IMG/VR virus record: IMGVR_UViG_2778261067_000006 | Location: 1 to 39,603 of that record | Reading direction: 5' to 3' (one strand) | Source: a virus | Lineage: Duplodnaviria > Heunggongvirae > Uroviricota > Caudoviricetes | Length of the DNA: 39,603 bases | Shown here: piece after piece, positions 1 to 39,603 of the stretch | Position numbering within the stretch: the stretch's first letter is position 1 | Layout: the number at the start of each line of letters is the position of its first letter | Position numbers and translations under genes: made by a program | The notes under the pieces: model-generated | Databases searched by the model: none | The model's input: the letters and a program-made list of their open reading frames with translations, nothing else | What the model was told of the DNA's origin: nothing

Positions 1-1248
1 ATGGCACTGAATATACCATTCAGAAATGTGTACTATCGTTTTGCATCCAGTTACTCATTTCTCTTTTTTATTTCCTGGTCGCTGTGGTGGTCGTTATACG
101 CTATTTGGCTGAAAGGACATCTAGGGTTGACTGGGACGGAATTAGGTACACTTTATTCGGTCAACCAGTTTACCAGCATTCTATTTATGATGGTCTACGG
201 CATCGTCCAGGATAAACTCGGTCTGAAGAAACCGCTTATCTGGTGTATGAGTTTCATCCTGGTCTTGACCGGACCGTTTATGATTTACGTTTATGAACCG
301 TTACTGCAAAGCAATTTTTCTGTAGGTCTAATTTTGGGGGCGCTCTTTTTTGGCTTGGGGTATCTGGCGGGCTGCGGTCTGCTTGATAGCTTCACCGAAA
401 AAATGGCACGAAATTTTCATTTCGAATATGGAACAGCGCGCGCCTGGGGATCTTTTGGCTATGCGATTGGCGCGTTCTTTGCTGGCATATTTTTCAGTAT
501 CAGTCCCCATATCAACTTCTGGTTGGTTTCGCTATTTGGCGCTGTATTTATGATGATCAACATGCGTTTTAAATATCAGGATCAGCAGTGCGTAGCGGCA
601 GATGCGGGAGGGGTAAAAAAAGAGGATTTTATTGCAGTTTTCAAGGATCGAAACTTCTGGATTTTCGTCATATTTATTGTGGGGACGTGGTCTTTCTATA
701 ACATTTTTGATCAACAGCTCTTTCCTGTTTTTTATGCAGGTTTATTCGAATCACACGATGTAGGAACGCGCCTGTATGGTTATCTCAACTCATTCCAGGT
801 TGTACTCGAAGCGCTGTGCATGGCCATTATTCCTTTCTTTGTTAATCGGGTAGGGCCAAAAAATGCATTACTTATCGGTGTTGTGATTATGGCGTTGCGT
901 ATTCTTTCCTGCGCACTGTTCGTTAATCCCTGGATTATTTCATTAGTGAAGCTGTTACATGCCATTGAGGTTCCACTGTGTGTCATTTCCGTCTTCAAAT
1001 ACAGCGTGGCAAACTTTGATAAGCGCCTGTCGTCGACGATCTTTCTGATTGGTTTTCAAATTGCCAGTTCGTTGGGGATTGTGTTGCTTTCAACGCCGAC
1101 TGGAATACTCTTTGACCATGCAGGTTACCAGACGGTTTTCTTCGTAATTTCGGGTATTGTCTGCCTGATGTTGTTATTTGGCATTTTCTTCCTGAGTAAA
1201 AAACGTGAGCAAATGGTGATGGAAACGCCTGTACCTTCTGCAATATAG
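1..1248 (+). CDS. MFS permease of the LacY/HcaT-like (oligosaccharide:H+ symporter) type; host flank
   Basis: Complete 415-aa ORF starting at base 1 with many hydrophobic segments. The N-terminal region (FISWSLWWSLYAIWLKG...) resembles LacY and HcaT as I remember them. No phage context. Confidence 0.7.
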   Translation: MALNIPFRNVYYRFASSYSFLFFISWSLWWSLYAIWLKGHLGLTGTELGTLYSVNQFTSILFMMVYGIVQDKLGLKKPLIWCMSFILVLTGPFMIYVYEPLLQSNFSVGLILGALFFGLGYLAGCGLLDSFTEKMARNFHFEYGTARAWGSFGYAIGAFFAGIFFSISPHINFWLVSLFGAVFMMINMRFKYQDQQCVAADAGGVKKEDFIAVFKDRNFWIFVIFIVGTWSFYNIFDQQLFPVFYAGLFESHDVGTRLYGYLNSFQVVLEALCMAIIPFFVNRVGPKNALLIGVVIMALRILSCALFVNPWIISLVKLLHAIEVPLCVISVFKYSVANFDKRLSSTIFLIGFQIASSLGIVLLSTPTGILFDHAGYQTVFFVISGIVCLMLLFGIFFLSKKREQMVMETPVPSAI

Positions 1249-1683
1249 ACGTAAACTCATTCCGGTTGTTGTCGATAGCTCTATATCCCTCAACCGGAAA
1301 ATAATAATACCAAAATGCTTAGCGCGGCTAATAATCGCCTAATCCAAACGCCTCATTCATGTTCTGGAACAGTCGCTCAAATGTACTCAGGATACGCGGT
1401 TCGCTGATTTCCAGGATATTGTCGTAATTCAGCGACCTGTCCCGTGTATCACGGGCCTGCTAATCCATCAAGGAATGCATTGCGGAGTGAAGTATCGAGT
1501 CAAGCCAGATTTCGCGATCAGGATTCTGTGTGATGATTACATTGCCAGGCCCGGGGCTGTTTAGTCATCGCCGCACAGTGCTGAGATTTCAACCTGTTGC
1601 AGGGAAAATGAGTAGATTTAGGGCAAGTGTGCTGCCAAACCCAACTTTTACGCGGGGAAGGTAGATTTCGTTGGAAGGATAAA

Positions 1684-1698
1684 TGGTGTCCCCTGCAG
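1684..1698 (-). other. 3'-terminal tRNA fragment (CTGCAGGGGACACCA on the minus strand); putative attR core
   Basis: The minus strand reads CTGCAGGGGACACCA, which matches the acceptor 3' strand plus discriminator and CCA of enterobacterial tRNA-Arg (argW-like) as I recall it. No upstream tRNA body is present, so this is a fragment. Confidence 0.45.
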
Positions 1699-1771
1699 AC
1701 ATCTACTTGAGGCGGCAGGGGATTGATTGGAATGGTGTTTTTTAGATGTGAAAAATATTTTACCCGCTATT

Positions 1772-1972
1772 TTACCCATTGGCGCGGCTTAAGAGCTTAT
1801 TTTTGAATTCACAATGGTCACGATATAACCATCTTGCTCGCCCGTGGATAACTTTGGCTTTTGGCAGGTCGCCGGACTTAATCCGGTCATAGATGAAGGT
1901 TTTACCGAAGCCAGTATCGGCCATGATGAATTTCAAATCAACCAGTGAATCAGGCTGTAGTTCGTGTTGCAT
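1772..1972 (-). CDS. AlpA-family helix-turn-helix protein (excisionase/regulator-like)
   Basis: 66-aa ORF with the pattern ...FIMADTGFGKTFIYDRIKSGDLP...RARWLYRD..., typical of AlpA/Xis-type small DNA-binding proteins. Lies next to the att-like fragments. Confidence 0.65.
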   Translation of the reverse strand: MQHELQPDSLVDLKFIMADTGFGKTFIYDRIKSGDLPKAKVIHGRARWLYRDHCEFKNKLLSRANG

Positions 1973-1990
1973 GAGTGCTATCTCCGAATA

Positions 1991-2005
1991 GGGAATCGAA
2001 CCTGC
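1991..2005 (-). other. tRNA T-arm-like fragment (GCAGGTTCGATTCC on the minus strand)
   Basis: 14-nt match to the T-stem/T-loop of the same tRNA-Arg-like sequence; the match breaks immediately after, so it is a fragment, not a gene. Confidence 0.35.
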
Positions 2006-2013
2006 AAATCAGG

Positions 2014-2039
2014 TAATAAAAAACCGCCATCAGGCGGTT
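2014..2039 (-). terminator. Rho-independent terminator at the end of the leftward early operon
   Basis: Minus strand reads AACCGCC-TGAT-GGCGGTT followed by a T-run: perfect 7-bp stem with a tetraloop. Confidence 0.6.
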
Positions 2040-2197
2040 TGGTGTTCTTTCAGTTCTTCAATTCGAATATTGGTTACGTCTGCATGTGCTATCTGCGCCC
2101 ATATCATCCAGTGGTTATAGCAGTCGTTGATGTCCTCTGCTTCGATAACCCTGTCGAATGGTTCTCCATTCCATTCACCTGTGACTCGGAAGTGCAT
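2033..2197 (-). CDS. Small hypothetical protein (55 aa), last gene of the leftward operon
   Basis: ATG preceded by GGAGATGATAA; stop overlaps the terminator stem. Below the ORF-track cutoff; hand-translated. Confidence 0.3.
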
Positions 2198-2269
2198 TTA
2201 TCATCTCCATAAAACAAAACTCGCCGTAGCGAGTTCAGATAAAAGAAATCCCCGCGAGTGCGAGGATTG

Positions 2270-2554
2270 TTATTCATTGCTGATATTCACCTTTATCGCG
2301 AACACCTTTACCAGTTTATCACCGAAGTGCGGATGTGTGATTGTCTTGATTTCATATCCGTCATACGGAATATCAATTCTGCGGCTGGAATCGTCGCGCT
2401 TCGGATATCCCTTTGTGATAATCAGGCGGTCATACTCCCGGAACATAATTCGCTTATTCCAGTAGTCATTACACAGGCGATACTCTTCCGTTTTCTCTCC
2501 GCGAATCATGGCATCGAAGTATTCACCTTTGACGGCAAGTTGCAGGTTAGCCAC
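2270..2554 (-). CDS. Hypothetical phage protein, possibly ASCH/PUA-like (DUF3850-like)
   Basis: 94-aa ORF whose start overlaps the upstream gene's end. The motif ...KGEYFDAMIRGEKTEEYR... resembles DUF3850/ASCH proteins from memory. Confidence 0.45.
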   Translation of the reverse strand: MANLQLAVKGEYFDAMIRGEKTEEYRLCNDYWNKRIMFREYDRLIITKGYPKRDDSSRRIDIPYDGYEIKTITHPHFGDKLVKVFAIKVNISNE

Positions 2555-3224
2555 GGTTAACCTCCTGCGGCGGTTCTGGTAGCGGCATCCAGAACAAGGC
2601 GTTCCCTAACCAGGATAAAGTGCCGTCGCTCAACTCCACGTATTCCCCTTGCACCTGTCCTGCCATATACTCACCGTGCTTTGAATAAATTAAAATCCAA
2701 TCATCTTGAGCGGGCATTCGCTCACTACAGCTTATCCAACCATCCGGAGTTACCTGAGAATTGCCATTTACCAAGTCAGCTCGAACATATAGCGTGTCAT
2801 CATGGTGCTGATTGTGGCTGCACCACGTTAATTCGCTTAACTCGCCATCTTCTGGCCATACTCCAGCTGTTTGCAGCCAGATATGGGCTGGCGCATCCTG
2901 GCAAGGTGTATTAACTGGAAACTTGTAAGTTTGGCTTACAGGTTGGCCTCCCTGAAGCATGGCGGCGCGGTGACACCAGATAATCCAGCCAAGCGCCATA
3001 TCCCATGCCATGTATTCTCTATCGCCATTTTTCGCCCTGCGGCGATCTACAGATTCCCCGAAACGCTTCTCCATAAATAATTCATAGGCTGCTCGTTCAT
3101 CCGATACTGCTGCCAGTGATGCCAGTGCAATTCGTGCCAGTTCCATTTGTTCGCCACGGGTAAGCCCGTTTCCAAGCGGATTTTTAATGAATAATTCGAT
3201 ACGTTCTTTGGTAATAGAATTCAT
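2547..3224 (-). CDS. Phage accessory protein with a C-terminal DUF551-like domain
   Basis: 225-aa ORF; the C-terminal W/P/G-rich segment (...DGWISCSERMPAQDDWILIY...WMPLPEPP) resembles DUF551 of lambdoid early regions. Confidence 0.5.
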   Translation of the reverse strand: MNSITKERIELFIKNPLGNGLTRGEQMELARIALASLAAVSDERAAYELFMEKRFGESVDRRRAKNGDREYMAWDMALGWIIWCHRAAMLQGGQPVSQTYKFPVNTPCQDAPAHIWLQTAGVWPEDGELSELTWCSHNQHHDDTLYVRADLVNGNSQVTPDGWISCSERMPAQDDWILIYSKHGEYMAGQVQGEYVELSDGTLSWLGNALFWMPLPEPPQEVNRG

Positions 3225-3736
3225 GCCGCGTTTCCTTCTTTCTTATTAACAATTACACCGTCATATATTTCATTAAGGTGCCCTCTCAACTCCATGCGCC
3301 TTAATGCAGATAACATGTAATCGCATTCAACCTGCTTATTTCCAGTAAATGGCTTATCGTCAGGATTACCCCAACAGCAATTACCCTTGGGCCACCCATG
3401 TACTTTCCGTACTCTTCCGTTAACAACGTGAAGTAATCCCCAGCCAGGTGGTAAATCCTCAATTGAAATAATTCCCGGCTCACTAATAAAGAATCGCCAG
3501 TCGCCCATTCCAAGAGACGGATTTTTACGAAAACGCTTTTTTCTATCTGCCAACAAGTCAGCACGAGAACATTTCGCCTCTATCAGGCATGATGCTGAAT
3601 TTCTGAATCCCATAGCATCTGGCTGTTCTCCGGTACTGGTTACAGCTATAAAGCGGTCATGAAAACAAACCTTGAACCCGTTGCGCTTAAGGAATTTGTA
3701 CGCAATCTGACAGAGTTCGCGGTGTGTTAACGCCAT
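3221..3736 (-). CDS. Hypothetical protein with a PD-(D/E)xK-like motif
   Basis: Start placed at the internal ATG (3736) with an AAGGAG SD 7 nt upstream, which also removes the overlap with the upstream gene. Motif ...PDAMG...(12 aa)...LIEAK... is suggestive only. Confidence 0.45.
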   Translation of the reverse strand: MALTHRELCQIAYKFLKRNGFKVCFHDRFIAVTSTGEQPDAMGFRNSASCLIEAKCSRADLLADRKKRFRKNPSLGMGDWRFFISEPGIISIEDLPPGWGLLHVVNGRVRKVHGWPKGNCCWGNPDDKPFTGNKQVECDYMLSALRRMELRGHLNEIYDGVIVNKKEGNAA

Positions 3737-3737
3737 A

Positions 3738-4259
3738 TCACTCTCCTTTGATGCGAATGCCAGTAGCGCGGATTGCATCGATGACTTCAGAAACTTTGTA
3801 TGCCATTACCGTTTGGTAATCATCGTGAAAATCTGTTCGATGAAGCATGCTGCTACGTTCCGGGAGCAGTATTTCCCGCTCCTCCAGTTCTGCTATGCGC
3901 TTACTTCCATCCGCGATTACTCCCTCGTAATACTCGCGTTGCTCGTTGAGTTTTGATTTTGCTTCCTCAAGCTCAACACGCAGTTTCCCTACCGTTAGCG
4001 CAATATCCTCGTTCTCCTGGTCACGGCGTTTGATGTATTGCTTGTTTCTTTCCCGTTCATCCAGCAGTGCCAAAGAAATCTTTGGATTAAAGGCAGCAAT
4101 AAATTCAGCGTTGTTTTTCAGAACGTGTTGCGCAATGGCCTGACTACTTAGTCGGACCTCATAACCACGTGCGCCACGGTGTGGTTTATATGAGTCCCAG
4201 TCTCCCCACGTTGCTTTCTCTGCCGCTTCACGCAGTGCCTGATAGTCAATCTTGTTCAT
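3738..4259 (-). CDS. Ead/Ea22-like early-region protein
   Basis: 173-aa acidic coiled-coil-rich ORF; N-terminus MNKIDYQALREAAEKATWGDW resembles the Ead/Ea22 family of lambdoid phages. Confidence 0.55.
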   Translation of the reverse strand: MNKIDYQALREAAEKATWGDWDSYKPHRGARGYEVRLSSQAIAQHVLKNNAEFIAAFNPKISLALLDERERNKQYIKRRDQENEDIALTVGKLRVELEEAKSKLNEQREYYEGVIADGSKRIAELEEREILLPERSSMLHRTDFHDDYQTVMAYKVSEVIDAIRATGIRIKGE

Positions 4260-4260
4260 G

Positions 4261-4563
4261 TCACATCACCCTGAATCCGTTGCATTTACGTAAGAAATCG
4301 CAGATGTAGCCCTTCATTTTTTCGTGCCAATCTCGATCATTCCCATTGCACCAACCATCAGGTGGAGTCCAGTTTTCTATCAGAGCAGCCATTTTCTTTG
4401 CTTTCGCCGGAGTAGCTGTTGCGGTATCGCAGTAATGACGAGTGTCAACCAAAGCATCCATACCATCGATATCAAGTACGCAAAACCATGTGTGATTCGG
4501 AATTCCTACAGGTGGTATTTGTTGCCCACGTCGACGTTTATCAATAAGATATACACTCACTGC
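4261..4563 (-). CDS. Hypothetical early-region protein
   Basis: ORF-track ORF 4261..4581; likely GTG start at 4563 preceded by AAGGAGG. Confidence 0.45.
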
Positions 4564-4720
4564 TTGCCTCCTTTGCGCCACATCGCATTCAGATATTTGT
4601 TTTGATTTACTGACGGAAAAGAATTTCTCTTAAGCAATTCCTCTCTCGATGGCATTGGCTTTACGCGTTTGCGAATAATCATTTCTGCCGGAAGAATGCC
4701 GGGATTGTATGCAAGTCATC

Positions 4721-5002
4721 TCATGATTTACTCTCCACGAACTGGTCAATAGCCATGCTAAGTGATACACCTAAAGTCTCGATATGCTGCTGAATATCCT
4801 GTAGCGTCTGCGCCTGAGATAACAGGATTTCACGGTTGCATAACTCTTTGACCAGATGCTCAAACTTGCTGTAATAACCGATACGGCTTAGTGTTTCTTT
4901 CCCTGCATTCTCGCCTTCTTTGATAATTCCTCTTTCACTAAGAATCAGGTCGTGTTTGGTTCCGGTAATAACGTATTTGCCGAGGTCGATGTTTAGCTTC
5001 AT
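4721..5002 (-). CDS. Hypothetical early-region protein (93 aa)
   Basis: Intact ORF in the leftward operon; no family recognised. Confidence 0.45.
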   Translation of the reverse strand: MKLNIDLGKYVITGTKHDLILSERGIIKEGENAGKETLSRIGYYSKFEHLVKELCNREILLSQAQTLQDIQQHIETLGVSLSMAIDQFVESKS

Positions 5003-5018
5003 TGTTAATTACTCCATG

Positions 5019-5333
5019 TTAATTTATTCGTATGCCTGCTCTTTCTTCATCGAGTTTTTTTAGCTTGTATCGCATAGCTCTTACTGAATAAATTGAGCGG
5101 CAGGTTGCAATTGCTATTTCTTCTGCGGAGAACTTACCGAAAAGTGATACTTCGGCTCTTGTCCATCGTCTTCCACGAAGTCGGCTAACAATGTCAGCGC
5201 CAATCCTTGTTGCTTTCGCCATTACTGCTTTTTCAGTCCTTTCCAGTTTTTCAGCGATAACTTCAACTGGCATTGTCGCCGCTACTTCGCGCAAGAAATC
5301 GACTTCCCATTTCTCCCAAGGAGTCTTTTTCAT
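5019..5333 (-). CDS. Hypothetical early-region protein (104 aa), basic, possibly DNA-binding
   Basis: Intact ORF in the operon; no family recognised. Confidence 0.45.
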   Translation of the reverse strand: MKKTPWEKWEVDFLREVAATMPVEVIAEKLERTEKAVMAKATRIGADIVSRLRGRRWTRAEVSLFGKFSAEEIAIATCRSIYSVRAMRYKLKKLDEERAGIRIN

Positions 5334-5344
5334 AGGCGATACCG

Positions 5345-5833
5345 TTATTTGATAAGAAGTGAAGGTTTCCCAACCTTGAGTTGAGCGCCTGGGATATTTA
5401 TTCCTGCTTTTAGTTGGTGCTTGATTGCCAACTTGTCGGCTTTAATTGTCGTTTCAAACTCAACGTATTCAGGAGGAAGGGCGCTTGAGTCGATGATTTC
5501 TACAGTTTCTGACGGTTTGCGGATTGTTACCTGGTGAATACCTGCTCGCATCTTTTTCTTGCCAACCATTTCAAGCGATGACGCTATATACGCCATAATG
5601 CTGTCAATCTTATTTTGAATTACTGCGGCTCGCTCATTTAGTGACTTTGCCTCTTCCTTGAGGCGTTCAGCATAACCAGATTCATTTTTAATGACGGAAA
5701 GAAGTTGCTCTATTTTATCGGTAAATTCTCCTTCCATGCCTTCTATTGTGTCAGCAATCATCTCTGGTTCTAAATCTGAATCCATCAATTTTGCGTATTC
5801 ATTGGCTATTTCATACAGTTTGCTCACTGGCAA
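5345..5833 (-). CDS. Gp157-like protein (Siphovirus_Gp157 family), recombination-module associated
   Basis: 162-aa acidic N-terminus/coiled-coil ORF immediately downstream of RecT; this family is commonly paired with RecT/Erf. Assigned from memory. Confidence 0.45.
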   Translation of the reverse strand: MPVSKLYEIANEYAKLMDSDLEPEMIADTIEGMEGEFTDKIEQLLSVIKNESGYAERLKEEAKSLNERAAVIQNKIDSIMAYIASSLEMVGKKKMRAGIHQVTIRKPSETVEIIDSSALPPEYVEFETTIKADKLAIKHQLKAGINIPGAQLKVGKPSLLIK

Positions 5834-6722
5834 CCTCCAGTTTCGCTTTGCATTCTATGTAAATGGCTTGTACGTTCTGCTGCAATTTCATTCCAGATGT
5901 CAGGCGATATGCTTCTGCAAAATATCGCTTCAAATCATCCATGTTTTCTGCCTGAGCCATTTCATCACAAAGAAGTTGTGCTTTATCCGTTATTTCCTGC
6001 TGGCGTTTCCGTTCATCTTCGCGGATATCTTCCTCTGATTTGTGCGGCATAACTGGTTCAGTCCACACACCTTCTTCTTCGTTTAGTACGTGAATAGCAC
6101 TATCAAGACGTGATGCCTTAGGCCAATACTTGCTTGCACGCTTTACGACCGTCTTTCGCGCCATCTCATTCCAGTGATTTACCCATGGTCCTTTATCGCT
6201 GAATGCCGCCTTGCTTGTTTTCCTTACAGCCTCAATTTCAGCCAGACTCATCTCTTCCGTTAGATAATCACCTGCTGGCGTCTTAACTGTGCAGTAAACG
6301 CCAACGATATCACCACGATCACCGAAGGCGTTGTATTTATGGGTTGGTGCTTTATCAAGCCCGTTTGACTCATAGGTATCGTTAGCATGAACAATTTTTG
6401 CCTGACCCCATGAGATAACACCAGACTCCATTGCAATATGGAGCAATCCCATATAGCTGATATCAAGGCAAACCATGCCATCGCGCGGAACCAGATAAGC
6501 CAGTTTGCTTGCAGGGTTTAAGGTGATGCCGATCGCCGCAACATTGATGATGGCGTTCTGTGCGCTGGTTGGATTTGCCAGTGCCGTTTTAGCCAGGTAA
6601 TCATTTTTCTGGAAATACTGAATTGCAAACTGGCTTTCCTTAGCCCATGTCACCGTATGTTCAGTCAATGCTCCGCAGAATAACTGCTCTTGCTGTTTAA
6701 CGAATTCAACGATATTGCTCAT
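5811..6722 (-). CDS. recT: RecT/Bet-family single-strand annealing recombinase
   Basis: 303-aa ORF; segment GPWVNHWNEMARKTVVKRASKYWP parallels RecT GPWVTHWEEMAKKTAIRRLFKYLP. Confidence 0.85.
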   Translation of the reverse strand: MSNIVEFVKQQEQLFCGALTEHTVTWAKESQFAIQYFQKNDYLAKTALANPTSAQNAIINVAAIGITLNPASKLAYLVPRDGMVCLDISYMGLLHIAMESGVISWGQAKIVHANDTYESNGLDKAPTHKYNAFGDRGDIVGVYCTVKTPAGDYLTEEMSLAEIEAVRKTSKAAFSDKGPWVNHWNEMARKTVVKRASKYWPKASRLDSAIHVLNEEEGVWTEPVMPHKSEEDIREDERKRQQEITDKAQLLCDEMAQAENMDDLKRYFAEAYRLTSGMKLQQNVQAIYIECKAKLEVASEQTV

Positions 6723-7030
6723 GCTGCTTCTCCAAAAATGTGTCTGCGTTTGAATATTGCGAAGGCATATTCAGCCTTAACTCTTTTGGTTATTGCATCC
6801 CAGAACCATTCAGCGGCTTTTTCCTGATAGTCACAGTCATCATCTTCCAGCCAGTCGATAGCGTCCTTAGTGTGTTCATCTGGTTTATATGAGCGAAGCA
6901 TTTCGCTTATTGGGTCGCAACGTTTGCAGAGGCGATCAACTTCACTGTTGATTCGTTCGTAATCTTCATCAGTAAAACTTGCGATTATTTGCGATATTTC
7001 ACGCTTATCATTCAGAGTCAGAATCATCAT
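6719..7030 (-). CDS. Hypothetical early-region protein (103 aa)
   Basis: Intact ORF; its stop overlaps the recT start (translational coupling). Confidence 0.45.
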   Translation of the reverse strand: MMILTLNDKREISQIIASFTDEDYERINSEVDRLCKRCDPISEMLRSYKPDEHTKDAIDWLEDDDCDYQEKAAEWFWDAITKRVKAEYAFAIFKRRHIFGEAA

Positions 7031-7111
7031 CTTTCTCCTGTTCTTTGTGCTGATTGAGCATTTTGTTCATCTGACGAATGAATTCTTCGTCTGACCAGTT
7101 ATCTGTAAAAC

Positions 7112-7282
7112 TCATGGGCGGCCTTGTTGTTTCAAAATATCCCAAAGCTTTTCGAGCAAACTTTTCATTCTTGGTTGTTTAAAGTCTGCTCCGGTTAAAA
7201 TATTCTTTCGTGAATGCTGTACCGATAAAATCGGGTTGAAAGGGCGAACCGATGCCGCCCCTGCAATAGCGAACTGTTGCAT
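7112..7282 (-). CDS. cIII: cIII-like protein (FtsH inhibitor-like)
   Basis: Start taken at the internal ATG (7282) with a GGAG SD. MQQFAIAG... and ...SLLEKLWDILKQQGRP resemble lambda CIII (MQYAIAG ... RLIDILNQPG). Position between N and the recombination module fits. Confidence 0.55.
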   Translation of the reverse strand: MQQFAIAGAASVRPFNPILSVQHSRKNILTGADFKQPRMKSLLEKLWDILKQQGRP

Positions 7283-7489
7283 AGGATGCTCCTTCTGTTT
7301 GATTGCATAACGAAAACGCCTCAAGTGAAGCGTTATTGGTATGCATATAAAAAAGCCATCACATAGGAGGGCAAAGAAGATTTCCAATAATCAGAACAAG
7401 TCGGCTCCTGTTTAGTTACGAGCGACATTGCTCCGTGTATTCACTCGTTGGAATGAATACACAGTGCAGTATTTATTCTGTTGTTTATG

Positions 7490-7517
7490 CTAAAAATAAA
7501 GGACGACTATGCGTCCT
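7490..7517 (-). terminator. Intrinsic terminator inside the leftward operon
   Basis: Minus strand: AGGACG-(loop)-CGTCCT followed by TTATTTTTAG, directly after the stop of the 7522..7887 gene. Confidence 0.5.
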
Positions 7518-7521
7518 GAAA

Positions 7522-7887
7522 TTACTTAACCAATGATGCTGCATATTCGATAAGGTAAAGTTTTGGAGCAAGCCAAATTTTCAGCCAGTCGAAATAATTG
7601 AAGAAAACAACAATAGAAGTAATCGCTATTCCTGATGTAACAAGTAGTGATAAAAGAACAATATCTGCATCATCTCCTTTATTCCATGCAAAAATCATCA
7701 GATAAACACACGCTATAATCACCAATACACAGATAGCCTGAATTCCAGCTGATGATACGGCGTGCCACATCAAAAGCTGATGGATGACATCAGGAATCTG
7801 TGCCTGGCTAAATGAAACAGCCGCGTCTATTCCATTGCTGGCTTTTTGCAGTAGTTCTACGAGAATCTTGTTTGCTTGTTCTTCCAT
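7522..7887 (-). CDS. Small integral membrane protein (121 aa) in the sieB-like position
   Basis: ORF with an AAGGTGA SD; soluble N-terminus followed by two to three hydrophobic helices; flanked on both sides by terminator hairpins. Confidence 0.55.
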   Translation of the reverse strand: MEEQANKILVELLQKASNGIDAAVSFSQAQIPDVIHQLLMWHAVSSAGIQAICVLVIIACVYLMIFAWNKGDDADIVLLSLLVTSGIAITSIVVFFNYFDWLKIWLAPKLYLIEYAASLVK

Positions 7888-7928
7888 ATATCACCTTGAT
7901 TGTAATAAGCATGAAATTATTTACGGCT

Positions 7929-7959
7929 AAAAAATAAAGGCCACCATCAGGCAGCCTTG
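7929..7959 (-). terminator. Intrinsic terminator after the ral-position gene
   Basis: Minus strand: 9-bp stem (two G-U pairs), loop TGAT, then TATTTTTTA; the loop overlaps the stop codon of the 7947..8198 ORF. Confidence 0.45.
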
Positions 7960-8198
7960 TTGTAAATGTTGCAGGTATCAAGTAAGTAATTAGATGGAGC
8001 GCCATAAATTATGAATTCATCGTTTGTCGGGTCCATCTCCATCTCTTGGCCTATTGCCATTCTTGCGTCAGTGTCATCAGCGGCGAAGCATAAAACAGCC
8101 CACGCACCCATTGTTTTAAAAAGAACTGCAATTGGCTGTGGTTTTACTGAATTTGCGTTAGCGCGAAAATCATAAATCGCACTTTCATGAAATTCCAT
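7947..8198 (-). CDS. Hypothetical early protein in the ral/gene-17 position
   Basis: 83-aa ORF immediately downstream of N; no family recognised with confidence. Confidence 0.45.
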   Translation of the reverse strand: MEFHESAIYDFRANANSVKPQPIAVLFKTMGAWAVLCFAADDTDARMAIGQEMEMDPTNDEFIIYGAPSNYLLDTCNIYNKAA

Positions 8199-8206
8199 AT
8201 ATCACC

Positions 8207-8506
8207 TCAAATAAGTGGTTTGCTGCCTAATTTCATTTTCTGGCGACCAACACAAGTCACACCCATTTCACTGCGTGGCTTGCGGTAGTAAATACGATTC
8301 TGTTTACTCTCGACTTCTTCTGTCTTCTTGCAGCGAAGGCTTCCGAGTGATGCTGCTTTGTCTGCTCTGACGCAACCAGAGAGCTTTAGCGCAATTTTTC
8401 GCGCCAGTCGCTGTTCTTGCATTGCCTGTTCACGTTGATCCTGTCTGCGTGCTCTGCGGCGATTTCTGGCGTTATCGTCAGCCAGATATGTAATGACTAC
8501 TGTCAT
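8207..8506 (-). CDS. N: Antitermination protein N
   Basis: N-terminal arginine-rich motif (NARNRRRARRQDQRE); C-terminus ...YYRKPRSEMGVTCVGRQKMKLGSKPLI parallels lambda N ...WYSKPGERGITCSGRQKIKGKSIPLI; GGAGGT SD. Confidence 0.85.
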   Translation of the reverse strand: MTVVITYLADDNARNRRRARRQDQREQAMQEQRLARKIALKLSGCVRADKAASLGSLRCKKTEEVESKQNRIYYRKPRSEMGVTCVGRQKMKLGSKPLI

Positions 8507-8648
8507 GTTGACCTCCGATGATTGACTTTGGCGATTGGATGGCCGGTGCTGAACTCCGGCTTATTTACAGGCACCTTGTTCTCCCGAAGCTCTCCTGCGC
8601 GCATCAGCCTGCGCATTCATCCAATCCCAAAGCCAACTACTCTTTGGT

Positions 8649-8689
8649 TCCCGCATTTCGGCGGGACAATCCCATCAATGTTAAAGAGC
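8649..8689 (-). promoter_or_regulatory. nutL (boxA GCTCTTTAACA plus boxB hairpin)
   Basis: Minus strand has the boxA consensus followed by the hairpin TCCCGC-CGAAAT-GCGGGA, in the N leader; an almost identical copy lies downstream of cro. Confidence 0.7.
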
Positions 8690-8736
8690 CTGCCAATCTG
8701 TTCCGTTTGGCTTCCAGCGTCCTGCTGATGGCTAAA

Positions 8737-8833
8737 GAATACTGTAGGTATTTTATTGTGTAAATACCCAAGGTATTTATTTTTGATGAAATAATGATAA
8801 ACAAATGAATACAAAGGATATTTATTTTTTCGC
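8737..8833 (-). promoter_or_regulatory. OL operators (three AATAC-N5-GTATT-type sites) with PL
   Basis: Sites at 8737-8753, 8762-8778 and 8817-8833 (the third degenerate). Minus strand has -35 TTTACA, a 17-nt spacer and -10 TATTCT overlapping them. Confidence 0.55.
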
Positions 8834-8908
8834 TGTCTGCTTGTTCAGTGATTTTTATGCGGGATATGTGAAGTGGATCCCGATAGCTATTGCTGCCGGG
8901 ATTATGGG

Positions 8909-9277
8909 TTAGTCAGCGAAGGTTAAGACGAGAATTACCTTAATGATGTCTGCTACAACAGACACGGCCATAGATAAACCAAAGACGATCCAAGCCACAG
9001 TGATGTCTTCACTACCATCGTATAGAGTTCCGTAATCACTGGTGTAAGGCGTAAATGTCGCGCCTTGATACAATAGGTATAAGCTTGATCCATAGAGGAT
9101 AAATGCAGATATCCCTTGTATTGCTATGATCACAAGAATCATGAAACGAGCTGATCTATGCGCCCAAGCCTGGCTTATTTTTTCTGATAGAGATTTCGCA
9201 ATAAAAGCATGCGCTAAGCCGTAAATTGTCGAGATTGCCAACATCGCAAAAAAGCTTGCTATAGCGGTTCCAACCAT
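8909..9277 (-). CDS. Small three-helix integral membrane protein encoded immediately downstream of cI
   Basis: ORF-track ORF 8909..9298 begins at a TTG overlapping the cI stop; an in-frame ATG at 9277 has an AAGGGG SD. Three predicted TM segments; same strand as cI with no terminator between. Confidence 0.55.
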   Translation of the reverse strand: MVGTAIASFFAMLAISTIYGLAHAFIAKSLSEKISQAWAHRSARFMILVIIAIQGISAFILYGSSLYLLYQGATFTPYTSDYGTLYDGSEDITVAWIVFGLSMAVSVVADIIKVILVLTFAD

Positions 9278-9294
9278 AATCGCCCCTTGCGTGA

Positions 9295-10011
9295 TCAAAC
9301 CAGCCTTAGTTTTGTCTCAATTGCAACGCCTATAATCTTGCAGTTTCCATTGATTGGCACGAGAGGCCATGCAGGATTAAGTCCCTTGAGGTATTTATTT
9401 CCGCCGTCGATTATCAGCTTCTTGAATGTTGCTTCGTTAGAGTCAGAAAGTTTTGCTATGACCAAGCTGCCGTTGATCGCCTCCCTTCCGGTATCGAAAA
9501 GAACGAATGTTCCCTCTGGAATGCTTAACCCAACCGGTGCCGTCATTGAATCACCTTCCACTTTAAGCCAAAACGCATTACCTTGAATATGCGCGTCAGA
9601 CTCAAGCCAAACATCTATGTCTTTAATGGTGTATGGTTCGCATGCTTCACACCACGAGCCAGCCTGGATACTGCTTAACACCGGATACCTCTTTCCTGCT
9701 CTGTATTCCCCTGCATACCTTACGTTGGCATCGCTCTTAAGGCTTTCTGCCTGTTCTGCAACCTTGGCAGCAATTGACTGGCTAAAATCAGCAATTGAGA
9801 CTTGCAACAATCGCGCAAAACCAGATGCAACCTCAACGTTTAGCGCGTTTCTGCCATTAAGATAATGCCCTACCGCTCCTTGGGTGATACCCAGTTCATC
9901 AGCGATTGAGTATTGGGTTATTCCCAATTCTTTCTTTTTTGACTCATACAAAGCCTTAAGCCGCTTAGCGTCTTCGAGCTGTTCTGTCGTCAGTGATTTT
10001 TTATTTTCCAT
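9295..10011 (-). CDS. cI: CI repressor (lambda-type, HTH N-terminus and LexA-like autocleavage C-terminus)
   Basis: 238 aa; ...LTTEQLEDAKRLKALYESKKKELGITQ... parallels lambda CI ...[27 protein letters not shown]...; C-terminal ...FWLKVEGDSMTAP... carries the S24 peptidase motif. Confidence 0.9.
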   Translation of the reverse strand: MENKKSLTTEQLEDAKRLKALYESKKKELGITQYSIADELGITQGAVGHYLNGRNALNVEVASGFARLLQVSIADFSQSIAAKVAEQAESLKSDANVRYAGEYRAGKRYPVLSSIQAGSWCEACEPYTIKDIDVWLESDAHIQGNAFWLKVEGDSMTAPVGLSIPEGTFVLFDTGREAINGSLVIAKLSDSNEATFKKLIIDGGNKYLKGLNPAWPLVPINGNCKIIGVAIETKLRLV

Positions 10012-10045
10012 AGCTTAATTCTAATAGCTAAGGTACTTAAACTAA

Positions 10046-10087
10046 AAATACCCTGAGTATTGATTGCTTTGAATACCTGTAGTATTC
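10046..10087 (+). promoter_or_regulatory. OR operators (two clear AATAC-N5-GTATT sites) overlapping PR
   Basis: aAATACcctgaGTATTg (10046-10062) and GAATACctgtaGTATTC (10071-10087); putative PR -35 TTGATT and -10 TATTCT overlap them. Confidence 0.55.
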
Positions 10088-10117
10088 TTTGTTCATGGTT
10101 AATAACGGAGAGTGCAT

Positions 10118-10312
10118 ATGATTCGAATGACACTTGCCGATTACGCCAAAATCCATGGACAGGCTAAAGCAGCCAGTGACTTTGGTGTAATCCAGTGCGC
10201 TATCAGCAAGGCCATTCTGGCAGGCCGTAACATTATGGTTACGGTAAAGCCTGATGGCAGTGTGATTGGAGAGGAAGTTCGTCCTTTCCCAAGCAACAAG
10301 AAAAACAAATAG
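10118..10312 (+). CDS. cro: Cro repressor
   Basis: [24 protein letters not shown]...RPFPSNKK parallels lambda Cro [25 protein letters not shown]...KPFPSNKK; ATG at 10118 with GGAG SD. Confidence 0.85.
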
Positions 10313-10319
10313 TAACACC

Positions 10320-10362
10320 GCTCTTTAACAGTCATGGTCCTTATTCCCGCCGAAATGCGGGA
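10320..10362 (+). promoter_or_regulatory. nutR (boxA GCTCTTTAACA plus boxB hairpin)
   Basis: Same boxA and identical boxB hairpin (TCCCGCCGAAATGCGGGA) as nutL, just downstream of cro. Confidence 0.7.
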
Positions 10363-10420
10363 ATACAACGCGCATCAGTTGGTGCGCATAACTTCTTATT
10401 TGTTAAGGAAATACTTACAT

Positions 10421-10699
10421 ATGCAACTTACAAGTACTCGCAAGAAAGCGAATGCAATTACAAGCAACATCCTAAATCGAATTGCTGTACGTGGTCAGCG
10501 AAAGGTTGCTGATGCATTAGGGATCAATGAATCGCAAATTTCGCGATGGAAAGACAGCTTTATCCCAAAGATGGCCATGCTTCTGGCTGTACTGGAGTGG
10601 GGTGTTGAAGACGAGGAGTTGGCGGAACTGGCTAAGAAAGTAGCCAGAATGCTGACAAAAGAAAAAGCCCCGAAGAACGGCGAATTCTTCGAGGCCTGA
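10421..10699 (+). CDS. cII: CII transcriptional activator
   Basis: ...ESQISRWKDSFIPKMAMLLAVLEWGVEDEE... parallels lambda CII ...KSQISRWKRDWIPKFSMLLAVLEWGVVDDD...; start placed at the internal ATG. Confidence 0.8.
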   Translation: MQLTSTRKKANAITSNILNRIAVRGQRKVADALGINESQISRWKDSFIPKMAMLLAVLEWGVEDEELAELAKKVARMLTKEKAPKNGEFFEA

Positions 10700-10733
10700 T
10701 GTAGAAAGACTGGATCAATCCACAGGAGTAATT

Positions 10734-10898
10734 ATGACAAAACGTCGTAAGAAATACCAGGAAAAAGAAGAGATTCGACACCCTGATTCACCTGAGGGAT
10801 TAGTGGTAGCCGCAGCAAATAACAGGGCGTTCGCAGAGCGCCTTGTTGGTGTTTACAGACTAGCCAAAGCAGGAGTGAAACATGGGCGTCGTTAAGTT
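10734..10898 (+). CDS. Small basic hypothetical protein (54 aa) between cII and the replication initiator
   Basis: Hand-translated; ATG with AGGAG SD 6 nt upstream; its 3' end overlaps the O-like gene start. Confidence 0.35.
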
Positions 10899-11772
10899 AG
10901 CTGATTACAGGCATAACCCTGTACAACATCAGGAGGCATCCAGTATGGGGTATGTCTCTATACACCGCCAGTTTATGGACAGCAGGCTCTATAAGGACTC
11001 TCAGGCAGTACATCTTTGGCTTCACTTAATCCTCAAGGCTAATCACGAATCTACTGTCGTCAATACGGATATCGGTTCGATAACTGTTGATCGCGGTCAG
11101 ATGATAACTGGACGCCCGTCGCTGGTCAGAGAAACATTCATCCCCGACAACAAAGTTCGGAGCTTATTACGGACTTTTGAGTCGAAAGGTATGCTTAATA
11201 TTTGCTCGATGGGGAAGAAATTTAGCCTGTTTACAATCGTTAAATATGACGATTTTCAGGCAAAAAATTGTCCAACGGTTGTCCAACGGTTGTCCAACGC
11301 AAACACCAGTAATGGTGCGGCTCTCAGCGGAGATTGTCCAACGGTTGTCCAACGGTTGTCCATAAACAATAATATAAATAATATCTCTAATACTGACGTA
11401 TTAGAGAGTGCCACAGCAGACAAAAAGTCTGACAAGAAAAAACCTTCCGTCAGCTGTCAGGATGTTGTCGATGCTTACCACGAAATCCTTCCTGAAGCGC
11501 CAAGAATACGCGCACTGAATGACAAGCGTAAAAACCAGATCCGAACGTTCTGGCGCAAAGCCGGAGTGATAACCCGCCAGCTTGACGGGCATGGGTTCAC
11601 GATGCAGGACTGGAGAAATTATTTGAGCTACGTAGGCGAAAATTGTCGATGGATGTTCGAAGAGCGTCCAAACCATCAACGCGGAACTGTCTGGCACAAA
11701 AAGGGATTTGATTTCCTGCTTAACGATAATACCTACCTGAAAGTTCGTGAGGGTGAACACGATGACCGATAA
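10882..11772 (+). CDS. Replication initiator (lambda O / P22 gene 18-like) containing the origin
   Basis: 296 aa; direct repeats inside the gene translate to CPTVVQRLSNA/CPTVVQRLS, as in lambda O where iterons sit inside the gene; lies upstream of the helicase. Confidence 0.7.
   Translation: MGVVKLADYRHNPVQHQEASSMGYVSIHRQFMDSRLYKDSQAVHLWLHLILKANHESTVVNTDIGSITVDRGQMITGRPSLVRETFIPDNKVRSLLRTFESKGMLNICSMGKKFSLFTIVKYDDFQAKNCPTVVQRLSNANTSNGAALSGDCPTVVQRLSINNNINNISNTDVLESATADKKSDKKKPSVSCQDVVDAYHEILPEAPRIRALNDKRKNQIRTFWRKAGVITRQLDGHGFTMQDWRNYLSYVGENCRWMFEERPNHQRGTVWHKKGFDFLLNDNTYLKVREGEHDDR
11268..11410 (+). repeat. Origin of replication: six direct iterons (TTGTCCAACGG) in two clusters followed by an AT-rich tract
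   Basis: Copies at 11268, 11279, 11290, 11334, 11345 and a partial at 11356; then AACAATAATATAAATAATATCTCTAATA. Confidence 0.7.
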
Positions 11773-13198
11773 TTTTTATGCGCCGCCCCATAGCATCGAG
11801 GCAGAGCAGGCGGTGATTGGTGGATTGCTTCTGGATGATGACAGCAGTGAGCGCGTCAAGAAAGTTTTGGCGATGCTGAAGCCTGATTCATTTTACAGCC
11901 GACCACACAAAATCCTTTTCGAAGAAATAACCAGAATGCACCGGGAGCAAAAGCCAGTAGATGGCCTGACGCTTTTCGATGAACTGGAGCGTAAATCGTT
12001 AACGGCGTCTGTTGGCGGTTTTGCTTATATCGCTGAGATCGCAAAGAACACGCCGAGCGCCGCAAACATCGTTGCCTATGCAATGCAGGTTCGCGAAACC
12101 GCAATGGAACGCTACGCCATCAACCGCATGACTGAAGCGACGGAATTGCTCTATTCACGCAACGGAATGACTGCAACGCAGAAGTACGAAGCTATTCAGA
12201 CGATTTTCACGCAACTGACAGACCATGCAAAAACCGGATCGCGTCGCGGCCTTCGTTCATTTGGTGAGGTCATGGAAGACTGGGTTAGCGACCTTGAGAA
12301 GCGATTTGACCCGTCAGGCGAACAACGAGGAATGAGCACAGGGATCCCATCGCTGGACAGGATGCTGTCACCGAAAGGTCTGGTGAAAGGCTCTCTGTTT
12401 GTCATTGGCGCTCGCCCTAAGATGGGGAAAACGACGCTATACAGCCAGATGGCAATCAACTGCGCAGTGCATGAGAAAAAGCCTGCTCTGATGTTCAGCC
12501 TTGAAATGCCAGGTGATCAGATACTGGAAAAACTGGTAGGACAGAAGTCAGGTGTTAACCCGAATATTTTTTACCTTCCGGCGACAAATGACGCTGATGA
12601 CGGCTATCAGGGTGATTACGATGGTGACTTCAACAGGGCGATCGAAACAGCAAATCGCTTGAGTGAAATCGACCTGCTTTACATCGACGACACGCCGGGA
12701 TTATCTCTGGCTCAAATCGTCAGCGAAAGCCGTCGAATCAAGCGAGAAAAAGGATGTGTTGGCATGATTCTGGTCGATTACCTGACACTAATGACCGCTG
12801 AGAAAGCCGATCGTAACGACCTTGCTTACGGCATGATCACCAAAGGACTGAAGAACCTTGCCAAAGAGCTTGATTGCGTTGTTGTGCTTCTGACGCAGCT
12901 TAACCGCGCACTGGAAAGCCGAACCAATAAACGCCCATTACCAAGTGACTCACGAGATACAGGGCAGATTGAACAGGATTGCGATTATTGGGTGGGGATC
13001 CATCGTGAAGGTGCTTTTGATGACAGTGTTCCACCTGGTGAAACCGAACTAATCCTTCGTCTCAATCGTCATGGCAATACCGGCACGGTGTATTGCATTC
13101 AGGCAAATGGCGCTATTTATGACACAGACCAACAGTCTGCTGAAATGCGCCGACGTGAACGCGAGGAACCGCAGTCCAAGAAGAAAGGAGGATTCTGA
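11762..13198 (+). CDS. Replicative DNA helicase, DnaB-like (P22 gene 12-type)
   Basis: Walker A (GARPKMGKTT) and DnaB-like N-terminal and C-terminal regions; ATG at 11762 with SD. Confidence 0.85.
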   Translation: MTDNFYAPPHSIEAEQAVIGGLLLDDDSSERVKKVLAMLKPDSFYSRPHKILFEEITRMHREQKPVDGLTLFDELERKSLTASVGGFAYIAEIAKNTPSAANIVAYAMQVRETAMERYAINRMTEATELLYSRNGMTATQKYEAIQTIFTQLTDHAKTGSRRGLRSFGEVMEDWVSDLEKRFDPSGEQRGMSTGIPSLDRMLSPKGLVKGSLFVIGARPKMGKTTLYSQMAINCAVHEKKPALMFSLEMPGDQILEKLVGQKSGVNPNIFYLPATNDADDGYQGDYDGDFNRAIETANRLSEIDLLYIDDTPGLSLAQIVSESRRIKREKGCVGMILVDYLTLMTAEKADRNDLAYGMITKGLKNLAKELDCVVVLLTQLNRALESRTNKRPLPSDSRDTGQIEQDCDYWVGIHREGAFDDSVPPGETELILRLNRHGNTGTVYCIQANGAIYDTDQQSAEMRRREREEPQSKKKGGF

Positions 13199-13226
13199 TG
13201 ACCATCTACATCACTGAGCTAATAAC

Positions 13227-13258
13227 AGGCCTGCTGGTAATCGCAGGCCTTTTTATTT
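13227..13258 (+). terminator. Intrinsic terminator (tR2-like) between replication genes and nin region
   Basis: AGGCCTGC-(8-nt loop)-GCAGGCCT followed by TTTTTATTT. Confidence 0.6.
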
Positions 13259-13274
13259 GGGGGAGAGGGAAGTC

Positions 13275-13715
13275 ATGAAAAAACTAACCTTTGAAATTCG
13301 ATCTCCAGCACATCAGCAAAACGCTATTCACGCAGTACAGCAAATCCTTCCAGACCCAACCAAACCAATCGTAGTAACCATTCAGGAACGCAACCGCAGC
13401 TTAGACCAGAATCGAAAGCTTTGGGCTTGCCTTGGTGACGTCTCTCGTCAGGTTGAATGGCATGGTCGCTGGCTGGATGCAGAAAGCTGGAAGTGTGTGT
13501 TTACCGCAGCATTAAAGCAGCAGGACGTTGTTCCTAACCTTGCCGGGAATGGCTTTGTGGTAATAGGCCAGTCAACCAGCAGGATGCGTGTAGGCGAATT
13601 TGCGGAGCTATTAGAGCTTATACAGGCATTCGGTACAGAGCGTGGCGTTAAGTGGTCAGACGAAGCGAGACTGGCTCTGGAGTGGAAAGCGAGATGGGGA
13701 GATCGGGCTGCATGA
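13275..13715 (+). CDS. ninB: NinB (Orf-family recombination mediator)
   Basis: Sequence MKKLTFEIRSPAHQQNAIHAVQQILPDP... matches lambda NinB as I recall it. Confidence 0.85.
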   Translation: MKKLTFEIRSPAHQQNAIHAVQQILPDPTKPIVVTIQERNRSLDQNRKLWACLGDVSRQVEWHGRWLDAESWKCVFTAALKQQDVVPNLAGNGFVVIGQSTSRMRVGEFAELLELIQAFGTERGVKWSDEARLALEWKARWGDRAA

Positions 13716-14239
13716 CTATCAAATCAAATACGCCAGCACACGACAAGGACTGCTGGCAAACGCCGCTTTGGCTTTTTGATGCACTGGATATTGAGTTTGG
13801 ATTCTGGCTGGATTCGGCAGCGAGCGACAAAAATGCTCTGTGTGCTCACTGGCTAACTGAGGCCGACGACGCGCTCAATTCTGAGTGGGTAAGCCACGGT
13901 GCAATCTGGAATAACCCACCGTACAGCAATATCAGGCCGTGGGTGGAAAAAGCCGCTGAGCAGTGCATACAACAGCGACAGACGGTAGTTATGCTTGTGC
14001 CAGAGGATATGTCAGTCGGATGGTTCAGCAAGGCTCTGGAGAGTGTCGACGAAGTTCGCATTATCACTGATGGACGGATTAATTTTATCGAACCATCGAC
14101 AGGGTTGGAGAAGAAGGGAAACAGCAAAGGCTCCATGCTGCTGATTTGGCGACCGTTCATCAGTCCTCGACGGATGTTTACTACCGTATCCAAAGCGGCA
14201 TTGATGGCGATCGGGCAGGGCGTCAGGAGAGCGGCATGA
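13712..14239 (+). CDS. Phage-type DNA N6-adenine methyltransferase (Dam family)
   Basis: WNNPPY motif, [13 protein letters not shown]-terminal motif; ATGA overlap with ninB stop. Confidence 0.75.
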
Positions 14240-14412
14240 GGCGACAGCGACGAAGTATCACCGACATAATCTGCGAAAACTGCAAATACCTTCCAACGAA
14301 ACGCTCCAGAAATAAACGCAAGCCAATTCCAAAAGAATCTGACGTAAAAACCTTCAACTACACGGCTCACCTGTGGGATATCCGGTGGCTAAGACATCGT
14401 GCGAGGAAATGA
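14236..14412 (+). CDS. ninE: NinE
   Basis: [20 protein letters not shown]... resembles lambda NinE; ATGA overlap with upstream stop. Confidence 0.65.
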
Positions 14413-14414
14413 CA

Positions 14415-14798
14415 ATGGATTATTCACAGTTAAGTGATTTTGAAATTAACGTGGCGGTATTCGAAGCCATTCATAACGGATCACCGGATTACAAAGAAGG
14501 TGAGAATGGCGCGATGGTGTTTATCTCATTTGAGGGAGACATTGTAAACGGAGACGCAGTTGAAGTAGAGGTTGAGCGCGGATCCTTTAACCCATGCGCA
14601 AACCCAGCAGACGCATGGCCGATTATCACTGAAAACAACATCAGCATAATTTTAGACAATCCCTCAATGCCGTGCGCTACAGACAACGCAAGGGACTTGT
14701 TTGATGATGCCGGACCGAATGTTGGTGTCGCATATGACAATCCACTCCGTGCCGCCATGATTGTCTTTCTCATGATGCAGGACGCCAATAATGCTTAG
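14415..14798 (+). CDS. Hypothetical nin-region protein (NinX/DUF2591-like)
   Basis: Acidic 127-aa ORF in the nin operon; start chosen by SD spacing. Confidence 0.45.
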   Translation: MDYSQLSDFEINVAVFEAIHNGSPDYKEGENGAMVFISFEGDIVNGDAVEVEVERGSFNPCANPADAWPIITENNISIILDNPSMPCATDNARDLFDDAGPNVGVAYDNPLRAAMIVFLMMQDANNA

Positions 14799-14967
14799 CC
14801 CATCCCAATCCCTTCAATACCAGAAAGAAAGCGTCGAGCGAGCTTTAACGTGCGCTAACTGCGGTCAGAAGCTGCATGTGCTGGAAGTTCACGTGTGTGA
14901 GCACTGCTGCGCAGAACTGATGAGCGATCCGAATAGCTCAATGTACGAGGAAGAAGACGATGAATGA
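14791..14967 (+). CDS. ninF: NinF
   Basis: Hand-translated 58 aa: MLSPSQSLQYQKESVERALTCANCGQKLHVLEVHVCEHCCAEL...; resembles lambda NinF. Confidence 0.65.
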   Translation: MLSPSQSLQYQKESVERALTCANCGQKLHVLEVHVCEHCCAELMSDPNSSMYEEEDDE

Positions 14968-15682
14968 GTTAATAAATGGCAACGCCATCAAAATGACAAG
15001 CATTGAAATCGCTGAGTTGGTGGGAAGTCGTCATGACAAGGTGAAACAATCTATTGAACGACTGGCGGCTCGAGGTGTGATCCGAAATCCCCCAATGGTG
15101 GTTTTCGAAAAAATCAATAACTTAGGATTACTTCGTGGCGTAGAGGCTTACGTTTTTGAGGGCGAACAAGGTAAGCGAGACAGTATTGTCGTTGTAGCCC
15201 AGTTGTCGCCGGAATTCACCGCTCGTCTTGTTGATCGTTGGCGAGAGCTTGAAGAAACTACGGTTAATATCCCCAAAACGCTACCGGAAGCGTTGCGCCT
15301 TGCTGCTGATCTTGCTGAGAAGAAAATGCAACTGGAAAACCAGCTCGCAATTGCCGCACCTAAAGTTGAGTTTGCCGATCGCGTTGGCGAGGCCAGCGGA
15401 ATTTTGATTGGAAACTTTGCAAAGGTTGTTGGAATTGGTCCAAACAAACTGTTTGCGTGGATGCGCGATCACAAAATCCTTATTGCTTCAGGTTCCCGGC
15501 GCAATGTGCCAATGCAGGAATATATGGATCGCGGCTATTTCACAGTGAAAGAAACAGCGATCAACACAAATCACGGGATACAGATATCGTTCACCACAAA
15601 AATCACCGGGCGTGGTCAACAGTGGCTGACCAGAAAGCTGCTCGATAACGGAATGCTGAAAGTAACAGGGGAGGCTGCTTAA
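14960..15682 (+). CDS. Antirepressor-like regulatory protein (Rha-like N-terminus plus KilA-C/ANT-like C-terminus)
   Basis: 240 aa; N-terminal ...NAIKMTSIEIAELVGSRHDKV... resembles Rha/pRha; domain assignment from memory. Confidence 0.6.
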   Translation: MNELINGNAIKMTSIEIAELVGSRHDKVKQSIERLAARGVIRNPPMVVFEKINNLGLLRGVEAYVFEGEQGKRDSIVVVAQLSPEFTARLVDRWRELEETTVNIPKTLPEALRLAADLAEKKMQLENQLAIAAPKVEFADRVGEASGILIGNFAKVVGIGPNKLFAWMRDHKILIASGSRRNVPMQEYMDRGYFTVKETAINTNHGIQISFTTKITGRGQQWLTRKLLDNGMLKVTGEAA

Positions 15683-15972
15683 TGGCTAACCGACGCAAAG
15701 AAGCACGCGGCAGAGAATGCCAGGTACGTATTTACGGCGTATGCAATGGCAACCCTGAAACTACAGTTCTGGCACATTACCGGATGGCTGGAATTTGCGG
15801 AACGGGAATGAAGCCTGACGACCTGATCGGTGCATGGGCTTGTAGTGCGTGTCACGATGAAATCGACCGACGCACCCATAATCTCGACAACAAAGACGCC
15901 AGACTTTACCACCTCGAAGGCGTGATCAGAACGCAGGCGATACTGCTGAGGGAGGGGAAGATTAAGTCATGA
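15682..15972 (+). CDS. YbcO-like protein (DUF1364), Cys/His-rich
   Basis: 96 aa; very similar to my recollection of DLP12 YbcO (…ARGRECQVRIPGVCNGNPET…LAH…); sits upstream of rusA as in DLP12. Confidence 0.6.
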   Translation: MANRRKEARGRECQVRIYGVCNGNPETTVLAHYRMAGICGTGMKPDDLIGAWACSACHDEIDRRTHNLDNKDARLYHLEGVIRTQAILLREGKIKS

Positions 15973-16331
15973 ACGAATATCAGTTTGTGCTTCCATACCC
16001 GCCGTCGGTGAATACCTACTGGCGAAGACGGGGAAGCCAATATTACATAAGCGATAAAGGCCAGAAATACCGAAAAGACGTTCAGCAAATCATCCGCCAA
16101 CTTAAGTTAGATATTTTCACCAAATCACGACTCCGCATCAAAGTCATCGCAGACGTTCCAGACTCCCGCCGCCGCGACCTCGACAACATCCTGAAAGGTT
16201 TACTCGACTCTCTTATCCACGCCGGATTTGCGGAAGACGACGAGCAATTCGATGACATTCGCGTAATTCGTGGCGTGAAAGTACCAGGCGGAAGGCTTGG
16301 AATAAAAATCACCGAACTGGAGAACGTATGA
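15969..16331 (+). CDS. rusA: RusA-family Holliday junction resolvase
   Basis: 120 aa with the DLDNILKGLLDSL acidic catalytic region typical of RusA. Confidence 0.8.
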   Translation: MNEYQFVLPYPPSVNTYWRRRGSQYYISDKGQKYRKDVQQIIRQLKLDIFTKSRLRIKVIADVPDSRRRDLDNILKGLLDSLIHAGFAEDDEQFDDIRVIRGVKVPGGRLGIKITELENV

Positions 16332-16516
16332 ACGCCACAATTCAAACGATACCAGAGCTTCTTATCCAGACACGAGGCAATCAGACCGAAGTGGCGAGGA
16401 TGCTTTCCTGCGCAAGAGGAACGGTGCTCAAGTACAACCGAGACAGCAAAGGCGAACGTCACGTAATAGTTAACGGCGTCCTGATGGTCAAACAGGGCAA
16501 GAGGGGAAGACGATGA
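16328..16516 (+). CDS. ninH: NinH
   Basis: ...GNQTEVARMLSCARGTVLKY...IVNGVLMV... parallels lambda NinH. Confidence 0.65.
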   Translation: MNATIQTIPELLIQTRGNQTEVARMLSCARGTVLKYNRDSKGERHVIVNGVLMVKQGKRGRR

Positions 16517-17136
16517 GACTCGAAAGCGTAGCTAAATTTCATTCGCCAAAAAGCCCAATGATGAGCGACTCACCACGGGCCACGGCTTCTGACTCTCTTT
16601 CCGGTACTGATGTGATGGCTGCTATGGGGATGGCGCAATCACAAGCCGGATTCGGAATGGCTGCATTCTGCGGTAAGCATGAACTCAGCCAGAACGACAA
16701 ACAAAAGGCTATCAACTATCTGATGCAATTTGCACACAAGGTATCGGGGAAATACCGTGGCGTGGCAAAGCTTGAAGGAAATACTAAGGCAAAGGTACTG
16801 CAAGTGCTCGCAACATTCGCTTATGCGGATTATTGCCGTAGTGCCGCGACGCCGGGAGCAAGGTGCAGAGATTGCCACGGTACAGGCCGTGCGGTTGATA
16901 TATCAAAAACAGAGCTGTGGGGGAGAGTTGTTGAGAAAGAATGCGGAAGATGCAAAGGTGTCGGCTATTCAAGAATGCCAGCAAGCGCCGCATATCGCGC
17001 TGTAACGATGCTAATCCCAAACCTTACCCAACCCACCTGGTCACGCACTGTTAAGCCGCTGTATGACGCTCTGGTGGTGCAATGCCACAAAGAAGAGTCA
17101 ATCGCAGACAGCATTTTGAATACGGTCACACGTTAG
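16513..17136 (+). CDS. Q: Late antiterminator Q (lambda type)
   Basis: 207 aa, MRLESVAKFHSPKSPMMSDSPRATASDSLSG...; essentially the lambda Q sequence as I recall it. Confidence 0.9.
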   Translation: MRLESVAKFHSPKSPMMSDSPRATASDSLSGTDVMAAMGMAQSQAGFGMAAFCGKHELSQNDKQKAINYLMQFAHKVSGKYRGVAKLEGNTKAKVLQVLATFAYADYCRSAATPGARCRDCHGTGRAVDISKTELWGRVVEKECGRCKGVGYSRMPASAAYRAVTMLIPNLTQPTWSRTVKPLYDALVVQCHKEESIADSILNTVTR

Positions 17137-17178
17137 CAGCATGATTGCCACGGATAGCAACATATTAACGGCATAATA

Positions 17179-17207
17179 TTGACTTTTTGAATAAAGTTGG
17201 GTAAATT
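17179..17207 (+). promoter_or_regulatory. Late promoter PR' (-35 TTGACT, 17-nt spacer, -10 TAAATT) with adjacent qut region
   Basis: Near-identical to the lambda PR' region as I recall it. Confidence 0.6.
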
Positions 17208-17242
17208 TGACTCAACGATGGATAAATGCACTCGTTAAATAA

Positions 17243-17276
17243 AGCCCTGAGTTAATAGCTCGGGGCTTTTTGCGTT
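17243..17276 (+). terminator. tR' terminator (end of the short 6S-like late leader)
   Basis: AGCCCTGAG-(loop)-CTCGGGGCT followed by TTTTTG, about 30 nt downstream of the PR' start region. Confidence 0.6.
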
Positions 17277-17571
17277 TTAAGCACGGCCTTTCTGAAAGCA
17301 CATCAAACCAAATACCAGACAGACAAAAATAACCACCTTATCCGCTGTGGCTACGGTGCGGTGTGCTTTGCATAAAAGAAAACCAGCTCAATGGCTGGCT
17401 TCGTGAAAGCGGGTGGCAAGAAGTTGCGCTAACAACCTCCTGCCGTTTTGCCCGTGCATATCGGTCACGAACAAATCTGATTACTAAACACAGTAGCCTG
17501 GATTTGTTCTATCAGTAATCGACCTTATTCCTAATTAAATAGAGCAAATCCCCTCAATGAAGGGGTAGAGC

Positions 17572-17775
17572 ATGTACCGTATGGACAAAATCAGAGAATG
17601 GTTCAGTTACAGCTTCGGAGGACTGACTGCGATGGGTGGCATTCTCTCCCTGAATGACTGGGCTGTCATCATTGGTATTCTTTGTACTGTCGGCACATTT
17701 GGCATCAACTGGTACTACAAGCGCAAAGAGCGCGAGGACAGATTGAATGGCAATGTCACCGGCACTACGAAATAG
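17572..17775 (+). CDS. Holin (phage-21 S-type, dual start MYRMDK...)
   Basis: 67 aa with two TM segments and a charged C-terminus; hairpin CCCCTCAATGAAGGGG lies immediately upstream of the start. Confidence 0.75.
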
Positions 17776-18250
17776 CGTAATAGCGGCGATAAGTGGCGGG
17801 GCTATTGCTATAGCATCTGTGTTAATCACTGGACCAAGTGGTAACGATGGTCTGGAAGGTGTCAGCTACATACCATACAAAGATATTGTTGGTGTATGGA
17901 CTGTATGTCACGGACACACCGGAAAAGACATCATGCTCGGTAAAACGTATACCGAAGCAGAATGCAAAGCCCTCCTGAATAAAGACCTTGCCACGGTCGC
18001 CAGACAAATTAACCCGTACATCAAGGTCGATATACCGGAAACAACGCGCGGCGCTCTTTATTCGTTCGTCTATAACGTGGGCGCAGGCAATTTCAGAACA
18101 TCGACGCTTCTTCGCAAAATCAACCAGGGCGATATCAAAGGCGCATGTGATCAGCTACGTCGCTGGACATATGCTGGCGGTAAGCAATGGAAAGGGCTGA
18201 TGACTCGCCGTGAGATTGAGCGTGAAGTCTGTTTGTGGGGGCAACAATGA
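17747..18250 (+). CDS. SAR endolysin (T4-lysozyme fold with N-terminal signal-anchor-release domain)
   Basis: Hydrophobic Gly/Ala-rich N-terminus (…[19 protein letters not shown]…) followed by lysozyme motifs (…[11 protein letters not shown]…); overlaps the holin end. Confidence 0.85.
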
Positions 18251-18684
18251 GCAGAGTAACCGCGATTATCTCCGCTCTGGTTATCTGCATCATCGTCTGC
18301 CTGTTATGGGCTGTTAATCATTACCGTGATAACGCCATCGCCTACAAAGAACAGCGCGATAAGGCCGCATCCATCATCGCTGACATGCAGAAGCGTCAAC
18401 GTGATGTAGCAGAACTCGACGCCAGATACACAAAGGAGCTTGCTGATGCTAACGCGACTATCGAAAGTCTCCGTGCTGATGTTTCTGCTGGGCGTAAGCG
18501 CCTGCAAGTCGCCGCCACCTGTGCAAAGTCAACGACCGGAGCCAGCAGCATGGGCGATGGAGAAAGCCCAAGACTTACAGCAGATGCTGAACTCAATTAT
18601 TACCGTCTCAGAAGTGGAATCGACAGGATAACCGCGCAGGTTAACTACCTGCAGGAGTACATCAGGACTCAGTGCCTGAAATAA
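18247..18684 (+). CDS. Rz: Rz (i-spanin)
   Basis: N-terminal TM segment followed by a coiled coil; ATGA overlap with endolysin stop. Confidence 0.75.
18440..18631 (+). CDS. Rz1: Rz1 (o-spanin lipoprotein) embedded in the +1 frame of Rz
   Basis: Lipobox ...LLGVSAC followed by a proline-rich mature region; fully nested in Rz. Confidence 0.6.
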
Positions 18685-18715
18685 TTTTTTTGCAAATCAC
18701 AAAGTCCATTTAATG

Positions 18716-18770
18716 AGCCTCGCGATGCGGGGCTTTTTGCAATAAATGCGTACCGCAACGCATGTTTTTT
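18716..18770 (+). terminator. Tandem intrinsic terminators after the lysis cassette
   Basis: AGCCTCGC-GAT-GCGGGGCT + TTTTT, then ATGCG-(loop)-CGCAT + GTTTTTT. Confidence 0.5.
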
Positions 18771-18885
18771 ACACCGAACCTGCCCATTTGGAATGGGCCT
18801 TTGAGGATACCAGTTAGTGCTGGCGAGCCTCGGTGGGCTGGTTTCCTATGCGGCAAAGGTTCATTTCAAATGGTAGGTAAACGTT

Positions 18886-19407
18886 ATGAATATCGTGCCA
18901 CTTAATTACAAAGGTGAAATTGTCAGTTTCAACACTGATGGTTGGATCAACGTCACAGGTGTTGCTGAGAGATTTGGGAAACGCATTGATAACTGGATGC
19001 GTTTGGCAGAAACGCTTGAATACGTTCGTGCTTTAGACGAAGCGTTGACCGGGAAAGAATCTCAAATTTTACATCCCTCACAATCGAGGTATGTAAAAAC
19101 CAGCAAGGCACGAAAGGACAGGGGTGGTGGTACGTGGCTACATCCAAAACTTTCAGTTGCATTTGCCCGTTGGTGTGATGCTCGTTTTGCTGTGTGGTGC
19201 GACCTGCACATTGATAGTCTGCTTCGCGGTGAACTGACTGAGCAGCAGAAATATGAGCAAGCATGTCGCATTCGCGATGACCGGAAATCAAAAGCCAGCA
19301 ATGGGGCAAGAGAGATGGCTCGCTGGCGATGGAATAAGCCGGTTATTGAAGCAAATGTTGAGTACTGGCGCGAGCAACTGCAGTTGACTCTCGATATCGC
19401 GTGCTGA
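18886..19407 (+). CDS. KilA-N domain protein
   Basis: 173 aa; N-terminal ...FNTDGWINVTGVAERFGKRIDNWMRL... typical of KilA-N/APSES-like DNA-binding domains. Confidence 0.6.
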   Translation: MNIVPLNYKGEIVSFNTDGWINVTGVAERFGKRIDNWMRLAETLEYVRALDEALTGKESQILHPSQSRYVKTSKARKDRGGGTWLHPKLSVAFARWCDARFAVWCDLHIDSLLRGELTEQQKYEQACRIRDDRKSKASNGAREMARWRWNKPVIEANVEYWREQLQLTLDIAC

Positions 19408-19765
19408 TGGCAAACGCAAAACTGCGTTATCGGAAAAATCAAAGCATTACGAGAACTGAGCAACGGCTATCCATTACAAAGCCCATCTACGGGTGGGCTT
19501 GATAATGAAACCGGAGTTAATTTCTGGTCACTAATTAACGGCAGTACAGCGAAACAACCCAAGCCAGAAAGTGGGGAAATAACACTGTCAGCCACTGAAA
19601 GATGAACCTCCTGCCTTATGGCAAAAAAGATTCTTTGTGGTGGCGGACTGATGGAAAGACATCGGTTATTGCAGAGACCACTCATTGAATGGTCTCTACA
19701 ATGGCTTATACCCTACACGGGATAACTTAACTGATATCCCTTTTAACGGATAAACGGAGCCAACA

Positions 19766-20008
19766 ATGGCAGAGATTATTCCCATGACTGAAGAACAGAA
19801 ATTCCAGTTAGAGATTTACAAGCTGGTCATGAACCAGAACGCAGCCGCAGAGGAAGCGTTTCAATTCATTGGCACTGACGAGCTGAAGCTTGAGCTATTC
19901 AAAATTCACTTCCAGTCAGGTGGCGCTAATTCAGATATCACGATCCGCACATTCGAAGCGGTGCGTAAATCGAAGGAAGCGTTAGACCTGTTCACTACCG
20001 GAGTGTAA
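19766..20008 (+). CDS. Hypothetical protein (80 aa)
   Basis: First of three tightly packed small ORFs upstream of the terminase genes; SD GGAG. Confidence 0.4.
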   Translation: MAEIIPMTEEQKFQLEIYKLVMNQNAAAEEAFQFIGTDELKLELFKIHFQSGGANSDITIRTFEAVRKSKEALDLFTTGV

Positions 20009-20011
20009 GAG

Positions 20012-20299
20012 ATGACTGAACAAGAAATGCCGAGATACCAGTGCCACAAAAAAGTTCGCGCCCTGAAGATTGGCTCTATAGAACATAAGCCAAACCCAGA
20101 TCAGTCTGGTAAGACTGGCTCTTCTAGTTATGGGGCAATTATTCATCCGGATGATAAGAAATACGCAGCATTTGATGTTAGCGCGGAATATATCTGTAAG
20201 CACCGACCAATGTCTGGAGGCTATTACGTTGTCTATGAGGATGGATATGAATCATATTCTCCTGCTGAGGTATTTGAGTCTGGATATTCAAAATTATAG
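20012..20299 (+). CDS. Hypothetical protein (95 aa)
   Basis: 3-nt spacing from the upstream ORF; no family recognised. Confidence 0.4.
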   Translation: MTEQEMPRYQCHKKVRALKIGSIEHKPNPDQSGKTGSSSYGAIIHPDDKKYAAFDVSAEYICKHRPMSGGYYVVYEDGYESYSPAEVFESGYSKL

Positions 20300-20308
20300 G
20301 AATCCTCT

Positions 20309-20487
20309 ATGACAAACGTCGTTGATCTTGGTAATGAGAAGAAATTCCCAATTACTCAAGAGCTATACGAGCGGCTGGAAAGCGTCATCCATGATTACGA
20401 TGGTGAAATCAGTTTATGCGAGGCGATTGGTACACTCGAATTGCTGAAGCAGTCACTGATTGAAGGCGCGAAAGAGTCCTCAGCCTG
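20309..20487 (+). CDS. Hypothetical protein (59 aa)
   Basis: Hand-translated MTNVVDLGNEKKFPITQELYERLESVIHDYDGEISLCEAIGTLELLKQSLIEGAKESSA; below ORF-track cutoff. Confidence 0.35.
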
Positions 20488-20505
20488 AAATAACAACTAA
20501 GTGAG

Positions 20506-21000
20506 ATGAATATGGCAGCACCAAAGGGCAACCGATTTTGGGAGGCCCGCAGTAGTCATGGGCGAAACCCTAAATTCGAATCGCCTGAGGCGCTGTGGGC
20601 TGCTTGTTGTGAATACTTCGAGTGGGTAGAAGCTAACCCGCTATGGGAGATGAAGGCGTTCTCGTATCAGGGTGAAGTGATACAAGAGCCTATCGCCAAG
20701 ATGCGAGCGATGACTATTACAGGCCTCACTCTGTTCATTGATGTGACGCTTGAAACATGGCGCACATATCGCCTGCGAGAAGATTTATCTGAAGTCGTTA
20801 CGCGAGCAGAGCAGGTCATCTACGACCAGAAATTCTCTGGCGCAGCCGCTGACCTTCTCAACGCTAACATCATCGCCCGTGATTTGGGCCTCAAAGAGCA
20901 GTCGCAAGTTGAAGACGTGACACCTGATAAGGGAGATCGCGATAAGCGACGCTCTCGTATCAAGGAGCTATTCAACCGTGGAACTGGACGCGATTCTTGA
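20506..21000 (+). CDS. Terminase small subunit
   Basis: 164 aa, immediately upstream of and overlapping the large terminase; N-terminus [18 protein letters not shown] recalled as a small-terminase family. Confidence 0.65.
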
Positions 21001-22477
21001 TAACCTGAGCGACGAAGAGCAAATCGAATTGCTCGAGCTACTCGAAGAAGAAGAGAACTACCGGAACACACACCTGCTATATGAATTTACGCCATACAGC
21101 AAACAGCGTGAGTTCATCGACGCCGGGCATGACTATCCAGAGCGCTGTTTTATGGCTGGTAACCAGCTTGGTAAGTCATTTACTGGTGCTGCTGAAGTCG
21201 CGTTTCACCTTACCGGGCGTTATCCGGGAACAAAAGGCTATCCTGCTGATGGTAAATATGGCGGTGAGTGGAAAGGTAAGCGTTTCTATGAGCCTGTTGT
21301 CTTCTGGATTGGCGGCGAGACAAACGAGACGGTAACCAAAACGACTCAACGCATCCTGTGCGGTCGTATTGAAGAGAATGATGAACCGGGTTACGGTTCA
21401 ATACCGAAAGAGGACATCATTAGCTGGAAGAAGTCTCCTTTCTTTCCGAACCTTGTTGATCATCTTCTGGTTAAGCATCACACGGCTGATGGCGTTGAAG
21501 ATGGCATTTCAATCTGCTACTTCAAACCATACTCGCAAGGCCGTGCACGCTGGCAGGGTGACACAATCCACGGCGTGTGGTTTGACGAAGAACCACCATA
21601 CAGCATTTATGGCGAAGGGCTTACCCGTACCAACAAATACGGGCAATTCTCAATTCTGACGTTTACCCCGCTGATGGGGATGTCTGACGTTGTTACCAAG
21701 TTCCTGAAGAACCCCAGCAAGTCGCAGAAAGTGGTCAACATGACCATCTATGACGCTGAGCACTATACCGAAGAGCAGAAAGAGCAAATCATCGCATCCT
21801 ATCCCGAGCATGAGAGAGAGGCGCGTGCTCGCGGTATTCCTACGATGGGTAGCGGGCGAATCTTCCAGATACCGGAAGAGACGATTAAGTGTCAGCCGTT
21901 CGAGTGTCCTGATCACTTCTACGTAATTGGCGGGATGGATTTCGGATGGGATCACCCGCAGGCGCAGGTTCAGCTTTGGTGGGATAAGGACGCAGACACA
22001 ATCTACGTTTCACGCGTGTGGAAGGCGAAAGAAAAAACAGCCGTTCAGGCGTGGGGATCCGTTAAATCATGGGCGCATAAAGTGCCAACTGCATGGCCTC
22101 ATGACGGAAACCAGCATGAGAAGGGCGGCGGTGAGCAGCTCAAAGGGCAGTACGCGGACGCTGGTTTTATGATGTTGCAGGAGCATGCGACATGGCCTGA
22201 TGGCGGTAATGCTGTTGAACCTGGCATCACTGAATTGCGCGACATGATGCTTGATGGTCGCTTCAAAGTATTCAACACCTGTGAGCCATTCTTTGAGGAG
22301 TTCCGCCTCTATCACCGTGATGAAAACGGGAAGATCGTCAAGCTTAACGACGACGTTCTCTCAGCCGTTCGCTATGCATACATGATGCGCCGCTTCGCCA
22401 AAATGATGCGCGACATCAAAAAACCAAAAGAGAAAAAGATACCAGCCCCAATCAGGCCCATCGCACGGAGAACTTAA
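20978..22477 (+). CDS. Terminase large subunit
   Basis: 499 aa with ATPase and nuclease regions; same length as P22 gp2; GTG start overlapping the small subunit. Confidence 0.85.
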
Positions 22478-24643
22478 ATGGCCGACGAAAACAGACTCAA
22501 TTCCATTCTGTGTAAGTTTGACGCGGACTGGATGGCGAGCGATGAAGCCAGAACCGAGGCGACAAATGACCTGTATTTTAGCCGAGTGTCGCAATGGGAT
22601 GACTGGCTATCAAACTACACTACCCTGCAATATCGCGGACAATTCGATGTTGTTCGCCCGGTGGTCAGGAAACTGGTCGCAGAGATGCGCCGGAACCCTA
22701 TCGACGTTCTCTTCCGACCCAAAGACGGCGCTAATCCTGATGCTGCCGATGTGTTGATGGGAATGTATCGTACTGATATGCGCCATAACACGGCAAAAAT
22801 TGCCGTTAACGTTGGCGTTCGTGAGCAGATAGAGTCCGGCGTTGGTGCATGGCGTCTGGTCACCCAGTACGAAGACAACGACCCAACAAGCAACAATCAG
22901 GTAATCCGACGCCTGCCAATCCATGAAGCCTGCTCACACGTCATATGGGACGCCAACAGCAAGCAGATGGATAAGAGCGATGCTAAGCACTGCACGGTGA
23001 TTAACGCTTTGTCACGCAATGGCTGGAAAGAGTTCGCAGAGGATTACGGCATTGATCCTGACACGCTGCCATCTTTCCAGAATCCGAACGATACATGGCT
23101 GTTTCCGTGGGTATCGAATGATGTCGTCTACGTCGCTGAGTATTACGAGGTAGAAGAGAAGAAGGAGAAAGTCTTCATCTACCGCGACCCGCTGACAGGT
23201 GAGCCGGTCAGCTATTACCAGCAGGATATCAAAGACGTCATCGACGACCTGGCTAATCGTGGATTCATTAAGGTAGCAGAGCGTAAGGTCAAGCGTCGTC
23301 GTGTGTATAAGTCGATCATCACCTGCACGCAGATACTGAAAGACCGCGAGAAGATAGCAGGAGAGCATATTCCAATCGTTCCAGTGTATGGTGAATGGTC
23401 ATTCGCTGGTGACAAGGAGTGCTACGAAGGAGTGGTAAGGCTGACGAAAGACGGTCAACGCCTTCGTAACATGATCATGTCATTCAACGCCGATATCGTT
23501 GCTCGTTCACCGAAGAAGAAACCGACCTTCTTCCCTGAGCAAATCGAAGGCTACGAATACATGTACGGAGGAAATGATGACTATCCGTACTATCTGCAGA
23601 ACAAGACCGATGAAAACGGTAACGACCTGCCGATTGGTCCAATCTCCTACATGGAAAACCCTGAAGTGCCGCAAGCCAACGCTTACATGCTTGAGGCTGC
23701 CACCAACGCAGTGAAAGAGGTAGCTAGTCTTGGCGTGGATGCGCAGGCGGCAAATGGTCAGGTCGCTTTCGATACCGTCAATCAACTGAACATGCGGGCA
23801 GACCTTGAGACATACGTGTTTCAGGATAACCTGGCTACCGCAATGCGACGTGATGGCGAGATTTATGCCTCAATGGTCAACGATATTTATGACGTTCCTC
23901 GCCATGTAACGCTGACTCTTGAAGACGGAAGCGAGAAAGACGTTCAACTCTACGCGCAAGTTGTAGATTACCAGTCCGGCAATGTGGTCACACTCAACGA
24001 CATTCGCGGTCGCTATGAGTGCTATACAGACGTTGGACCATCCTTCCAGAGTATGAAGGAACAGAACCGCGCAGAGATTCAGGAGTTGCTCACTAAGGTT
24101 CCGCAAGGTACTCCAGAGTTCCAGATGCTGATGCTGCAATACTTTACGCTGCTTGACGGTAAAGGCGTCGAGATGATGCGAGAGTACGCGAACAAGCAAC
24201 TGGTGATGATGGGGCTGAAGAAACCAGAAACACCTGAAGAGATGGAGATGGTACAGCAGGCTCAACAGCAGCCGCAGCATCCATCAGCAGAGCAAATTCA
24301 GGCGCAGGGTATCCTTCTGCAAGGTCAGGCTGAATTGCTCAAGGCAGAGAACCAACAGGCGCAGATTCAGGTTGAAGCCGCCAAGGTTGAAGCCCAAAAC
24401 CAACTCAACGCCGCGAAGATTGCAGAAATCTTCAACAATATGGACCTCGACAAGCAGGAAGAACTGCGTGAGTACCTCAAGCTCGTAGGTCAATTCCAGC
24501 AACAGCGCAGCAAAGACGCTCGCGCTAACGCTGAGCTGCTTCTTAAAGATGCAGACCAGACTCATTCACAACGCATGGATTTCGCGAATCTTATGCGTCA
24601 AGTTCAAATCCCCTCCGGCGGAGTAGCCGAGACACCTCAATAA
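22478..24643 (+). CDS. Portal protein (P22 gp1-type)
   Basis: 721 aa, collinear with P22 portal as I recall it (MAD.ENRL.SIL..FDADW.ASDEAR ... NAELLLK ... [10 protein letters not shown]). Confidence 0.95.
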
Positions 24644-24656
24644 GAGAGAGTTAATC

Positions 24657-25568
24657 ATGGACCAAACCACCGACATTCAGGCTTCTGAAGAATTAACCCT
24701 GCCCGGCAATCATGCAGCGGCATCTGCTGATGGCTTAGTTGTCGATAATGCCAACGACAACGCAGGCCAGGAAGAAGGCTTCGAGATTGTCCTGAAAGAC
24801 GATGAGAAACCAAAACAAGACCCGGCAACTAATGCTGAATTTGCCCGTCGCCGCATCGAACGCAAACGCCAGCGTGAGCTTGAGCAGCAGATGGAAGCGG
24901 TTAAGCGTGGAGAGTTGCCGGAGCACCTGCGGGTGAACCCTGAGTTACCAAAACAACCAGACCCTAACGATTATCTTTCCGAAGACGCACTGGCTAAGTA
25001 CGACTATGACCAGAGCCGCGCACTGGCTGCCTTCCAGCAGGCAAATAGTGAATGGCAGATCAAGGCTATGGACGCACGAAGCCAGGCTGTCGCCGAGCAG
25101 GGTCGCAAAACTCAGGAGTTCACCCAGCAATCAGCGCAATATGTCGAGGCAGCCCGTAAGCACTACGACGCAGCGGAAAAGCTCAATATCCCTGACTATC
25201 AGGAGAAAGAGGATGCATTCATGCAACTGGTGCCGCCAGCAGTCGGTGCCGACATCATGCGCCTCTTCCCGGAGAAATCCGCTGCTCTCATGTATCACCT
25301 TGGTGCTAATCCTGAGAAAACACGCCAGTTGCTGGCGATGGACGGGCAATCCGCGCTGATTGAACTCACTCGACTGTCAGAACGTTTAACTCTCAAGCCT
25401 CGAGCCAAGCCTGTTTCAGAAGCCCCGTTACCTGATGAACCCATTCAGGGACACGCTGTTGCTGCAAATATCTCTGCGATTGAAAAGCAGATGGAAGCGG
25501 CAGCAAACAAAGGGGATGTAGAGACGTACCGCAAGCTCAAGGCGCAACTGAATAAAGGAATTCGATAA
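24657..25568 (+). CDS. Scaffolding protein (P22 gp8-type)
   Basis: 303 aa; strong match to P22 gp8 from memory (…[21 protein letters not shown]…). Confidence 0.9.
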
Positions 25569-26863
25569 TGGCATTAAATGAAGGTCAACTGGTCACGTAT
25601 GCTCTGGATGAAATCATCGAAACCGTCCAGAACCTGACGCCAATGGCGTCCAAAGTGACAAAATACACCCCTCCGGCAGAATCCATGCAGCGTTCAAGCA
25701 ACACCGTGTGGATGCCTGTTGAGCAGGAAGCGCCAACCCAGACTGGCTGGGATTTAACTGGCAAAGCAACCGGGATTCTGGAGCTCTCCGTGAAATGCAA
25801 CATGGGCGATCCGGATAACGATTTCTTCGAGCTTCGTGCAGATGACCTGCGTGATGAGCGTTCTTACCGTCGCCGCATCCAGGCATCCGCCAAAAAACTG
25901 GCGAATAACATTGAGTCAGCGATTGCCAAACAGGCAACTGAAATGGGCTCGCTTGTTGTTCACGATACCCGCGCAATTGGTCCATCTACTGGCCTGTCTG
26001 GCTGGGATTTTGTGTCTGATGCAGAGCGCCTGATGTTCTCCCGTGAGCTAAACCGCGACATGGGCATCAGTTACTTCCTGAACCCTGACGATTACCGCAA
26101 AGCAGGCCGCAATCTTGTAGATGGTGACATCTTCGGGCGCGTTCCTGAAGAAGCGTATCGCAACGGTACTATTCAGCGTCAGATTGCTGGCTTTGATGAA
26201 ATTCTTCGCTCACCGAAACTTCCGGCAGTTACCAAGTCAACCGCTACTGGTGTAACTGTTTCTGGTGCGCAGAAGTTTAAGCCCCAGGCATACACTCTTG
26301 ATACCGATGGTAACAAAGAGAACGTTGACAACCGTGTTGCAACGGTGACCGTATCATCTACCACCGGATTTAAGCGCGGCGACAAAATCAGCTTCACTGG
26401 TGTGAAATTCCTGTCTCAGATGGCGAAGAACGTGCTGACTGATGATGCTACTTTCTCAATCACCCGAGTGATCGATAGTACTCACATCGAAATCACGCCG
26501 AAGCCGATTGCGCTGGATGACGCGTCACTGACAAAAGAAGAGAAGGCTTACGCTAACGTAAACACCTCTCTTGCTGATACCACTCCGGTAAACGTTCTGA
26601 ACGTGGCAACAACCACCGCTAACGTGTTCTGGGCTGATGACTCAATCCGCCTGCTGTCTCAGCCGATTCCGGTAACCCATGAACTGTTTGCTGGCATGAA
26701 AACGTCTTCCTTCAGCATTCCAGGCATTGGTGTTAACGGCATCTTCGCAACGCAGGGTGATATCAACACTCTGTCTGGTAAGTGCCGTATTGCTGTGTGG
26801 TATTCAGCATGTGCTGTACGACCAGAGGCAATTGGTGTTGGTCTGCCTAACCAGACCGCGTGA
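25568..26863 (+). CDS. Major capsid (coat) protein (P22 gp5-type)
   Basis: 431 aa; MALNEGQ...[20 protein letters not shown]... as in P22 coat protein. Confidence 0.95.
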
Positions 26864-26871
26864 TAACCAGA

Positions 26872-26893
26872 GGGAGCTTCGGCTCCCTTTTTT
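26872..26893 (+). terminator. Intrinsic terminator downstream of the coat gene
   Basis: GGGAGC-TTCG-GCTCCC followed by TTTTTT. Confidence 0.6.
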
Positions 26894-26907
26894 ATCTGGA
26901 GACAAGC

Positions 26908-27138
26908 ATGACACACATGATTTTTCGTCATGGAGACATGAAGAAGTGGAAAGGCGTTGGATACGACTTTGAAATCGTGAAAGCCGAAGAGCTTCAGGAA
27001 TATCTGGATGCTGGTTGGTTTTCACATCCTGATGACCTTTTGAAGGATGTTGCAGAGCCAGAGCCAGAAGAAAAACAGCGTAAAAAGCCTAGTCGAAAAC
27101 CTAAGGCGGCAGCAGATGAACCTGACAACGAAGGGTGA
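26908..27138 (+). CDS. Hypothetical small protein between coat and gp4
   Basis: 76 aa with GGAGA SD, acidic/Lys-rich C-terminus; by position matches the small ORF found here in Sf6-like genomes. Confidence 0.4.
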
Positions 27139-27616
27139 TTTAGTTCTTGCGGCATTACGTAAGCTCGGTGTGGCATCAAATGCCACGTTAACCGATGTCG
27201 AACCGCAGTCTATGGAAGACGGAGTCAACGACCTTGAAATGATGATGGCGGAATGGCTTGGCGGTGATTCGTCACCAGGTATCAACGTTGGCTACATTTT
27301 CGCTGATGCAGATGTCGCTCCGGATCCGGGAGATGAGCACGGTTTATCAAATAACGCTATCAATGCCGTCATTTTCAACCTTGCCTGCCGCATTGCTCCG
27401 GATTATGCGCTGGAAGCGTCAGCAAAACTTATAACCACTGCCAGATACGGGAAAGAGCGACTCGTCAAACTGTCTGCAATGGACAGAGCAAAAGCCGCTA
27501 AATGTAAGTCCGGTTATCCAAACCGTATGCCTGTTGGTAGCGGTAACCAGTTGGCGAAGTGGAACGGTTGGAATTACTTCCACCGAAAAGAATCTTGCGA
27601 TAACGGGAGCGAATAA
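27116..27616 (+). CDS. Head completion / tail adaptor protein (P22 gp4-type)
   Basis: [33 protein letters not shown]... parallels P22 gp4 [33 protein letters not shown]... Confidence 0.85.
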
Positions 27617-29034
27617 TGCCGATTCAGCAACTTCCGCTCATGAAAGGTGTCGGCAAAGACTTCCGAAACGCCGACTATATCGACTATCTGCCAGTGAATA
27701 TGCTGGCTACACCCAAAGAAATCCTGAACAGTAGCGGATATCTTCGCTCATTCCCGGGCATTGCCAAACGTTCTGATGTGAACGGCGTATCGCGAGGCGT
27801 CGAATACAACATGGCGCAGAATGCTGTTTATCGCGTGTGTGGTGGCAAACTGTATAAGGGCGAAAGTGAGGTCGGTGATGTTGCCGGAAGTGGTCGCGTA
27901 TCAATGGCTCATGGTCGAACATCACAGGCGGTAGGCGTTAATGGTCAACTGGTCGAGTATCGCTATGATGGCACGGTTAAAACCGTCTCAAACTGGCCTA
28001 CAGGCAGCGGATTCACGCAGTATGAGTTAGGCTCAGTCCGCGACATTACACGCTTACGTGGGCGTTATGCGTGGTCAAAAGACGGTACTGATTCATGGTT
28101 TATCACTGACCTTGAAGACGAATCTCATCCTGACCGTTACAGCGCACAATATCGCGCAGAGTCTCAGCCTGACGGCATCATCGGCATCGGAACATGGCGA
28201 GACTTCATCGTCTGCTTTGGTTCATCGACGATTGAATATTTCTCCCTGACTGGTGCAACCACCGTTGGTGCCGCTTTGTATGTTGCACAACCATCGCTGA
28301 TGGTGCAGAAAGGTATTGCCGGAACCTATTGCAAAACGCCATTCGCTGATTCCTATGCGTTCATCAGCAATCCGGCAACAGGTGCGCCATCTGTATACAT
28401 CATCGGATCCGGTCAGGTTTCACCAATCGCCAGCGCGAGCATTGAGAAAATCCTCCGCTCCTACACTGCTGATGAACTGGCTGATGGCGTGATGGAATCG
28501 TTGCGCTTTGATGCTCATGAGTTGCTGATTATCCACCTGCCGCGCCACGTCCTATTATATGACGCATCTTCAAGCGCTAATGGTCCGCAATGGTGTGTGC
28601 TGAAAACAGGCCTGTATGACGATGTGTACCGCGCTATCGACTTCATTTACGAAGGCAATCAGATAACGTGCGGCGATAAGCTGGAATCCGTGACCGGGAA
28701 ATTGCAGTTCGATATCAGCAGCCAGTACGACAAGCAGCAGGAACACCTGCTGTTTACTCCGTTGTTCAAAGCGGATAACGCCAGAGTTTTCGACCTTGAA
28801 GTTGAATCGTCAACTGGAGTTGCGCAGTATGCTGACCGCCTTTTTCTCTCTGCAACCACTGACGGCATCAATTACGGGCGTGAGCAGATGATTGAGCAGA
28901 ATGAACCGTTCGTTTACGACAAACGCGTTTTGTGGAAGCGTGTCGGGCGAATAAGGAAAAATGTCGGATTCAAATTGCGCGTTATCACGAAGTCACCTGT
29001 CACTCTGTCTGGCTGCCAGATAAGGATCGAGTAA
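27616..29034 (+). CDS. Tail hub protein (P22 gp10-type)
   Basis: 472 aa, same length and position as P22 gp10. Confidence 0.8.
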
Positions 29035-29882
29035 TGGCTGATTCGAATCTCAATGAGCCGGTAATCATTCAGGCTACACGACTCGACACATCAGTCCTTC
29101 CGCGTAATATCTTCTCGCAGTCATATCTGCTGTACGTTATTGCACAGGGTACTGATGTTGGTAATGTGGCTAACAAGGCCAACGAGGCCGGACAGGGAGC
29201 TTATGACGCACAAGTCAGGAACGATGAGCAGGATGTGATTCTTGTCGATCACGAAATTCGACTGGCATCAGCTGAAGCGAAGATTCAGGACCACGAAACA
29301 AGGATCACTAACGCAGAAGCGGCGATAGTCGGCCTTGATTCACGATTAACGACAGCAGAAAACGATATTGATTACCTGACGGATGAAGTTGTCGCCATTC
29401 AAAACACGCTTTCAGACCATGAAACGCGCATCGATGCTCTGGAGTATGCCACTACTCGCAAGAAGTCAGAGGTTGTTTACTCTGGCGTATCTGTAACCAT
29501 CCCGACAGCGCCGACCAACCTTGTTAGCCTGCTGAAAACGCTCACGCCGTCATCCGGCGCGTTGGCACCATTCTTCGACACCGTTAACAACAAGATGGTT
29601 GTGTTCAACGAGAACAAAACCTTGTTCTTCAAGCTGTCGATCGTCGGGACGTGGCCCAGCGGAACCGCCAACAGGTCAATGCAGCTAACATTCTCCGGTT
29701 CTGTTCCTGACACACTGGTAAGCAGTCGCAACTCGGCGACAACAACCGACAACATCCTGTTAGCTACGTTCTTCAGCGTGGATAAAGACGGCTTTCTTGC
29801 CACAAATGGCAGTACGTTAACCATTCAGTCAAATGGTGCGGCGTTTACTGCCACAACCATCAAAATCATTGCGGAGCAGTGA
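29034..29882 (+). CDS. Tail needle (P22 gp26-type N-terminus with a different C-terminal domain)
   Basis: [43 protein letters not shown]...NDEQDV... matches the gp26 N-terminus; the C-terminal ~140 aa diverge (knob-like). Confidence 0.8.
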
Positions 29883-30349
29883 TGGAAATAAAGCTCATCG
29901 ATAATCCGGTGAAGCTTGCAGAATTCCTCAACAACCCGGCAAACACGGGAAATATCGTAGACAGTGGAGATAAATACTACATCAAGCCTGATGCGGTATA
30001 TCTCGGCATCTACGAAGGATTAGTGCTGGCTGGCGTTCATGAAGTGCGTAACTTCTGGCATAGCGTTGTTGAATGCCATGCGGTGTATGACCCCGGATTC
30101 CGTGGCGAATATGCACTACAAGGGCATCGATTATTCTGCAAATGGCTTCTCGAAAACTCACCATTCCTTAACAGCATCACCATGGTTCCTGACACCACCA
30201 AATACGGACGGGCAATTATCCGTTTGCTTGGCGCTACCCGTGTTGGTCACCTTGATGATGCGTACATGAGTAACGGAAAACCGGTAGGAATCACCCTCTA
30301 TCAATTACCTCGTTCGAAATATGAGGAGCTATTAAATGTTAGTACTTAG
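29882..30349 (+). CDS. Virion assembly protein in the gp14 position
   Basis: Assigned by synteny between tail needle and ejection proteins. Confidence 0.5.
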   Translation: MEIKLIDNPVKLAEFLNNPANTGNIVDSGDKYYIKPDAVYLGIYEGLVLAGVHEVRNFWHSVVECHAVYDPGFRGEYALQGHRLFCKWLLENSPFLNSITMVPDTTKYGRAIIRLLGATRVGHLDDAYMSNGKPVGITLYQLPRSKYEELLNVST

Positions 30350-31016
30350 CGAAAGCTTCAAGAATAAATTGCTTCCCATGAATGGGTATATGAAAGGCGG
30401 CAGCGACTCCGGATCTAAAGCCCAGGCACGCGCAACTGAAAAGGGCATCGAACTGCAGCGTGAAATGTGGCAGACGAACATGCAAAACCTTGCACCGTTC
30501 ACGCCACTCGCTCAGCAGTACGTATCACAGTTGCAGAATCTTTCCTCTCTTCAGGGGCAAGGTCAGGCTCTTAACCAGTATTACAACTCTCAGCAGTACA
30601 AAGACCTTGCAGGTCAGGCGCGCTATCAGAGTCTGGCAGCAGCAGAAGCAACTGGTGGATTAGGCTCTACAGCAACCGGAAACCAGTTGGCAGCAATCGC
30701 GCCTACACTCGGTCAAAACTGGCTGTCAGGTCAGATGAACAACTACAACAATCTGGCAAATATCGGCCTTGGTGCTCTTACAGGTCAGGCAAACGCCGGA
30801 CAAAACTACGCTAACAACGTCAGCCAATTGTATCAACAGCAGGCGGCAGCATCTGCGGCTAATGCTAACCGACCATCAGGACTGCAATCAGCCTTGGGAG
30901 GTGCCATGAGCGGTGCGGCATCAGGGGCGATGATTGGCTCTGTGGTGCCAGGAATAGGTACGGCTGTTGGCGCTATTGGTGGCGGCATTATCGGTGGTCT
31001 TGGATCATTGTTTTAA
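30336..31016 (+). CDS. Ejection (DNA transfer) protein, gp7 position
   Basis: 226 aa, Gln/Ala/Gly-rich with a Gly-rich hydrophobic C-terminus; synteny and size match P22 gp7. Confidence 0.6.
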   Translation: MLVLSESFKNKLLPMNGYMKGGSDSGSKAQARATEKGIELQREMWQTNMQNLAPFTPLAQQYVSQLQNLSSLQGQGQALNQYYNSQQYKDLAGQARYQSLAAAEATGGLGSTATGNQLAAIAPTLGQNWLSGQMNNYNNLANIGLGALTGQANAGQNYANNVSQLYQQQAAASAANANRPSGLQSALGGAMSGAASGAMIGSVVPGIGTAVGAIGGGIIGGLGSLF

Positions 31017-31025
31017 GGTGGGAAT

Positions 31026-32438
31026 ATGGCTACTTGGCAACAAGGAATCAACTCAGGCGGTTTTCTTGCTGGTATCGGTGGGCAAAACTCAAATGCGCCA
31101 AAGGCAAGTGATGTAAGTGAGGCGTTGGCCTATATTCGCCAGAACAACGAAATGGAGCGTTCAGGTCGCAATAACATCGGCCTTCAGGCGTTGCAGGGAC
31201 TTGGTAGTGTCGCTCAAACATATCAAGCTGCAAAGCAACAGGAAGCGGATGCTGCATTCCAAAAAGAATATGCGGCAGCCATCCAGTCAGGTGATCGGCA
31301 GCAGGTGCGAGATCTGATGACCAAATATCCTGGTCAATTAGAGAAGATTCAGTCTGGTATGAAGTGGGCAGACGAAGACCAGCGCAATTCTATCGGCACC
31401 TTAGCGGCTGGCGCACGCCTTGCGGCATCGTCTCCAGAAGCAATGCAATCATGGCTGCAAAACAACGCCAAGGAACTGACTCGCGTCGGTGTTGACCCTA
31501 ACAGCGTTGCTCAGATGTATCAGCAGAACCCTTCAGGATTTGGTGAGTTTGTTGATCACCTTGGGATGGCTGCGCTTGGTCCGATTGATTACTTCAATGT
31601 TCAGGACAAGATGGCTGGTCGTGAGATTGATCGCGGAAAACTTGCAGAGACAATCCGCAGCAATCAGGCTGGAGAGGCGCTTCAGGCGAGAGGCCAAAAC
31701 CTTTCCTATCAGTCAGCAATGACTGGGCACAATATCGCAGCACAACGCTTGGCTCTGGATCAGCAAGAGTTCGGGTTTAAGATGCAGCAAGCGCAGGAAA
31801 AGGCACAGCAGTTGATTAGCGAAGCACCTAAGCTGTCAGTAAACATGGAAAAAGGCATCGAGACAGCTGTAAACAATGCCACAGCATCATCAAACTCAGC
31901 CAATTCCATGAGTGCGCTTGCTCAACAGTTCAGAGCAGAAAAACCAACGACAGGTTTGTTCGGTAACGCACAGAACATGTTCGCAAAACTTACCGGAAGC
32001 GATACGACATTGCGTGATTTGCGCATTCGCCAAAATGCCCTTGTTAACAGTCAGGTTCTTAAATTCCTACCTCCCGGCCCCGCAACGGATAAAGACGTTG
32101 AGATCGTTCGTCAGGGTGCACCAACTGACATGGATAACCCTGAGACGGTCGCAAGATGGCTTGATGCTATGGCAAACCTTGAGCGACGAAACGCGCAGTT
32201 TAATGAGTTTAAAGCCGAGTGGATGAGCGCGAATGGCAACCCTGGACAATCGCGTAATGGCGGTCAGATATTGGGGTTGGATGTTAAAAAAGGTGAATCA
32301 TTGGGGAGTGCCGTTAAGCGGTATATGTCAATGAATACTGACGCAGCGCCAGCACAAGATTCGACACCTTCAGGTGAACCACGGAATCAGGTTGGATCAT
32401 ATACCTCAAAATCAGGCATTCAATTTACGGTGGAATGA
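31026..32438 (+). CDS. Ejection (DNA transfer) protein, gp20 position
   Basis: 470 aa versus about 471 for P22 gp20; synteny. Confidence 0.6.
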
Positions 32439-34282
32439 TGAAAGTAACTGCAAACGGTAAGACATTTACCTTTCCTGATGGTACGAGCACCGAAGATATT
32501 GGCACCGCCATTGATGAGTATTTTGCTGGTCAGGCTGTTCAGCAACAAACAGTTAATCAGGCCAATAATGCACCAACACGGGAAGAACCATCATTGATGC
32601 AACAAGCTGGCGATTGGCTCACTGGTGGTCAAAGTGCAGGGCAAATTGCAGAACAAGCTGGTCGTGGTCTGGTAAACATACCATTTGACGTATTGCAGGG
32701 CGGCGCAAGTCTGATTAATGCAATCAGTCAGGGGCTTGGTGGCCCCAAGGTTTTGGATGATGTTTATCGTCCAGTAGACAGACCGACAGACTCCTACGCA
32801 CAAGCCGGTGAAACAATTGGTGGGTATTTAGTTCCAGGAGTTGGAACGGCAGGAAGCATGGCTATTGGATCACTGGCAGAGGCCGCAAATCAGAAAGGCG
32901 ATTTCGCACAAAATGCAGCTAAAAATGCCGGAGTTAACCTTGCCGCTCAGGGTGTTCTTTCCGCAGCAGCAAAGGGAATAGGGCGTGGAATAACGGCTAT
33001 AAAAGGTGATATTGCGCCAGAAGTGGCGAAGAAAATTGCCACATCAGAATCGATGGGCGTGACACCAATGACATCTGATGTTATCCCGCCGAAAAATGCT
33101 TTCACTCGTAGCCTTACTCAGGATGCCGAGGGGGCTTTGCTCGGGACAGGCTCAAAGCGAGCGGAGCAATATGCAACGCGTAGTAAGCTGGTAAGCAATT
33201 ATTTTGACCGTTTTGGTGAGTACAACCCTGATGATGTGGTGAAATCTCTGACCACCACGTTAAGGGGGCGGAAGGATGCCGCTGGCGCTGTTATCAATGA
33301 CGTCACCAATAAAATGGGTAATGCCGCAGTTGATACCACAAATACCATGAATGCTCTGAATACAGCGATCGCAAGACAGGAACGGCTTGGGACGTCTGCC
33401 AATCAAAGCCTGCTTACATCCTTGCGTAACCTACGTGAAGAATTAGCAAACCCTGCAACTGATTTGGATGTTACGTTTGATCTCTTGCGTCAGCACAGAA
33501 CAGCATTTAGATCTAATGTTCAGGGAGATGCTATGGTCTTCCCCAACCAGGCAAAAGCAGCTACCAATATGGTAGAGAATGCAATGTCAAAAGACCTTCG
33601 TAACGCAGTTGCAAAAAACCTCGGTGCGTCAGACGCAGCAAAATACCTTAAAGCAAATTCCGATTATGCAAACGTTTATAATAAGGTGCTTAATAAAAAC
33701 ATTGCCAACAAGCTCAACAAGGCAAGCAGTGAAGCCAGTCCTGAACTTATAAATACCGTTGTATTAAGCAGAAAACCATCTGACGTGAAACGAATCTGGA
33801 GCGCACTGGATGATAAGGGGAAAGATGCTATGCGTGCAGCTTACGTCAGCAAAATAGCGGAAAAGGCCGGGGACTCTCCAGCCAAGTTCATCACTGAAGT
33901 TAATAAGCTGAAATCTCAGTCAGGCGGTGAAATTTACAACACTATTTTTTCTGGAAAGCACATGAAAGAGCTTGATGCTCTTCATGAAGTTCTACAGCAA
34001 ACAGCAAGGTCAGACACCGCAAATGTAGTAACTCAGACGGGGCAATCGCAAGCCAACAGGATAAGGACGATTGGCGCAACTGCGACTCTTGGCGTATCAA
34101 TGGGGCTTGAGGCTGGTTTCGGTGCAATGATGCGCTTGTATGAGTCAAAAGCAGCAAGGAATGCTCTCTTACGTTTGGCAAACACCAAAGCAGGAACACC
34201 AGCCTATGAAAGAGCGCTAAATAATGCTGCAAATGCGATACGCCCTATACTTTCAAGCCAAATTACAGCAGAACAGCAATAA
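32435..34282 (+). CDS. Ejection (DNA transfer) protein, gp16 position
   Basis: 615 aa versus about 609 for P22 gp16; synteny. Confidence 0.65.
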
Positions 34283-34295
34283 AAATAAGATATAA

Positions 34296-34781
34296 CTATC
34301 TGATATTGCTGCTACTGTTACATGTTACCGTGTTTCCAAATCCTGAATTGCAGTTTGTATATGTGTCAACGCGTGTTGGGTAAGGTTGAGTTATAACAGG
34401 CTGGCGCGCTTTTTGCTCGATCGCTTGCATTGTGTTTACAGCCTGATAATTCAATAAAGCCTGCTGGAATGCTTGGCTTTGTGCTATTTGTTGTGCTTGT
34501 TCTTGGCTTTGTAATTGAACATAAAGATTCTGAAGTTCAAGTCTTGCCTGTGTGTCACTTATCTTGCCTTCATCGACACCTTGCCCGAGCATCTTCGCAG
34601 CAAGGACATAAAGCTTAGGTGTTGGTGCTGATGCCATGCGTGAGTCGTTCTTCACACTGGCATCAAGGCAATTAGCCATATCGCTAAGCTTTTGATAGCG
34701 TTGTTCGCAACTTGCTTGATAGTCACTTACTTTTGCGCATCCAACCAGCAGAAGCGGGATAATTAACAGTGATTTTTTCAT
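34296..34781 (-). CDS. Lipoprotein (signal peptidase II signal MKKSLLIIPLLLVGC), Gln-rich, several Cys
   Basis: Start at the ATG with AAGGAG SD; lipobox LLVGC; Ala at +2 suggests outer-membrane sorting; convergent with gp16 and co-oriented with mnt. Confidence 0.6.
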   Translation of the reverse strand: MKKSLLIIPLLLVGCAKVSDYQASCEQRYQKLSDMANCLDASVKNDSRMASAPTPKLYVLAAKMLGQGVDEGKISDTQARLELQNLYVQLQSQEQAQQIAQSQAFQQALLNYQAVNTMQAIEQKARQPVITQPYPTRVDTYTNCNSGFGNTVTCNSSSNIR

Positions 34782-34851
34782 ATGGTTAACTCTCCTTAGT
34801 TTTTCACAGGATATCATGAAGGCAATGCCATTTTAGCCGGAAACTAGATTT

Positions 34852-35121
34852 CTATGTTTCCTTTTTATTATTGCTATACATGGTCTTAAGCGTATCAAAG
34901 ACAATTTTCTTAACCATATCAGATTGTTGTTCTGCCATACGCTCTGCATCGTCAATATAAACTGATGCAGAGCTTTGTTTAGCCAATGATTCTTCAATCG
35001 CTGCAATTATCTCTGAGTTCAGCGACCTGTTATTCATCTTCGCACGCTGCTTAATTTTCGCGTGGAGTTCATGCGGAAGTCTCAAGTGAAACTGCGCCTC
35101 GTCGTATTTGCTGTACATCAT
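34852..35121 (-). CDS. mnt: Mnt-like ribbon-helix-helix repressor (Arc/MetJ family)
   Basis: ...NNRSLNSEIIAAIEESL... and ...IDDAERMAEQQSDMVKKIVFDTLKTMY... parallel P22 Mnt (...GRSMNSELLQIVQDAL...NDAERLADEQSELVKKMVFDTLKDLY...). Confidence 0.75.
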   Translation of the reverse strand: MMYSKYDEAQFHLRLPHELHAKIKQRAKMNNRSLNSEIIAAIEESLAKQSSASVYIDDAERMAEQQSDMVKKIVFDTLKTMYSNNKKET

Positions 35122-35239
35122 CAATGCCTCACCAAATGGGTGGAATGGCATCGTAACCTACTGGATAAATACTCAATAGTACCATTTCGGTATGTAACCA
35201 CATCATGGTTGCATCATAACATTCGTCTGGAGCAATGAA

Positions 35240-37069
35240 ATGTCAGATATCACCGCAAATGTTGTGGTAAGCATGCCTTCGCAACTCTTCACTATGGCGC
35301 GTTCTTTTAAAGCCGTGGCTAATGGCAAAATTTATATCGGAAAAATTGACACTGACCCGGTAAATCCTGAAAACCAGATTCAGGTCTATGTTGAGAACGA
35401 AGACGGTTCTCACGTTCCTGTTGCACAGCCAATCATCATTAACGCTGGCGGGTATCCTGTATATAACGGACAGATTGCCAAATTCGTAACTGTGCAAGGC
35501 CATTCTATGGCTGTTTATGATGCGTACGGTGCGCAGCAGTTTTATTTTCCGAATGTGCTGAAGTATGACCCTGATCAGCTAAGAGTTGATTTATATGGCA
35601 TTTACGGTTCTACGCTTATAGGATGGGCAACATATGAAGATATAAGAAATTACTCAGGTAATGGCGAGATAATAAATTGCAGAGGTAGAAGTTATAAAAA
35701 TGATAATGGATGTGGTTTTTTTGTTGTTGATAAAATAGACACATCAGCACAAGATAATGACGGAACAATATTAGTTGATCTCCTTGGGAGAAGATGGAAA
35801 AGACAATTTGCAGGAGATATAAACGTTTCATGGTTTCTTGATGGAAACGGTCCTGATGTAAATTCATCAATTGGGTTTCAGAATTGCATTAATGCCTACC
35901 CGCACTCAAGGATTTTAATTCCTTTCGCACCAGATGGTTATTATTTTTTTAATGAGGTTGTTGAGCCGCAGAGTTCATCTTTTCAATTGATTTGTTGCGA
36001 CGGAATGCAAGTGAATAATCAACAGTTGATTTACGTTAATTTCAACGGGGCAGCATTCAAGTGTGAGTCAACAAATACAACTTTTACCAAGTATCAGGGA
36101 ATTCGTTTTGAGACGGACAAGGAGTCTTATCCTTTAGCACAAGCTATACGTAATGATGGGTTTTTAGTGCATGGGGAAATTAAAAATATAACTGTAAAAA
36201 ATTTCTCTAGCAAGGCAATACAGATAAACGGATGTAATTGTTGCAATTATGAGCAGGTTCTTATCCAGTTCAATGATGATTTTGGTCTTTTCACTCTTGC
36301 AGGTGCGGCTAATACATTCGACAGAATAGTCGGTGATAATAATAACGGTGGAGTTATGTACTCAGTCGGAGCATCTAACGCATATAGAAACTTATACTCC
36401 GAGGATTGCTGCAAAACCAACGTTAGCGCTTCTGACACAAATCCAGAGTTTTATTTCGGAGGTGATTCCCATACTGTTACAAATATCTCCATAAACTCCT
36501 ACCCCGGGAACGCCACACCTCCGGTTAAACTAGATTTCTGCCGCAATATGACAATGATTGGCGCATCCAATAAATCATCAACAGCGCCTTCATATTCATA
36601 TGAGATAGAGTTGACTAATCAGGATTCAAGTTTAACGCTTATCAACAGTTCCGATATACGCATTAAACCAGGCGTTGATTCTAAAAACACGATAAAAATA
36701 GATGCTGGTTACGCATCTTTATCTCCATCAATAGTTGTTGGTGGATATGGAAGAGATATAATAAAAAATACACCAATATCAACAGCGTGCTTCTCATCCG
36801 ATGGCACAATATTAGAGGCAAATGGTATAGCAAGGGTTGAATACAACACCACCGGAACTTATTCTATATATATGGCAGAACAGGTTAATAATGCTGAAGG
36901 AATTAGGGTTATAGGTAGTGCTGACGCGGAAGGATATGATTATTTTGTAGTTGTTTCTGAAAAAGGAAGCTTTAGAACAAATTCATCAGTAAGAATTGAA
37001 ACCAGAGATACTGCTGGAAACCTAGTTTCACCAAAACATGTTTCTGTGGCTATTTATGGATCTGTATGA
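35240..37069 (+). CDS. Tailspike: conserved P22-type N-terminal head-binding domain with a divergent receptor-binding/enzymatic domain
   Basis: First ~115 aa ([59 protein letters not shown]...VLKYDPDQ) nearly match P22 gp9; the remainder is unrelated and visibly AT-rich. Confidence 0.85.
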
Positions 37070-37132
37070 TATGTATTGATTGTGGTTGCATTGTAATTAC
37101 ATCTATTTTTATATTTACGCATATATTCTTAA

Positions 37133-37169
37133 AACAAGCCACCTTTTAACAAGGTGACTTGTTTTTTAT
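37133..37169. terminator. Terminator hairpin between convergent tailspike and acyltransferase genes
   Basis: AACAAGCCACC-(loop)-GGTGACTTGTT followed by TTTTTAT; A-run on the other side. Confidence 0.5.
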
Positions 37170-37170
37170 G

Positions 37171-38232
37171 TTATCTTAGTATTATCCTCGCTATTTTAGC
37201 ACATGGTGCTTCAATCAACATATGTATGACCCATGCTATCGTTATAAACAAAATTAGAAGAAGCGACATTTTTGGAAATCCATGCATATTGCTTATATAT
37301 GGGATGCTGTACATGTATTTATTCAAGGCGTTATAAACAACCAAATGCGACAGATAAAGAGAATACGATATATTGGCAAAAAACATTAAAATTCTGTAAG
37401 TTCTAATGCCGTTTGTTATCTCAATTGATAAAAATGATAGAATAAGAATAAAACACCCAATCCCAACTTTATCAATTCCATGCCCATATTCAGGTGGCGA
37501 TATTATCATTATTATTGATAGCAGCAGCGCTAATATTTGCAAAGGAGAAATGAAGTTTCTTTTTATTGTGATGTTATTTTTTATAAACAAAAAAACATTA
37601 CACATAAGCATACCGATAACAAACTCAATCATCATCTGCGATGATGTTATCTTTACTATCGATTCTAGAGGCCCGTTTATGTTAATTGATGCGTAAGCAG
37701 AATAATCGCCGCTGTTATTGAAAATGAAGTTATTTATCACAAATAAAGTCAGTATAAAAACCGAACAAACAAATGCTCTGAATTTATGAGATATTAACAT
37801 TGATATTGTAAATATAAAATAAAACACAACCTCATAAGATAGGGTCCACGCTGCTGACACCATAGAATATCCATAGAATGGAGCTATAGATGAATAATCA
37901 TATTGTATGAAAAAAAGCGATTTATATAAATCTAAGGTGGTGTAGCTATTTATTGATAAAGCATAACTTATGAGAATGGCAATCAAATAAATCGGATATA
38001 TTCTAAAAAATCTCTTTATTGCAAATGATTTTATTGATGAGTCATTCTGTGTTGAAAAAACTATTACAAAGCCGCTTATCATAAAAAAAAGATCTACGCC
38101 AAAGTATCCATAGTCAAAAAGAATATCTCCTAAATTTTCCTGAGCATATGCTCCTGCAATTATCGATCTCAGATGAAAAAGAACTACAAAAAGAGCCGCA
38201 ACACCTCTAAGATAATGTATTGAAAGTACCAT
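37171..38232 (-). CDS. Acyltransferase-3 family integral membrane protein (Oac/OafA-like O-antigen acetyltransferase)
   Basis: 353 aa, about ten hydrophobic helices, N-terminal IHYLRGVAALFVVLFH motif; strongly AT-rich; sits between tailspike and integrase as oac does in Sf6. Confidence 0.75.
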   Translation of the reverse strand: MVLSIHYLRGVAALFVVLFHLRSIIAGAYAQENLGDILFDYGYFGVDLFFMISGFVIVFSTQNDSSIKSFAIKRFFRIYPIYLIAILISYALSINSYTTLDLYKSLFFIQYDYSSIAPFYGYSMVSAAWTLSYEVVFYFIFTISMLISHKFRAFVCSVFILTLFVINNFIFNNSGDYSAYASININGPLESIVKITSSQMMIEFVIGMLMCNVFLFIKNNITIKRNFISPLQILALLLSIIMIISPPEYGHGIDKVGIGCFILILSFLSIEITNGIRTYRILMFFANISYSLYLSHLVVYNALNKYMYSIPYISNMHGFPKMSLLLILFITIAWVIHMLIEAPCAKIARIILR

Positions 38233-38445
38233 AAAATATCACTATTGGTTGCTATGTTTAAAGGTTCTACATTATAGTCTTTAGCTATTATCACATCAAT
38301 AAACTTAACAATAATGCACTTGTCAAACCAATAGATAAGGTGTTTTTGTGAACCTCAATGAATATTTGAGTAATTTTTGTTGCGTTAATAGCATAAATAT
38401 TGCACTGGCTTTCTAAGCTTTGCGTTCTTAGCTAGTTAAGTCCGT

Positions 38446-39603
38446 TCACTCTACCTTCCCATCAATCCAGTCCGCCCACCACTGCATCATCTCCCTGCGC
38501 TTATCGAAATACTGCGCATGGTTGTAAATACCGCGCACAGATCCGCCGTTGGCATGTGCCAGTTGCACTTCAATAGCATCAGCAGGCCATTCGTGCTCGT
38601 TCATAATCGTGCTGAATTCATGCCTGAATCCGTGACCGCTTTCCAGCCCTTCATAGCCAATTTGTTTGATCACAAGCAATACCGCGTTCTCGCAGATTGG
38701 CTTCTTCTTATCGTTGCGCCCGGCAAAAACAAACTCTGAGACTGGTTTGGTGATTGAGCTTAGCGTAGTGAGAAGTTCAACCACCTTGTCTGACATCGGG
38801 ACCACATGAATTTTGCGTCCCTTCATCACACTGGCGTCGATGGTGATAATCCTGTTTTCAAAATCGACGTTCTTCCATAGCATGGAACGAAGCTCTTTTG
38901 TTCTTAGGGCTGTGTAGCGTAAAACTTTGGTCGCAATGAGCGATACGATACTTCCTGAAAATGTTGCCAGTGCTTTGTTGAATGCAGGGATCTGGTCTGC
39001 TGGAAGAAACGGGAAGTTCTTCTTGCGGTATCCCTTCATGGCGTCAGCAAGGTCAGGTGCTGGGTTATATTTAGCCCTTCCGGTGACAATAGCGTAACGG
39101 AAAACCTCGCCGCATCTTCTGCGTGCTTTGTTGGCTCGCTCCATTGCACCGCGATCTTCAAATCTGCGGATTACTTCCAGCAGTTGCATCGGCTCAATAT
39201 CCTGAATTTCAAGGCCGCCGATGATAGGTAAAATGTCGTCATCAAACATTTTTGCAAGTTCAGTTGCATAGCCTACTGACCAGACTTGCTTCTTGTGCTC
39301 GTACCATTCCTTGTAAATCGCACTAAAGGAATTGTTGTTAGACGAAGCCTTTTTCGCTTTTACCGGATCGATGCCAACCGAGATGTCTTTCCTCGCGGTC
39401 CATGCCTTATCCCTTGCCTCCTGCAAAGTCATAAGCGGATATTTTCCTACGGTCAGTATTTTTTCCTTACCGTCAATCTTGTAGCGAAGCTGCCATACCT
39501 TTTTCCCGGATACAGGGACATAAAGGTACAGGCCATTACCATCGAGAAGGCGATATGGTTTTTCTTTCGGCTTTGCTGCTTCAATCTGCTTAACGGTGAG
39601 CAT
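38446..39603 (-). CDS. int: Tyrosine integrase (P22/Sf6/CPS-53 IntS-like)
   Basis: 385 aa with catalytic-region motifs (…HGFRHEF…, …RGIYNHAQY); N-terminus MLTVKQIEAAKPKEKPYRLLDGNGLYLYV as in IntS-type integrases; start codon is the last base of the window. Confidence 0.9.
   Translation of the reverse strand: MLTVKQIEAAKPKEKPYRLLDGNGLYLYVPVSGKKVWQLRYKIDGKEKILTVGKYPLMTLQEARDKAWTARKDISVGIDPVKAKKASSNNNSFSAIYKEWYEHKKQVWSVGYATELAKMFDDDILPIIGGLEIQDIEPMQLLEVIRRFEDRGAMERANKARRRCGEVFRYAIVTGRAKYNPAPDLADAMKGYRKKNFPFLPADQIPAFNKALATFSGSIVSLIATKVLRYTALRTKELRSMLWKNVDFENRIITIDASVMKGRKIHVVPMSDKVVELLTTLSSITKPVSEFVFAGRNDKKKPICENAVLLVIKQIGYEGLESGHGFRHEFSTIMNEHEWPADAIEVQLAHANGGSVRGIYNHAQYFDKRREMMQWWADWIDGKVE

Follow-up and report, generated by a model that had tools for sequence, protein, structure and literature searches.

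Results

The window analysed here is the whole 39,603-nucleotide stretch of DNA. It opens with the ATG of a gene for a cscB-type oligosaccharide transporter (positions 1-1248, plus strand) and closes with that of an integrase gene on the minus strand (38446-39603). Between cscB and the attachment site lies bacterial intergenic DNA (1249-1677) that, in unoccupied genomes, leads directly into argW. Beyond it, all on the minus strand, stand the attR segment shared with attL (1678-1698), the P arm of attR (1699-1771), the recombination directionality factor (RDF) gene torI (1772-1972), the torI leader (1973-1991) and a 16-nt piece of tRNA homology that we call the T-arm box (1992-2007). A bidirectional intrinsic terminator (2021-2040) follows.

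The original prediction described two minus-strand fragments of a split tRNA 3′ end on either side of an AlpA-type gene at the left prophage boundary. A search of the window found fragment 2, CTGCAGGGGACACCA, as a single minus-strand copy at exactly 1684-1698, where it had been placed; shuffled sequences yield 0.03 matches at up to 2 mismatches. Fragment 1, GCAGGTTCGATTCC, is also a single minus-strand copy, at 1992-2005, so that its predicted start at 1991 was off by one. The window has no further GCAGGTTCGATTCC site at 1 mismatch, for which shuffles yield 0.04 matches. We compared both fragments with argW taken from a genome with an unoccupied site, GTCCTCTTAGTTAAATGGATATAACGAGCCCCTCCTAAGGGCTAATTGCAGGTTCGATTCCTGCAGGGGACACCA, the 3′ part of which reads ...GGGCTAATTGCAGGTTCGATTCCTGCAGGGGACACCA at that site. 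Together they cover argW (tRNA-Arg CCU) from its variable loop through to the terminal CCA, and thus do correspond to a tRNA 3′ end, namely the argW-like T-arm and 3′ terminus that had been proposed. The match of fragment 1 extends to 16 nt, TTGCAGGTTCGATTCC (1992-2007), and leads from the variable loop of argW through the 5′ T-stem and the T-loop to the second nt of the 3′ T-stem. In the tRNA the two fragments adjoin with one C in common, and their order and strand in the window are those of the tRNA. A co-oriented 16-mer that corresponds to the part of the tRNA immediately 5′ of the att core, less than 300 bp away from it, is not a chance match. ARAGORN found no tRNA genes in the window, and the sequences at 1992-2007 and 1684-1698 are, therefore, fragments only.

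Fragment 2 falls within a known attachment site. Each end of the KplE1 (CPS-53) prophage at argW carries a copy of the 16-nt core CTGCAGGGGACACCAT (PMC2951348), and the 'attP core' in the annotation of HK620 and Sf6 is the same 16 nt. By this published core sequence and the HK620 annotation, the attR copy lies at 1683-1698 on the minus strand, and fragment 2 is the 15-nt argW 3′ end inside it; the attL copy lies outside the window and was seen in the closest genome and in EC42405. The two flanks, with attL taken from the closest genome, have an exact direct repeat of 21 nt in common, CTGCAGGGGACACCATTTATC (1678-1698). The attL/attR identity reaches 21 nt in this lineage because the native attB already reads ...ACCATTTATCC.

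Unoccupied sites fix the boundary. Escherichia coli genomes of this kind align to the window over 1249-1698 only, with a tRNA-Arg annotated where the match stops. Moreover, an attB reconstructed from the 3′ half of argW and the left flank of the window is found at 100% identity over 119 nt in several real genomes. Bacterial DNA thus stops at 1698 with the prophage to its right, and the left boundary is the attR side, as predicted. Fragment 2 matches the argW 3′ end and is continuous with the bacterial flank, in the manner of a pawZ-type displaced tRNA 3′ end; its counterpart, the 15-nt pawZ pseudogene of K-12 (NC_000913), is annotated 73 nt past the torI stop. Judged by its sequence, fragment 2 is the attR core copy of a KplE1/HK620-type prophage.

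The P arm between the core and torI contains two GGGTAAAA repeats on the minus strand (1770-1777, over the torI stop, and 1758-1765) and a conserved ATCAATCCCCTGC block, and GTAGATGTC adjoins the core; blocks of this arm are kept across the 13 lineages aligned below. HK620 annotates the equivalent region (its 1441-1463) as an attP repeat, and the published P′ arm-type sites have TAAA in common (PMC2951348). Excision depends on IntS, TorI and IHF for both KplE1 and HK620 substrates (PMC2951348, PMC3509656). The attR used for excision in vitro was 135 bp long, with a primer in the last 20 nt of torI (PMC3509656), and strand exchange thus does not require the DNA in which fragment 1 lies.

The gene between the fragments encodes a protein of 66 aa and is torI, identical with hkaC of HK620 and gene 18 of Sf6. 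RefSeq annotates it as torI on the genomes that match the window, tblastn gave 100% identity to HK620/Sf6 HkaC (gp18), and the product matches PDB 1Z4H, 'Tor inhibition protein' (E=6.6e-43). A Pfam search with the product listed HTH_17 only, at 16.9 bits against a cutoff of 27, and Phage_AlpA (PF05930) was not listed at E<=0.01. The AlpA-type gene is, then, an excision factor as had been supposed, and the AlpA label was loose, the protein being TorI. COG3311 AlpA is cited for torI homologues in some phage records. The gene lies at the prophage end opposite intS and reads toward attR. PtorI has been termed 'non-characterized' (PMC2951348).

At the far end of the window, intS encodes a P4-family tyrosine integrase of 385 aa with the Pfam domains Phage_integrase, Phage_int_M and Arm-DNA-bind_3; the product is 99% identical to the CUS-3 integrase. 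This gene had been thought to read out of the window. Instead, its ORF is complete and reads inward from an ATG that forms the last three bases of the window. The closest complete genome, 98.6% identical across the tailspike-acyltransferase-intS region, carries a RefSeq 'intS' with a tRNA-Arg 162 bp past its ATG, followed by yfdC. This is where an intact tRNA had been predicted, and from this related genome intact argW is expected just right of 39603, upstream of and co-oriented with the IntS-type integrase that marks the attL end. The two genes, intS and torI, are the first and last genes of KplE1 (PMC2951348, PMC3509656), and in a phage with a KplE1-type module attP lies between them and their transcription is uncoupled (PMC2951348, PMC3509656, PMC8787464).

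We then considered fragment 1 and its surroundings. Read in the direction of torI, the order is terminator (2040-2021), TTTTTTATTACCTGAT, the T-arm box TTGCAGGTTCGATTCC, the leader CTATTCGGAGATAGCACTC with a Shine-Dalgarno (SD) sequence GGAG at 1982-1985, and the ATG. The leader has an ATTCG 13 nt past the GTTCG of the box, overlapping the SD; the equivalent position in other lineages reads GTTCG-GAG or GTCCG-GAG. The terminator was found by a terminator scan and is a homologue of the annotated 'tL4 terminator' of HK022. Phages HK022 and 434, which have unrelated int/xis modules, have the upstream ORF and the terminator in common with the window and diverge after the T-tract ...TTTTTTATTG, 8 nt upstream of the box, which forms the left edge of the torI-attP-intS module. 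A promoter scan of the window detected no sigma-70-like promoter near the box, and hexamers picked by eye were unconvincing.

The box TTGCAGGTTCGATTCC is identical in the phage genome records of HK620 and Sf6, in CUS-3 (where it is the last 16 nt), in the EC42405 remnant and in K-12 KplE1. Its presence in the deposited HK620 and Sf6 phage genomes means that fragment 1 is phage DNA and arrived with the phage. The split tRNA homology thus belongs to the phage attP region and did not originate in this host.

The arrangement in E. coli K-12 is the same in most respects. KplE1 has the layout argW-attL-intS ... torI-attR-pawZ, with the same integrase, an identical TorI, and the same 16-nt core, P arm and position relative to argW as in the window; it also has the same 16-nt T-arm box, unannotated, 19 nt upstream of the torI ATG. 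KplE1 is only a 10-kb remnant with dsdC at its flank, whereas the window holds a full-length P22-like prophage of about 38 kb beside cscB. The structure in the window is an ordinary attR of a KplE1/HK620-type prophage, with the same split as in K-12.

The attP regions of HK620 and Sf6 show 98% homology to the window from the core as far as the terminator, torI and the box included. They are annotated with hkaC / gene 18, 'attP core', a predicted pI promoter and a 'bsq2' boundary sequence. In the HK620 record a predicted 'phage integration' promoter (1664-1702) and a cII site (1689-1701) lie over the box region. These pI and cII annotations are predictions by analogy with lambda, and the cII-like repeat is spaced N5, not N6. 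In the window the repeat reads TTAC...TTGC, and the promoter scan was blank there.

CUS-3 (GenBank CP000711) differs in annotation, not in mechanism: its annotated 16-nt 'attL core' is the argW T-arm and its 'attR core' is the T-arm box, while torI and the true attR lie just beyond the end of the record. Indeed, in other genomes DNA identical to the last 600 nt of the record leads, 20 nt on, to torI and then to dsdC. Since the integrase is IntS (99%) and torI follows 20 nt past the end, the boundary of the record was placed on the wrong direct repeat. For the same reasons we rejected the idea that the CUS-3 'attR core' is a second att core for a different integrase.

To compare torI modules, we gathered homologues from 24 species genomes, phage records and viral contigs. 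The scan of viral contigs with a TorI alignment gave only loci identical to those of E. coli, and distant queries were needed to obtain diversity. Every module that could be read downstream of the RDF gene has the core TGCAGGGGAC(A/G)CCA about 75 nt past the RDF stop. In most non-E. coli modules the P arm beside the core reads TTCGATGTn, a T-loop homology with a conserved GT replacing TC; in E. coli, TGCAGGG is flanked by GATGTC and GACACC, which together make an imperfect inverted repeat. With TTCGATGTn in the P arm, the two tRNA-like pieces overlap in tRNA coordinates, and we therefore rejected insertion of torI into a contiguous tRNA-like attP as ill-fitting.

The box, AGGTTCGATTYC, was found upstream of torI homologues in about 12 lineages, Enterobacterales-wide, with the consensus (C/T)AGGTTCGATT(C/T)C, 4-7 nt before the SD (13 in Serratia). 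Lineages with the box include those of E. coli, Enterobacter, Citrobacter-like bacteria, Serratia, Pantoea and Edwardsiella/P. stewartii, the Erwinia phages Midgardsormr38 and phiEt88, and several viral contigs. About half of the torI-like lineages have no box, and it is, therefore, dispensable for the module. In Dryocola (L017) it has been cleanly deleted. In Klebsiella phage Chronis, Erwinia phage Ehr49, Salmonella phage Emek, Arsenophonus, Proteus and others, the DNA upstream of the RDF gene is different and has no box.

Conservation was measured in a MAFFT alignment of 13 lineages, all of them chosen for having the box, so that the mean pairwise identity of 0.89 for the box is inflated by ascertainment bias. 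In the same alignment, the att core scored 0.89, torI codon positions 1+2 0.82, the P arm 0.65, torI codon position 3 0.56, and the leader flanking the box 0.32-0.45. Selection of the lineages did not involve the CAG that precedes the anchor or the CC that follows it, yet these are 88-100% conserved.

The box also varies in characteristic ways. It is duplicated in tandem in Midgardsormr38-like phages (period 16) and in two further lineages, L140 and L013 (period 13), and single-base variants occur among E. coli prophages. Its 5′ T-stem part reads GCAGG, CCAGG, ACAGG, CTAGG or ATAGG depending on the lineage, though every core requires GCAGG in the tRNA; on this ground we rejected ongoing gene conversion by the host tRNA. 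The RDF of phiEt88 is about 40% identical (39% by tblastn, 44% by global alignment), and its arm and putative RDF-site repeats differ; the box is kept.

The att structure itself is ordinary and known; what is new is the cross-genus conservation of the box upstream of the excision gene. Neither the TTGCAGGTTCGATTCC string nor a description of the box was found in the searchable literature, which does not include subscription papers, where an earlier mention is possible.

Discussion

The locus is very probably explained by a P22-like prophage that entered argW through a KplE1-type module, fragment 2 being the core copy and fragment 1 a phage-borne piece with an inferred regulatory role. The phage, of the HK620/Sf6 type, would carry in its circular form the order terminator, T-arm box, torI, P arm, core, P′ arm, intS. 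The integration crossover, placed inside the core, would leave intS beside a rebuilt argW (attL, just right of the window) and move torI, together with the P arm, to attR at a distance of about 38 kb. Fragment 1 would derive from the argW T-arm and would have been acquired once, in an ancestral module rather than in this host. The box has the same order and orientation as the core and lies at the edge of the module, and its homology to the tRNA stops at the overlap or just within it (...CCTG in Serratia and Pantoea); this is the pattern of an attL-like junction. An aberrant event in the module ancestor may have carried such an attL-type left junction into the phage genome.

In lambda, int and xis are controlled by their position relative to attP, through pI inside xis and sib retroregulation. 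Lambda-type and KplE1-type modules are alike in that integration joins regulatory elements around attP to int and xis, or parts them from these genes. Unlike in lambda, the RDF and integrase genes of the KplE1 type flank attP and their transcription is uncoupled (PMC2951348); sib- or pI-like elements have not been demonstrated in the latter type.

Why would the box be retained? Where it is present, selection may maintain it as a cis-acting regulatory site for torI, and among the roles that we considered the most likely is that of an operator for the module's own recombination proteins. The TorI sites on attL have been mutated at GTTCG, GATCG and GTCCG (PMC2951348). The box includes the first of these pentamers, and several lineages have a second GTTCG, GTCCG or ATTCG 13 nt downstream, over the SD. 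In addition, the 3′ part of the box, GATTCC, is the left core half-site of attB, adjoining the putative overlap TGCAGGG. We suggest, tentatively, that the box is a tRNA-derived operator, a copy of the argW T-loop and of the attB left half-site (the TorI pentamer GTTCG plus the IntS B-type core GATTCC), through which integrase and/or RDF could feed back on RDF expression, and that it would be retained for this reason. Since phiEt88 keeps the box despite its differing RDF-site repeats, a pure operator for TorI fits poorly, and this phage would seem to fit better with a link between the box and the shared core and target. We would rank a DNA operator above a neutral relic, and the latter above an anti-SD RNA element.

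It is rather doubtful that the box is a neutral relic of the event that founded the module, for example an aberrant excision that took along a few argW bases, its conservation reflecting ancestry and the way the lineages were picked. Its place 6-8 nt from the mosaic boundary of the module agrees with such an origin, as do its absence from about half of the lineages, the point variants in E. coli prophages and the fact that the 135-bp attR works in vitro without it (PMC3509656). However, in the same sequences the box and the att core have one and the same identity (0.89), while third codon positions of torI fall to 0.56 and the adjacent leader to 0.32-0.45. When E. coli is set against Serratia or phiEt88, the box alone aligns in the leader. 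Three independent tandem duplications also speak against a relic, and the box is mostly intact or cleanly replaced and rarely decayed.

Action at the RNA level seems unlikely. Here, the AUUCC/AUUUCC of the box would pair with the torI SD (GGAGU/GGAGAU) in read-through transcripts and dampen translation, or the box would mimic a T-arm for a tRNA-processing enzyme. The end of the box does lie 4-7 nt before the SD in most lineages, folds of single sequences pair the two over 5-6 bp in Citrobacter, Pantoea, phiEt88 and two further lineages (L141 and L146), and Edwardsiella-type leaders form a perfect 6-bp hairpin, GACAGG-TTCGATTC-CCTGTC. However, the HK620-type leader pairs over 4 bp, and the RNAalifold consensus has just 4 bp at -0.77 kcal/mol, with no consistent hairpin and no clear covariation. 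Furthermore, the invariant part is the 5′ half of the box, GTTCGATT, and not its anti-SD part. A conserved RNA hairpin or tRNA-like fold was rejected, given this weak 4-bp anti-SD pairing and the absence of hits from ARAGORN and from Rfam families at gathering score.

We regard as quite improbable that the box is part of an extended att site, a distal site for a recombination protein that makes recombination on supercoiled DNA efficient in vivo. The box copies the left half-site of attB (GGTTCGATTCC) adjoining the putative overlap TGCAGGG, and phiEt88, which keeps it, otherwise has only the core region and the target in common with the E. coli modules. Excision in vitro nevertheless works on a 135-bp attR without the box (PMC3509656), and many modules with the same core have no box. 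The long att region of the original prediction holds in so far as the phage itself carries tRNA homology on either side of torI; the same 135-bp attR excludes the upstream piece from it.

The other part of that prediction has next to no likelihood, namely that elements integrated at argW of this host one after another or in tandem and left a scar, with the upstream piece as the att remnant of a second element and torI as part of an older remnant. In its favour, both pieces are co-linear with the tRNA around a small gene, the argW-dsdC/csc locus is known as hypervariable (cited in PMC8787464), and the CUS-3 GenBank record labels the 16-mer 'att core'. A scar made in this host is ruled out, however, because the order terminator, 16-mer, torI, core recurs in the phage genomes of HK620 and Sf6, in KplE1 of K-12 and in prophages from other genera. 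The CUS-3 label reflects a mis-set boundary, the CUS-3 integrase being 99% identical to IntS. Nor does the 16-mer include the overlap region, and the window has no second integrase between 1699 and 2300. A hybrid junction (the argW 5′ part with the box and torI) was found in none of 5426 complete E. coli genomes; this also led us to reject recombination between the two 16-mers with deletion of the prophage.

The 16-nt repeat shared by argW and the torI leader acts as a decoy direct repeat. It misplaced the boundary of CUS-3, the record of which loses torI and the true attR, and automated att-site callers can be misled likewise. As a lead, the box is modest: conserved and sometimes duplicated near the torI SD, it bears on how RDF expression is controlled in modules where the int and RDF genes are uncoupled. 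If it is indeed an operator, the box would help to set the directionality of recombination.

Results

The GenBank annotation of phage CUS-3 (CP000711) gives a 16-nt repeat, TTGCAGGTTCGATTCC, as the 'attL core' and 'attR core' (positions 1-16 of comparison loci L007 and L008), and this repeat sets both limits of the record. Its counterpart in the window is at 1992-2007, the phage-borne match to argW in the torI leader that we call the T-arm box. The CUS-3 integrase is a 99% match to IntS. Where other DNA carries an identical copy of the CUS-3 record's end, it runs on into torI (window 1772-1972, minus strand) and then the true attR (core at window 1683-1698), and torI and the P arm (window 1699-1771) are therefore missing from the record.

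Beside the core, homology to the T-loop is kept in attP (about 10 nt to the left; loci L013-L023, L113 and L117) in most modules from outside E. coli: the flank reads TTCGATGTn and the tRNA TTCGATTCC, the replacement of TC by GT being conserved. In E. coli (window 1699-1707 for the stretch left of the core) the flanks of TGCAGGG form an imperfect inverted repeat, GATGTC / TGCAGGG / GACACC, an arrangement that suggests a 7-bp overlap region, TGCAGGG. A small predicted ORF on the minus strand (1648-1779), annotated as hkaB in HK620 and as gene 17 in Sf6, overlaps the torI stop codon and extends over the core. Because bacterial DNA encodes its C-terminal part in the prophage, the two states would give different predicted products.

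The T-arm box has been duplicated in tandem in at least three independent lineages. In Erwinia phage Midgardsormr38 (L113, about 1752-1785) the copies read CAGGTTCGATTCCCGT then CAGGTTCGATTCCCAC with a period of 16; duplications were also found at loci L143, L144, L147, L140 and L013, the period being 13 in the last two. Antisense to the box and the 5′ end of torI lies a sub-threshold match to the Rfam sRNA family STnc130 (1922-2049, plus strand; 30.7 bits, the gathering score being 55, with E=0.005-0.018). The match runs up to the bidirectional terminator (2021-2040), ending at that element's plus-strand face. A search for a promoter-like site for this plus-strand match (1922-2049) found none.

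In E. coli EC42405 a degraded argW element (L003, 2380-6044) has torI and attR intact and intS broken into pseudogene fragments, with genes for a PACE efflux transporter and a LysR regulator in between, which shows that the torI/attR end, box included, survives in remnants. The enterobacterial-type torI module and box also occur on two short contigs, JAEWEJ010000341.1 ('Actinomycetes' MAG; L014) and JBKEAL010000209.1 ('Parachlamydiaceae' MAG; L031), which are probably contamination or mis-binning. The argW-type core is present in L014, the one contig of the two in which downstream sequence was read.

At the attL end, intS and the tailspike gene (35240-37069) are separated by an AT-rich acyltransferase-family gene (37171-38232, minus strand; 353 aa), in the position usually held in Sf6/HK620-type phages by O-antigen-modifying (oac-like) genes. 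EM18-18-42 was the only genome found to match the entire tailspike-acyltransferase-intS stretch (98.6%).

Discussion

The repeat that delimits the CUS-3 record acts as a decoy, and att-site callers could be misled by it at any argW prophage of this type.

Follow-up and report, generated by a model that had tools for sequence, protein, structure and literature searches.

Gene structure and operon context of the locus

In this study, the gene content, relatives and probable roles of positions 2270-3736 were investigated within a window of 39,603 nt, by which we mean the whole stretch of DNA that was analysed. The element that harbors this locus is an intact P22-like prophage of Escherichia sp. 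MOD1-EC6021 and a full-length relative of CPS-53/KplE1 of E. coli K-12, with which it has TorI (100%) and IntS (99%) in common. We established that positions 2270-3736 are filled exactly by three open reading frames, all of them on the minus strand, which were designated g3 (3736-3221, 171 aa, ATG start, taken from the list of open reading frames and from reading of the sequence), g2 (3224-2547, 225 aa, ATG start) and g1 (2554-2270, 94 aa, GTG start). The ATG of g3 lies 1 nt past the TGA of an Ead/Ea22-like gene (3738-4259, minus strand, 173 aa, Pfam Ead_Ea22 E 1.2e-36), with AAAGGAGAG 5' of it as the Shine-Dalgarno site. The stop of g3 overlaps the start of g2 by 4 nt (ATGA), while the stop of g2 overlaps the start of g1 by 8 nt (GTGGCTAA), with GGAGG 5' of the g1 GTG; these two overlaps bear out the original prediction that the three genes are translationally coupled.

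On the source contig, GCA_002965245.1, genes called independently gave identical products of 171, 225 and 94 aa. For each of g1, g2 and g3 the homologues number in the hundreds to thousands and display invariant residues, so that these reading frames are not chance ones. Other starts were considered and rejected: a g3 start at 3778 (185 aa) disagrees with the 171-aa product called independently, with the N-termini seen in homologues and with the Shine-Dalgarno site. For g2, a shorter form of 199 aa given by NCBI was set aside, given that residues 1-43 of the 225-aa product have matches among other phage families and that this longer product agrees with the ATGA overlap. Antisense open reading frames in 2258-3080 were without support, no Rfam family was detected in positions 1-11000, and no tRNA was found in the whole window.

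The start of the leftward operon is marked by an N-like antiterminator gene (8207-8506, minus strand, phrog_271 E 3.8e-36), and cI and cII were located at 9295-10011 and 10334-10699, respectively. All genes in the stretch of this operon from N to the three genes are on the minus strand; RecT (5811-6722) and a Gp157/Gam-like gene (5345-5833) were recognized, and no recognisable exonuclease was found between N and xis. In positions 1250-4400, no sigma-70-like site was detected, as compared to 5.7 expected. Directly 3' of the g1 stop, a pattern scan disclosed two tandem terminator-like hairpins matching the consensus (2268-2247 and 2236-2217, minus strand), and these are followed by a frame of 55 aa (2030-2197, minus strand, phrog_676 E 1.3e-38, also called independently on the source contig), which is the last gene of the leftward operon. 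After this frame, the same kind of scan found a terminator-like hairpin with a T-run (2021-2040, minus strand), beyond which lies xis/torI (1772-1972). The three genes had been assigned to the distal end of the N operon, and their far-end placement in an operon that begins with an N-like gene holds, but they do not form its very end, because the two hairpins, the 55-aa frame and the third hairpin separate g1 from xis. The 55-aa frame was also considered as YpdJ of CPS-53 and rejected, as no similarity was observed between them.

Families and predicted folds of the three products

When g1, g2 and g3 were searched as single sequences against the PDB, only chance-level matches were obtained, and none of them matched an NCBIfam or PADLOC model; g3 likewise had no Pfam match at E <= 0.1. 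At the level of phage protein families, g3 matches phrog_9263 and phrog_631, and its product is 100% identical to Upf89.0 of phage P7 and to gp12 of Shigella phage Ss-VASD, both of which follow an Ead/Ea22-like gene in their own genomes and carry no annotation beyond 'unknown protein function' or 'hypothetical protein'. The family is large, with about 3,265 clusters at 50% identity.

A PD-(D/E)xK motif had been noticed in g3 by the original prediction, and our data agree with this call. The putative catalytic motif, D40...E53-x-K55, is encoded at 3572-3619, and among 65 diverse relatives D40 is invariant, with E53 and K55 conserved in at least 90%; in all, the invariant or near-invariant residues comprise E37, D40, E53, K55, D60, D64, K67, R70 and R81. 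The AF2 model (pLDDT 81.5) displays an αβββαβ core whose elements (helix 5-18, strands 22-25, 41-45 and 48-54, helix 58-65 and strand 80-85) fit the PD-(D/E)xK core, whose D opens strand 2 and whose (D/E)xK lies in strand 3, and the top-ranked Foldseek matches in the PDB were the PD-(D/E)xK nucleases AF1548, R2 endonuclease, Hjc, Bax1 and NucS, although the similarity to these solved structures is weak (E >= 0.018, TM <= 0.35). Much stronger matches were obtained from the predicted viral structures of BFVD, where 17 reached E <= 1e-3 and the named ones were 'MmcB-like DNA repair protein' (E 7e-7 to 5e-5). Again, the family profile of g3 matched PDB entry 3dnx with E 8.9e-5 over profile positions 12-69, with ...D...IExKxSRxDFxxD aligned. 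Taken from sequence conservation and the model, g3 is predicted to be a PD-(D/E)xK nuclease-fold protein with intact active-site residues, and the fold call is supported.

With reference to named families, 7 of the 65 relatives weakly matched PF06319 (MmcB-like, best E 6.5e-5), 12 weakly matched PF01870 (Hjc, best E 1.3e-4), and Pfam UPF0102 was also matched among them. MmcB, a PD-(D/E)xK endonuclease, has been linked to the repair of crosslinks (PMC9578287). The MmcB-like proteins (PF06319; 3dnx, SPO1766; Caulobacter MmcB) and g3 have the PD-(D/E)xK core in common, together with the extended motif D...(I/L)E-x-K-x-S-R-x-D-F/L-x-x-D, whereas the g3 family harbors a conserved C-terminal half of its own (GMGDWRF, LPxGWGLL, KPFxxNKQxE, ALRR) and is phage-borne in early operons, MmcB being an SOS-regulated chromosomal gene. 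We read g3, from its sequence, as a sister family of the MmcB-like proteins and not as a member. Archaeal Hjc (PF01870) resembles g3 in being a small, single-domain PD-(D/E)xK protein, and in the alignment D40, E53 and K55 of g3 fall on the PD...ExK residues. However, g3 was not assigned to the Hjc family, since it has no PF01870 match itself and the scores are weak (E ~0.7 for the profile against Hjc chains, TM 0.2-0.36); moreover, its helix 1 carries a near-invariant His5 in place of the usual acidic residue.

The product of g2 had been called DUF551-like, and this was verified, as Pfam DUF551 (PF04448) matches it with E 1.1e-10 and 42.6 bits against a cut-off of 22, over aa 162-220 (nt 2565-2741) and the whole of the 68-position model. 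The C-terminal unit (aa ~84-225) has at least 90% identity with many relatives and the N-terminus is variable; several different PHROGs match along the length of the protein, with mosaic breakpoints at aa ~57 and ~84. Its relatives number at least 7979, with lengths of 194-394 aa, and nearly all those among the matches listed carry DUF551; the domain is C-terminal in all the relatives scanned, and the homologues are already labelled by domain in RefSeq. The same C-terminal position is found in YfdS of CPS-53, the EaA-like proteins of P22 and variant V2 of Ea22, which are encoded in the same part of lambdoid/P22-like early-left operons and differ from g2 in the N-terminal part, which in g2 is mosaic. 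An equivalence of g2 and YfdS was rejected, because the two have 21% identity with a pairwise E of 0.03, confined to DUF551.

In the case of g1, the match to phrog_625 is strong (E 6.6e-50) and RefSeq names the homologues 'ASCH domain-containing protein', while the Pfam ASCH model (PF04266) gives 14.2 bits, below its gathering cut-off of 21.2, over residues 6-28 only, and is weakly matched by 17 of 42 homologues (best E 0.029). A shallow profile of g1 retrieved nothing from the PDB sequences. This single-domain protein displays the octapeptide G19-E-K21-T-E-E24-Y-R26 (GxKxxExR), encoded at 2477-2500, of which G19, K21, E24 and R26 are all invariant in the 42 homologues; this octapeptide is placed at the helix1-strand2 cavity of ASCH proteins (PMC6803910). 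The AF2 model (pLDDT 85.7) is a beta-barrel of the ASCH/PUA-like fold, and the best 13 Foldseek matches in the PDB were all ASCH proteins (3iuw with prob 0.99, 2z0t, 1xne, YqfB, ZmASCH, 1s04), followed by YTH domains, with the ASCH matches themselves weak (E >= 0.014, TM 0.42-0.59). The presence of GxKxxExR and the exclusively ASCH best matches support the ASCH/PUA-like call of the original prediction.

Among ASCH proteins, g1 has the same beta-barrel fold as the GKER types (TthASCH 2DP9, EOLA1, ZmASCH and E. faecalis 3iuw), and EOLA1 carries GxKxxExR at the same positions. As compared to these, g1 with its 94 aa is among the shortest, is phage-encoded and falls below the Pfam gathering score. 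YqfB, a GKTR-type N4-acetylcytidine amidohydrolase, also has the same fold (9kyh, 9kyf) and a similar size, with K21 and R26 conserved; its catalytic nucleophile is Thr24 in a Thr-Lys-Glu triad (PMC6972931). In g1, the invariant Glu24 replaces this nucleophile, so that g1 does not belong to the enzymes of the YqfB type. A 2026 preprint assayed 19 ASCH proteins, GKER types included and none of them from a phage, and every one removed ac4C34 from bacterial tRNA in vitro, with the motif Lys and Glu being essential for the removal (bioRxiv 10.64898/2026.02.27.708502). Literature searches on ASCH with prophage or anti-defence yielded no work on an ASCH protein from a phage. A correspondence of g1 to YfdT of CPS-53 was also considered and rejected, as no similarity was detected.

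Absence of conserved linkage among the three genes

The three genes had been described as an accessory trio, and a trio in the functional sense did not hold up when their neighbourhoods were compared. Among 80 viral contigs with a g3 homologue, a DUF551 gene was found within 4 kb in 14, a count made with a profile built from close relatives so that divergent copies may be missed, a g1-type ASCH gene was found in a single contig, and both were found in none. No phage or E. coli record harbors at least 80% of positions 2200-3800 in one place, and parts of this stretch are present in 3786 of 5426 E. coli genomes. Distant homologues of g3 and g1 occur singly, either in nin regions or in virulent phages. 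The idea of a conserved partner upstream of g3 was rejected, as the 131-aa proteins encoded there, next to g3 homologues in Morganella and in a virulent phage, are mutually unrelated. The genes recombine independently among phages, and each of them is cargo that enterobacterial phages very commonly carry and shuffle separately from the others.

Neighbouring genes may still be functionally linked to some degree, because the gene order Ead/Ea22, g3, DUF551 recurs in Ss-VASD and the adjacency of g1 and DUF551 is common in E. coli prophages. In P7, an Ead-like gene is followed by Upf89.0, and the next gene, Upf89.5, has no DUF551 match.

Probable roles and meaning for phage biology

We consider it fairly probable that g1, g2 and g3 are independent, widespread accessory genes in a variable segment of the leftward operon, with candidate roles as a nuclease (g3), an ac4C or RNA protein (g1) and an adaptor (g2). 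The segment would be the variable 'ea / exo-xis-equivalent' part of the leftward early operon. Most E. coli genomes contain the exo-xis/ea cargo region, which occurs in Shiga-toxin prophages as well. Transcription would run from PL under N antitermination and translation would proceed by coupling, and the products would therefore be made early in lytic growth or induction. Judging from sequence and model, g3 may belong to the MmcB/Hjc branch of the PD-(D/E)xK superfamily and act as a DNA endonuclease that depends on Mg2+, expected to cut branched or damaged DNA in early phage replication and recombination. By analogy with the assayed proteins, g1 could be a GKER-type ASCH enzyme or binder, for which N4-acetylcytidine hydrolysis is the most likely activity, with either free ac4C or the ac4C wobble base in elongator tRNA-Met of the host as its substrate, and otherwise RNA binding may be its function. 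The mosaic g2 would be a modular adaptor, in which the conserved DUF551 unit provides a common binding function and the swapped N-terminus changes the partner.

It is rather unlikely, in our estimation, that anti-defence or host takeover is the function of one or more of these genes, for example with g3 degrading host or competitor DNA, or g1 binding or destroying a modified nucleotide or RNA used in defence. The genes are early, non-essential-looking, fast-shuffling cargo, among which counter-defence genes have been found in phage accessory-gene screens (bioRxiv 10.1101/2023.04.06.535777), but in the papers retrieved on ASCH, on DUF551, on the exo-xis region and on accessory or counter-defence genes of phages, no counter-defence link was found for these families. 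Their folds act on nucleic acids, and PUA/ASCH-clan domains bind modified nucleotides including the m6-dAMP defence alarm (bioRxiv 10.64898/2026.01.15.699771), but the closest named relatives of g3 are repair-type nucleases, and the genes do not travel together in the census of 80 contigs. The lack of a match to the PADLOC defence models also counts in this direction, as absence of evidence only.

A role in the lysis-lysogeny decision or in host replication appears quite unlikely as well. Reported regulators of this kind are ea22, orf60a, orf61 and orf63 of the lambdoid exo-xis region and yfdQRST of CPS-53, which includes the DUF551 protein YfdS; overexpression of yfdQRS or yfdQRT inhibits the initiation of chromosomal replication (PMC4776307), and DUF551 also occurs in an Ea22 variant and in YfdS (PMC10834534). 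The genes studied here are found at this same place in the genome, immediately behind an Ead/Ea22-like gene, in a prophage with the TorI and IntS of CPS-53. However, the likeness of g2 to YfdS is weak and limited to the DUF551 part, no relation exists between g1 and YfdT, a regulatory role is not an obvious one for a nuclease or an ASCH enzyme, and neither ASCH, DUF551 nor the g3 nuclease is mentioned in those exo-xis papers and the phage accessory-gene screen that were consulted.

We regard as improbable a bolder proposal in which g1 acts as a phage 'eraser' or sponge of a modified nucleotide and g3, separately, represents a large phage nuclease family without a curated model, sister to MmcB. 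As an eraser, g1 would strip ac4C early from the wobble base of host elongator tRNA-Met, by which host translation would be retuned or sabotaged; as a sponge, it would sequester a modified nucleotide that serves as an alarm signal, such as defence systems with PUA domains sense. That g3 is the absent exonuclease partner of the RecT of this phage is highly improbable, for although RecT and the Gp157/Gam-like gene are present without a recognisable exonuclease between N and xis and the superfamily fold of g3 is that of lambda Exo and RecE, the identical protein occurs in P7 and in Ss-VASD, which has its own annotated exonuclease adjoining RecT, no RecT lies within 4 kb of the g3 homologues in the 80 viral contigs, and the closest relatives of g3 are endonucleases of the MmcB/Hjc type, not Exo/RecE.

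As matters stand, the favoured view of independent accessory genes will not surprise a phage specialist, and the main gain of this study is in annotation. For a 'hypothetical protein' that is very common in Stx, P22-like, P1/P7 and many virulent phages, the label of an MmcB/Hjc-like PD-(D/E)xK nuclease is now available, as predicted from its sequence and model, and a common 94-aa ASCH protein of prophages is placed in the GKER subgroup, whose assayed members deacetylate ac4C. If either activity were true, it would give biochemistry its first point of entry into the exo-xis/ea cargo region, of which little is understood.

Gene structure and operon context

Three adjoining minus-strand ORFs, referred to here as g3, g2 and g1, occupy the whole of 2270-3736, which confirms the three genes observed in the original prediction. 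The g3 gene (3736-3221, minus strand, 171 aa) has an ATG preceded by AAAGGAGAG and located 1 base past the TGA that closes the Ead/Ea22-like gene upstream (3738-4259, minus strand; Pfam Ead_Ea22, E 1.2e-36), the ATG of g2 (3224-2547, minus strand, 225 aa) shares ATGA with the g3 stop, and g1 (2554-2270, minus strand, 94 aa) displays a GTG start after GGAGG and an 8-nt overlap with the g2 stop. The same order was recovered by independent gene calls on the public contig corresponding to the window (GCA_002965245.1, Escherichia sp. MOD1-EC6021), with products of exactly 173, 171, 225, 94, 55 and 66 aa followed by cscB. The genes were correctly described as coupled and as lying close to the far end of the N operon, given the map of the N-like antiterminator (8207-8506), cI (9295-10011) and cII (10334-10699), the strand layout, with RecT (5811-6722) and a Gp157/Mu Gam-like gene (5345-5833) upstream on the same strand, the lack of promoter-like sites in 1250-4400 (0 found versus 5.7 expected by chance), and three terminator-like hairpins on the minus strand (2268-2247, 2236-2217 and 2040-2021; consensus matches in a pattern scan). 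The true last gene is nevertheless a fourth small gene; the hairpins bracket a 55-aa ORF (2030-2197, minus strand, phrog_676) between g1 and xis, and this layout in 2030-2268 is similar to that of the lambda tL terminators. No Rfam families were found in 1-11000, and no tRNAs in the window.

A comparison with the K-12 cryptic prophage CPS-53/KplE1, at 1772-1972, 38446-39603 and 1-1248, shows that the excisionase matches TorI with 100% identity and the integrase matches IntS with 99%. The window therefore represents an intact P22-like prophage related to that remnant, harboring the P22 portal, P22 coat, a tailspike head-binding domain, Arc/Mnt repressor genes and an O-antigen-type acyltransferase. 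It adjoins cscB, which encodes a sucrose permease, at the place taken by dsdC in K-12. Between the tailspike gene and the integrase gene, an Acyl_transf_3 gene (37171-38232, minus strand, E 1e-29) falls in a stretch of abruptly raised AT content (GC 0.31 in 37001-38000) and is likely an O-antigen acyltransferase, i.e. a lysogenic-conversion gene. The nin region carries a Dam-type N6-adenine methyltransferase gene (13652-14239, plus strand; Pfam Dam, E 9e-65), and a 129-aa ORF (8909-9298, minus strand; phrog_6534, without a Pfam match) lies directly downstream of cI, a position that in lambdoid phages holds lysogen-expressed exclusion genes such as rex and sieB.

Fold assignments of the encoded proteins

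The three fold or motif calls proposed for g3, g2 and g1 were confirmed. The g3 protein had no match in Pfam, NCBIfam or PADLOC and was assigned to phrog_9263 and phrog_631, each of unknown function; all 324 relatives from a word-indexed search are unnamed and show no Pfam domain where they align with g3, and 3,265 representatives of a 50%-identity library matched the g3 profile at E <= 1e-3. D40 never varies among 65 diverse relatives, and conservation reaches at least 90% for E37, P39, E53, K55, S57, R58, D64, K67 and R70, giving the extended motif ...GE-x-PD...(I/L)E-x-K-x-SR-x-D(F/L)-x-x-D. The AlphaFold model (pLDDT 81.5) displays the canonical αβββαβ order, with D40 beginning strand 2 and strand 3 carrying E53-x-K55 at its C-terminal end. 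Its best-ranked solved structures are PD-(D/E)xK nucleases (AF1548, R2 retrotransposon endonuclease, Hjc, Bax1 and NucS), with weak matches throughout (E >= 0.018, TM <= 0.35), while 17 predicted viral structures matched at E <= 1e-3, the named ones being 'DNA repair protein MmcB-like' or 'MmcB family DNA repair protein'. In a match that spans the catalytic motif, the family profile reached E 8.9e-5 with 3dnx, an MmcB-like structure, compared with about 0.7 for Hjc; Pfam matches among the 65 relatives were to Hjc (12), MmcB-like (7) and UPF0102 (1). We conclude that g3 is a PD-(D/E)xK superfamily member with a complete catalytic motif and that it is nearest to the MmcB-like family, yet outside the curated PF06319 model. 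According to PMC9578287, MmcB is an endonuclease of the PD-(D/E)xK type and has been linked to crosslink repair.

The DUF551-like call for g2 was borne out by a Pfam DUF551 match (E 1.1e-10; 42.6 bits, cut-off 22) that spans residues 162-220. At least 7,979 relatives exist; among the matches listed they measure 194-394 aa and nearly all carry DUF551, which is C-terminal in all eight relatives where the Pfam scan detected it. Many relatives have residues ~84-225 in common at 90% identity or more and a different upstream part, with breakpoints near residues 57 and 84, and separate segments match different PHROGs. No solved structure related by sequence was found. YfdS of CPS-53 and an Ea22 variant also carry DUF551 (PMC10834534, PMC4776307). 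YfdS bears only weak resemblance to g2 (21% identity).

Pfam ASCH covers only residues 6-28 of g1, with a score of 14.2 bits where the cut-off is 21.2; 17 of 42 homologues match equally weakly, and RefSeq names the homologues 'ASCH domain-containing protein'. The 13 best PDB matches of the AlphaFold model (pLDDT 85.7) are ASCH proteins, including 3iuw (probability 0.99), 2z0t, 1xne, YqfB, ZmASCH and 1s04, followed by YTH domains, which are PUA-like. Together with these matches, the GxKxxExR octapeptide that defines ASCH (PMC6803910), present as G19-E-K21-T-E-E24-Y-R26 with all four motif residues invariant in the 42 homologues, upholds the ASCH/PUA-like call. A YqfB-like identity was ruled out because g1 has Glu in place of the Thr24 nucleophile of YqfB (PMC6972931). 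As 19 of 19 tested ASCH proteins, including the 'GKER' subgroup and no phage protein, are reported in a 2026 preprint to strip ac4C34 off bacterial tRNA in vitro, with the motif Lys and Glu essential (bioRxiv 10.64898/2026.02.27.708502), removal of ac4C34 from tRNA would be the most concrete functional hypothesis for g1.

For the anti-defence or host-takeover role originally suggested, neither support nor refutation emerged: PADLOC gave no match to g1, g2 or g3, and the exo-xis papers checked, an accessory-gene screen (bioRxiv 10.1101/2023.04.06.535777) and the papers retrieved on anti-defence make no mention of their families. Since at least one defence system uses PUA/ASCH-clan domains to sense modified nucleotides (bioRxiv 10.64898/2026.01.15.699771), g1 might, speculatively, be a sponge or eraser of a modified nucleotide.

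Distribution and genomic neighbours

Of 5,426 complete E. coli genomes, 3,786 contain parts of the 1.6-kb block, as do 542 phage records; no genome or record among them covers at least 80% of the block at a single site. Upf89.0 of phage P7 and gp12 of Ss-VASD are each 100% identical to g3 and come after an Ead/Ea22-like gene; the next gene encodes a DUF551 protein in Ss-VASD, whereas in P7 it is Upf89.5, without a DUF551 match. In P7 (AF503408.1, 1159-1175 and 3501-4016) the identical gene belongs to an operon annotated with the C1 repressor operator Op(hea); in this unrelated phage type the counterpart is early and repressor-controlled. A Morganella homologue of g3 (64% identical) lies between NinB and NinG, and other homologues neighbour a PIF1 helicase in virulent phages or come from Ackermannviridae or Vibrio phages; g1 homologues of Erwinia and Lonsdalea prophages occupy the nin region, directly 3' of the replication genes. 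Among 80 viral contigs with a g3 homologue, 14 have DUF551 within 4 kb of it, on one side or the other, one has a g1-type ASCH (a weak match), none has both, and none has RecT. On these distributions, the trio as a functional unit is rejected.

The recombination module (5345-6722) consists of RecT and the Gp157/Mu Gam-like gene, and no exonuclease partner of RecT is recognisable between N and xis (2030-8506); g3 could be regarded as this 'missing' exonuclease, but Ss-VASD, with its g3-identical gp12, has its own exonuclease beside RecT, which argues against it.

The three genes are ordinary, extremely common and independently shuffled early accessory genes. The new content is modest: a widespread 'hypothetical' family, that of g3, is placed in the MmcB/Hjc branch of PD-(D/E)xK nucleases, and g1 in the GKER subgroup of ASCH proteins.

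Follow-up and report, generated by a model that had tools for sequence, protein, structure and literature searches.

Within the 39,603-nucleotide stretch of DNA that was analyzed as a whole (the window), an E. coli prophage of the P22-like, headful-packaging type carries a homologous-recombination (Rec) module with the composition p103-recT-gp157(-p104) in its early-left (pL) operon. All genes of the module are encoded on the minus strand. The module begins with a 103-aa ORF, p103 (6719-7030; phrog_3486, E 1e-58), which may actually start at its second ATG (7027), followed by a RecT-family single-strand annealing protein of 303 aa (5811-6722; PF03837, TIGR00616, and phrog_148), a Gp157-family protein of 160 aa (5345-5827; PF05565 and phrog_253), and p104, a basic protein of 104 aa with two HTH-like repeats (5019-5333; phrog_11492 and phrog_323). 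The stop codon of p103 and the start codon of recT overlap as ATGA, and the 3' end of recT overlaps the start of gp157 by 17 nt, both of which fit co-translation. In the ORF list, gp157 extends over 5345-5833 from a TTG at 5833, but the GTG at 5827 is most likely where translation begins, because this codon is preceded by GGAGG and yields the 160 aa found in all homologs.

Several neighboring features help to delimit the module. DNA homology to phages HK620 and N7 ends at 4725 and restarts at 7066 (N7) or 7259 (HK620), and the gene of a 93-aa DUF5405 protein (4721-5002, minus strand; PF17399, E 1.7e-5; phrog_154) falls in the stretch differing from these two phages, both of which carry other Rec modules. 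At the other side, a small ORF between cIII and p103 (7008-7145, minus strand; phrog_17766, E 1e-15; phrog_2123, E 4e-10) marks the right-hand mosaic junction: its N-terminal residues are similar to HK620 hkaM, of the arf-position "recombinase" PHROG, and it includes a 50-bp match to N7 at 7066-7115. Outside of the Rec module, the same operon encodes a 185-aa protein with a PD-(D/E)xK motif recognized from conserved residues (3221-3778, minus strand), while the nin region of the prophage encodes a NinB/Orf recombination mediator (13257-13715, plus strand; PF05772, E 2.3e-54), listed here for context only. The location of int and xis at opposite prophage ends, beside cscB, was considered as a possible oddity and rejected, as it is the normal KplE1/HK620-type layout.

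An earlier note on this DNA had named recT and gp157 from the letters alone, and both calls are correct, since each protein scores above the curated Pfam cut-offs: RecT matches PF03837 with 114 bits (cut-off 24, E 8.9e-33) and Gp157 matches PF05565 with 124.6 bits (cut-off 28.6, E 4.8e-36) over profile positions 1-162 of 162. RecT is also recognized by TIGR00616 (83.8 bits, cut-off 52.65) and phrog_148 (E 1.6e-92). With the Rac RecT equivalog NF007351 it yields 104.2 bits, below the cut-off of 296; by these profile scores, it is a RecT-family member, not an ortholog of Rac RecT. The annealing core makes up the N-terminal ~215 aa of RecT and is followed by a C-terminal domain of ~85 aa, and the protein is of the SAP-4 type in the scheme of Zheng, Casjens, Davidson, Amundsen & Smith (2025, Genome Res, PMC12315714).

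An exonuclease-free RecT-Gp157 module is already known from phage HK140, in which the genes, their order, and their position are the same as in the prophage, with no substantive difference between the two. Positions 4576-7510 are 97.5% identical to HK140 DNA, and the proteins of the module match their counterparts at 97-98% identity (p103, 97%; RecT and HK140 gp41, 98%; Gp157, 97%), with p104 at 99%. Zheng et al. list HK140 as "SAP-4 + MuGam, no nuclease, no SSB", assign 46 phages to an "anti-RecBCD + SAP only" class, and count 84 of 246 lambdoid Rec modules as having no nuclease (PMC12315714). By this census, the assumption in the earlier note that RecT normally comes with an exonuclease is overstated for lambdoid phages. 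The ~100-aa leader p103 and p104 are not named as module members in the main text of that paper, and the shuffling of partner domains is explicitly left unanalyzed there (PMC12315714).

The statement in the earlier note that no exonuclease lies nearby holds. A YqaJ/RecE/Exo profile search of the neighboring ORFs was empty, and more broadly there was no match to lambda Exo, YqaJ, or RecE in the left-operon ORFs at 1772-10011, in the scanned ORFs of the replication and nin region, or among the lysis genes and small ORFs. Individual scanning covered the ORFs outside of 20506-34282 and outside of the tailspike ORF at 35240-37069; the segment 20300-37100 consists mostly of P22-like structural genes with ~95% DNA identity to known records, the best of which covers 69%. 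Thus, among the scanned ORFs, there is no adjacent lambda-Exo/YqaJ/RecE gene of the kind that defines the two-component type, i.e. SSAP plus 5'-3' exonuclease. Similarly, 80 near-identical E. coli loci from IMG/VR were searched by tblastn, seeded with lambda Exo, phi80 Exo, and two proteins each of YqaJ and ExoVIII, and gave no match up to 4.5 kb from the module. In the sense of the "P22 functional class", the left operon encodes a SAP, namely RecT, and gave no nuclease or SSB family match; the anti-RecBCD gene of this class would presumably be gp157, which depends upon its assignment as MuGam. The window has no Chi sites (0.87 expected by chance), and while this is the published pattern for phages with an anti-RecBCD function, it is not informative alone here.

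When examining the distribution of the module, it is evident that it is neither rare nor confined to a single species. A match is present in 1120 of 5426 complete E. coli genomes, with at least 80% of the query found in 265. recT and gp157 occur together in all 80 of the IMG/VR loci, the same arrangement is found in phages mEpX1, Kapi1, Gally, and Louie, and the p103-recT-gp157 trio also exists in Serratia, Enterobacter, and metagenomic contigs. A second set comprised 17 diverse loci with the module. The leader p103 is the first Rec-module gene in every locus inspected, and it heads RecT-Gp157, RecT-Exo/YqaJ, ExoVIII-RecT, ExoVIII-p189, and p167-YqaJ modules. In one instance, an identical p103 protein precedes either a 298-aa RecT with Gp157 or a 311-aa RecT with YqaJ. 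In SEN22, exactly recT plus gp157 has been swapped at the gene boundaries for ExoVIII and a 189-aa protein, and p104 was kept despite this replacement. Either Gp157 or YqaJ/Exo fills the position that follows recT. The leader itself does not replace the nuclease, as modules with Exo, YqaJ, or ExoVIII begin with it too; we have rejected it as an exonuclease substitute on the basis of this co-occurrence, and with it the suggestion in the earlier note that a small unknown protein substitutes. At the other end of the block, p104 usually comes last in the E. coli lineage and is present in 79 of the 80 IMG/VR loci. It shows weak homology to Mu gp9 (BLASTP, E 5e-5), which is encoded directly upstream of Mu gam.

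The exchange of partner genes is mirrored within RecT. Between Gp157-linked and Exo-linked forms, the annealing cores are 50-61% identical, whereas their C-terminal domains share just 18-21% identity; within the Gp157-linked set, the C-terminal domains are 48-69% identical. The C-terminal domain of ~85 residues is specific to Gp157-linked RecTs and co-varies with the partner gene. Lambda Exo is the docking partner of the Red-beta C-terminal domain, and by analogy, the co-variation suggests that RecT may likewise dock on Gp157. Joint inheritance in mosaic exchange, without any physical contact, could also produce this pattern.

Among other recombination systems, the P22 Erf/Abc1/Abc2/Arf system resembles the module in having an annealing protein and an anti-RecBCD function with no phage exonuclease, in the same operon position of a phage with the same P22-like headful packaging. 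However, the proteins are unrelated: Erf is not a RecT protein, Abc2 binds RecC and is not a Gam-like end binder, and the prophage has no homolog of Abc2 or Erf. From lambda Red (gam-bet-exo) and phi80 (gamL-rec-exo), the module shares the succession of a leader, an annealing protein, and a third gene downstream of cIII and kil, and the phi80 Rec protein is 61% identical to the core of the prophage RecT. The difference lies in the third gene, which is Exo in those phages and Gp157 here, and in the RecT C-terminal domain. Rac RecET has a RecT-family protein in common with the prophage, which is without RecE. Phages of Firmicutes also have Gp157-family genes alongside annealing-protein genes, with gp157 and Mu-gam-like genes occurring next to erf and sak4 (Steczkiewicz et al. 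2021, PMC8093625). In those phages, gp157 is upstream of erf-ssb or sak4 and RecT is found with YqaJ or DUF3799, whereas here gp157 is downstream of recT. Mu Gam, a Ku-like nuclease inhibitor that binds DNA ends, is similar in size to Gp157 and both adjoin a gp9-like gene, although Gp157 belongs to a RecT module and Mu Gam to a transposing phage.

Based upon these features, we consider the odds to lean slightly toward an HK140-type Rec module in which RecT anneals, Gp157 protects DNA ends, and resection is supplied by the host. RecT would anneal single-stranded DNA, while Gp157 would bind double-strand DNA ends and shield them from RecBCD. With no phage 5'-3' exonuclease, the single-stranded DNA for RecT must be host-derived, and it could arise from host nucleases and helicases acting upon protected ends or from replication forks; reliance upon host nucleases, one of the two options raised in the earlier note, is the most plausible reading of the missing exonuclease. 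Such a module would presumably serve to circularize the terminally redundant injected genome and to feed rolling-circle replication. Should Gp157 act like Mu Gam in blocking ends, their subsequent resection is a gap in this account.

Gp157 is most likely a distant Mu-Gam-type DNA-end binder. It matches phrog_253, annotated as "Mu Gam-like end protection", and the anti-RecBCD protein of HK140 is classed as MuGam by Zheng et al., who folded Rec-module proteins with AlphaFold 3 (PMC12315714). Its match to PF07352 (Phage_Mu_Gam) is sub-threshold (16.7 bits versus a cut-off of 28.3, E 0.007), but it is colinear and nearly full length (40-161 to 28-147 of 149), and 8 of 26 homologs give it as well. 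It is conceivable, though in our estimation improbable, that Gp157 is not Gam-like at all and instead assists RecT as a coiled-coil accessory protein or mediator, for instance by displacing SSB or by bridging DNA, with no effect on RecBCD. Our own comparisons leave room for such a view: an alignment of Gp157 with Mu Gam by hhalign gave 1.2% probability, and the AF2 model, although poor (pLDDT 68, pTM 0.36), has a 67-residue helix and, after it, a small beta domain; matches of this low-confidence model in BFVD were uninformative, being Gp157-family or unnamed proteins only. A PDB sequence search with Gp157 was empty, and our literature search found no experiment on any Gp157-family protein. Nevertheless, the recurrent Mu Gam match, the fact that PHROGs and Zheng et al. 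both group the protein with Mu Gam, and the pairing with a Mu gp9-like gene, as occurs for gam in Mu, all argue against a purely accessory function. A competing view with a better claim, though still a doubtful one, assigns the inhibition of RecBCD to p103, either instead of or besides Gp157, with Gp157 then loading RecT or tethering ends. p103 directly follows cIII and a kil-position ORF, which is the position of lambda gam and phi80 gamL, and it is of comparable size (~100 aa; GamS, 98 aa; GamL, 93 aa), acidic (pI 4.7), and all-helical in its model (AF2, pLDDT 89.6, five helices). In a Foldseek search of this model against 350,542 PDB chains, lambda GamS chains ranked 2, 3, 7, and 13 (TM 0.36-0.52, all E >1), among them 5mbv_A (prob 0.69, TM 0.51, rmsd 2.0 over 69 columns, E >1), and there is a local motif likeness between p103 DDDCDYQEKAAE and lambda DDDVEFQERMAE, with Q69 invariant in the p103 family. 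Moreover, lambda Gam and phi80 GamL are absent from the 17 diverse and 80 near-identical p103 loci, Abc2 is absent from the 17 diverse loci in which it was sought, and p103-RecT-Exo modules would otherwise be without an anti-RecBCD gene. Against this, the Foldseek E values all exceed 1, no Gam or GamL appeared in the top 50 of a BFVD search, none of 45 members of the p103 family matches Pfam Gam, and p103 shows no significant sequence or profile similarity to lambda Gam or phi80 GamL, with hhalign remaining <5% even when an 87-sequence profile was used. In addition, the p103 model has its long helix at the C-terminus, whereas that of GamS is N-terminal. p103 likewise has no Pfam, NCBIfam, or PDB sequence match, and its family, conserved to ~17% identity, numbers 69 representatives among 1.84 billion proteins.

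The two further explanations bear upon the missing exonuclease, and both seem far less credible. The earlier note had pointed to the 185-aa protein as the only nuclease-like candidate, and as far as its motif is concerned, this stands: H19, E51-x-P53-D54, E67-x-K69, and S71-R72 are invariant among six sequences down to 34% identity, thus conforming to a PD-(D/E)xK signature, and two of its homologs have weak MmcB-like (E 0.0018) and UPF0102 (E 0.053) matches. Its gene also belongs to the operon of the Rec module, 2 kb farther downstream. That it would be the exonuclease working with RecT is, however, a very remote prospect, and we have rejected it as a RecT partner on its distribution. It is linked to the RecT module in just 3 of the 80 near-identical loci and 1 of the 17 diverse loci, it is absent from HK140, and it is widespread elsewhere, being encoded in 643 phage records that include P7, Stx phages, Vibrio phages, and Ackermannviridae; in three inspected virulent Vibrio/Ackermannviridae phages, its homolog adjoins primase or helicase genes. 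It has no PDB sequence or NCBIfam match and no similarity to YqaJ, Exo, or RecE. Just as implausible is a decayed RecT-Exo remnant, deprived of its exonuclease and functionally impaired, even though Exo or YqaJ does follow recT in sister modules that share the leader gene. The arrangement is intact, with overlapping frames, in the plaque-forming phages HK140, mEpX1, Kapi1, Gally, and Louie, and it is kept across genera at 56-79% protein identity. Furthermore, Gp157 fills the exonuclease slot with no gap left, and RecT has its dedicated C-terminal domain.

Exonuclease-free Rec modules make up about a third of lambdoid modules according to Zheng et al. (PMC12315714), and in that respect the module itself is ordinary. 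What the present analysis adds is the slot equivalence between Gp157 and YqaJ/Exo, the co-variation of the RecT C-terminal domain, and the presence of p103 at the gam position. p103 may be an overlooked component common to a range of enterobacterial Rec modules, and we tentatively entertain the possibility that it is a lambda-Gam-like RecBCD inhibitor of a third type, divergent in sequence; at the least, it is a candidate small protein family, located where gam would be, with a possible effect on RecBCD. If p103 is indeed such an inhibitor, phages classed as having no anti-RecBCD gene, such as SEN22 and Edno5 in Zheng et al. (PMC12315714), would possess one, as would ENT47670 and phiEt88, in which none was seen here. 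In this case, the HK140-type module would consist of two anti-RecBCD devices plus a RecT with a C-terminal domain tuned to Gp157. The occurrence of the same leader with either RecT-Gp157 or RecT-YqaJ, together with a RecT C-terminal domain that tracks the partner, constitutes a natural experiment on partner choice by annealing proteins. Lastly, RecT and Gp157, possibly with p103, might be tried as a compact cassette for dsDNA recombineering without a phage exonuclease.

The RecT module of this prophage is an example of an exonuclease-free recombination module, an arrangement that is both known and common, and its exact combination of genes is already on record. It begins with p103, a 103-aa leader protein (6719-7030; phrog_3486) with zero matches in Pfam and NCBIfam scans, followed by RecT (5811-6722; PF03837, E 8.9e-33; TIGR00616, 83.8 bits) and Gp157 (5345-5833 in the ORF list; PF05565, E 4.8e-36; phrog_253, 'Mu Gam-like end protection'), which upholds the earlier note in its calls of RecT and a Gp157-like partner. 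In the DNA, the stop codon of p103 and the start codon of recT share an overlapping ATGA, and recT runs 17 nt into gp157. The likeliest gp157 start is a GTG at 5827, with GGAGG ahead of it, yielding 160 aa as in all homologs. Window positions 4576-7510 are 97.5% identical to phage HK140, and the module genes also occur in mEpX1, Kapi1, Gally, Louie and others. The 2.1-kb block 5019-7145 is labeled 'recombinase RecT | siphovirus Gp157 family protein' in RefSeq. Of 5426 complete E. coli genomes, 1120 contain a match to it, which in 265 of them spans at least 80% of the block.

The absence of an exonuclease beside recT was likewise confirmed, as searches against Pfam, PHROG and NCBIfam gave no hit to lambda Exo, YqaJ or RecE for the left operon, the lysis genes, the replication and nin region or the other small ORFs. 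This ORF-by-ORF scan covered the ORFs lying outside both 20506-34282 and 35240-37069 (the tailspike ORF); across most of 20300-37100 the DNA matches P22-like structural genes (about 95% identity), and 69% of this stretch is covered by the best record. Outside the module, the only nuclease-type matches in the scanned ORFs were a YbcO-family putative nuclease of the nin region (15682-15972, plus strand) and a 185-aa PD-(D/E)xK-motif protein (3221-3778, minus strand); NinB/Orf (13257-13715) is present as well. The interpretation placed on this absence was right only in part. In lambdoid phages, RecT need not have an exonuclease beside it: the survey of Rec modules in 325 such phages by Zheng, Casjens, Davidson, Amundsen and Smith (Genome Res 2025, PMC12315714) reports the nuclease missing from 84 of 246 modules. 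The same survey describes a P22 functional class of 46 phages, whose modules hold solely an anti-RecBCD gene and a single-strand annealing protein (SAP), and states that a Rec module is present in almost all headful packagers.

The window itself holds a complete E. coli prophage of the P22-like, headful-packaging kind. Its early-left operon runs leftwards on the minus strand from the cI-like repressor (9295-10011) through an N-like gene (8207-8506), a cIII-like gene (within 7112-7387), a small ORF (7008-7145), p103, RecT and Gp157. The integrase (38446-39603) and a TorI-type excisionase (1772-1972) lie at opposite prophage ends, the usual layout of the KplE1/HK620/Sf6 type, and the HK620 record places attP between int and torI. 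The host gene cscB (1-1248) flanks the prophage and abuts its xis end, a cscB-torI junction common to 368 E. coli genomes. The prophage also encodes a Dam-type N6-adenine methyltransferase (13652-14239, plus strand) and, in a low-GC (31%) stretch adjoining int, an O-antigen acetyltransferase (37171-38232, minus strand).

Neither of the substitutes proposed for the exonuclease was borne out. The PD-(D/E)xK motif of the 185-aa protein had been called correctly: H19, E51-x-P53-D54, E67-x-K69 and S71-R72 are invariant in homologs down to 34% identity, two of which weakly match the PD-(D/E)xK families MmcB-like (E 0.0018) and UPF0102. As the module's nuclease, it is rejected for lack of linkage, being absent from HK140 and present in only 1 of 17 diverse loci that bear the module and in 3 of the 80 near-identical ones from IMG/VR, while its family occurs in 643 varied phage records, including P7, Stx phages, Vibrio phages and Ackermannviridae. 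A homolog of about 205 aa adjoins primase or helicase genes in three virulent Vibrio or Ackermannviridae phages inspected, a setting that hints at a function in replication or repair with no relation to RecT. The small protein p103 is also rejected as an exonuclease substitute because the two co-occur. The p103 family is narrow, with 69 representatives (50% identity level) in a set of 1.84 billion proteins, each of them about 100 aa long, and always supplies the first Rec-module gene, followed by RecT-Gp157 (E. coli, Serratia, Enterobacter and metagenomic contigs), RecT-Exo/YqaJ (ENT47670, Midgardsormr38 and locus L096), ExoVIII-RecT (phiEt88), ExoVIII and a 189-aa protein (SEN22), or a 167-aa protein and YqaJ (loci L098-L100). 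That 167-aa protein, phrog_21613 (3800-4303 of L098), occupies the usual place of RecT, has zero Pfam matches and is a candidate for a so far unrecognized annealing protein. In the family alignment, Q69 of p103 is invariant and a C-terminal tail, ...(E/D)(E/A)(A/V)A-COOH, is conserved in nearly all members; these could form a docking motif.

Two swaps show that the slot following the annealing protein is filled either by Gp157 or by the exonuclease. One and the same p103 sequence (P0172) is followed on two contigs by RecT (298 aa) and Gp157 and, on another, by RecT (311 aa) and YqaJ. SEN22 retains p103 (91% DNA identity) and the basic 104-aa protein p104 (83%), and its ExoVIII and 189-aa protein (L007 4809-6199) stand for exactly window 5334-6718, recT plus gp157, with junctions at gene boundaries. 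The SEN22 type is classed in the survey as SSB plus nuclease with no SAP (PMC12315714), so its 189-aa protein (phrog_11517) may be worth a look as an annealing protein. Homology to HK620 (Sak4-SSB-Abc2) and N7 (Erf-SSB-Abc2) ends at 4725 and returns at 7259 and 7066, respectively; the exchanged cassette therefore comprises DUF5405, p104, Gp157, RecT and p103. The right-hand mosaic junction with N7 (7066-7115) falls inside the small ORF 7008-7145, whose N-terminal residues hit the PHROG to which HK620 hkaM, an arf-position 'recombinase', belongs.

RecT varies with its partner. Among ten aligned RecTs, those linked to Gp157 share 79-83% identity with the window RecT over the N-terminal core (~215 aa) and 48-69% over the C-terminal ~85 aa; the corresponding values for Exo/YqaJ-linked RecTs are 50-61% and 18-21%, and the phi80 protein is a mosaic. 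The C-terminal domain of Red-beta binds lambda Exo, and by analogy the co-variation suggests a contact between RecT and Gp157. It is the 'shuffling of partner interaction domains' suspected, and left unanalyzed, by Zheng et al. (PMC12315714).

That Gp157 is Mu Gam-like is less sure than its annotations imply. The window Gp157 and 8 of 26 homologs align colinearly with PF07352 over almost its whole length, but below threshold (best E 0.001), hhalign against Mu Gam alone was insignificant, and a poor AF2 model (pLDDT 68; a 67-residue helix and a small beta domain) drew uninformative BFVD matches. The survey, which folded Rec-module proteins with AlphaFold 3, classes the HK140 anti-RecBCD protein as MuGam (PMC12315714). 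A literature search turned up no experiments on proteins of the Gp157 family. Next to gp157, p104 (5019-5333, minus strand), in which an HTH-like unit is repeated internally, shows weak homology to Mu gp9 (BLASTP E 5e-5), and gp9 lies immediately upstream of gam in Mu (L013 1983-2826); thus, the pairing of a Gam-like and a gp9-like gene recurs in two unrelated phage types.

It is also conceivable, if rather unlikely, that p103 is a divergent Gam-type RecBCD inhibitor. It stands at the gam position (lambda order cIII-kil-gam-bet-exo; phi80 order gamL-rec-exo), is acidic (pI 4.7) and about the size of GamS or GamL, has a confidently predicted all-helical structure (pLDDT 89.6) and carries DDDCDYQEKAAE, a local likeness to lambda DDDVEFQERMAE. 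Its loci are free of lambda Gam and phi80 GamL (0 of 97 examined) and of Abc2 (0 of the 17 diverse loci, where alone it was tested). A Foldseek search of the PDB ranked lambda GamS chains 2, 3, 7 and 13, among them 5mbv_A (prob 0.69, TM 0.51, rmsd 2.0 over 69 columns), but all E-values exceeded 1, BFVD yielded no Gam, and profile comparisons with Gam and GamL gave probabilities below 5% throughout.

In the most likely scenario, the pL operon would express p103, RecT and Gp157 together upon injection or induction. Gp157, perhaps with p103, would deny RecBCD access to rolling-circle tails and to the ends of the linear, terminally redundant genome. RecT, presumably docked on Gp157, would anneal complementary single strands, permitting genome circularization and recombination-dependent replication; because a phage exonuclease is absent, these strands would come from host enzymes or replication forks. 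Chi sites (GCTGGTGG) are absent from both strands of the whole window, which fits the published trend for anti-RecBCD phages but is uninformative alone because only about 0.9 (0.87) would be expected by chance. With the module type already known, the remaining interest lies in the leader protein p103 and the partner-specific tail of RecT.

Follow-up and report, generated by a model that had tools for sequence, protein, structure and literature searches.

A PHROG 3054 membrane protein gene between two terminators in the early-left operon of a lambdoid phage

Lambda, P22 and Oslo carry the superinfection exclusion gene sieB next to the antiterminator gene N, on the opposite strand and antisense to the promoter pL; P22 sieB has a mapped promoter and an RNA start of its own. 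T4 Imm (PF14373), a small non-essential early protein of the inner membrane, acts in lytic infection, where it blocks entry of the DNA of secondary phages. It is well established that polymerase modified by N reads through terminators. A moron in the sense of Juhala et al. 2000 is said to be a gene that is inserted between neighbours adjacent in relatives and that has its own promoter and terminator. Here we describe a gene for a 121-aa membrane protein in a 39,603-nt stretch of viral DNA (the whole stretch is called the window below), together with the family to which it belongs. A sequence-only reading of the window had found the layout of the gene, insulated by terminators, typical of a moron with its own schedule of expression, and had matched its position to that of sieB. 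Taken further, this gives a self-contained moron that is expressed from its own promoter in the lysogen and serves SieB-like exclusion of superinfecting phages.

The minus strand of the window bears a lambdoid immunity and early region (Table 1). PHROG matches give the gene order N, 83-aa gene, flagged ORF and cIII, and so back the earlier statement that a membrane protein gene lies between the gene in the ral position and cIII. Judged by its PHROG match, its many relatives and the purifying selection on its ends, the flagged ORF is a genuine gene. GAGGTGA or AAGGTGA just 5' of the ATG is kept in nearly all lambdoid-type upstream contexts. The GC content is 38.5% in the gene and 33% in its hypervariable centre, against 46.5% in the window. 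An Rfam scan of the whole window gave no known RNA family.

Table 1. Positions of the flagged gene, its parts and its neighbours in the window
Feature	Position	Strand	Basis and remarks
cI-type repressor	9295-10011	-	
129-aa membrane ORF	8909-9298	-	
Putative pL, TTTACA-17-TATTCT	8736..8764	-	Promoter scan; lies between the cI-side genes and N; assigned as pL from lambdoid gene order
N antiterminator gene	8207..8506	-	PHROG 271, anti-termination protein N-like, E 4e-36; weak Pfam N_peptide match
83-aa gene, function unknown	7947..8198	-	PHROG 2471 (E 1e-60); in ral position of relatives
t1, upstream intrinsic terminator	7927..7958	-	Stem-loop 7937-7958, 9 bp, followed by TATTTTTT; T-tract 7927-7936
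Shine-Dalgarno AAGGTG of flagged ORF	7892..7897	-	4 nt 5' of ATG; read from sequence
Flagged ORF, PHROG 3054 / Sf6 gene 34 family, 121-aa two-TM membrane protein	7522..7887	-	Stop codon 7522-7524; ORF list, PHROG, homologs, hydropathy, AF2
Conserved 5' part, codons 1-43, acidic N-terminal helix	7759..7887	-	Polymorphism counts, alignments
Hypervariable centre, codons 44-98, TM1-loop-TM2	7594..7758	-	Polymorphism counts; unalignable between types
Conserved 3' part, codons 99-121, motif DWLKIWLAPKLYLIEYAASLVK	7525..7593	-	Polymorphism counts, alignments
t2, downstream intrinsic terminator	7490..7517	-	Stem-loop 7500-7517, 6 bp, followed by TTATTTTT; T-tract 7490-7499
Two more hairpins between t2 and cIII	7315..7385	-	7345-7385 and 7315-7334; mEp234/HK106 alignment, folds, scan
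cIII	7112..7282	-	PHROG 550 (CIII), E 4e-22, residues 36-91; start = Met36 of ORF 7112-7387
kil-like and recombination genes	5811-6722 and nearby	-	Part of early region

The protein matches PHROG 3054 from end to end (E 9.3e-47, residues 1-121 against profile positions 1-137 of 137). It is 100% identical to proteins of HK633 and of Salmonella phages (SPN9CC etc.), and Sf6 gene 34 matches the window gene over its 5' 124 nt (96%). HK633 (taxonomy line: siphovirus) has just a 58-aa piece of the ORF annotated. One protein search gave 574 relatives, and a profile search that covered 1.84 billion representatives gave 4,686 clusters of 50% identity at E <= 1e-3 and 1,930 at E <= 1e-10. Among the 150 matches listed, lengths range from 103 to 184 aa, and those inspected have the same architecture. 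Pfam domains were absent from 120 close relatives; in 147 diverse members the Pfam scan gave scattered TM noise and no domain, the NCBIfam search gave noise only, and the PADLOC search gave only insignificant matches to two-TM effectors (E 0.06-0.09). The family was not found in the literature on the PHROG identifier, Sf6 gene 34, HK633/HK106/mEp234, accessory-gene screens and extra lysis-cassette genes, nor were any characterised homologs of it. In Sf6, deletions that arose in experimental evolution hit the nin region and not gene 34. Since the named homologs of Sf6, HK633, CUS-3, Oslo and SP-058 are all annotated as hypothetical, membership in PHROG 3054 itself gives no function.

Members belong to phages of Proteobacteria, both temperate and virulent, and the homologs in bacterial genomes come from Enterobacterales, Pseudomonas, Thalassotalea and Alcaligenaceae. 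In virulent phages the gene lies in early or middle gene clusters, as in the N4-like SP-058 (after the RNA polymerase genes), the phi92-like BME3 and many Vibrio phages. Homologs are also present in virulent-looking contigs of 46-48 kb, where no lysogeny gene was recognised over the 10 kb examined; there the gene ends a series of small genes, ParB-like or Dam genes among them, which reads as an early operon. Genes typical of conflict or accessory functions are found beside members, among them ral, sieB, a gene-17-like 'superinfection exclusion protein', Lar, Acb2/Tad1, abc2, methylases and KilA-N; ANT and HNH are further neighbours. A conserved partner gene was sought and rejected: the small ORFs that lie 5' of it show no mutual relationship when the window, SP-058 and a 47-kb siphophage contig are compared.

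Several lines of evidence bear on the hairpins that flank the gene. The loop of t1 holds the stop codon of the 83-aa gene, and t2 begins 4 nt 3' of the stop codon of the flagged ORF. Their RNA folds (t1, -13.9 kcal/mol, z -2.66 against shuffles; t2, -7.6 kcal/mol, z -2.84) were equalled in just 2 of 200 shuffles, and the 6-kb region has 10 terminator-like sites where shuffles have 5.1 +/- 2.3. The counterpart of t1 in the aligned genomes of mEp234 and HK106 carries a rho-independent terminator annotation, and in CUS-3 and an E. coli prophage the same hairpin lies at the end of ral. Among related viral loci, 62 of 80 have a hairpin and T-run 3' of the stop codon, against a background rate of 4.5% per 90-nt window; at least eight unrelated hairpin sequences occupy this position across relatives. 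About half of 77 related loci have a hairpin 5' of the gene. The hairpins 3' of the gene are quite different in more distant relatives, and in a broader set that position holds one in 12 of 37 loci. As to the two hairpins closer to cIII, 7345-7385 (-4.5 kcal/mol, z -0.2) is a degenerate copy of a terminator annotated in mEp234, as seen in the mEp234/HK106 alignment, and 7315-7334 folds with -9.9 kcal/mol (z -2.8). On the scan, the folds against shuffles, the mEp234/HK106 annotation and the recurrence in related loci, t1 and t2 are real terminators, present and conserved. The sequence-only reading was thus right that hairpins bracket the gene, as the scan found them on the minus strand on both sides and their folds have z of about -2.7 and -2.8. 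Its expectation that N-independent transcripts would stop around the gene agrees with this: with real terminators on both sides, unmodified RNA polymerase should stop on either side of it.

Expression of the gene on its own schedule, which had also been claimed, finds no such agreement. A promoter scan from t1 to the ATG gave no promoter-like site at the threshold of the tool. The best relaxed match in this leader is weak (8/12, TGGCCT-16-AATAAT, about 7944-7916); the leader that contains it is conserved both behind ral and behind the 83-aa gene. The upstream gene is recognisable in 67 of the 80 related loci (N in 31, ral in 23, the 83-aa gene in 7 and antisense sieB in 6), and the flagged gene is co-directional with N in every one of them (61 with N, ral or the 83-aa gene upstream). 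In 19 of the 80 loci the gene starts about 6-23 nt from the stop codon of N, a stop that overlaps the ribosome-binding site of the gene; there is no space left for a promoter or terminator. In these phages N and the gene must share a transcript from pL, and the first terminator of the operon is the one after the gene. In the window the 83-aa gene and t1 intervene, so that, from the known behaviour of N, expression should need N-modified polymerase. The lack of a convincing promoter, the N-like orientation and the abutting of N in these 19 loci make it most likely that the gene is a pL-driven, N-dependent early gene and not a self-scheduled moron. It would be transcribed from pL once N-modified RNA polymerase passes t1, as a delayed-early lytic gene, or as an immediate-early one in those relatives in which it abuts N; t1 and t2 would be ordinary operon terminators that N can override. 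If only N-modified polymerase can pass such terminators, this alone does not account for the frequency with which the gene brings its own.

The position of the gene is not that of sieB, as had been proposed. True sieB lies beside N on the opposite strand, and Oslo carries sieB and a PHROG 3054 member side by side. The flagged gene is on the strand of N and two genes away from it; its slot, behind ral or the 83-aa gene, is the one that ea10 fills in lambda. The accompanying remark that similarity to SieB was not obvious holds under profile comparison: a Pfam scan of the window protein at E <= 1 gave no match to SieB (PF14163), BLASTP against lambda SieB gave no alignment, and hhalign between the alignments of the family and of SieB gave a probability of 0.2%. 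P22 SieA was likewise compared and rejected as unrelated.

The family has conserved ends and a variable centre. Within the 121-aa type, the 5' part has 1 nonsynonymous and 4 synonymous polymorphisms, the centre 13 and 10, and the 3' part 1 (a stop codon) and 9; the ends together (2 nonsynonymous, 13 synonymous) differ from the centre (Fisher p = 0.016). By these counts purifying selection acts on the ends, and selection on the centre is relaxed or diversifying. Across the phages of the family the first ~43 and the last ~22 residues are conserved, and TM1, the loop and TM2 vary freely, with loop lengths from 8 to more than 40 residues. The two TM helices are flanked by the motifs F..P....QLL.W on the N-terminal side and WLKIW.APKLYL.EYA on the C-terminal side (alignments A2, A3, A6), the latter kept in N4-like, phi92-like and Vibrio phage homologs. 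F26, P32, Q37 and W41 are invariant in alignment A3, as is K109 in 147 diverse representatives. Discrete length types span 120-149 aa. When the types of 121, 140 and 149 aa in E. coli phages are compared, identity over the first 102 nt is 95-97% and the centre is unalignable; the window, CUS-3 and Oslo likewise have nearly identical gene ends with unalignable centres; in other types the gene ends have many synonymous-site differences. This pattern of conservation and near-identity indicates that the ends are both selectively constrained and arms for recombination. The DNA pattern is mosaic, and the centre consists of discrete, exchangeable types that are swapped by recombination.

The gene as a whole appears to come and go between the same points. 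In mEp234 and HK106, which lack it, the terminator of the 83-aa gene joins directly to the sequence that is 3' of t2 in the window, and the junction falls in CCTTTATTTTT, common to both terminator tails. Where the gene is present, t1 and a 45-nt leader precede it behind the 83-aa gene and also behind ral (CUS-3 and the E. coli prophage), with homology that begins within the last codons of the upstream gene. Position four of the t2 stem is C-G in CUS-3, A-T in the window, A·G in HK633 and C·T in the E. coli prophage, which suggests exchange within the hairpin. Since the cassette junctions lie at terminators, the terminators also mark the recombination boundaries of the gene.

The description of the product as a protein with two to three TM helices was fair. 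Kyte-Doolittle hydropathy of the window protein shows a pair of strong TM segments, at about residues 44-68 and 76-98, and a Trp-rich amphipathic helix at the C-terminus; an AlphaFold2 model from a 92-sequence alignment has three helices (2-70, 74-97 and 100-120; mean pLDDT 77), with confidence highest in the TM hairpin. The model has no match among PDB structures, and its matches in a viral structure library are uncharacterised homologs only. Exactly two hydrophobic segments are present in 253 of 269 family members. In 188 of the 213 members with loops longer than 12 aa, Lys and Arg are richer in the loop than in both terminal flanks, and the N-flank in this set is almost without them; this bias predicts a cytoplasmic loop and periplasmic termini across the family. 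The loop of the window protein is short and acidic, and the Lys/Arg rule gives an ambiguous topology there.

The early-left operon is one of two preferred contexts. A Pfam scan of 127 ORFs that flank the gene in 32 diverse genomic loci gave the Rz spanin as the commonest family (6 matches), together with DUF2514, three M15, two GH19 and one lysozyme endolysin, and one holin. In at least five of the 32 loci, in prophages of Buttiauxella, Dryocola, Proteus, Providencia and Xenorhabdus, the gene is directly 3' of Rz with a few-nt gap or an overlap. In two Yersinia prophages it follows a run of ORFs that were read by eye as a holin, an M15 endolysin (Peptidase_M15_4 in the census) and a spanin-like pair, the spanin-like ORFs having no Pfam match. 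One 46-kb phage has it 1.6 kb upstream of holin and lysozyme genes. The Pseudomonas lundensis gene lies by itself, with a terminator, between terminase and portal on the opposite strand. The window gene is in the early-left operon and not in a lysis cassette, a location confined to a minority of distant members. The slots after N, after Rz and elsewhere point to a mobile accessory gene that usually rides the operon in which it lands, early or late. Behind Rz its expression would be late, which fits exclusion less well and hints at a role in lysis. Homology to the N4 lysis regulator gp62 was rejected (hhalign probability 0.3%), and CSP1_021 (an antiholin with one TM) and LysZ, of Actinobacteria phages, were set apart as unrelated by their descriptions.

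As a whole, the gene is quite possibly, though short of probably, an accessory gene of the pL operon whose product is an envelope protein in lytic-cycle conflict; this grading is a blend, as confidence is high for identity and regulation but low for the specific function. The product would be an inner-membrane protein with a two-TM hairpin, its conserved acidic N-terminal and Trp-rich C-terminal helices being the functional parts. Both helices would lie on one side of the membrane, for which the charge bias across the family predicts the periplasm, and the TM1-loop-TM2 centre would be a fast-evolving module swapped by recombination. Such a protein would act at the cell envelope during lytic growth, in conflict between phages or between phage and host. 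Protection of the infected cell from secondary infection is the likeliest of the roles, though still somewhat doubtful; the protein would then work like T4 Imm, to which it is unrelated. The near-identity of the termini across differing virions and hosts counts against this role, as it fits a conserved host target or self-assembly better than the recognition of one given incoming phage. A moron with its own promoter in the lysogen and a SieB-like activity is quite unlikely, even though a terminator directly 3' of the gene in 62 of 80 relatives, formed by unrelated hairpins, is a classic moron hallmark and would be useful only for polymerase that lacks N modification. The presence or absence of the gene between relatives, its low GC, the weak promoter-like match in a conserved leader and the solitary Pseudomonas lundensis gene with its terminator are also what a moron would lead one to expect. 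The low GC is, however, expected from TM codons, the scan gave no promoter at its threshold, and the gene has the orientation of N and is tightly packed, against N in 19 of 80 loci and against Rz in at least five prophages. It also occurs in virulent phages, which have no lysogenic state, and is unrelated to SieB or SieA, coexisting with sieB in Oslo. Of the moron claim, insertion between neighbours (from mEp234/HK106) and a 3' terminator, t2, stand; for a promoter of its own the leader offers the weak 8/12 match, and expression on its own schedule is not supported.

A role in lysis timing, as an antiholin-like or envelope-stabilising accessory protein with an influence on the timing or manner in which the inner membrane or envelope gives way, we consider unlikely. 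It draws on the prominence of Rz, endolysins and a holin in the neighbour census, on the position right after Rz in five prophage genera and after the spanin-like pair in the two Yersinia prophages, and on the proximity to holin and lysozyme genes in the 46-kb phage. Early-expressed antiholins such as T4 rI exist and would accord with it. The slot after Rz is, however, a known hot spot for accessory genes (lambda bor), so that adjacency to Rz may not be functional, and the window gene and most of its E. coli and Salmonella relatives lie in the early-left operon far from lysis genes. The family moreover accompanies many unrelated holin types while its conserved parts barely vary, and neither the window protein nor 147 diverse members match Pfam holin or antiholin families, nor is there similarity to N4 gp62. 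Near-identical termini in phages of Enterobacterales, Vibrio, Pseudomonas and Alcaligenaceae fit a conserved target, as would be expected of a factor for counter-defence or host takeover whose partner is a conserved inner-membrane protein of the host or a prophage; candidate targets are a membrane-acting abortive-infection effector (SieB, Rex-like systems) or a housekeeping complex. Virulent and temperate phages alike would profit from such a factor, early in infection, and the gene sits among the anti-defence genes ral, gene 17-like, Lar, Acb2/Tad1 and abc2. This too is an improbable reading: no conserved neighbour or partner gene was found, the PADLOC matches (two-TM effectors) are insignificant, and a fixed target hardly explains a hypervariable centre of discrete types. 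Beyond the envelope protein of the pL operon that we favour, PHROG 3054 as a whole might be an unrecognised, widespread class of envelope-acting proteins in which the periplasm-facing conserved helices share one activity and the swapped centre sets specificity, a generalisation that is distinctly doubtful. The common activity could be a block to secondary DNA entry or control of envelope breakdown. If true, it would amount to a modular system, a 'constant effector plus exchangeable cassette', that is shared by Proteobacteria phages of both the temperate and the virulent kind.

The family comprises thousands of clusters without a Pfam or NCBIfam model, a solved structure or a publication, and occupies slots of lambdoid conflict genes (ral, sieB, gene 17) as well as the ends of lysis cassettes. 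Were its function found, thousands of 'hypothetical' phage proteins could be annotated together. It is tractable, since members in HK633, Sf6 and CUS-3 can be tested, and the design of conserved ends and swapped centre makes it an attractive target; the locus itself is of moderate-to-low interest. Already known are the identical sequence, held in databases as a hypothetical protein, and the familiar kind of gene, a small accessory membrane gene in a variable slot of lambdoid phages. New is only the description of the breadth of the family, of its conserved-ends/swapped-centre design and of its two preferred slots.

With the claim of an insulated, sieB-like moron set aside, the locus is less unusual than when it was flagged, and its likenesses to known systems can be set out as follows. 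It shares with SieB that a small phage membrane protein is encoded in the accessory stretch from N to cIII of lambdoid phages. SieB is, however, 179-192 aa long, with an internal Esc start in P22 SieB, and sieB is antisense to pL, whereas the flagged gene is co-directional with pL and has no detected promoter. To T4 Imm the likeness is a functional analogy only: no Pfam match to that family was found for the window protein at E <= 1 or for 147 diverse members at E <= 0.01, and the flagged family is far more widespread and found also in late-operon slots. N4 gp62 and antiholins resemble it in size and in the two-TM hairpin, and part of the family lies at the ends of lysis cassettes; the hhalign and Pfam comparisons given above and the early operon of the window gene set it apart from them. 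Lambda bor and HK97 gp15, the classical morons, are likewise extra genes, present or absent, with their own 3' terminator and a lower GC, but in the flagged gene an autonomous promoter is undetectable, and it is embedded in the same orientation as its surroundings, often translationally adjacent to the gene upstream. Its true counterparts are Sf6 gene 34, HK633_044, CUS-3 ECRS218_0047, Oslo AMBK_46 and SP-058 SP058_00130. These are full-length homologs from which it shows no structural difference: the members of PHROG 3054 share its architecture and conserved termini, and the lambdoid ones share its genomic slot too.

Upstream of the cassette (the flagged gene, for a 121-aa membrane protein of the Sf6 gene 34 family, between its upstream and downstream terminators, t1 and t2), ral and the 83-aa gene of PHROG 2471 alternate among loci. 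Though unrelated, both genes end in ...NKAA* (asterisk, stop codon) within the same terminator hairpin, which places the mosaic boundary inside their final codons. The promoter-like site within the 83-aa gene is not conserved where ral takes its place, and any transcript from this site would be short, stopping at t1. Beyond t2, the decayed terminator has one stem mismatch in the window; it is intact as GCCCTCCAGTGTGAGGGC in mEp234 and HK106, related phages without the flagged gene.

Features around the cassette
Feature	Position	Strand	Remarks
Decayed terminator copy and further hairpin	7315-7385	-	Between t2 and cIII
Further hairpin	7315-7334	-	Just upstream of cIII start
83-aa gene	7947-8198	-	PHROG 2471; similar to VT2-Sakai p20
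Promoter-like site TGGACC-16-CATAAT	8008-8035	-	9/12 match; inside 83-aa gene, upstream of t1
129-aa multi-TM membrane ORF	8909-9298	-	PHROG 6534

Relatives of the flagged gene differ in annotation, integrity and setting. HK633 (JQ086377; 3176-3352 and 3462-3851) carries an identical 121-aa ORF that is annotated merely as a 58-aa fragment, HK633_044, and the annotated form of the gene upstream is extended to 130 aa, overlapping that ORF; these gene calls look like an annotation error. Two IMG/VR loci of the 121-aa type (L027 and one other) have an in-frame stop at Trp101 in the conserved C-terminal motif (NYFD*LKIW), and are apparently pseudogenised copies. The Pseudomonas lundensis copy (L115, 4001-4498) has N- and C-terminal segments nearly identical to the enterobacterial ones. 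Its neighbours are the terminase and portal genes, between which it sits alone and in the opposite orientation. The near-identical ends and this solitary placement suggest that it reached a moron-like position by recent horizontal transfer.

In an E. coli MS6192 prophage (L010) the gene that comes after the cassette (2043-2354) encodes 103 aa and is named 'superinfection exclusion protein' in RefSeq. It has the length and position of P22 gene 17, and its presence beside the cassette illustrates the dense packing of conflict genes in this slot. For an exclusion or defence function expressed from the prophage, the 129-aa ORF of the window is a better candidate than the flagged gene, because it lies downstream of cI. 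It begins right where the cI-type repressor gene ends, in the position that rexAB occupies in lambda.

Follow-up and report, generated by a model that had tools for sequence, protein, structure and literature searches.

Bacteriophage HK620 was reportedly first described by Clark et al. in the Journal of Molecular Biology in 2001 (311:657). Its GenBank record (AF335538) has since 2001 annotated the operators OL1-3 and OR1-3, the promoters pL, pR and pRE, and the antitermination sites nutL and nutR, though this annotation may itself be purely computational. In phage lambda, OR holds three operators of 17 bp, each with a central base pair, at a spacing of 24 to 25 bp, cI is transcribed as a leaderless mRNA, and the accessory genes rexAB lie downstream of cI. 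In lambda N-boxB structures, Trp18 of N stacks on the boxB loop, and the lambda boxB loops, taken from the sequence record, have five nucleotides (GAAAA or GAAGA). A structure of the phage 21 N-boxB complex (1NYB) is reportedly due to Cilley and Williamson (2003). The phage 21 boxB has a hexaloop, CUAACC (PDB 1NYB, cited in PMC12550061), while that of P22 is the pentaloop GACAA (PMC12550061).

Relation of the region to phage HK620

The window, i.e. the whole 39,603-nucleotide stretch of viral DNA analyzed here, contains at positions 8649 to 10362 a region whose sequence marks it as controlling lysis versus lysogeny in a lambda-like E. coli phage of the HK620 immunity type. We put at roughly 0.92 the probability that it forms a lambda-type bistable immunity switch of this type with an N/nut antitermination module attached (cf. 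Table 1). The DNA identity with the HK620 immunity region was 99.3%, and the OL, OR and nut DNA was identical base for base, an HK620 coordinate plus 896 giving the coordinate in the window. The original prediction, which had been read from the letters alone, proposed cI/Cro operators, two promoters (PL and PR) that overlap these operators, and a boxA/boxB pair at each of nutL and nutR; every one of these elements coincided with an independently annotated HK620 feature at this offset. The two phages share cI, hkaS, cro, cII, every operator, PL, PR, nutL and nutR. They differ in that (i) in its C-terminal third the N protein of the window resembles that of phage 21 and not that of HK620, (ii) the N leader diverges at 8520-8620, where the window has about 33 extra bases, (iii) the genes past N are not the same, and (iv) OL3 is assigned here to a position other than that given in GenBank.

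The HK620 immunity type was also found in phages HK630, HK140, mEpX2 and HF4s and in some Stx2c phages, and the N-terminal domain of the window cI was 100% identical to those of the HK140 and HF4s repressors. Since cI, cro and the operator sequences are as in HK620, sequence comparison places the window in the same homoimmune group. At least 143 of 5426 complete E. coli genomes had a copy of the region at a coverage of 80% or more, and HK620-type CI/operator and N/boxB pairs are common in E. coli prophages. The switch is genuine, ordinary and already known; that a complete lambda-like switch could be read correctly from raw sequence, in agreement with an annotation more than 20 years old, has little weight for discovery. 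Searches of the literature for experiments on HK620 operators, on HK620 N or nut or on the mEp/HK immunity groups gave no relevant result, and the searchable literature held no binding, footprinting or transcript-mapping data on HK620-type CI, Cro or N. As these CI/operator and N/boxB pairs are biochemically uncharacterized as far as the literature found goes, they might extend the set of orthogonal parts, as repressors or antiterminators.

Table 1. Features of the control region (window coordinates)
Feature	Position	Strand	Sequence or description	Basis
N antitermination gene	8207..8506	-	99 aa	ORF; phrog_271 "anti-termination protein N-like", E 3.8e-36
nutL boxB hairpin	8649..8666	-	UCCCGC-CGAAAU-GCGGGA	inside annotated nutL of HK620
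nutL boxA	8680..8689	-	GCTCTTTAAC	motif search; PL leader and boxA also in phage 21
PL	8736..8764	-	-35 TTTACA (8764..8759), 17-bp spacer, -10 TATTCT (8741..8736)	promoter scan; HK620 pL
OL1	8737..8753		GAATACTGTAGGTATTT; overlaps PL -10	motif scan; HK620 annotation; matrix
OL2	8762..8778		AAATACCCAAGGTATTT; overlaps PL -35	motif scan; HK620 annotation; matrix
Probable OL3	8807..8823		GAATACAAAGGATATTT; 45 bp from OL2	matrix rank 5, 12.7 bits
hkaS	8909..9277	-	122 aa	HK620 annotation; phrog_6534 (unknown function)
cI repressor	9295..10011	-	238 aa	Pfam HTH_3 and Peptidase_S24 (S24 autopeptidase)
Putative PRM	10018..10046	-	-10 TAGAAT (10023..10018), -35 TTTAGT (10046..10041)	read from sequence
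OR3	10022..10038		TAATAGCTAAGGTACTT, two mismatches; overlaps PRM -10	HK620 OR3; matrix rank 6, 9.7 bits; OS31 homologue
OR2	10046..10062		AAATACCCTGAGTATTG; overlaps PR -35, abuts PRM -35	motif scan; HK620 annotation; matrix
PR	10060..10088	+	-35 TTGATT (10060-10065), 17-bp spacer, -10 TATTCT (10083-10088)	read from sequence; HK620 pR
OR1	10071..10087		GAATACCTGTAGTATTC; overlaps PR -10	motif scan; HK620 annotation; matrix
cro	10118..10312	+	64 aa; lambda-Cro fold	Pfam PF09048, E 3.6e-26; PDB lambda Cro, E 4.7e-19
nutR boxA	10319..10329	+	CGCTCTTTAAC; GCTCTTTAAC at 10320-10329	HK620 annotation
nutR boxB hairpin	10345..10362	+	stem extendable to 9 bp (AUUCCCGC.../...GCGGGAAU)	HK620 annotation

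Operators and promoters around cI and cro

As in lambda-type switches, cI and cro are divergent and flank a short control region, and both products are homologous to their lambda counterparts. The repressor, which combines a helix-turn-helix domain with a LexA-like autopeptidase domain, matched lambda cI over its full length (PDB 3BDN, E 2.9e-52), and the autocleavage determinants, i.e. the Ala-Gly site, the catalytic Ser and the Lys, are conserved in the alignment, where they fall in QAG, GDSMT and FKKL. We take these to correspond to A111-G112, S149 and K192 of lambda cI. Downstream of cI, at the position of lambda rexAB, lies hkaS (the "cargo gene" of the original prediction), whose product contains long hydrophobic stretches and is probably a membrane protein; Pfam and PADLOC searches with it gave no match. 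The distance between OL and OR, about 1.3 kb, is shorter than in lambda, where both rexA and rexB lie between them.

A scan of the whole window for AATAC-N5-GTATT revealed four perfect sites (at 8738, 8763, 10047 and 10072), against a mean of 0.03 in shuffled sequences, none of 100 shuffles giving four. A fifth site at 8808-8822 (AATACAAAGGATATT) has one mismatch; thus, of the five sites originally said to share this form, four do so exactly. They fall, as had been proposed, into a left cluster and a cluster between cI and cro. The third OR site, which the prediction had not found but had suspected to be degenerate, is present, with two mismatches, at 10023-10037 (AATAGCTAAGGTACT), 24 bp to the left of the site at 10047. 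At two mismatches the motif showed no enrichment over the window (23 found versus 16.8 expected), and therefore degenerate sites need other evidence. We scanned the whole window with a weight matrix trained solely on its four perfect sites; the two degenerate sites ranked fifth (12.7 bits) and sixth (9.7 bits), and the best background match scored 7.9 bits.

Both degenerate positions also carry sites in a diverged relative, Serratia phage vB_SspS_OS31, whose cI DNA-binding domain is 84% identical to that of the window and whose Cro recognition helix likewise begins with QCAISKAI, whereas its DNA, at about 85% in the control regions, is diverged and its left operon is different. OR and OL each hold three of the six top matches of the window matrix in OS31, spaced by 25/24 and 25/45 bp, as in the window. 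In the window, OR contains three related pseudo-palindromic operators, spaced by 25 and 24 bp, that overlap PR and PRM. That OR3 is a chance two-mismatch match was rejected: it ranks sixth in the matrix scan, keeps an exact 24-bp spacing, overlaps the PRM -10, is annotated in HK620 and is conserved in OS31.

The operators are best described as 17-bp sites with the half-site (A/G)AATACC and, as in lambda, a base pair at the center of the dyad. In a published Cro "code" (PMC6649833), the partners are Gln H1 and A+2, Ala H3 and A+5, and Lys H6 and C+6; with the recognition helix QCAISKAIL of the window Cro and the half-site xAATAC in the 17-bp register, all three pairings are satisfied, which lends indirect support to operator binding. 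In lambda, by contrast, the half-site is TATCACC and the helix QSAINKAIH. The window matrix found nothing above 5.4 bits in the lambda locus and nothing above 8.6 bits in the lambda and imm21 loci together, and its silence on the lambda locus is consistent with heteroimmunity. That the sites serve some regulator other than CI and Cro, or are a chance repeat, is scarcely credible: besides their excess over expectation, every one of them is on a promoter flanking cI and cro, and they follow the repressor type, being absent from IME10, N7 and CUS-3, which have the same N/nut but a different cI, and present in OS31, which has the same cI/Cro type.

A TATTCT -10 common to the promoters had been predicted, and it was indeed found in PL, which the promoter scan detected, and in PR, which we read from the sequence. 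PR, with 8 of 12 matches, fell just under the threshold of the scanner, as did PRM; in OS31, TTGACA-17-TATTCT occupies the position of PR. The PL transcript would start near 8729, and its beginning, ATCAGCAGGACGC, is common to lambda PL; the PR transcript would start at about 10095. PRM has no annotation in the HK620 record, but its arrangement is colinear with CAT-N6-AATCTA-OR3 of lambda, and its -10 is conserved in OS31. Its +1 would be the A of the cI ATG (10011), which would make the cI mRNA leaderless, as in lambda.

By analogy, CI and Cro would bind the 17-bp operators as dimers. CI on OR1/OR2 would shut off PR, and CI on OL1/OL2 would shut off PL, these sites overlapping the -10 and -35 hexamers of the two promoters. 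CI on OR2, which adjoins the weak PRM -35, would activate the leaderless cI-hkaS transcript. OR3, lying over the PRM -10, would let Cro or excess CI repress PRM, probably with the aid of the distal OL3. Autocleavage of CI stimulated by RecA, for which the Ala-Gly site, Ser and Lys are conserved, would induce the prophage.

Probable position of the third left operator

In the left region, OL1 and OL2 lie on the -10 and -35 of PL, and the original prediction placed a third site at 8807-8823. In GenBank, OL3 corresponds to window positions 8784-8800 and the dyad at 8807-8823 is given as part of a terminator, tIMM. The matrix favors the predicted site: 8807-8823 scored 12.7 bits, versus -21 bits, which is about the window average, for the GenBank OL3, and the latter was rejected on this score as the third left site. 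Moreover, OS31 retains the 25/45-bp spacing in OL. The site at 8807-8823 is thus by far the better operator candidate, and the third left operator is probably mislabeled in the OL3 and tIMM entries of the GenBank/RefSeq record of HK620 and of any record copying them.

Alternatively, this dyad could be the tIMM hairpin that ends the cI-hkaS transcript, with the true OL3 at 8784-8800, as the HK620 annotation has it, and on the cI-sense strand a moderately U-rich stretch does follow the dyad. However, negligible stability is predicted for the hairpin (-1.6 kcal/mol, z 0.2, 103 of 200 shuffles folding equally well), the operator that this reading requires is the one with the background score, and the OS31 homologue, GAATCTCTTAGGTATTT, retains the operator half-site while its self-complementarity is gone. 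We therefore regard the terminator as unlikely and an operator at 8807-8823 as the better explanation, though the sequence could be operator and terminator both. OL3 lies 45 bp from OL2, compared with about 20 bp in lambda, and this distance, like the terminator label in GenBank, counts against the operator assignment; if the true OL3 does sit there, the geometry of OL-OR looping would be unlike that of lambda.

nut sites and the N protein

The boxB sequence TCCCGCCGAAATGCGGGA occurs exactly twice in the window, at 8649-8666 (- strand) and 10345-10362 (+ strand), with 0 occurrences expected even at three mismatches. As predicted, one of these exact duplicates is in the N leader and the other follows cro, each behind the CGCTCTT(T)A-like boxA GCTCTTTAAC, with spacers of 13 and 15 nt. 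The predicted RNA fold is a 6-bp stem with a 6-nt loop, CGAAAU (-9.7 kcal/mol), which bears out the claim that the loop is unlike the lambda and P22 pentaloops. Since phage 21 already has a boxB with a hexaloop, this loop length is no novelty. The two phages also share the boxA and the PL leader upstream of it, and both loops have two flanking pyrimidines, but the loop is C-UAAC-C in phage 21 and C-GAAA-U here, the stem sequences differ, and the arginine-rich motif is AKSRYKARRAE there (AKSRYKARRAELIAERR accompanying CUAACC) and ARNRRRARRQ here. Rfam searches of the whole window gave nothing at gathering thresholds, and those of 8400-10900 gave chance-level matches alone (E at least 1), so that neither nut nor boxB falls within a curated RNA family here. 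A paper on the N protein of H-19B contained no usable boxB sequence, and in OS31 no boxB of the HK620 type was evident.

The N protein is a mosaic: residues 1-64, with the arginine-rich motif DDNARNRRRARRQ, are of the HK620 type (95% identity to N of HK630 and HK140), whereas residues 34-99 are of the phage 21 type (94% identity to phage 21 N). It combines an N-terminal arginine-rich motif with a conserved, putatively RNA-polymerase-binding C-terminal region, which aligned with lambda N in PDB 6GOV, although the Pfam N_peptide match was under the family cut-off (19.3 versus 27.9 bits). The boxB of the window and the N terminus MTVVITYLADDNARNRRRARRQ co-occur in HK620, mEpX2, IME10, N7 and CUS-3, irrespective of the repressor or of the C-terminus of N. 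In six phages, then, this hexaloop accompanies a distinct arginine-rich N terminus, and it never accompanies that of phage 21. As this boxB always travels with one arginine-rich N terminus, it is reasonable to suppose that the 6-nt loop reflects a distinct N specificity.

The loop is unlike that of every structurally solved boxB, and one might therefore ask whether the two hairpins are terminators, RNase III sites or other processing sites that by chance follow boxA-like sequences. We consider this highly improbable, since (i) neither hairpin has a U-tract after it, (ii) both follow a perfect boxA core by 13-15 nt and occupy the two canonical places, one in the PL leader ahead of N and one immediately past cro, (iii) they are strictly co-inherited with one arginine-rich N-terminal motif across phages of differing repressors, and (iv) the flanking leader is homologous to phage 21 nutL, boxB alone being swapped. 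If the hairpins are boxB, firing of PL and PR would yield transcripts carrying boxA and the boxB hairpin, to which the arginine-rich N terminus of N would bind, and the phage-21/lambda-like C-terminal part of N together with NusA/B/E/G would render RNA polymerase resistant to termination.

We see about an even chance for the joint proposal that the HK620-type N/boxB pair represents a fourth, structurally uncharacterized mode of recognition, one orthogonal to the lambda, P22 and phage 21 modes, and that, separately, the GenBank OL3 is misplaced, the real site lying 45 bp from OL2. In a gapless alignment on A-x-x-R-R-R-x-R-R, the N motif ARNRRRARRQ(A/D)QREQ has Ala at the position of lambda N Trp18, and the loop, C-GAAA-U, could fold into a genuine GNRA tetraloop with a C-U mismatch closing it.

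Correspondence with the HK620 immunity region

A megablast search of phage genomes with positions 8200-10720 of the window showed that coliphage HK620 (GenBank AF335538) matches 92% of the query at 99.3% identity. The same region was found in HK630, HK140, mEpX2, HF4s, vB_EcoP-611R6, HZ41, and some Stx2c phages and, at a coverage of at least 80%, in at least 143 of 5426 complete E. coli genomes. The HK620 record annotates N, nutL, pL, OL1, OL2, OL3, tIMM, hkaS, and cI as well as OR3, OR2, pR, OR1, cro, nutR, tR1, pRE, a cII binding site, and cII (AF335538). After coordinate conversion (window = HK620 + 896), the sites of the original prediction turned out to be OL1, OL2, OR2, OR1, nutL, and nutR of HK620, so that an annotated region had been correctly rediscovered; it is the HK620 immunity type, known since its annotation in 2001. 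In alignments, OL, OR, nutL, and nutR of HK620 and mEpX2 were base-for-base the same as in the window. A literature search found no published biochemistry of this CI/Cro/operator set or of this N/boxB pair. Taken as a whole, the window has the mosaic make-up of a P22-like phage or prophage; over positions 1-25000 it is closest to IME10, HZ41, and HK140, which match 40-50% of the query at about 97% identity.

The alignment of cI to lambda cI (3BDN; E 2.9e-52) is full-length and shows that the Ala-Gly cleavage site is retained, as are the motifs of the catalytic Ser and Lys; Cro matched lambda Cro structures (E 4.7e-19). The -10 element TATTCT, which the promoters had been predicted to share, is present in both PL and PR. 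The cI-ATG, six bases, the PRM -10, and OR3 follow in the same order in the lambda record (CAT-ACGTTA-AATCTA-TCACC...) and in the window (CAT-AGCTTA-ATTCTA-ATAGC...), and from this colinearity we infer the PRM -10 and a cI mRNA that begins, without a leader, at 10011. The PL transcript opens with ATCAGCAGGACGC in the window, lambda, and phage 21 alike, which would place the PL +1 near 8729. OR2 adjoins the weak PRM -35, the geometry that CI activation of PRM would require; such activation, together with looping, would be presumed steps of the switch.

Coordinates of immunity-region features in the window
Feature	Position	Strand	Description
N	8207-8506	minus	phrog_271, "anti-termination protein N-like"
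PL	8764..8736	minus	TTTACA-17-TATTCT
OL3 per GenBank HK620	8784-8800		TGATGAAATAATGATAA; together with tIMM, window 8784-8827 (HK620 AF335538 7888-7931)
tIMM per GenBank HK620	8797-8827		takes in the predicted third left site
hkaS	8909-9277	minus	phrog_6534, function unknown
cI	9295-10011	minus	HTH_3 and Peptidase_S24
PRM -10 (putative)	10023..10018		TAGAAT, from colinearity with lambda
PR	10060-10088	plus	TTGATT-17-TATTCT, read from sequence
Cro	10118-10312		PF09048, E 3.6e-26; lambda-Cro family
cII			PF05269

Operators and their link to the repressor type

Across the 39,603 bp of the window, the motif AATAC-N5-GTATT was counted four times (8738, 8763, 10047, and 10072), against a mean of 0.03 in dinucleotide-preserving shuffles. 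Five sites of this form had been predicted; four are perfect, and the fifth (8808-8822) departs from it by one mismatch. A third OR site, which the original prediction had missed and suspected to be degenerate, exists at 10022-10038 and is HK620 OR3, with two mismatches to the motif (10023-10037). Since two-mismatch matches were not enriched across the window (23 versus 16.8 expected), the degenerate operators needed further support. With a weight matrix built from the four perfect sites only, 8807-8823 (12.7 bits) took fifth place in the whole window and 10022-10038 (9.7 bits) sixth; the top background score was 7.9 bits. The six operators are best read as lambda-like 17-mers with a central base pair, and their 12 half-sites give the consensus (A/G)-A-A-T-A-C-C-(Y), in which positions 2, 4, and 5 are invariant.

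Serratia phage vB_SspS_OS31 (OS31) is a diverged relative whose cI DNA-binding domain is 84% identical to that of the window and whose Cro recognition helix starts in the same way (QCAISKAI). Its best six matrix matches fell three in OR and three in OL, with spacings (25/24 bp and 25/45 bp, respectively) that are exactly those of the window, and the same matrix found nothing above 8.6 bits in the lambda and imm21 loci. IME10, N7, and CUS-3 have N and nut in common with the window but carry another repressor gene, of 651 bp, and operators of this type are absent from them; the sites therefore go together with this type of cI and Cro. According to the Cro "evolutionary code," Gln H1 pairs with A+2, Ala H3 with A+5, and Lys H6 with C+6 (PMC6649833), and the window Cro helix (Q-C-A-I-S-K) and half-site (A2, A5, C6) satisfy all three pairings. 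The lambda half-site, TATCACC, differs at positions 3 and 4, and between the lambda and window helices H2 changes from Ser to Cys and H5 from Asn to Ser; the half-site changes would accompany those at H2 and H5.

The OL3 annotated in GenBank scored -21 bits with the matrix, about the window mean, and bears no resemblance to the other five operators. The tIMM dyad is itself the one-mismatch operator; the putative tIMM hairpin has no predicted stability (-1.6 kcal/mol, z 0.2), and the OS31 counterpart of 8807-8823 keeps the operator half-site and not the self-complementarity. Because of this score, the weak fold, and the half-site kept in OS31, the predicted third left site is more likely to be OL3 than the annotated one, and the HK620 annotation of OL3/tIMM is probably wrong. 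The site at 8807-8823 may also contribute to termination. Reassigning OL3 would be a minor correction of the database annotation.

The nut sites and the N protein

The 18-nt hairpin TCCCGCCGAAATGCGGGA is present in exactly two copies in the window (8649-8666, minus; 10345-10362, plus), none being expected by chance even at three mismatches, and each lies 13-15 nt downstream of boxA GCTCTTTAAC. This bears out the predicted boxA/boxB pairs with identical hairpins, as does the RNA fold, a 6-bp stem with the predicted six-nt loop (-9.7 kcal/mol); the nutR boxB stem is extendable to 9 bp.

The C terminus of N aligned with lambda N in the antitermination-complex structure 6GOV, and its score against Pfam N_peptide was under the family cut-off. 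The protein shares 95% identity with HK620-type N (HK630, HK140) over residues 1-64 and 94% with the N of phage 21 over residues 34-99, the two blocks overlapping at residues 34-64; by these alignments, N is a recombinant of an HK620-type arginine-rich N terminus and a phage-21-type C-terminal two-thirds. The arginine-rich N terminus MTVVITYLADDNARNRRRARRQ(A/D)QREQ and the boxB hairpin co-occur in the window, HK620, mEpX2, IME10, N7, and CUS-3, a pairing that holds despite differing repressor types and C-terminal parts of N. Phage 21 (from the DE3 record) has boxA and the upstream leader in common with the window, but another arginine-rich motif, TAKSRYKARRAELIAERR, and other boxB hairpins, with the loop CUAACC. 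A cognate peptide-RNA pair would be expected to show just such a swap of motif and hairpin alone, and this joint exchange supports the distinct N specificity originally proposed. A six-base boxB loop has a precedent in phage 21, whose hexaloop folds in a GNRA-like manner with a C-C pair flanking it, according to PMC12550061 (PDB 1NYB). By analogy, a C-U mismatch could, hypothetically, close a GAAA tetraloop in the window loop C-GAAA-U.

The same N hybrid was seen in IME10, CUS-3, and HZ41, and residue 23 is Asp in the window N versus Ala in five relatives. The leader from nutL boxB to the N start codon (8507-8648) diverges from that of HK620, with about 33 extra bases; phages that share this N and boxB have boxB-to-ATG distances ranging from 107 to 313 nt, and CUS-3 annotates a "boundary sequence" in this leader. 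Directly 3' of nutR boxB, in the tR1 region, a hairpin (10370-10387, plus) shows two differences from HK620 and mEpX2 that bring its stem from six to seven pairs and its loop from six to four nt; the 49-nt stretch containing it folds at -14.7 kcal/mol in the window versus -12.1 kcal/mol, with a second hairpin the same in both. The lambda-type boxA octamer CGCTCTTA at 9732-9739 (plus), inside cI on the antisense strand, also occurs in HK620 and mEpX2, with no hairpin after it, and is most likely due to chance.

Neighbouring genes

The cargo gene of the original prediction, between OL and cI, is hkaS; it comes directly downstream of cI, in the place that rexAB takes in lambda. Its product has long stretches of hydrophobic residues and probably sits in the membrane; it had no Pfam match and no PADLOC or defence-system match, and the gene may be an exclusion gene or a moron expressed from the prophage. 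A stable hairpin (8876-8902, minus; about -14 kcal/mol, z -2.4) lies just past the hkaS stop codon; since no U-tract follows, it does not qualify as a canonical intrinsic terminator. A strong terminator-like hairpin with a U-tract (10665-10697, minus) lies antisense to the cII 3' end, in the position and orientation of the lambda OOP antisense RNA terminator; the sole Rfam match there was at chance level.

Downstream of N are two small genes, 7522-7887 (minus) and 7947-8198 (minus), assigned to phrog_3054 and phrog_2471, of unknown function; at this place HK620 has hkaQ together with hkaP, a putative exclusion gene. The 121-aa gene of that pair encodes hydrophobic stretches and had a faint PADLOC match to "2TM effector" (E about 0.06). 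In the O replication protein, the peptide CPTVVQRLS is repeated at about 11265-11360 (plus), and since the repeat coincides with the annotated replication origin of HK620, it presumably reflects iterons within O.

Follow-up and report, generated by a model that had tools for sequence, protein, structure and literature searches.

The HK620-type immunity region of the window

The stretch of DNA analyzed here (the window, 39,603 nucleotides) is as a whole a P22-like temperate phage genome, which carries integrase, O-antigen acetyltransferase, tailspike, portal and terminase genes. The gene of interest is located on its complementary strand at positions 8909-9277 (122 codons and a stop) and encodes a putative inner-membrane protein with three transmembrane (TM) helices. 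The original prediction had placed an open reading frame (ORF) directly after the repressor gene and on the same strand; this is borne out by the ORF list, by the 17-nt gap between the repressor stop codon and the ATG of the gene, and by the identity of the upstream gene (9295-10011, complementary strand) as cI, the first cistron of the immunity operon (HTH_3 and Peptidase_S24 domains in Pfam, a PHROG match and the HK620 annotation). Coliphage HK620 (AF335538) has an immunity region 99.7% identical in DNA to this part of the window; the corresponding HK620 gene, hkaS (AAK28867), lies between cI and OL/pL with its product given as 'unknown'. The proteins encoded in the window and in HK620 are 98.3% identical, with 1-2 residues differing (A11G, G20V). 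The ORF also matches PHROG 6534 ('unknown function') with E = 2.7e-78, residues 8-129 of its long form being aligned to profile positions 1-122 of 122. While the original prediction recognized no family for this protein, hkaS is thus not new: it has been catalogued since 2001 as an HK620 gene, with no function assigned in GenBank or PHROG. We found no papers on hkaS in the literature on HK620, mEpX2 and lambdoid hotspots; a prophage-defense screen (Brenes & Laub 2025) was outside this coverage.

Two start codons had been proposed for the gene. Counted from a TTG (9298-9296) that shares bases with the TGA of cI (9297-9295) as TTGA, the ORF extends over 8909-9298 of the complementary strand and has 129 codons; counted from an ATG 21 nt further on (9277-9275), which has AAGGGG (9288-9283) upstream at a spacing of 5 nt, it has 122. 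Only the second proposal held. Homologues with 82%, 60%, 54% and 52% identity have M-[VI]-G as their first residues, aligned with the ATG, and each is exactly 122 residues long. In the DNA alignment of the cI-hkaS junctions, a purine-rich Shine-Dalgarno sequence is retained at all aligned loci, the TTG/TGA overlap is missing in a Salmonella locus (L003) and in a Logan locus (L007), and in L003 the hkaS ATG directly follows an in-frame TAA. Since the TTG is not conserved and all the diverged homologues start at the ATG, we rejected the former as a start codon and take the protein to be the 122-residue form; the 21 nt of the upstream extension (9278-9298, complementary strand), which hold the Shine-Dalgarno sequence at 9283-9288, are probably untranslated.

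The operon is bracketed by operators, for which a pattern search yielded 5 sites versus 1.1 expected. On the cI side, the region 10022-10086 (direct strand) contains OR3, OR2 and OR1 together with PRM and PR (operator matches at 10047-10061 and 10072-10086; OR1-3 and pR are annotated in HK620), and is presumed to be the start of the cI-hkaS lysogenic transcript, the position of PRM being taken from lambda. Beyond it lies cro (10118-10312, direct strand), divergent from cI and annotated in HK620, which completes, as its third gene, the co-diverging immunity module described below. On the hkaS side, OL1 (8738-8752) and OL2 (8763-8777) are exact matches to AATACnnnnnGTATT on the direct strand, are annotated in HK620, and overlap pL, for which a promoter-like site is recognized at 8764-8736 of the complementary strand. 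A candidate OL3 with the operator-like sequence AATACAAAGGATATT, one mismatch away from AATACnnnnnGTATT, is found at 8808-8822 (direct strand). It falls within the HK620 feature 'tIMM' (window positions 8797-8827), which coincides with a block invariant across all diverged loci; we rejected tIMM as a terminator, as it amounts to a weak all-A/T hairpin on a conserved operator-like site, and the invariant block is probably an operator, the true OL3.

Between cI and OL, hkaS is the sole ORF. A consensus scan recognized no promoter-like or terminator-like sites either in the 3' part of cI or in the 17 nt between the two genes, in agreement with the earlier claim that no terminator separates the two genes; a hairpin follows hkaS instead. 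This stem-loop (8877-8902, complementary strand), 7 nt past the hkaS stop, has a centroid energy of −13.7 kcal/mol (z = −2.3), and L003, L007 and a further locus (L009) each have a hairpin there too, although unlike in sequence; with no clean U tract in any of them, the stem-loop is likely to be the 3' end, or a terminator-like element, of the cI-hkaS transcript. Expression of hkaS from PRM in every lysogen is probable. We did not accept as a gene a 35-codon ORF on the direct strand (8805-8912), convergent with hkaS, since in L003 it breaks off after 10 codons. Rfam gave no match within 8400-10400, and short Logan/ENA contigs containing hkaS, which were checked as possible transcripts, proved to be ordinary fragments.

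Predicted structure of HkaS and the search for relatives

The Kyte-Doolittle hydropathy profile of the 122-residue form displays three hydrophobic segments (approximately 1-27, 44-70 and 92-122), and a confident AlphaFold2 model derived from 7 sequences only (mean pLDDT 92, pTM 0.79) has three long helices; the helical stretches are 2-29, 31-38, 41-74 and 89-121, with a short beta-hairpin around residues 78-86. The three TM helices of the original prediction are thus supported by two further predictions. Loop 1 (residues 28-44) contains K28, K33, R41 and R44 and one acidic residue, while loop 2 (residues 71-93) contains D81, D87, E90 and D91 and no basic residue: under the positive-inside rule this distribution of charges puts loop 1 and the C-terminus on the cytoplasmic side, and the N-terminus and loop 2 on the periplasmic side. 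HkaS is accordingly predicted to be an N-out/C-in protein embedded almost entirely in the membrane, in which a basic and well conserved loop of 17 residues would face the cytoplasm, and an acidic and variable loop of 23 residues, with the small beta-hairpin, would face the periplasm. The invariant residues include Q54 in helix 2, D110 and K113 in helix 3, and the whole C-terminal ILVLTFAD (100% invariant), which would form the cytoplasmic end straight after helix 3.

The family is very small. A word-indexed search of 5.8 billion proteins returned 12 clusters, whose named members are from E. coli, Hafnia paralvei and Salmonella enterica, and a profile HMM run against 1.84 billion representatives at 50% identity returned 2 matches. 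There were no matches in a sequence profile search of the PDB, nothing above noise in Pfam and NCBIfam (the Pfam model TssN, with E = 0.046 and 13.6 bits against a cutoff of 30.3 bits, was dismissed), no families at E ≤ 1 among the defense models of PADLOC-DB v2, and no match at E ≤ 0.001 in a fold search of BFVD; overall, fold searches with the HkaS model retrieved generic helical bundles only. Direct profile comparisons with hhalign gave probabilities below 1% for P22 SieA, lambda RexB, P22 SieB (0.1%), the P22 holin gp13 (0.4%), 434 Hex, and the protein that occupies the same slot in Erwinia phage Eho49. Class I holins such as lambda S and P22 gp13 have a charged cytoplasmic tail and belong to the lysis cassette, whereas HkaS ends with LVLTFAD after helix 3 and is encoded in the immunity region. 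The original prediction had named a clear relationship to RexB, to SieB or to a membrane protein of housekeeping function as evidence that would count against it; no such homology emerged from Pfam, NCBIfam, PADLOC or hhalign, and on this point the prediction stands.

The comparison with RexB deserves some attention. RexB is commonly described as having four TM helices. It is a small polytopic membrane protein, as is predicted for HkaS, its gene occupies the slot between cI and PL that holds hkaS here, and it is co-transcribed with cI from PRM, as hkaS would be; it differs in its length (144 residues), in its larger number of hydrophobic segments (about four) and in its requirement for RexA, whereas no RexA-like gene accompanies hkaS and the hhalign probability between the two proteins is 0.7%. 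One could imagine on this model that HkaS is an abortive-infection effector, a dormant RexB-like or holin-like protein that would oligomerize upon infection, depolarize or permeabilize the membrane, and kill the cell before the phage cycle is completed. We consider this unlikely.

Linkage to one repressor type and divergence of the module

In complete E. coli genomes hkaS and the HK620-type cI have the same frequency: each is present in 146 of 5,426 genomes, at 147 places (2.7% of the genomes), the two genes adjoin in the genomes listed by both searches, and hkaS is intact at all 147 places. Likewise, in the phage collection HkaS and cI (at least 99% identity) are found in an identical set of 16 records. 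Phages with hkaS include HK620, the lambda-like HK630, mEpX2, HK140, HF4s, HZ41 and vB_EcoP-611R6, two EHEC phages (phi296, phi367) and two Stx2c phages; the hosts are gut and pathogenic E. coli, among them O111 and O145 STEC, Salmonella and Hafnia. The order of cI and hkaS is the same in HK620, HK630, 5 E. coli prophages and all the diverged homologues examined. Each of the latter (52-82% identity) is located 17-20 nt past a cI, with cro divergent upstream and N downstream. A Cro homologue (79-92% identity) stands beside every diverged cI-hkaS pair, while the N proteins are unlike between loci (19-35% identity): N has been exchanged, and the module boundary falls just downstream of hkaS. Since the module is found with P22-like, lambda-like and Stx-phage virion types, HkaS goes with the immunity type rather than with a single type of particle. 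The family as a whole is confined to one prophage immunity type, and has not spread among chromosomal loci.

A different picture is obtained when the same slot is compared across immunity types. It is empty in Serratia phage OS31, whose cI is 71% identical; it holds an unrelated protein of 200 residues without hydrophobic segments in Erwinia phage Eho49 (cI 65% identical), Hex in phage 434 (cI 52% identical) and rexA-rexB in lambda, and there is nothing between c2 and OL in P22. The occupant of the slot thus changes from one immunity type to another. In the HK620 type, instead, hkaS is a fixed part of a co-diverging cro-cI-hkaS unit, and the equal counts and the co-divergence show that for this immunity type it is not swappable cargo, which corrects the earlier description of a cargo slot. 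The companion idea, that the cI-PL slot is a site for exclusion or abortive-infection cargo, fared better with lambda rexAB and with bstA of the Salmonella prophage BTP1, which lies just downstream of the repressor gene, is highly expressed in lysogeny and is a single-gene defense (PMC8585504). It fails for hex of phage 434: in lysogens the PRM mRNA yields Hex as a second protein, which stabilizes the lysogen and acts on RecA-mediated repressor cleavage (PMC3564112), so that the slot is not always occupied by exclusion genes.

We have compared the rates of change of the three genes at two levels of divergence. Between the diverged modules, in which synonymous sites are saturated, cI is 86-95% identical with a dN of about 0.08, Cro is 79-92% identical with a dN of 0.02-0.16, and HkaS is 52-82% identical with a dN of 0.33-0.44 (0.10 for the closest pair), 4-5 times the dN of cI; where dS is unsaturated, ω for hkaS is 0.15-0.2. 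The second level is a set of eight close modules: five from E. coli prophages, of which four encode an identical cI protein (WP_000428318), plus those of HK620, HK630 and the window. In this set hkaS has 9 codons with nonsynonymous changes and 8 that vary only synonymously, versus 3 and 38, respectively, in cI (Fisher p = 3e-4), and G, V and C all occur at residue 20 of HkaS. Across lineages, the share of invariant residues is 17% in the predicted periplasmic loop, the lowest of all regions, and 53% in the cytoplasmic loop; for the entire periplasmic and cytoplasmic sides it is 27% versus 47% (p = 0.024, with the split chosen post hoc). Thus hkaS is clearly under purifying selection, and is much less constrained than its neighbors, its freedom residing mainly on the predicted outer face.

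These statistics also dispose of the notion that the ORF is non-functional or a product of chance, as could be surmised from the lack of a functional annotation and from the existence of rare variants (P0006, P0007, P0009) with frameshifted N-termini. A reading frame of 122 codons kept at 52-82% identity, at its most distant over a saturated dS, and with ω of 0.15-0.2, is far more than a chance ORF; its Shine-Dalgarno sequence is conserved, its helices are modeled with high pLDDT from just seven sequences, and it is unbroken wherever it occurs in the complete E. coli genomes. The conservation data already effectively refute a chance origin.

It is less straightforward to decide what the linkage means. 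If HkaS were an accessory of lysogeny control, as Hex is, it could damp the RecA-dependent cleavage of cI or act, from the membrane, on the FtsH/HflKC-dependent turnover of CII and CIII, tuning in this way the establishment of lysogeny and the rate of spontaneous induction. Several observations agree with such a role: hkaS and cI match in counts and in phage records, the trio cro, cI and hkaS diverged together but the adjoining N was exchanged, the most conserved parts of HkaS are those predicted to face the cytoplasm, and the PRE transcript, as judged from the HK620 annotation, would include hkaS at the time of establishment. The precedent of Hex (PMC3564112) is close in position, as this 'repressor protection protein' is encoded by a second cistron directly after, and overlapping, a cI related to that of the HK620 type (52% identity). 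Nonetheless, a spacing of 17 nt alone predicts linkage, and residues of HkaS vary where cI and Cro are identical, unlike what is expected of a tightly co-adapted partner. Hex is unrelated in sequence (hhalign probability 0.08%) and has a signal-peptide-like N-terminus with no predicted TM helices, and close relatives of this cI cope with an empty slot. On balance we regard a function of HkaS in lysogeny control as improbable.

A possible role in phage exclusion

Our preferred reading is that HkaS is an anti-phage protein acting at the membrane of the lysogen, to which, in this broad form, we assign a probability of roughly 0.4. As second cistron of the HK620-type repressor operon, hkaS would share the PRM transcript of cI in lysogens, and also its PRE transcript while lysogeny is being established, both by analogy with lambda, 434 (PMC3564112) and BTP1 (PMC8585504); translation would start from its own Shine-Dalgarno sequence and ATG, and the protein would be made constitutively, without toxicity, in the inner membrane. 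There it may block other phages, with superinfecting heteroimmune phages hindered at the cytoplasmic membrane. The step most likely to be obstructed would be genome entry, as is the case with P22 SieA, HK97 gp15 and T4 Imm, to which HkaS is unrelated, and the incoming phage would encounter HkaS through its periplasm-facing part. We rate this specific entry-block mechanism below the broad claim.

The position of the gene and the predicted nature of its product would both fit exclusion or abortive infection. The gene is separated from cI by 17 nt devoid of promoter or terminator, it has a hairpin on its 3' side, and the slot between cI and N is a documented hotspot for defense genes expressed in lysogens, such as rexAB and bstA (PMC8585504). 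The closest working analogy for the protein is SieA of P22, a proven injection blocker: like HkaS it is a small prophage protein for which three TM helices are predicted, and it has been shown to reside in the inner membrane, to be produced by the lysogen and to block DNA delivery unaided (PMC10461980). The analogy does not extend to the sequence. SieA has 164 residues versus 122, the hhalign probability is 0.3%, the cytoplasmic motif FnRYPnEAnnFNK of SieA is absent from HkaS, and sieA is located between genes 16 and 9, while hkaS follows cI. BstA, in contrast to what is predicted for HkaS, is not a small membrane protein; it works in the cytoplasm, where phage DNA is being replicated, and makes the infection abortive (PMC8585504).

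The evolutionary pattern can be read in more than one way. Fast amino-acid change under purifying selection, with the periplasmic loop as the least conserved region, counts in favor of an anti-phage function; because ω stays below 1, however, the faster evolution is equally compatible with weak constraint, and the contrast between the periplasmic and cytoplasmic sides depends on the post-hoc split. Other points also weigh against exclusion: HkaS is not homologous to any exclusion or defense protein covered by PADLOC and hhalign, its strict tie to one cI type could point to lysogeny control instead, and, with the slot empty in P22 and in Serratia phage OS31, no function at this site is obligatory.

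The presumed expression in the lysogen and the predicted membrane location would also suit a gene that benefits the host, by altering the physiology of the lysogen envelope (for example, how well it withstands bile, acid, colicins or antimicrobial peptides, or how active a transporter is). Many small membrane proteins do regulate larger membrane proteins, hkaS is carried by gut and pathogenic bacteria (E. coli, including the O111 and O145 STEC, Salmonella and Hafnia), and its GC content of 42% is somewhat under that of cI (45.5%) and of the window (46.5%). Yet Pfam, NCBIfam and the PDB offer no resemblance to factors of this kind, the characterized occupants of the slot target phages or the repressor, and the family is limited to a single prophage immunity type. 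A host-fitness function has, in our estimate, only a small chance of being correct.

We find it harder still to believe in two more unusual roles, that of a stand-alone resistance protein with a mechanism unlike known exclusion (for example, a variable periplasmic hairpin that gates the inner-membrane step of genome entry for several tail types), and that of a membrane-anchored partner of the switch, coupling the state of the envelope to the stability of cI. If either were true, the strict co-inheritance with cI and Cro would reflect function and not adjacency alone.

The idea of defense cargo behind cI is well established, and unless the mechanism is new the gain would be one further example of it; if an exclusion phenotype exists, a minimal orphan membrane protein would join the short list of single-gene exclusion determinants. 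Exclusion is, in our opinion, a reasonable hypothesis, and hkaS a good and cheap experimental lead in well-known model phages (HK620, HK630, mEpX2, HK140). With the module in 2.7% of complete E. coli genomes, including O111 and O145 STEC, and in Stx2c phages, any phenotype of hkaS would explain part of the superinfection behavior of many natural lysogens.

The 3' side of hkaS and the left operators

Seven nucleotides past the stop codon of hkaS, the gene for the predicted three-helix membrane protein behind cI, a stem-loop is found on the minus strand (window 8877-8902). Hairpins of different sequence occupy the matching position past hkaS in the Salmonella, Hafnia and Logan loci; since a clean U tract is absent from every one of these hairpins, including that of the window, the structure at 8877-8902 may act as a weak terminator or serve to stabilise the 3' end of the RNA.

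The feature labelled as the terminator tIMM in the GenBank record of coliphage HK620 (AF335538) corresponds to window 8797-8829 and is a weak hairpin made of A/T only. It falls together with a block that is invariant across the diverged loci, with an operator-like core (8808-8822) that has one mismatch to the operator consensus AATACnnnnnGTATT; the OL3 annotated in the same record (window 8784-8800) is a poor fit to that consensus. The site at 8808-8822 is probably the real OL3. A 35-aa ORF on the plus strand (window 8805-8912) starts within the conserved operator-like block and runs convergently with hkaS, its 3' end overlapping the hkaS stop codon; it was rejected as a gene, as its reading frame is not kept and is closed after 10 codons in the Salmonella locus.

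Variation in HkaS and in its slot

The nearest cI lineage beyond the HK620 type is that of Serratia phage vB_SspS_OS31 (71% identity), in which the gap of ~535 bp after cI (positions 2212-2746 of the locus) contains no forward ORF of at least 40 aa; thus, the slot after cI, which here holds hkaS, can be empty. HkaS residue 20 (window 9218-9220) takes three forms, G, V and C, across E. coli modules that are nearly identical and in which the cI proteins either match fully or differ at a single residue. The first 30 residues are frameshifted in a few database members of the family (P0006, P0007 and P0009); these may stem from errors in sequencing or from pseudogenes that are rare in the family.

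Other genes of the phage

At the position of P22 sieA, on the opposite strand in the interval that separates the tailspike gene from the homologue of gene 16, there is a minus-strand ORF (window 34296-34781) that matches PHROG 6067, a family annotated as "unknown function", and shows no similarity to P22 SieA by BLASTP. Read from an internal Met, its N-terminus is MKKSLLIIPLLLVGC, a lipoprotein signal with a lipobox. The product could be a lipoprotein expressed in the lysogen, which would make it a second exclusion candidate.

A 121-aa ORF of the PL operon, downstream of N (window 7522-7887, minus strand), matches PHROG 3054, also annotated as "unknown function", and gives weak, sub-threshold hits (E about 0.06-0.09) to the PADLOC '2TM effector' models. 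It encodes two hydrophobic helices, and its GC content is unusually low (38.5%, GC3 33%). Finally, an O-antigen acetyltransferase-like gene adjoins the integrase (window 37171-38232 and 38446-39603, both on the minus strand); its probable role in this P22-like phage is lysogenic conversion, through modification of the receptor.

Follow-up and report, generated by a model that had tools for sequence, protein, structure and literature searches.

The DNA that separates the lysis cassette from the packaging genes in the window analyzed here (39,603 nucleotides, positions 1 to 39,603 of the Caudoviricetes record IMGVR_UViG_2778261067_000006) is, as a whole, probably an exchangeable accessory segment in the late operon of a P22-like temperate phage. 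Modules that can each be swapped independently form a mosaic within a conserved non-coding frame, in the order of an invariant terminator, a structured leader with a KilA-N gene, a spacer, orf80 (DUF2560), orf95, and orf59c. The locus is mostly ordinary P22-like mosaicism, and the part worth pursuing is orf95. As judged from its sequence relationships, orf95 is a candidate counter-defense protein rather than a decoration protein.

Organization of the lysis-to-terminase junction

A preliminary description of this region listed two terminators, a KilA-N gene, a 358-bp gap with a hairpin, and three small genes before the small terminase gene, and all of these are present. The small genes encode 80, 95, and 59 aa and are separated by 3 and 9 nt, as described. 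Rz ends at position 18684, and the small terminase gene gp3 lies at 20512–21000 on the plus strand (Pfam GP3_package, 3.6e-33). The distance to the terminase gene, previously given as 18 nt, is 17 nt from the end of orf59 to the first ATG (20506) and 23 nt to the P22-type start of gp3 (20512), and the P22-type start is better spaced from its ribosome-binding site.

The same conserved frame occurs in 128 related loci, where it holds nothing, pid, Acb4-family, DUF551, or small-ORF cassettes, in agreement with the earlier view of this junction as a hot spot for accessory genes. The slot between the orf80-like gene and gene 3 was compared in the 37 loci holding both; it is empty in 16, and contains orf59 in eight, orf95 with orf59 in five, Dec in four, Orf129 with Dec in three, and Orf129 in one. 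orf95, orf59, pid, and the plus-strand cassettes are each present in some loci and absent in others, which is the distribution expected of morons. The three small genes were thought to form a single micro-operon, but their presence and absence are independent across the 37 loci. None of their proteins had been recognized, but orf80 (DUF2560) and orf59c have long been annotated in P22. None of the three is universal in P22-like phages or of known function, and the possibility that all three are core genes with established roles is thus set aside.

The late region of P22 and BTP1 (NC_002371, NC_042346) consists of gene 15 (Rz), rha, orf25/pid, orf80, orf59c, and gene 3. The window shares with it the terminator T1, the leader, a first-slot gene, the spacer with hairpin 2, orf80 (96% DNA identity to P22), orf59c, and gp3. 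In contrast, the window has a KilA-N gene in the slot of rha, lacks the 630-bp pid moron, and has orf95 inserted between orf80 and orf59c. The whole array of KilA-N, gap, orf80, orf95, and orf59 is found at 98.1% identity in an E. coli prophage in NZ_CM142668, where, unlike in the window, it precedes a different terminase type. The array is therefore independent of the packaging module.

Terminators and the KilA-N gene

The intrinsic terminator T1 (18715–18738, plus strand) is located just past Rz/Rz1 and folds into a 9-bp stem with a 3-nt loop, GAGCCUCGC-GAU-GCGGGGCUU, followed by a U run. Neither its stem nor its T run varies among P22, E212, HK620, Dewey, Bas106, and Emek, and in Emek it is annotated as a rho-independent terminator. 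The terminator-like hairpin T2 (18746–18770, plus strand) consists of ATGCGT-ACCGCA-ACGCAT and then GTTTTTT. The T run of T2 is confined to the lineage of the window and Emek, whereas P22 has the stem without the T run. Both T1 and T2 have the GC-rich stem and subsequent U tract by which intrinsic terminators are predicted. The KilA-N gene had been described as insulated by these terminators. However, T1 is invariant in every relative compared, whichever gene comes next, and the insulation is thus generic and not specific to KilA-N.

The KilA-N gene (18886–19407, plus strand) encodes 173 aa and matches Pfam KilA-N (PF04383) with an E-value of 7.6e-22 and a score of 77.6 bits, above the gathering cut-off of 23.8, as well as PHROG 129. 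Its C-terminal part is Rha/ORF11CD3-like (PHROG 518), and the gene is 99% identical to orf173 of Emek. The structured 5′ leader of the gene (18784–18873, plus strand) is a long imperfect stem that ends beside the ribosome-binding site. This leader contains an inverted repeat with 20-nt arms and 85% complementarity, and its fold has a z-score of −4.2. RNAalifold analysis of six phages shows that 8 of 20 pairs are kept via two-sided changes.

The spacer and its insertion sites

The region between the KilA-N gene and orf80 (19408–19765, plus strand) is exactly 358 bp long and is a non-coding, highly structured spacer. Previously regarded as an anonymous ORF-free gap, it is actually a conserved element that matches 209 phage records at 80–99% identity. 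The fold of a 313-nt gap RNA differs from that of shuffled sequences on both the plus strand (z = −5.9) and the minus strand (z = −6.2). Neither an Rfam search (E ≤ 1) nor a tRNA scan of the region gave a match.

The gap corresponds to two insertion sites in their empty state. The empty pid site (19725–19751) comprises 27 bp, compared with about 630 bp containing the minus-strand pid moron in P22 and BTP1, as determined by blastn against both. pid is annotated in BTP1, and its promoter, transcription start, and terminator are described in PMC8835761. The second site adjoins a conserved 37-nt block (19627–19663, plus strand), which an exact-match scan located in 120 or more viral contigs, and the plus-strand cassettes of relatives are inserted at the 3′ end of this block, at 19663/19664. 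Directly after the block, 56 of the 128 loci are like the window, and the others have Acb4-family (PF13876, at 1.9e-34), DUF551, or 23-, 61-, or 80-aa ORF cassettes, which are sometimes stacked. PF13876 is the Acb4 anti-CBASS sponge family.

Stem-loops of the spacer

Hairpin 1 (19472–19507, plus strand; AAGCCCAUC...GGUGGGCUU) resembles the cassette-end hairpin in sequence, and its variants in HK022 and Emek create U·G wobbles that pair only in plus-strand RNA. Hairpin 2 (19664–19706, plus strand) comprises an outer stem (19664–19671/19699–19706), an inner stem (19673–19680/19690–19697), two more pairs, and the loop AUU. The inner stem is the perfect 8-bp hairpin AGAGACCA/TGGTCTCT of the preliminary description; it does exist, but 2 nt to the right of the position reported. 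In 358 bp, about 0.05 perfect 8-bp inverted repeats with loops of up to 12 nt are estimated to occur by chance, and the repeat by itself is therefore weak evidence. However, the arms extend to 17 nt with 88% complementarity, and the hairpin has about 18 pairs with an internal loop. Among the 22 distinct variants in the 128 related loci, pairing is maintained in 96.6% of cells, compared with 31–52% in slid controls, and it is kept in the empty-site, P22-type, and cassette-type allele classes. Covariation is seen as four pairs with two-sided changes, which derive from only three or four allele lineages, and the wobbles are G·U on the plus strand only. The stem is broken in one recombinant, the hybrid L112. 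One natural prophage lacks hairpin 2 and the conserved 37-nt block, and both are thus dispensable. Hairpin 3 (19719–19745, plus strand; GGGAUA...UAUCCC then UUUU) is weakly terminator-like and is located upstream of the orf80 ribosome-binding site; its segment is absent from L017-type loci.

The conserved stem-loops at cassette ends may take part in the processing or the stability of the plus-strand late mRNA. Hairpins that are processed by RNase III or that stabilize the message occur between the genes of long phage transcripts, as in the T7 R sites and lambda sib. In analogy to these, hairpin 2 lies between genes, and its imperfect stem has about 18 bp, an internal loop, no U tract, and compensatory changes. 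Hairpin 2 is shorter than the typical RNase III site of about 20–22 bp and, together with the KilA-N leader, is a candidate site. The shared flanks of the stem-loops may also act as recombination joints for the gain and loss of cassettes. Recombination at these flanks is observed in L133, in which a 196-bp deletion fuses the 3′ flank of hairpin 1 to a flank of hairpin 2, and in the L112 hybrid.

The orf80 and orf59 genes

orf80 (19766–20008, plus strand; 80 aa) belongs to DUF2560 (Pfam PF10834, 2.6e-42, 143.3 bits against a gathering cut-off of 25) and corresponds to P22 orf80 and HK620 hkbM. orf59 (20309–20488, plus strand; 59 aa) matches PHROG 3546 at 1e-40 and corresponds to P22 orf59c and HK620 hkbN. 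The orf59 family is narrow and enterobacterial, with 63 clusters that are all from Enterobacterales and at least 69% identical. orf80 and orf59 had no meaningful matches among PDB sequences, the four proteins of this part of the window had none in NCBIfam, and no discussion of P22 orf80, orf59c, or DUF2560 was found in the collection of papers searched. orf80 and orf59 are probably small late accessory proteins, and no activity is assignable to them. The Listeria ‘orf80’ (TerI-80) shares only the name, and orf59 has no similarity to the C-terminal extension of P0054.

orf95 and orf59 are in the same frame and are separated by the TAG stop and a 9-nt in-frame linker (20297–20308, plus strand). 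In the natural 158-aa fusion proteins P0001, P0002, and P0006, the TAG is replaced by GAG or CAG, and the fusion was confirmed on an NCBI assembly. The TAG is kept in the window and in all six related loci checked, namely five viral contigs and phage Bas106. The AlphaFold model of a natural orf95-orf59 fusion was poor (pLDDT 60.8, pTM 0.38), and nothing on domain packing can thus be deduced from it.

The orf95 family and a proposed role in counter-defense

orf95 (20012–20299, plus strand; 95 aa) is a rare insertion encoding a predicted OB-fold protein that is both Dec-like and RyR-Tad-N-like. Its family has at least 5,173 representatives at 50% clustering and no Pfam family. Residues Y9, K13, Y71, Y75, and Y79 are invariant, and H12, K63, and H64 are almost so. 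The 75 multi-domain relatives include fusions to Sequestin (8), Acb4 (4), Tad2-like (3), and Acb2/Tad1 (2) domains. Sequestin was discovered via fusion to other sponge domains, and the orf95 family shows fusions of the same kind. Similar to Acb4 (PF13876), Sequestin (PF21825), Tad2 (PF11195), and Acb2/Tad1, orf95 is a short phage protein in an accessory hot spot, and the anti-signaling hot spot of N4-like phages is likewise comparable. The Acb4-family cassettes of relatives occupy a neighboring site in the same junction. Even though domains of the orf95 family are fused to all four sponge types, orf95 itself matches none of their Pfam models; a comparison of orf95 and 86 homologues with PF13876, PF11195, PF21825, and PF24729 gave no match within the orf95 domain. 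Membership of orf95 in DUF2829/Tad2, which was suspected from motifs, is unsupported by Pfam.

The N-terminal domain of RyR Tad, gp68 of Pectobacterium phage CB1 (bioRxiv 10.64898/2026.06.04.730250), is related to orf95 by hhalign (95%, E 3.9e-8) and has the motifs YQ(C/S)HK.VWA and GGY.VVY...Y.S.SP..F..G in common with it. Unlike orf95, the domain in gp68 has no counterpart of the middle third of orf95; it is joined to an RyR-like domain that binds ligand, and it forms a domain-swapped dimer. The N-terminal domain alone is inactive against type I Thoeris (bioRxiv 10.64898/2026.06.04.730250). Escherichia phage CurroJimenez_Bas106 (PQ850599) carries orf95 and orf59 at 99.7% DNA identity; it differs from the window in having a Rha-like gene and in the absence of orf80 and the spacer. 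The Lockin family (LockinA, PDB 9P8L) is reported to be absent from INPHARED, orf95 homologues are present in INPHARED, and no Lockin chain was among the fold-search matches of orf95, all of which is indirect evidence against membership of orf95 in this family. TadIV-1 is helical and confined to T4-like phages, and is thus unrelated to orf95.

orf95 would represent the free-standing version of a very large family of phage domains, which are found next to or fused to nucleotide-signal sponges, and would most likely aid the evasion of host signaling immunity via ligand binding or oligomer formation. The domain could be merely an oligomerization module, given that only 17 of the 75 multi-domain relatives have a recognized sponge partner. 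A more extended proposal is tentative, and we consider it possible rather than probable: orf95 would be a free-standing member of a new, very large counter-defense family (a further sponge or a sponge-assembling module), orf59 its in-frame partner, and Dec an offshoot with a newly acquired trimeric spike and capsid-binding surface.

Expression

No plus-strand sigma-70-like promoter was found in 18400–20700 by a sigma-70 consensus scan, and no terminator was found after orf59 or between the three small genes. A Q antiterminator is encoded at 16513–17136 (Pfam 1.2e-57). Since no plus-strand promoter was found, the genes appear to be passengers of the late operon and not classic self-expressed morons. 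The earlier designation of the junction as a moron site thus holds for its variable gene content but not for an own promoter and terminator. The genes also have the orientation of the late operon, and late synthesis is therefore most likely. After modification by the Q-type antiterminator, polymerase would read through T1 and T2 at that stage; in the prophage, the two terminators would hold the genes silent. For a signal sponge such late timing is odd, although the same late region also contains Acb4-family genes.

Alternative explanations

It is quite unlikely that orf95, possibly with orf59, is a capsid decoration protein like Dec of phage L (PDB 6E3C; AY795968), whose OB-fold binds and stabilizes the mature head. 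The N-terminal OB-fold domain of orf95 is homologous to Dec residues 10–89, and among solved structures Dec is the best and only significant match of orf95 (hhalign 91.6%). The dec gene occupies the same slot directly upstream of gene 3, Dec and orf95 never occur together in the 37 loci, two Pseudomonas phages have orf95 homologues with decoration-protein annotations, and the coat protein is P22-type, with D81-P82 here and E81-P82 in P22. However, the same coat type is found with and without orf95, which makes the link between coat type and orf95 uninformative. Moreover, orf95 ends at the helix after the OB-fold and lacks the C-terminal trimer spike (Dec residues 99–134), and Dec residues 1–98, from which the spike is missing, are unable to bind virions. 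The capsid-contact residues K30, Y31, Y49, Y71, and E73 of Dec align with E24, H25, D55, D77, and Y79 of orf95. Unlike Dec, the orf95 family spans unrelated phages and includes sponge-domain fusions, and relatives of orf95 occur in early, non-structural regions of lytic phages. Another reading, which builds on the preliminary description, is a self-contained three-gene moron for a toxin, defense, or exclusion function, with its own promoter in the gap and terminator insulation. The variable hot spot, the tight packing of the genes, and a modest GC dip over orf95 and orf59 (0.40–0.44 in 20000–20500 versus about 0.50 in the lysis and terminase genes) are consistent with this, but the promoter scan and the independent gene distributions make it very unlikely. 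In addition, orf80 and orf59c occur widely in P22-like phages that lack orf95, and PADLOC gave no significant match for the three small proteins, the one weak match being orf59 to JetB (E 0.013).

Hairpin 2 is unlikely to be a DNA-level element, such as a palindromic protein-binding or recombination site, or a feature of minus-strand RNA. Its exact placement on cassette boundaries, the hybrid allele and the deletion that end in its flanks, and the equally good fold of the minus strand agree with such a role. On the contrary, the loop varies from 3–9 to 6–12 nt across alleles, variability that would be unusual in a site for dimer binding, G·T and T·G positions in the commonest alleles pair only as plus-strand RNA, and no minus-strand promoter was found near the hairpin. 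It is highly improbable that the gap is the source of either a small protein, of 28 or 35 aa if read from the plus strand and 72 aa if read from the minus strand, or a small RNA of its own. ORFs are present at 19603–19689, 19618–19725, and 19467–19685 (minus strand), two of them are annotated in Dewey, and the structure z-score of the gap RNA is strong. However, the start of the 28-aa ORF is lost in HK022, the 28-aa ORF has a premature stop and the 35-aa ORF no start in L019, a +1 insertion is present in Emek, and relatives differ by 1- and 2-nt indels. The small ORFs were rejected as coding on these grounds; moreover, the gap gave no PHROG match and no Rfam match at E ≤ 1. STnc6030, an antisense RNA of BTP1, is located at the tailspike and not at this junction.

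Biological significance

The locus is a useful example of how the pid site and the Acb4-cassette site appear when unoccupied. The conserved stem-loops provide a handle on the processing of very long late phage mRNAs and on cassette exchange at this junction. orf95 is a concrete and cheap test candidate for phage-defense laboratories. Its family has more than 5,000 sequence clusters without a Pfam model, has relatives fused to four validated families of immune-signal sponges, and supplies the unexplained N-terminal domain of RyR Tad. In addition, the ‘novel’ OB-fold of Dec has no detectable relative other than orf95, and orf95 points to a possible origin of a capsid decoration protein.

Organization of the junction

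The window belongs to a P22-like phage of the Lederbergvirus type. Upstream of the junction are NinH, a Q-type antiterminator (16513–17136; Pfam Antiterm, 1.2e-57) and the lysis genes for holin, lysozyme and Rz with Rz1 embedded, the Rz gene ending at 18684. These are followed by the terminators T1 (18715–18738) and T2 (18746–18770), a KilA-N gene (18886–19407), a 358-bp gap (19408–19765) and three plus-strand genes of 80, 95 and 59 aa, orf80 (19766–20008), orf95 (20012–20299) and orf59 (20309–20488). The genes downstream encode the small terminase gp3, the large terminase, portal, scaffold and a P22-type coat protein. All features listed in the preliminary description were thus found, with slight coordinate shifts only; its observation is confirmed and its interpretation is supported in part.

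Similar DNA occurs in 223 of 50,697 phage records, and none spans at least 80% of the stretch. Among 5,426 complete E. coli genomes, 2,836 contain it in parts and only two have the full arrangement. One of these two arrays precedes a different terminase type, so more than one packaging system can accompany the array. Overall, a site of known kind here holds a new combination. GC content is 0.40–0.44 across 20000–20500 (orf95 and orf59), lower than in the lysis and terminase genes (about 0.50).

Between the Q antiterminator and holin genes, about 430 bp (17137–17571) carry only short ORFs, the longest of 51 aa, and are presumably the late promoter/qut region; phage Bas106 has tRNA genes at the equivalent position, whereas the window has none there. 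The leader of the KilA-N gene (18784–18873) forms a long, imperfect, conserved stem with compensatory changes, which ends beside the ribosome-binding site. This stem is also kept ahead of other first-slot genes, namely Rha-like, KilA-like hkbK and HNH genes. Residues 12–103 of the KilA-N protein weakly match the candidate defence family PDC-S22 in PADLOC (E 1.1e-5), probably due only to the common KilA-N domain.

Within 18400–20700, no sigma-70-like site was found on the plus strand and one on the minus strand, against 3.1 expected by chance. This site (20187–20216; CAGACA, 18-nt spacer, TATATT) lies inside orf95, and no minus-strand gene is evident downstream of it. T1 is unchanged in every relative compared, regardless of the next gene. 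Under the established late-transcription scheme of lambdoid operons (PMC2629481), the simplest reading is that the junction genes would be transcribed late, with antiterminated polymerase passing T1 and T2.

The gap as an accessory site

The gap DNA is matched in 209 phage records at 80–99% identity, including HK022, HK620, epsilon34 and, partly, Stx phages. The earlier view that it holds no convincing ORF is borne out. Relatives show 1- and 2-nt indels. The start of a 28-aa ORF is missing in HK022; in a related locus (L019), this ORF is cut short by a premature stop and a 35-aa ORF lacks its start. The Emek gap has a +1 insertion. Searches of the gap for PHROG, Rfam and tRNA matches were null.

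Scanning viral contigs with an invariant 37-mer (19627–19663) recovered more than 120 related loci. Window-like sequence directly follows the 37-mer in 56 of 128 loci. Other loci have plus-strand cassettes at this point, which hold a Gp49/Sf6-gp66 gene (PF13876, E 1.9e-34), DUF551 or an ORF of 23, 61 or 80 aa, and two such cassettes are stacked in one locus. Members of PF13876 are now recognised as anti-CBASS sponges for cyclic nucleotides (the Acb4 family). The varied cassettes, including the Acb4 family, bear out the proposal that the lysis-to-terminase junction is a real accessory hot spot, of which the window is the empty state. The smallest cassette, a 23-aa ORF (MSAEGFNNPSKFRDEWDSSVKSK) whose ribosome-binding site, GAAGGAG, is strong, occurs in Emek (L003, 1600–1670), where the annotated orf53 is a different ORF, and in about 12 other loci. 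Two loci hold both a hot-spot cassette and orf95+orf59 (L076, Acb4-family cassette; L069, 80-aa ORF cassette), so several accessory genes can stack at a single junction.

Hairpins in the gap

The perfect 8-bp hairpin is present, slightly displaced from the position first given (19673–19697 instead of about 19671–19695), with arms at 19673–19680 and 19690–19697. It is the core of a larger 43-nt structure (hairpin 2, 19664–19706) with outer and inner stems of 8 pairs each, 2 more pairs and a loop of 3 nt. For 22 distinct variants, the share of paired cells is 96.6%; sliding the partner by 1–3 columns lowers it to 31–52%. Both sides change at four pairs and several further pairs go through G.U, although these changes derive from three or four allele lineages and thus represent few independent events. 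Cassette-bearing alleles keep the same shape with a different sequence (CAAAGCCA...TGGCTTTG). The wobble positions pair in plus-strand RNA only, and the late transcript is of this sense. A similar hairpin (hairpin 1) lies at 19472–19507, and a weak one at 19719–19745 is followed by a T run. The gap folds far better than its shuffles (z = -5.9). Since the hairpins lack a U tract, we infer that they are mRNA processing or stability elements.

In a natural E. coli prophage (L133, 3660–3700), a deletion of 196 bp, equivalent to window 19507–19702, has joined the GATAATG-type flanks of hairpin 1 and hairpin 2. The deletion removes the conserved 37-nt block and hairpin 2, which is therefore dispensable. 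Moreover, one contig (L112) has a hybrid hairpin with a left arm from the cassette allele, a right arm from the empty allele and several broken pairs; it looks like a recombinant arising within the shared loop-proximal sequence. Together, the deletion and the hybrid suggest that the hairpin flanks serve as recombination joints.

The small genes before gene 3

When the window is aligned to P22 and BTP1, the KilA-N gene stands in place of P22 rha, and the P22 DNA immediately after rha corresponds to window 19528–19724. P22 then has about 630 bp missing from the window, the pid moron, transcribed from the opposite strand; mapping has placed its transcription start at P22 nt 40,880 and has also located its promoter and terminator (PMC8835761). 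The window has just 27 bp (19725–19751) at this position and is thus an empty pid site. The 80-aa gene is P22 orf80 (96% DNA identity; DUF2560, Pfam 2.6e-42) and the 59-aa gene is P22 orf59c. Window 20004–20329 replaces 27 bp of P22, which makes the 95-aa gene an insertion between the two. Its DNA is found in two phage records only, CurroJimenez_Bas106 (99.7%) and Dewey (69%).

An orf80-like gene and gp3 are both present in 37 loci, and the slot between them holds nothing in 16, orf59 in eight, orf95+orf59 in five, the phage L capsid decoration protein Dec in four, Orf129+Dec in three and Orf129 in one. The contents vary independently, so the three genes are separate passengers and not the micro-operon first proposed. 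Phage L has dec at exactly this position; the preceding gene, Orf129 (L129, 163–552), has no Pfam match, and its HECAH motif recalls the zinc-protease HExxH site.

The genes orf95 and orf59 share a frame and are separated by TAG and three codons (9 nt; 20297–20308). TAG is kept in the window and in each of the six related loci examined (Bas106 and five viral contigs). In rare natural variants (P0001, P0002, P0006; L133, 4001–4477), GAG or CAG replaces it to give 158-aa fusions, corroborated on an NCBI assembly; the structure model of the fusion is too poor for use. The order mirrors a common layout in which a small domain comes after an orf95-type one. A strict partnership is disfavoured because orf59 also occurs by itself in P22 and belongs to a narrow family, its 63 clusters being confined to Enterobacterales.

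The orf95 family

The 444 close homologues of orf95 are all unnamed and none is in a Pfam family; among 1.84 billion cluster representatives searched with the profile, 5,173 match at E ≤1e-3. In one giant protein (P0185, 4,188 aa), 28 separate stretches match the C-terminal motif of the profile (positions 67–91), and the GGYYVVY-DGY-like unit thus also occurs as a tandem repeat.

The AlphaFold model (pLDDT 81.7) is a small beta-barrel with two short helices, and Dec is its sole Foldseek match in the PDB at E ≤1e-3 (4e-4); profile-sequence comparison also links the two (91.6% probability, E 8e-7). Orthology to Dec is ruled out, as the spike is absent, the Dec contact residues are unconserved and homologues in lytic phages sit among early small genes. 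Dec without its spike cannot bind virions, and a decoration role for orf95 is improbable.

Domain fusion provides the decisive lead. Among 75 multi-domain relatives, the recognised partners are Sequestin (PF21825) in eight, Acb4 (PF13876) in four, a Tad2-like domain (PF11195) in three, the Acb2/Tad1 hairpin (PF24729) in two, DUF551 in two and four other domains in one each. Sequestin itself was discovered exactly through fusion to known sponges, phage proteins that sequester immune nucleotide signals. In Pectobacterium phage CB1, the N-terminal domain of RyR Tad is a further match to the family profile (95%, E 3.9e-8). This domain forms a domain-swapped dimer and is inactive alone against type I Thoeris (bioRxiv 10.64898/2026.06.04.730250). 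On the strength of the sponge-domain fusions and the RyR Tad match, orf95 is tentatively regarded as a candidate counter-defence protein; the remaining share of probability falls to some function that is neither counter-defence nor decoration. By profile, the family is not Acb4, Tad2, Sequestin or Acb2/Tad1; TadIV-1 was also rejected, and identity with Lockin is unlikely. The value of this locus lies in orf95, an easily tested member of a large unnamed family with links to Dec as well as to immune-signal sponges.

What the first reader, a model, noticed from the sequence alone, without database searches (positions are those of the whole stretch)
34296..34852. Outer-membrane-type lipoprotein in the sieA slot beside mnt
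Between the last ejection-protein gene and mnt, on the opposite strand to the virion genes, is a 161-aa lipoprotein with a classical lipobox (LLVGC), Ala at +2, a Gln-rich coiled segment and several cysteines. In P22 this slot holds sieA, which blocks DNA entry. Phage-encoded envelope lipoproteins in other phages (Llp of T5, Cor of phi80/N15) exclude superinfecting phage by masking receptors. This is a good candidate for an exclusion or lysogenic-conversion lipoprotein aimed at the injection step.
Basis: partly seen in the sequence, partly recalled or inferred. Interest (0 to 1): 0.6.

Follow-up and report, generated by a model that had tools for sequence, protein, structure and literature searches.

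The report
Prophage lipoprotein replacing sieA gene
A P22-like prophage of E. coli carries a well-conserved, lysogen-expressed outer-membrane lipoprotein gene of unknown function exactly where phage P22 has its exclusion gene sieA, which makes it a good but untested candidate for a new way of keeping rival phages out.

Summary
Window 34296-34781 (- strand) encodes a 161-aa protein with a textbook lipobox (LLVGC, Cys15), Ala at +2, four more conserved cysteines and a Gln-rich helix. It lies between the gene-16-type ejection gene and mnt.

It is a real gene. It matches phrog_6067 ("unknown function") at E 4e-110, occurs in 186 of 5426 complete E. coli genomes, and has a median dN/dS of 0.05.

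It is unrelated to SieA, Cor, Bor or TraT, and its predicted structure (pLDDT 89) matches no solved or viral structure. The model shows a small helical bundle, a 50-residue helix and a disulfide-stapled beta-hairpin.

In some prophages about 600 bp upstream of the gene are ~98% identical to P22's orf59a-to-sieA region, up to the Shine-Dalgarno. The ORF is therefore a precise swap for sieA. The same 29-nt leader precedes at least 10 unrelated small, mostly envelope-targeted ORFs in other P22-like contigs.

Published RNA-seq of the 97%-identical Gally gene in E. coli LF82 shows it transcribed in the lysogen and induced in macrophages while the virion genes are silent.

An exclusion function is plausible but untested. 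A host-fitness role is a serious rival, because distant homologues sit in ordinary chromosomal contexts.

The parts
34296..34781 (-). Lipoprotein CDS, 161 aa plus stop (phrog_6067 family)
   Evidence: ORF list and sequence. The start is fixed by the conserved SD and ATG. PHROG match at E 4e-110. dN/dS 0.05.
34737..34781 (-). Signal peptide and lipobox (residues 1-15, MKKSLLIIPLLLVGC). Cys15 is the predicted lipidated residue; +2 is Ala, +3 is Lys.
   Evidence: Read directly. 99 of 119 family members meet the strict lipobox rule, and none of those 99 has Asp at +2. C15 is invariant in close homologues.
34497..34733 (-). Conserved N-terminal helical domain (residues ~17-95) with the C25/C38 pair. 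This is the part shared with the wider family.
   Evidence: AF2 model: helices 18-28, 32-45, 47-50, 53-70 and the start of 76-125, pLDDT 94-98. The profile search found 229 representatives, most matching positions 1-100. C25 and C38 are invariant in 119 sequences.
34407..34496 (-). Gln-rich extension of the long helix (residues ~96-125)
   Evidence: AF2 predicts a single helix 76-125. Residues 90-125 are 33% Gln, with no strong heptad register. Length and sequence vary in distant members.
34305..34367 (-). C-terminal beta-hairpin (residues 139-159) with C144 and C154 facing each other. Family motif: T-x-C-x8-9-C with a central G.
   Evidence: AF2 strands 139-146 and 152-159. C144 and C154 are conserved in at least 90% of sequences. 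The Cys-Cys spacing is 8-9 residues in 74 of the 84 lipobox-bearing members with a scorable C-terminal Cys pair.
34792..34820 (-). 29-nt sieA-type leader with the Shine-Dalgarno (SD at 34792-34797 on the + strand)
   Evidence: It aligns with the P22 sieA leader and with L047. The pattern TTCATGRTATCCTGNNNAAAACTAAGGAG occurs in at least 119 viral contigs, in front of different ORFs.
34852..35151 (-). mnt-like repressor gene, 70 nt upstream on the same strand. This is the longest ORF; the real start is possibly Met11/12 at 35121/35118. It is the probable source of transcription into the lipoprotein gene in this arrangement.
   Evidence: Pfam Arc (1e-14) and Repressor_Mnt (1.6e-12). The window lacks the extended -10 element seen upstream of the leader in P22-type loci (reading). 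No convincing promoter or terminator lies between the two genes.
32435..34282 (+). Gene-16-type ejection protein gene, convergent with the lipoprotein gene (context)
   Evidence: Position after the P22_gp7 and Inj_translocase genes. 75% identical to P22 gp16 by tblastn in related loci.
35240..37069 (+). Tailspike gene with the P22 head-binding domain (context; right boundary of the 'ant moron')
   Evidence: Pfam Head_binding at 8e-67.

Best explanation
The gene encodes a small envelope protein made by the prophage while it is dormant.

Step 1, shown by sequence rules only: it is exported, lipidated on Cys15 and sorted by Lol to the inner leaflet of the outer membrane. It then folds in the periplasm with two disulfides (C25-C38 and C144-C154).

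Step 2, predicted: a compact helical bundle sits directly under the outer membrane. A helix of about 75 A projects from it into the periplasm and carries a polar, disulfide-stapled hairpin at its tip.

Step 3, shown for a 97% homologue and inferred from the shared sieA leader or the mnt operon: it is transcribed in the lysogen while the virion genes are silent.

Step 4, inferred: it is an alternative cassette to sieA and serves the same end from the outer-membrane side. It lets P22-like phages bind O-antigen but aborts DNA delivery.

I favour binding, from the periplasmic face, to a conserved host envelope component that the needle and ejection proteins need in order to cross the outer membrane and periplasm. 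This is the logic of Llp and Cor. I favour it over recognition of the ejection proteins themselves, because the lipoprotein stays 97-99% identical while the neighbouring gp16 and gp20 fall into several very different types.

Likelihoods: real, exported, prophage-expressed lipoprotein about 0.9; anti-phage exclusion of some kind about 0.5; the host-component mechanism about 0.3.
For: Lipobox, +2 Ala and family-wide absence of Asp at +2. Four conserved Cys. AF2 model with pLDDT 89.

Purifying selection: dN/dS 0.05 over 56 alleles.

The slot is the same as P22 sieA. The ORF replaces sieA precisely behind an orf59a-to-SD region that is ~98% identical. No P22-type SieA is found in the 83 lipoprotein-bearing P22-like loci.

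The same 29-nt leader drives SieA and at least 10 other small ORFs, almost all with a signal peptide or a transmembrane helix.

RNA-seq of LF82 prophage Gally (PMC9928086, S1/S4 tables): GALLYPH_13 is the second most expressed Gally gene in LB after the C2 repressor (70 against a median of 15.6). Its log2 signal is 10.3 in macrophages, against about 4 for the adjacent gene 16.

The lipoprotein is 97-99% identical next to gp16 types that are 99, ~70, ~42 and ~34% identical to the window's.

Established knowledge: SieA blocks DNA injection (PMC10883804). T5 Llp, an outer-membrane lipoprotein, blocks the FhuA receptor (Decker et al. 1994, as cited in PMC11990801). That Cor does the same, and that these proteins act from the periplasmic face, rests on my own knowledge.
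Against: There is no functional test of any family member. The gene has no PADLOC hit and no homology to any known exclusion protein.

Strong sequence conservation is unusual for a protein in an arms race.

Distant relatives lie in ordinary chromosomal neighbourhoods (uvrC/UDG/EarP; dsbB...minCDE) and some have a plain signal peptide instead of a lipobox. This suggests a general periplasmic function that a phage borrowed.

The authors of the LF82 study did not score it as a moron in LB: 4.5-fold against their 5-fold cut-off.

In LF82 the neighbouring genes, including the tailspike, are induced together with it in macrophages. The signal may therefore be regional rather than specific.

Sharing a slot with sieA is guilt by association.
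Confidence: 0.45

Rival explanations
1. It is a host-fitness or virulence moron. The lipoprotein changes envelope properties (stress tolerance, serum or macrophage survival, envelope integrity) for the benefit of the lysogen, as lambda Bor does, and has nothing to do with incoming phages.
For: In E. coli LF82 its transcript rises from log2 ~6 in LB to ~8 in the B1/B6 (bacteria-only) samples and 10.3 inside macrophages at 1 h.

The wider family includes genes in normal chromosomal contexts in other proteobacteria, and forms that are soluble in the periplasm.

Very strong purifying selection fits a conserved host partner.

The gene is common in pathogenic lineages such as O26:H11.
Against: No sequence match to Bor, TraT or any Pfam family.

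It occupies exactly the cassette position of a proven exclusion gene and shares its leader.

Deleting mnt in Gally did not change macrophage survival (PMC9928086), although the lipoprotein gene itself was not deleted.
Confidence: 0.3
2. It causes exclusion by acting directly on the incoming phage proteins. The helix-hairpin probe binds the needle or the gp7/gp20/gp16 conduit as it assembles in the periplasm. This would be an outer-membrane counterpart of the proposed SieA-ejection-protein interaction.
For: It shares the slot and leader with sieA, whose escape mutations map to gp16 and gp20 (PMC10883804).

The predicted ~75 A helix could reach the zone where the conduit forms.

SieA also acts on very divergent ejection proteins, so a conserved excluder facing variable targets has a precedent.
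Against: The lipoprotein is nearly invariant beside at least four gp16 types and several gp20 types. No co-variation is visible.

Relatives exist in genomes without any P22-like context.
Confidence: 0.15
3. It is a lytic-cycle protein, such as a spanin-like lysis component, a lysis regulator or a virion or assembly factor, rather than a prophage-expressed function.
For: It is an outer-membrane lipoprotein with a helical periplasmic part, superficially like spanin components. It lies next to virion genes.
Against: The window has its own lysozyme and Rz genes at 17747-18684.

The gene is on the opposite strand to the late operon.

In LF82 it is transcribed while the holin, lysin, Rz and head genes are at background.

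It is absent from most P22-like phages: only 5 of 50,697 phage records carry it. It therefore cannot be essential for lysis or assembly.
Confidence: 0.05

Closest known systems
SieA of phage P22 (phrog_7745; superinfection exclusion, inner membrane)
   Same: Same genomic slot: convergent with gene 16, downstream of mnt/orf59a. It also has the same leader and Shine-Dalgarno, and in some prophages an upstream region that is ~98% identical. Size is similar (161 vs 164 aa). Both are envelope proteins expected to be made in the lysogen.
   Different: There is no sequence similarity. SieA is a polytopic inner-membrane protein with a cytoplasmic FxRYPxEAxxFNK motif (PMC10883804). This protein has only a cleavable lipoprotein signal and is predicted to be outer-membrane anchored and periplasmic. 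SieA's function has been demonstrated; this protein's has not.
Cor (phi80/N15/HK022; phrog_1119) and Llp (T5), outer-membrane lipoproteins that inactivate FhuA
   Same: The kind of molecule is the same: a small phage-encoded lipoprotein with an outer-membrane sorting signal and disulfide-forming cysteines. Both are made to protect the infected or lysogenic cell. This is the mechanistic model I favour.
   Different: It is not homologous. The only Cor match is the signal peptide (residues 1-31, E 0.033), and the viral structure library gives no hit. It is about twice as large and has a helix-plus-hairpin architecture. P22-like phages do not use FhuA, and the target, if any, is unknown.
Bor of lambda (prophage outer-membrane lipoprotein, serum resistance)
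   Same: Both are prophage-expressed outer-membrane lipoproteins carried as morons. In the LF82 data set a Bor gene on another prophage is also induced in cell-culture medium.
   Different: No Pfam match to the Bor or TraT families. The slot and the predicted fold are different.
The 'ant moron' of P22-like phages (Villafane et al. 2008, PMC2629481)
   Same: The window's interval between genes 16 and 9 is one more version of this known, rapidly changing moron. It is reduced here to mnt plus one gene of unknown function, an arrangement the paper describes for ST64T-type phages.
   Different: The paper does not characterise this gene. Two points are additions made here: that the sieA position is swapped ORF-for-ORF behind a conserved 29-nt leader, and that nearly all alternatives are envelope proteins.

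Membership tests
Bacterial lipoprotein (Lgt/LspA substrate) | A positively charged N-terminus, a hydrophobic stretch, and a lipobox [LVI][ASTVI][GAS]C with the Cys within the first ~35 residues | tested here: met
   MKK-SLLIIPLL-LVGC15 fits the PROSITE-type rule, as do 99 of 119 family members. C15 is invariant in close homologues.
Bacterial lipoprotein (Lgt/LspA substrate) | Actual lipidation and signal peptidase II cleavage | not testable with these tools
   This needs palmitate labelling, globomycin sensitivity and a C15A mutant.
Outer-membrane (Lol-sorted) lipoprotein of Enterobacterales | No Asp at +2 (the inner-membrane retention signal) | tested here: met
   +2 is Ala and +3 is Lys in the window protein. 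In the family +2 is A, T, S, V, Q, G or M, never D. The rule itself is established knowledge. Localisation was not measured.
phrog_6067 (phage protein family, unknown function) | Full-length match to the family profile | tested here: met
   E 4.4e-110 over 161/161 positions. All 50 members of alignment A3 match it.
SieA family (phrog_7745) | Sequence similarity to SieA types A, B or C; several transmembrane helices; the FxRYPxEAxxFNK motif | tested here: not met
   BLASTP finds no alignment at E<=100 with P22 SieA. The PHROG scan does not list phrog_7745. There is no hydrophobic segment beyond the signal peptide, and the motif is absent (read directly). Types B and C were not compared directly.
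SieA system (functional) | Genomic position between genes 16 and 9, behind the sieA leader | tested here: met
Cor / Llp-type exclusion lipoproteins | Homology to Cor (phrog_1119) or Llp | tested here: not met
   The only match is the signal peptide (residues 1-31, E 0.033). No BFVD structural match has E<0.2.
Cor / Llp-type exclusion lipoproteins | Blocks infection by binding the phage's outer-membrane receptor | not testable with these tools
   This needs plating, adsorption and DNA-entry assays, and identification of the partner.
Spanin (Rz1-type o-spanin) | A lipoprotein gene embedded in or adjacent to an Rz gene in the lysis cassette, expressed late | tested here: not met
   The lysozyme and Rz genes are at 17747-18684, 15 kb away. 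The homologue is expressed in the lysogen when the lysis genes are silent.
Bor / TraT outer-membrane lipoproteins | Match to the Pfam Bor or TraT families | tested here: not met
   The Pfam scan at E<=1 returns only a sub-threshold DUF2802 hit.
Known anti-phage defence systems (PADLOC-DB v2) | Match to any defence-protein model | tested here: not met
   0 families at E<=1.

The most novel reading that the evidence does not exclude
The lipoprotein founds a new class of superinfection-exclusion protein. Anchored in the outer membrane, it stops DNA delivery by P22-like podophages in the periplasm, using a fold not seen before (helical bundle, 75 A helix, disulfide hairpin).

On this reading, the sieA position is a dedicated 'plug-in' site where a conserved 29-nt leader drives at least ten unrelated envelope proteins. 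Each could be a distinct, uncharacterised way of blocking phage entry.
Probability: 0.3. Interest if true: 0.65.

Novelty: new variant of a known kind. Interest (0 to 1): 0.5.

Why it matters
How podophages get their DNA across the Gram-negative envelope is still poorly understood, and SieA is one of the few handles on that step.

A second, unrelated protein sits in the same expression slot but in the other membrane. It would give an independent probe of the ejection-protein conduit, or of the unknown secondary receptor of P22- and HK620-type phages.

The gene is in about 3% of complete E. coli genomes, including O26:H11 EHEC and the Crohn's-associated strain LF82, where it is switched on inside macrophages. 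It could therefore also matter for phage-therapy host range or for pathogen fitness.

The list of other ORFs behind the same leader is a ready-made set of candidates for new envelope-level defences.

Tried and rejected
1. Inhibitor of a lytic-transglycosylase domain in the neighbouring ejection protein. VSe13's gp16 is annotated that way, but the window's gp16 has no Pfam domain at all. The lipoprotein also sits beside at least four unrelated gp16 types. Dropped.

2. Spanin or lysis role. Rejected.

5. Lpp-like trimeric coiled coil. No convincing heptad register.

6. Searching genomes with the broad alignment A3 failed for lack of a conserved stretch. The narrower A4 found only two genome loci, so the split between phage and chromosomal contexts in the wider family is poorly sampled.

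7. A promoter scan between mnt and the gene found nothing convincing.

8. Literature. No paper in the held library characterises this protein. Casjens and Grose 2016 was not available.

Full report
**What is there.** The window is an integrated P22-like (Lederbergvirus-type) prophage of E. coli.
- A host MFS transporter gene lies at 1-1248 and is followed by a torI-type region. The integrase is at the far end, 38446-39603.
- The late genes end with P22_gp7 (30336-31016), the gp20-type Inj_translocase (31026-32438) and a gene-16-type ORF (32435-34282).
- Thirteen bases after the gene-16 stop, on the opposite strand, an ORF ends at 34296. Its longest form starts at 34817 (173 aa).
- The ATG at 34781 is preceded by TAAGGAG. 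This SD and ATG are conserved in phages Gally and VSe13, while the upstream ATG is not conserved in frame. Database homologues are 157-161 aa and start MKK.
- Seventy bases upstream on the same strand lies an Arc/Mnt-family gene (34852-35151). Beyond it, on the other strand, is the tailspike gene (35240-37069, Head_binding domain).

**The protein.**
- MKKSLLIIPLLLVGC-AK meets the standard lipobox rule. The +2 residue is Ala. In the wider family +2 is never Asp. By the established Lol sorting rule this points to the outer membrane.
- The mature protein has four cysteines (C25, C38, C144, C154) that are invariant or nearly so in 119 relatives.
- With a shallow alignment AlphaFold gave a poor model (pLDDT 63). 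With 119 diverse sequences it gave pLDDT 89.
- The good model has short helices at 18-28, 32-45, 47-50 and 53-70, packed with the start of a single 50-residue helix (76-125). A beta-hairpin (139-146 and 152-159) follows, in which C144 and C154 face each other.
- C25 and C38 lie on adjacent antiparallel helices, so two disulfides are likely (inference).
- Residues 90-125 are one-third glutamine but show no convincing heptad pattern.
- There is no Pfam, NCBIfam or PADLOC match. The only family hit is phrog_6067, "unknown function" (E 4e-110). The weak hit to the Cor family covers only the signal peptide.

**It is a real, constrained gene.**
- It occurs in 5 of 50,697 phage records: Gally, vB_EcoP-720R6 and VSe13 at 95-97% identity, and Proteus phage Brookers and one other at 55%. 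Gally, VSe13 and Brookers, the three records inspected, are Lederbergvirus and carry it in the same slot.
- It is also in 186 of 5426 complete E. coli genomes, including O26:H11 strains, and in 89 protein clusters; every cluster that carries an organism name is from Enterobacterales.
- Among 82 viral-contig copies there are 56 DNA alleles but only 30 protein variants. The median pairwise dN/dS is 0.05, with dS up to 0.71.

**The sieA slot.** In the annotated P22 genome the order is 16 (+), sieA (-), sieA promoter, mnt terminator, orf59a (-), mnt (-), arc, ant, 9. The lipoprotein occupies the sieA position. Three results make this more than synteny.
- None of the 83 P22-like loci that carry the lipoprotein has a P22-type SieA. 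About 17 of them have P22's orf59a (98% identical) between mnt and the lipoprotein gene.
- In such a locus (L047), the ~600 bp from orf59a to the Shine-Dalgarno are ~98% identical to P22. Identity ends at the start codon. The ORF has been exchanged precisely, and the sieA promoter and leader were kept.
- The window keeps only the last ~29 nt of that leader (34792-34820) and has mnt directly upstream. Here the gene is probably read from the mnt promoter (inference; no promoter or terminator was found in between).

**A cassette site.**
The ORF immediately behind it differs between contigs:

| ORF behind the leader | Loci |
|---|---|
| The lipoprotein | 33 |
| 129-aa secreted protein | 24 |
| SieA | 10 |
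| Two families of 107-109-aa proteins with an N-terminal transmembrane helix and a coiled coil | about 27 |
| Several smaller membrane proteins and one cytoplasmic protein | the rest |

- Only SieA has a known function. Many of the other cassettes share a short 3' motif, CCATCCATGGC.
- That the 16-9 interval (the "ant moron") is in rapid flux was already reported (PMC2629481).
- The ORF-for-ORF exchange behind a fixed leader, and the envelope bias of the alternatives, are what I add here.

**Expression.** Phage Gally is a prophage of E. coli LF82, and its GALLYPH_13 is 97% identical to the window protein. The following figures come from the published RNA-seq tables (PMC9928086).
- It is the second most expressed Gally gene in overnight LB after the C2 repressor: 70 normalised counts against a prophage median of 15.6. 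That is 4.5-fold, just under the authors' 5-fold moron cut-off.
- Its log2 signal is about 8 in the B1/B6 samples and 10.3 inside macrophages at 1 h. The adjacent gene 16 stays near 4.
- For macrophages at 6 h against LB, log2FC is 2.55 with q = 5e-27.
- The gene is therefore transcribed from the prophage while virion and lysis genes are silent. The caveat is that its neighbours (an opposite-strand ORF, mnt, the tailspike) rise together with it.

**The wider family.**
- A profile search of 1.8 billion representatives finds 229 relatives. Most are 125-140-aa lipoproteins with the same plan: CE...C bundle, variable linker and terminal Cys hairpin.
- Their contexts are mixed. One is in a prophage-like Burkholderiales contig, between a terminase/polyvalent-protein region and an MmeI-type restriction gene.
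- Others lie among ordinary chromosomal genes: uvrC/UDG/EarP in one case, and dsbB...minCDE in Pectobacterium in another.
- A few have signal-peptidase-I type leaders instead of a lipobox.
- The fold is therefore a general periplasmic module and not a phage invention.

**Interpretation.**
- Export, outer-membrane sorting and prophage expression are well supported.
- The function is inferred. Position, the shared leader with sieA, the company of other envelope cassettes and lysogen expression make superinfection exclusion the leading idea (about 0.5).
- The protein is almost invariant beside at least four very different gp16 types. I therefore favour a conserved host envelope partner, in the manner of Llp or Cor acting from the periplasmic face, over direct recognition of ejection proteins.
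- The main rival is a host-fitness role (about 0.3). It is supported by macrophage induction, by the chromosomal relatives and by the strong conservation.
- A lytic or structural role is very unlikely.

**Verdict.**
Its functional reading is reasonable but unproven.
- This is an uncharacterised, non-homologous variant of a known kind of element (a prophage envelope moron or exclusion factor). It is of moderate interest and directly testable with the assays already set up for SieA.

Noticed in passing
window 34792-34820 (- strand); loci L094-L172: The 29-nt sieA leader/SD is conserved in at least 119 P22-like viral contigs. It precedes at least 10 unrelated small ORFs, nearly all with a signal peptide or a transmembrane helix (phrog_2651, 5962, 8100, 7294, 21338, 10450, 19844 and others). 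Only SieA among them has a known function.
   Followed up: partly
loci L094-L172, immediately 3' of the cassette stop codons: Many of the non-lipoprotein cassettes are followed by a shared motif, CCATCCATGGC or a close variant. This could be a recombination boundary or part of a terminator. The lipoprotein cassettes lack it and run straight into three different gene-16 3' ends.
   Followed up: no
window 35152-35239 and 34852-35151: The window's mnt has no arc or ant partner and lies only 88 nt from the tailspike start codon, on the opposite strand. What Mnt represses here is unclear. It may act on read-through into the tailspike gene, as discussed for P22 in PMC2629481.
   Followed up: no
L001 3447-3866 (Gally GALLYPH_14; absent from the window): A 139-aa ORF lies on the opposite strand between mnt and the lipoprotein gene in Gally-type prophages. 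It has no Pfam or PADLOC match, and it is the most strongly induced Gally gene after the repressor in macrophages (log2 ~11).
   Followed up: partly
window 37171-38232 (- strand): An Acyl_transf_3 gene at about 30% GC, against 45-50% for the rest of the prophage, lies between the tailspike and integrase genes. It is probably an O-antigen acetyltransferase for serotype conversion, which would be a second envelope-level exclusion function in this prophage.
   Followed up: partly
window 1-2600 and 38446-39603: The prophage ends look KplE1-like. A host oligosaccharide MFS transporter and a torI-type excisionase region are at the left end, and the integrase is at the opposite end. No tRNA gene is present in the window.
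   Followed up: partly
L093 9438-10411 (Pectobacterium peruviense); L003 1513-1806 (Proteus phage Brookers): A chromosomal family member in Pectobacterium sits next to a DNA polymerase III theta (HolE-like) gene. Phage Brookers, which carries a 55% homologue, also has a HolE-like gene near its tailspike. This may be a remnant of a shared mobile module.
   Followed up: no
L089 145-5370 and 9735-13214: In a Burkholderiales contig a distant family member lies between a 1741-aa polyvalent protein (LPD1, ART-PolyVal, LPD38) with a small terminase gene and an MmeI-type restriction-modification gene. This is a defence-island-like neighbourhood.
   Followed up: partly
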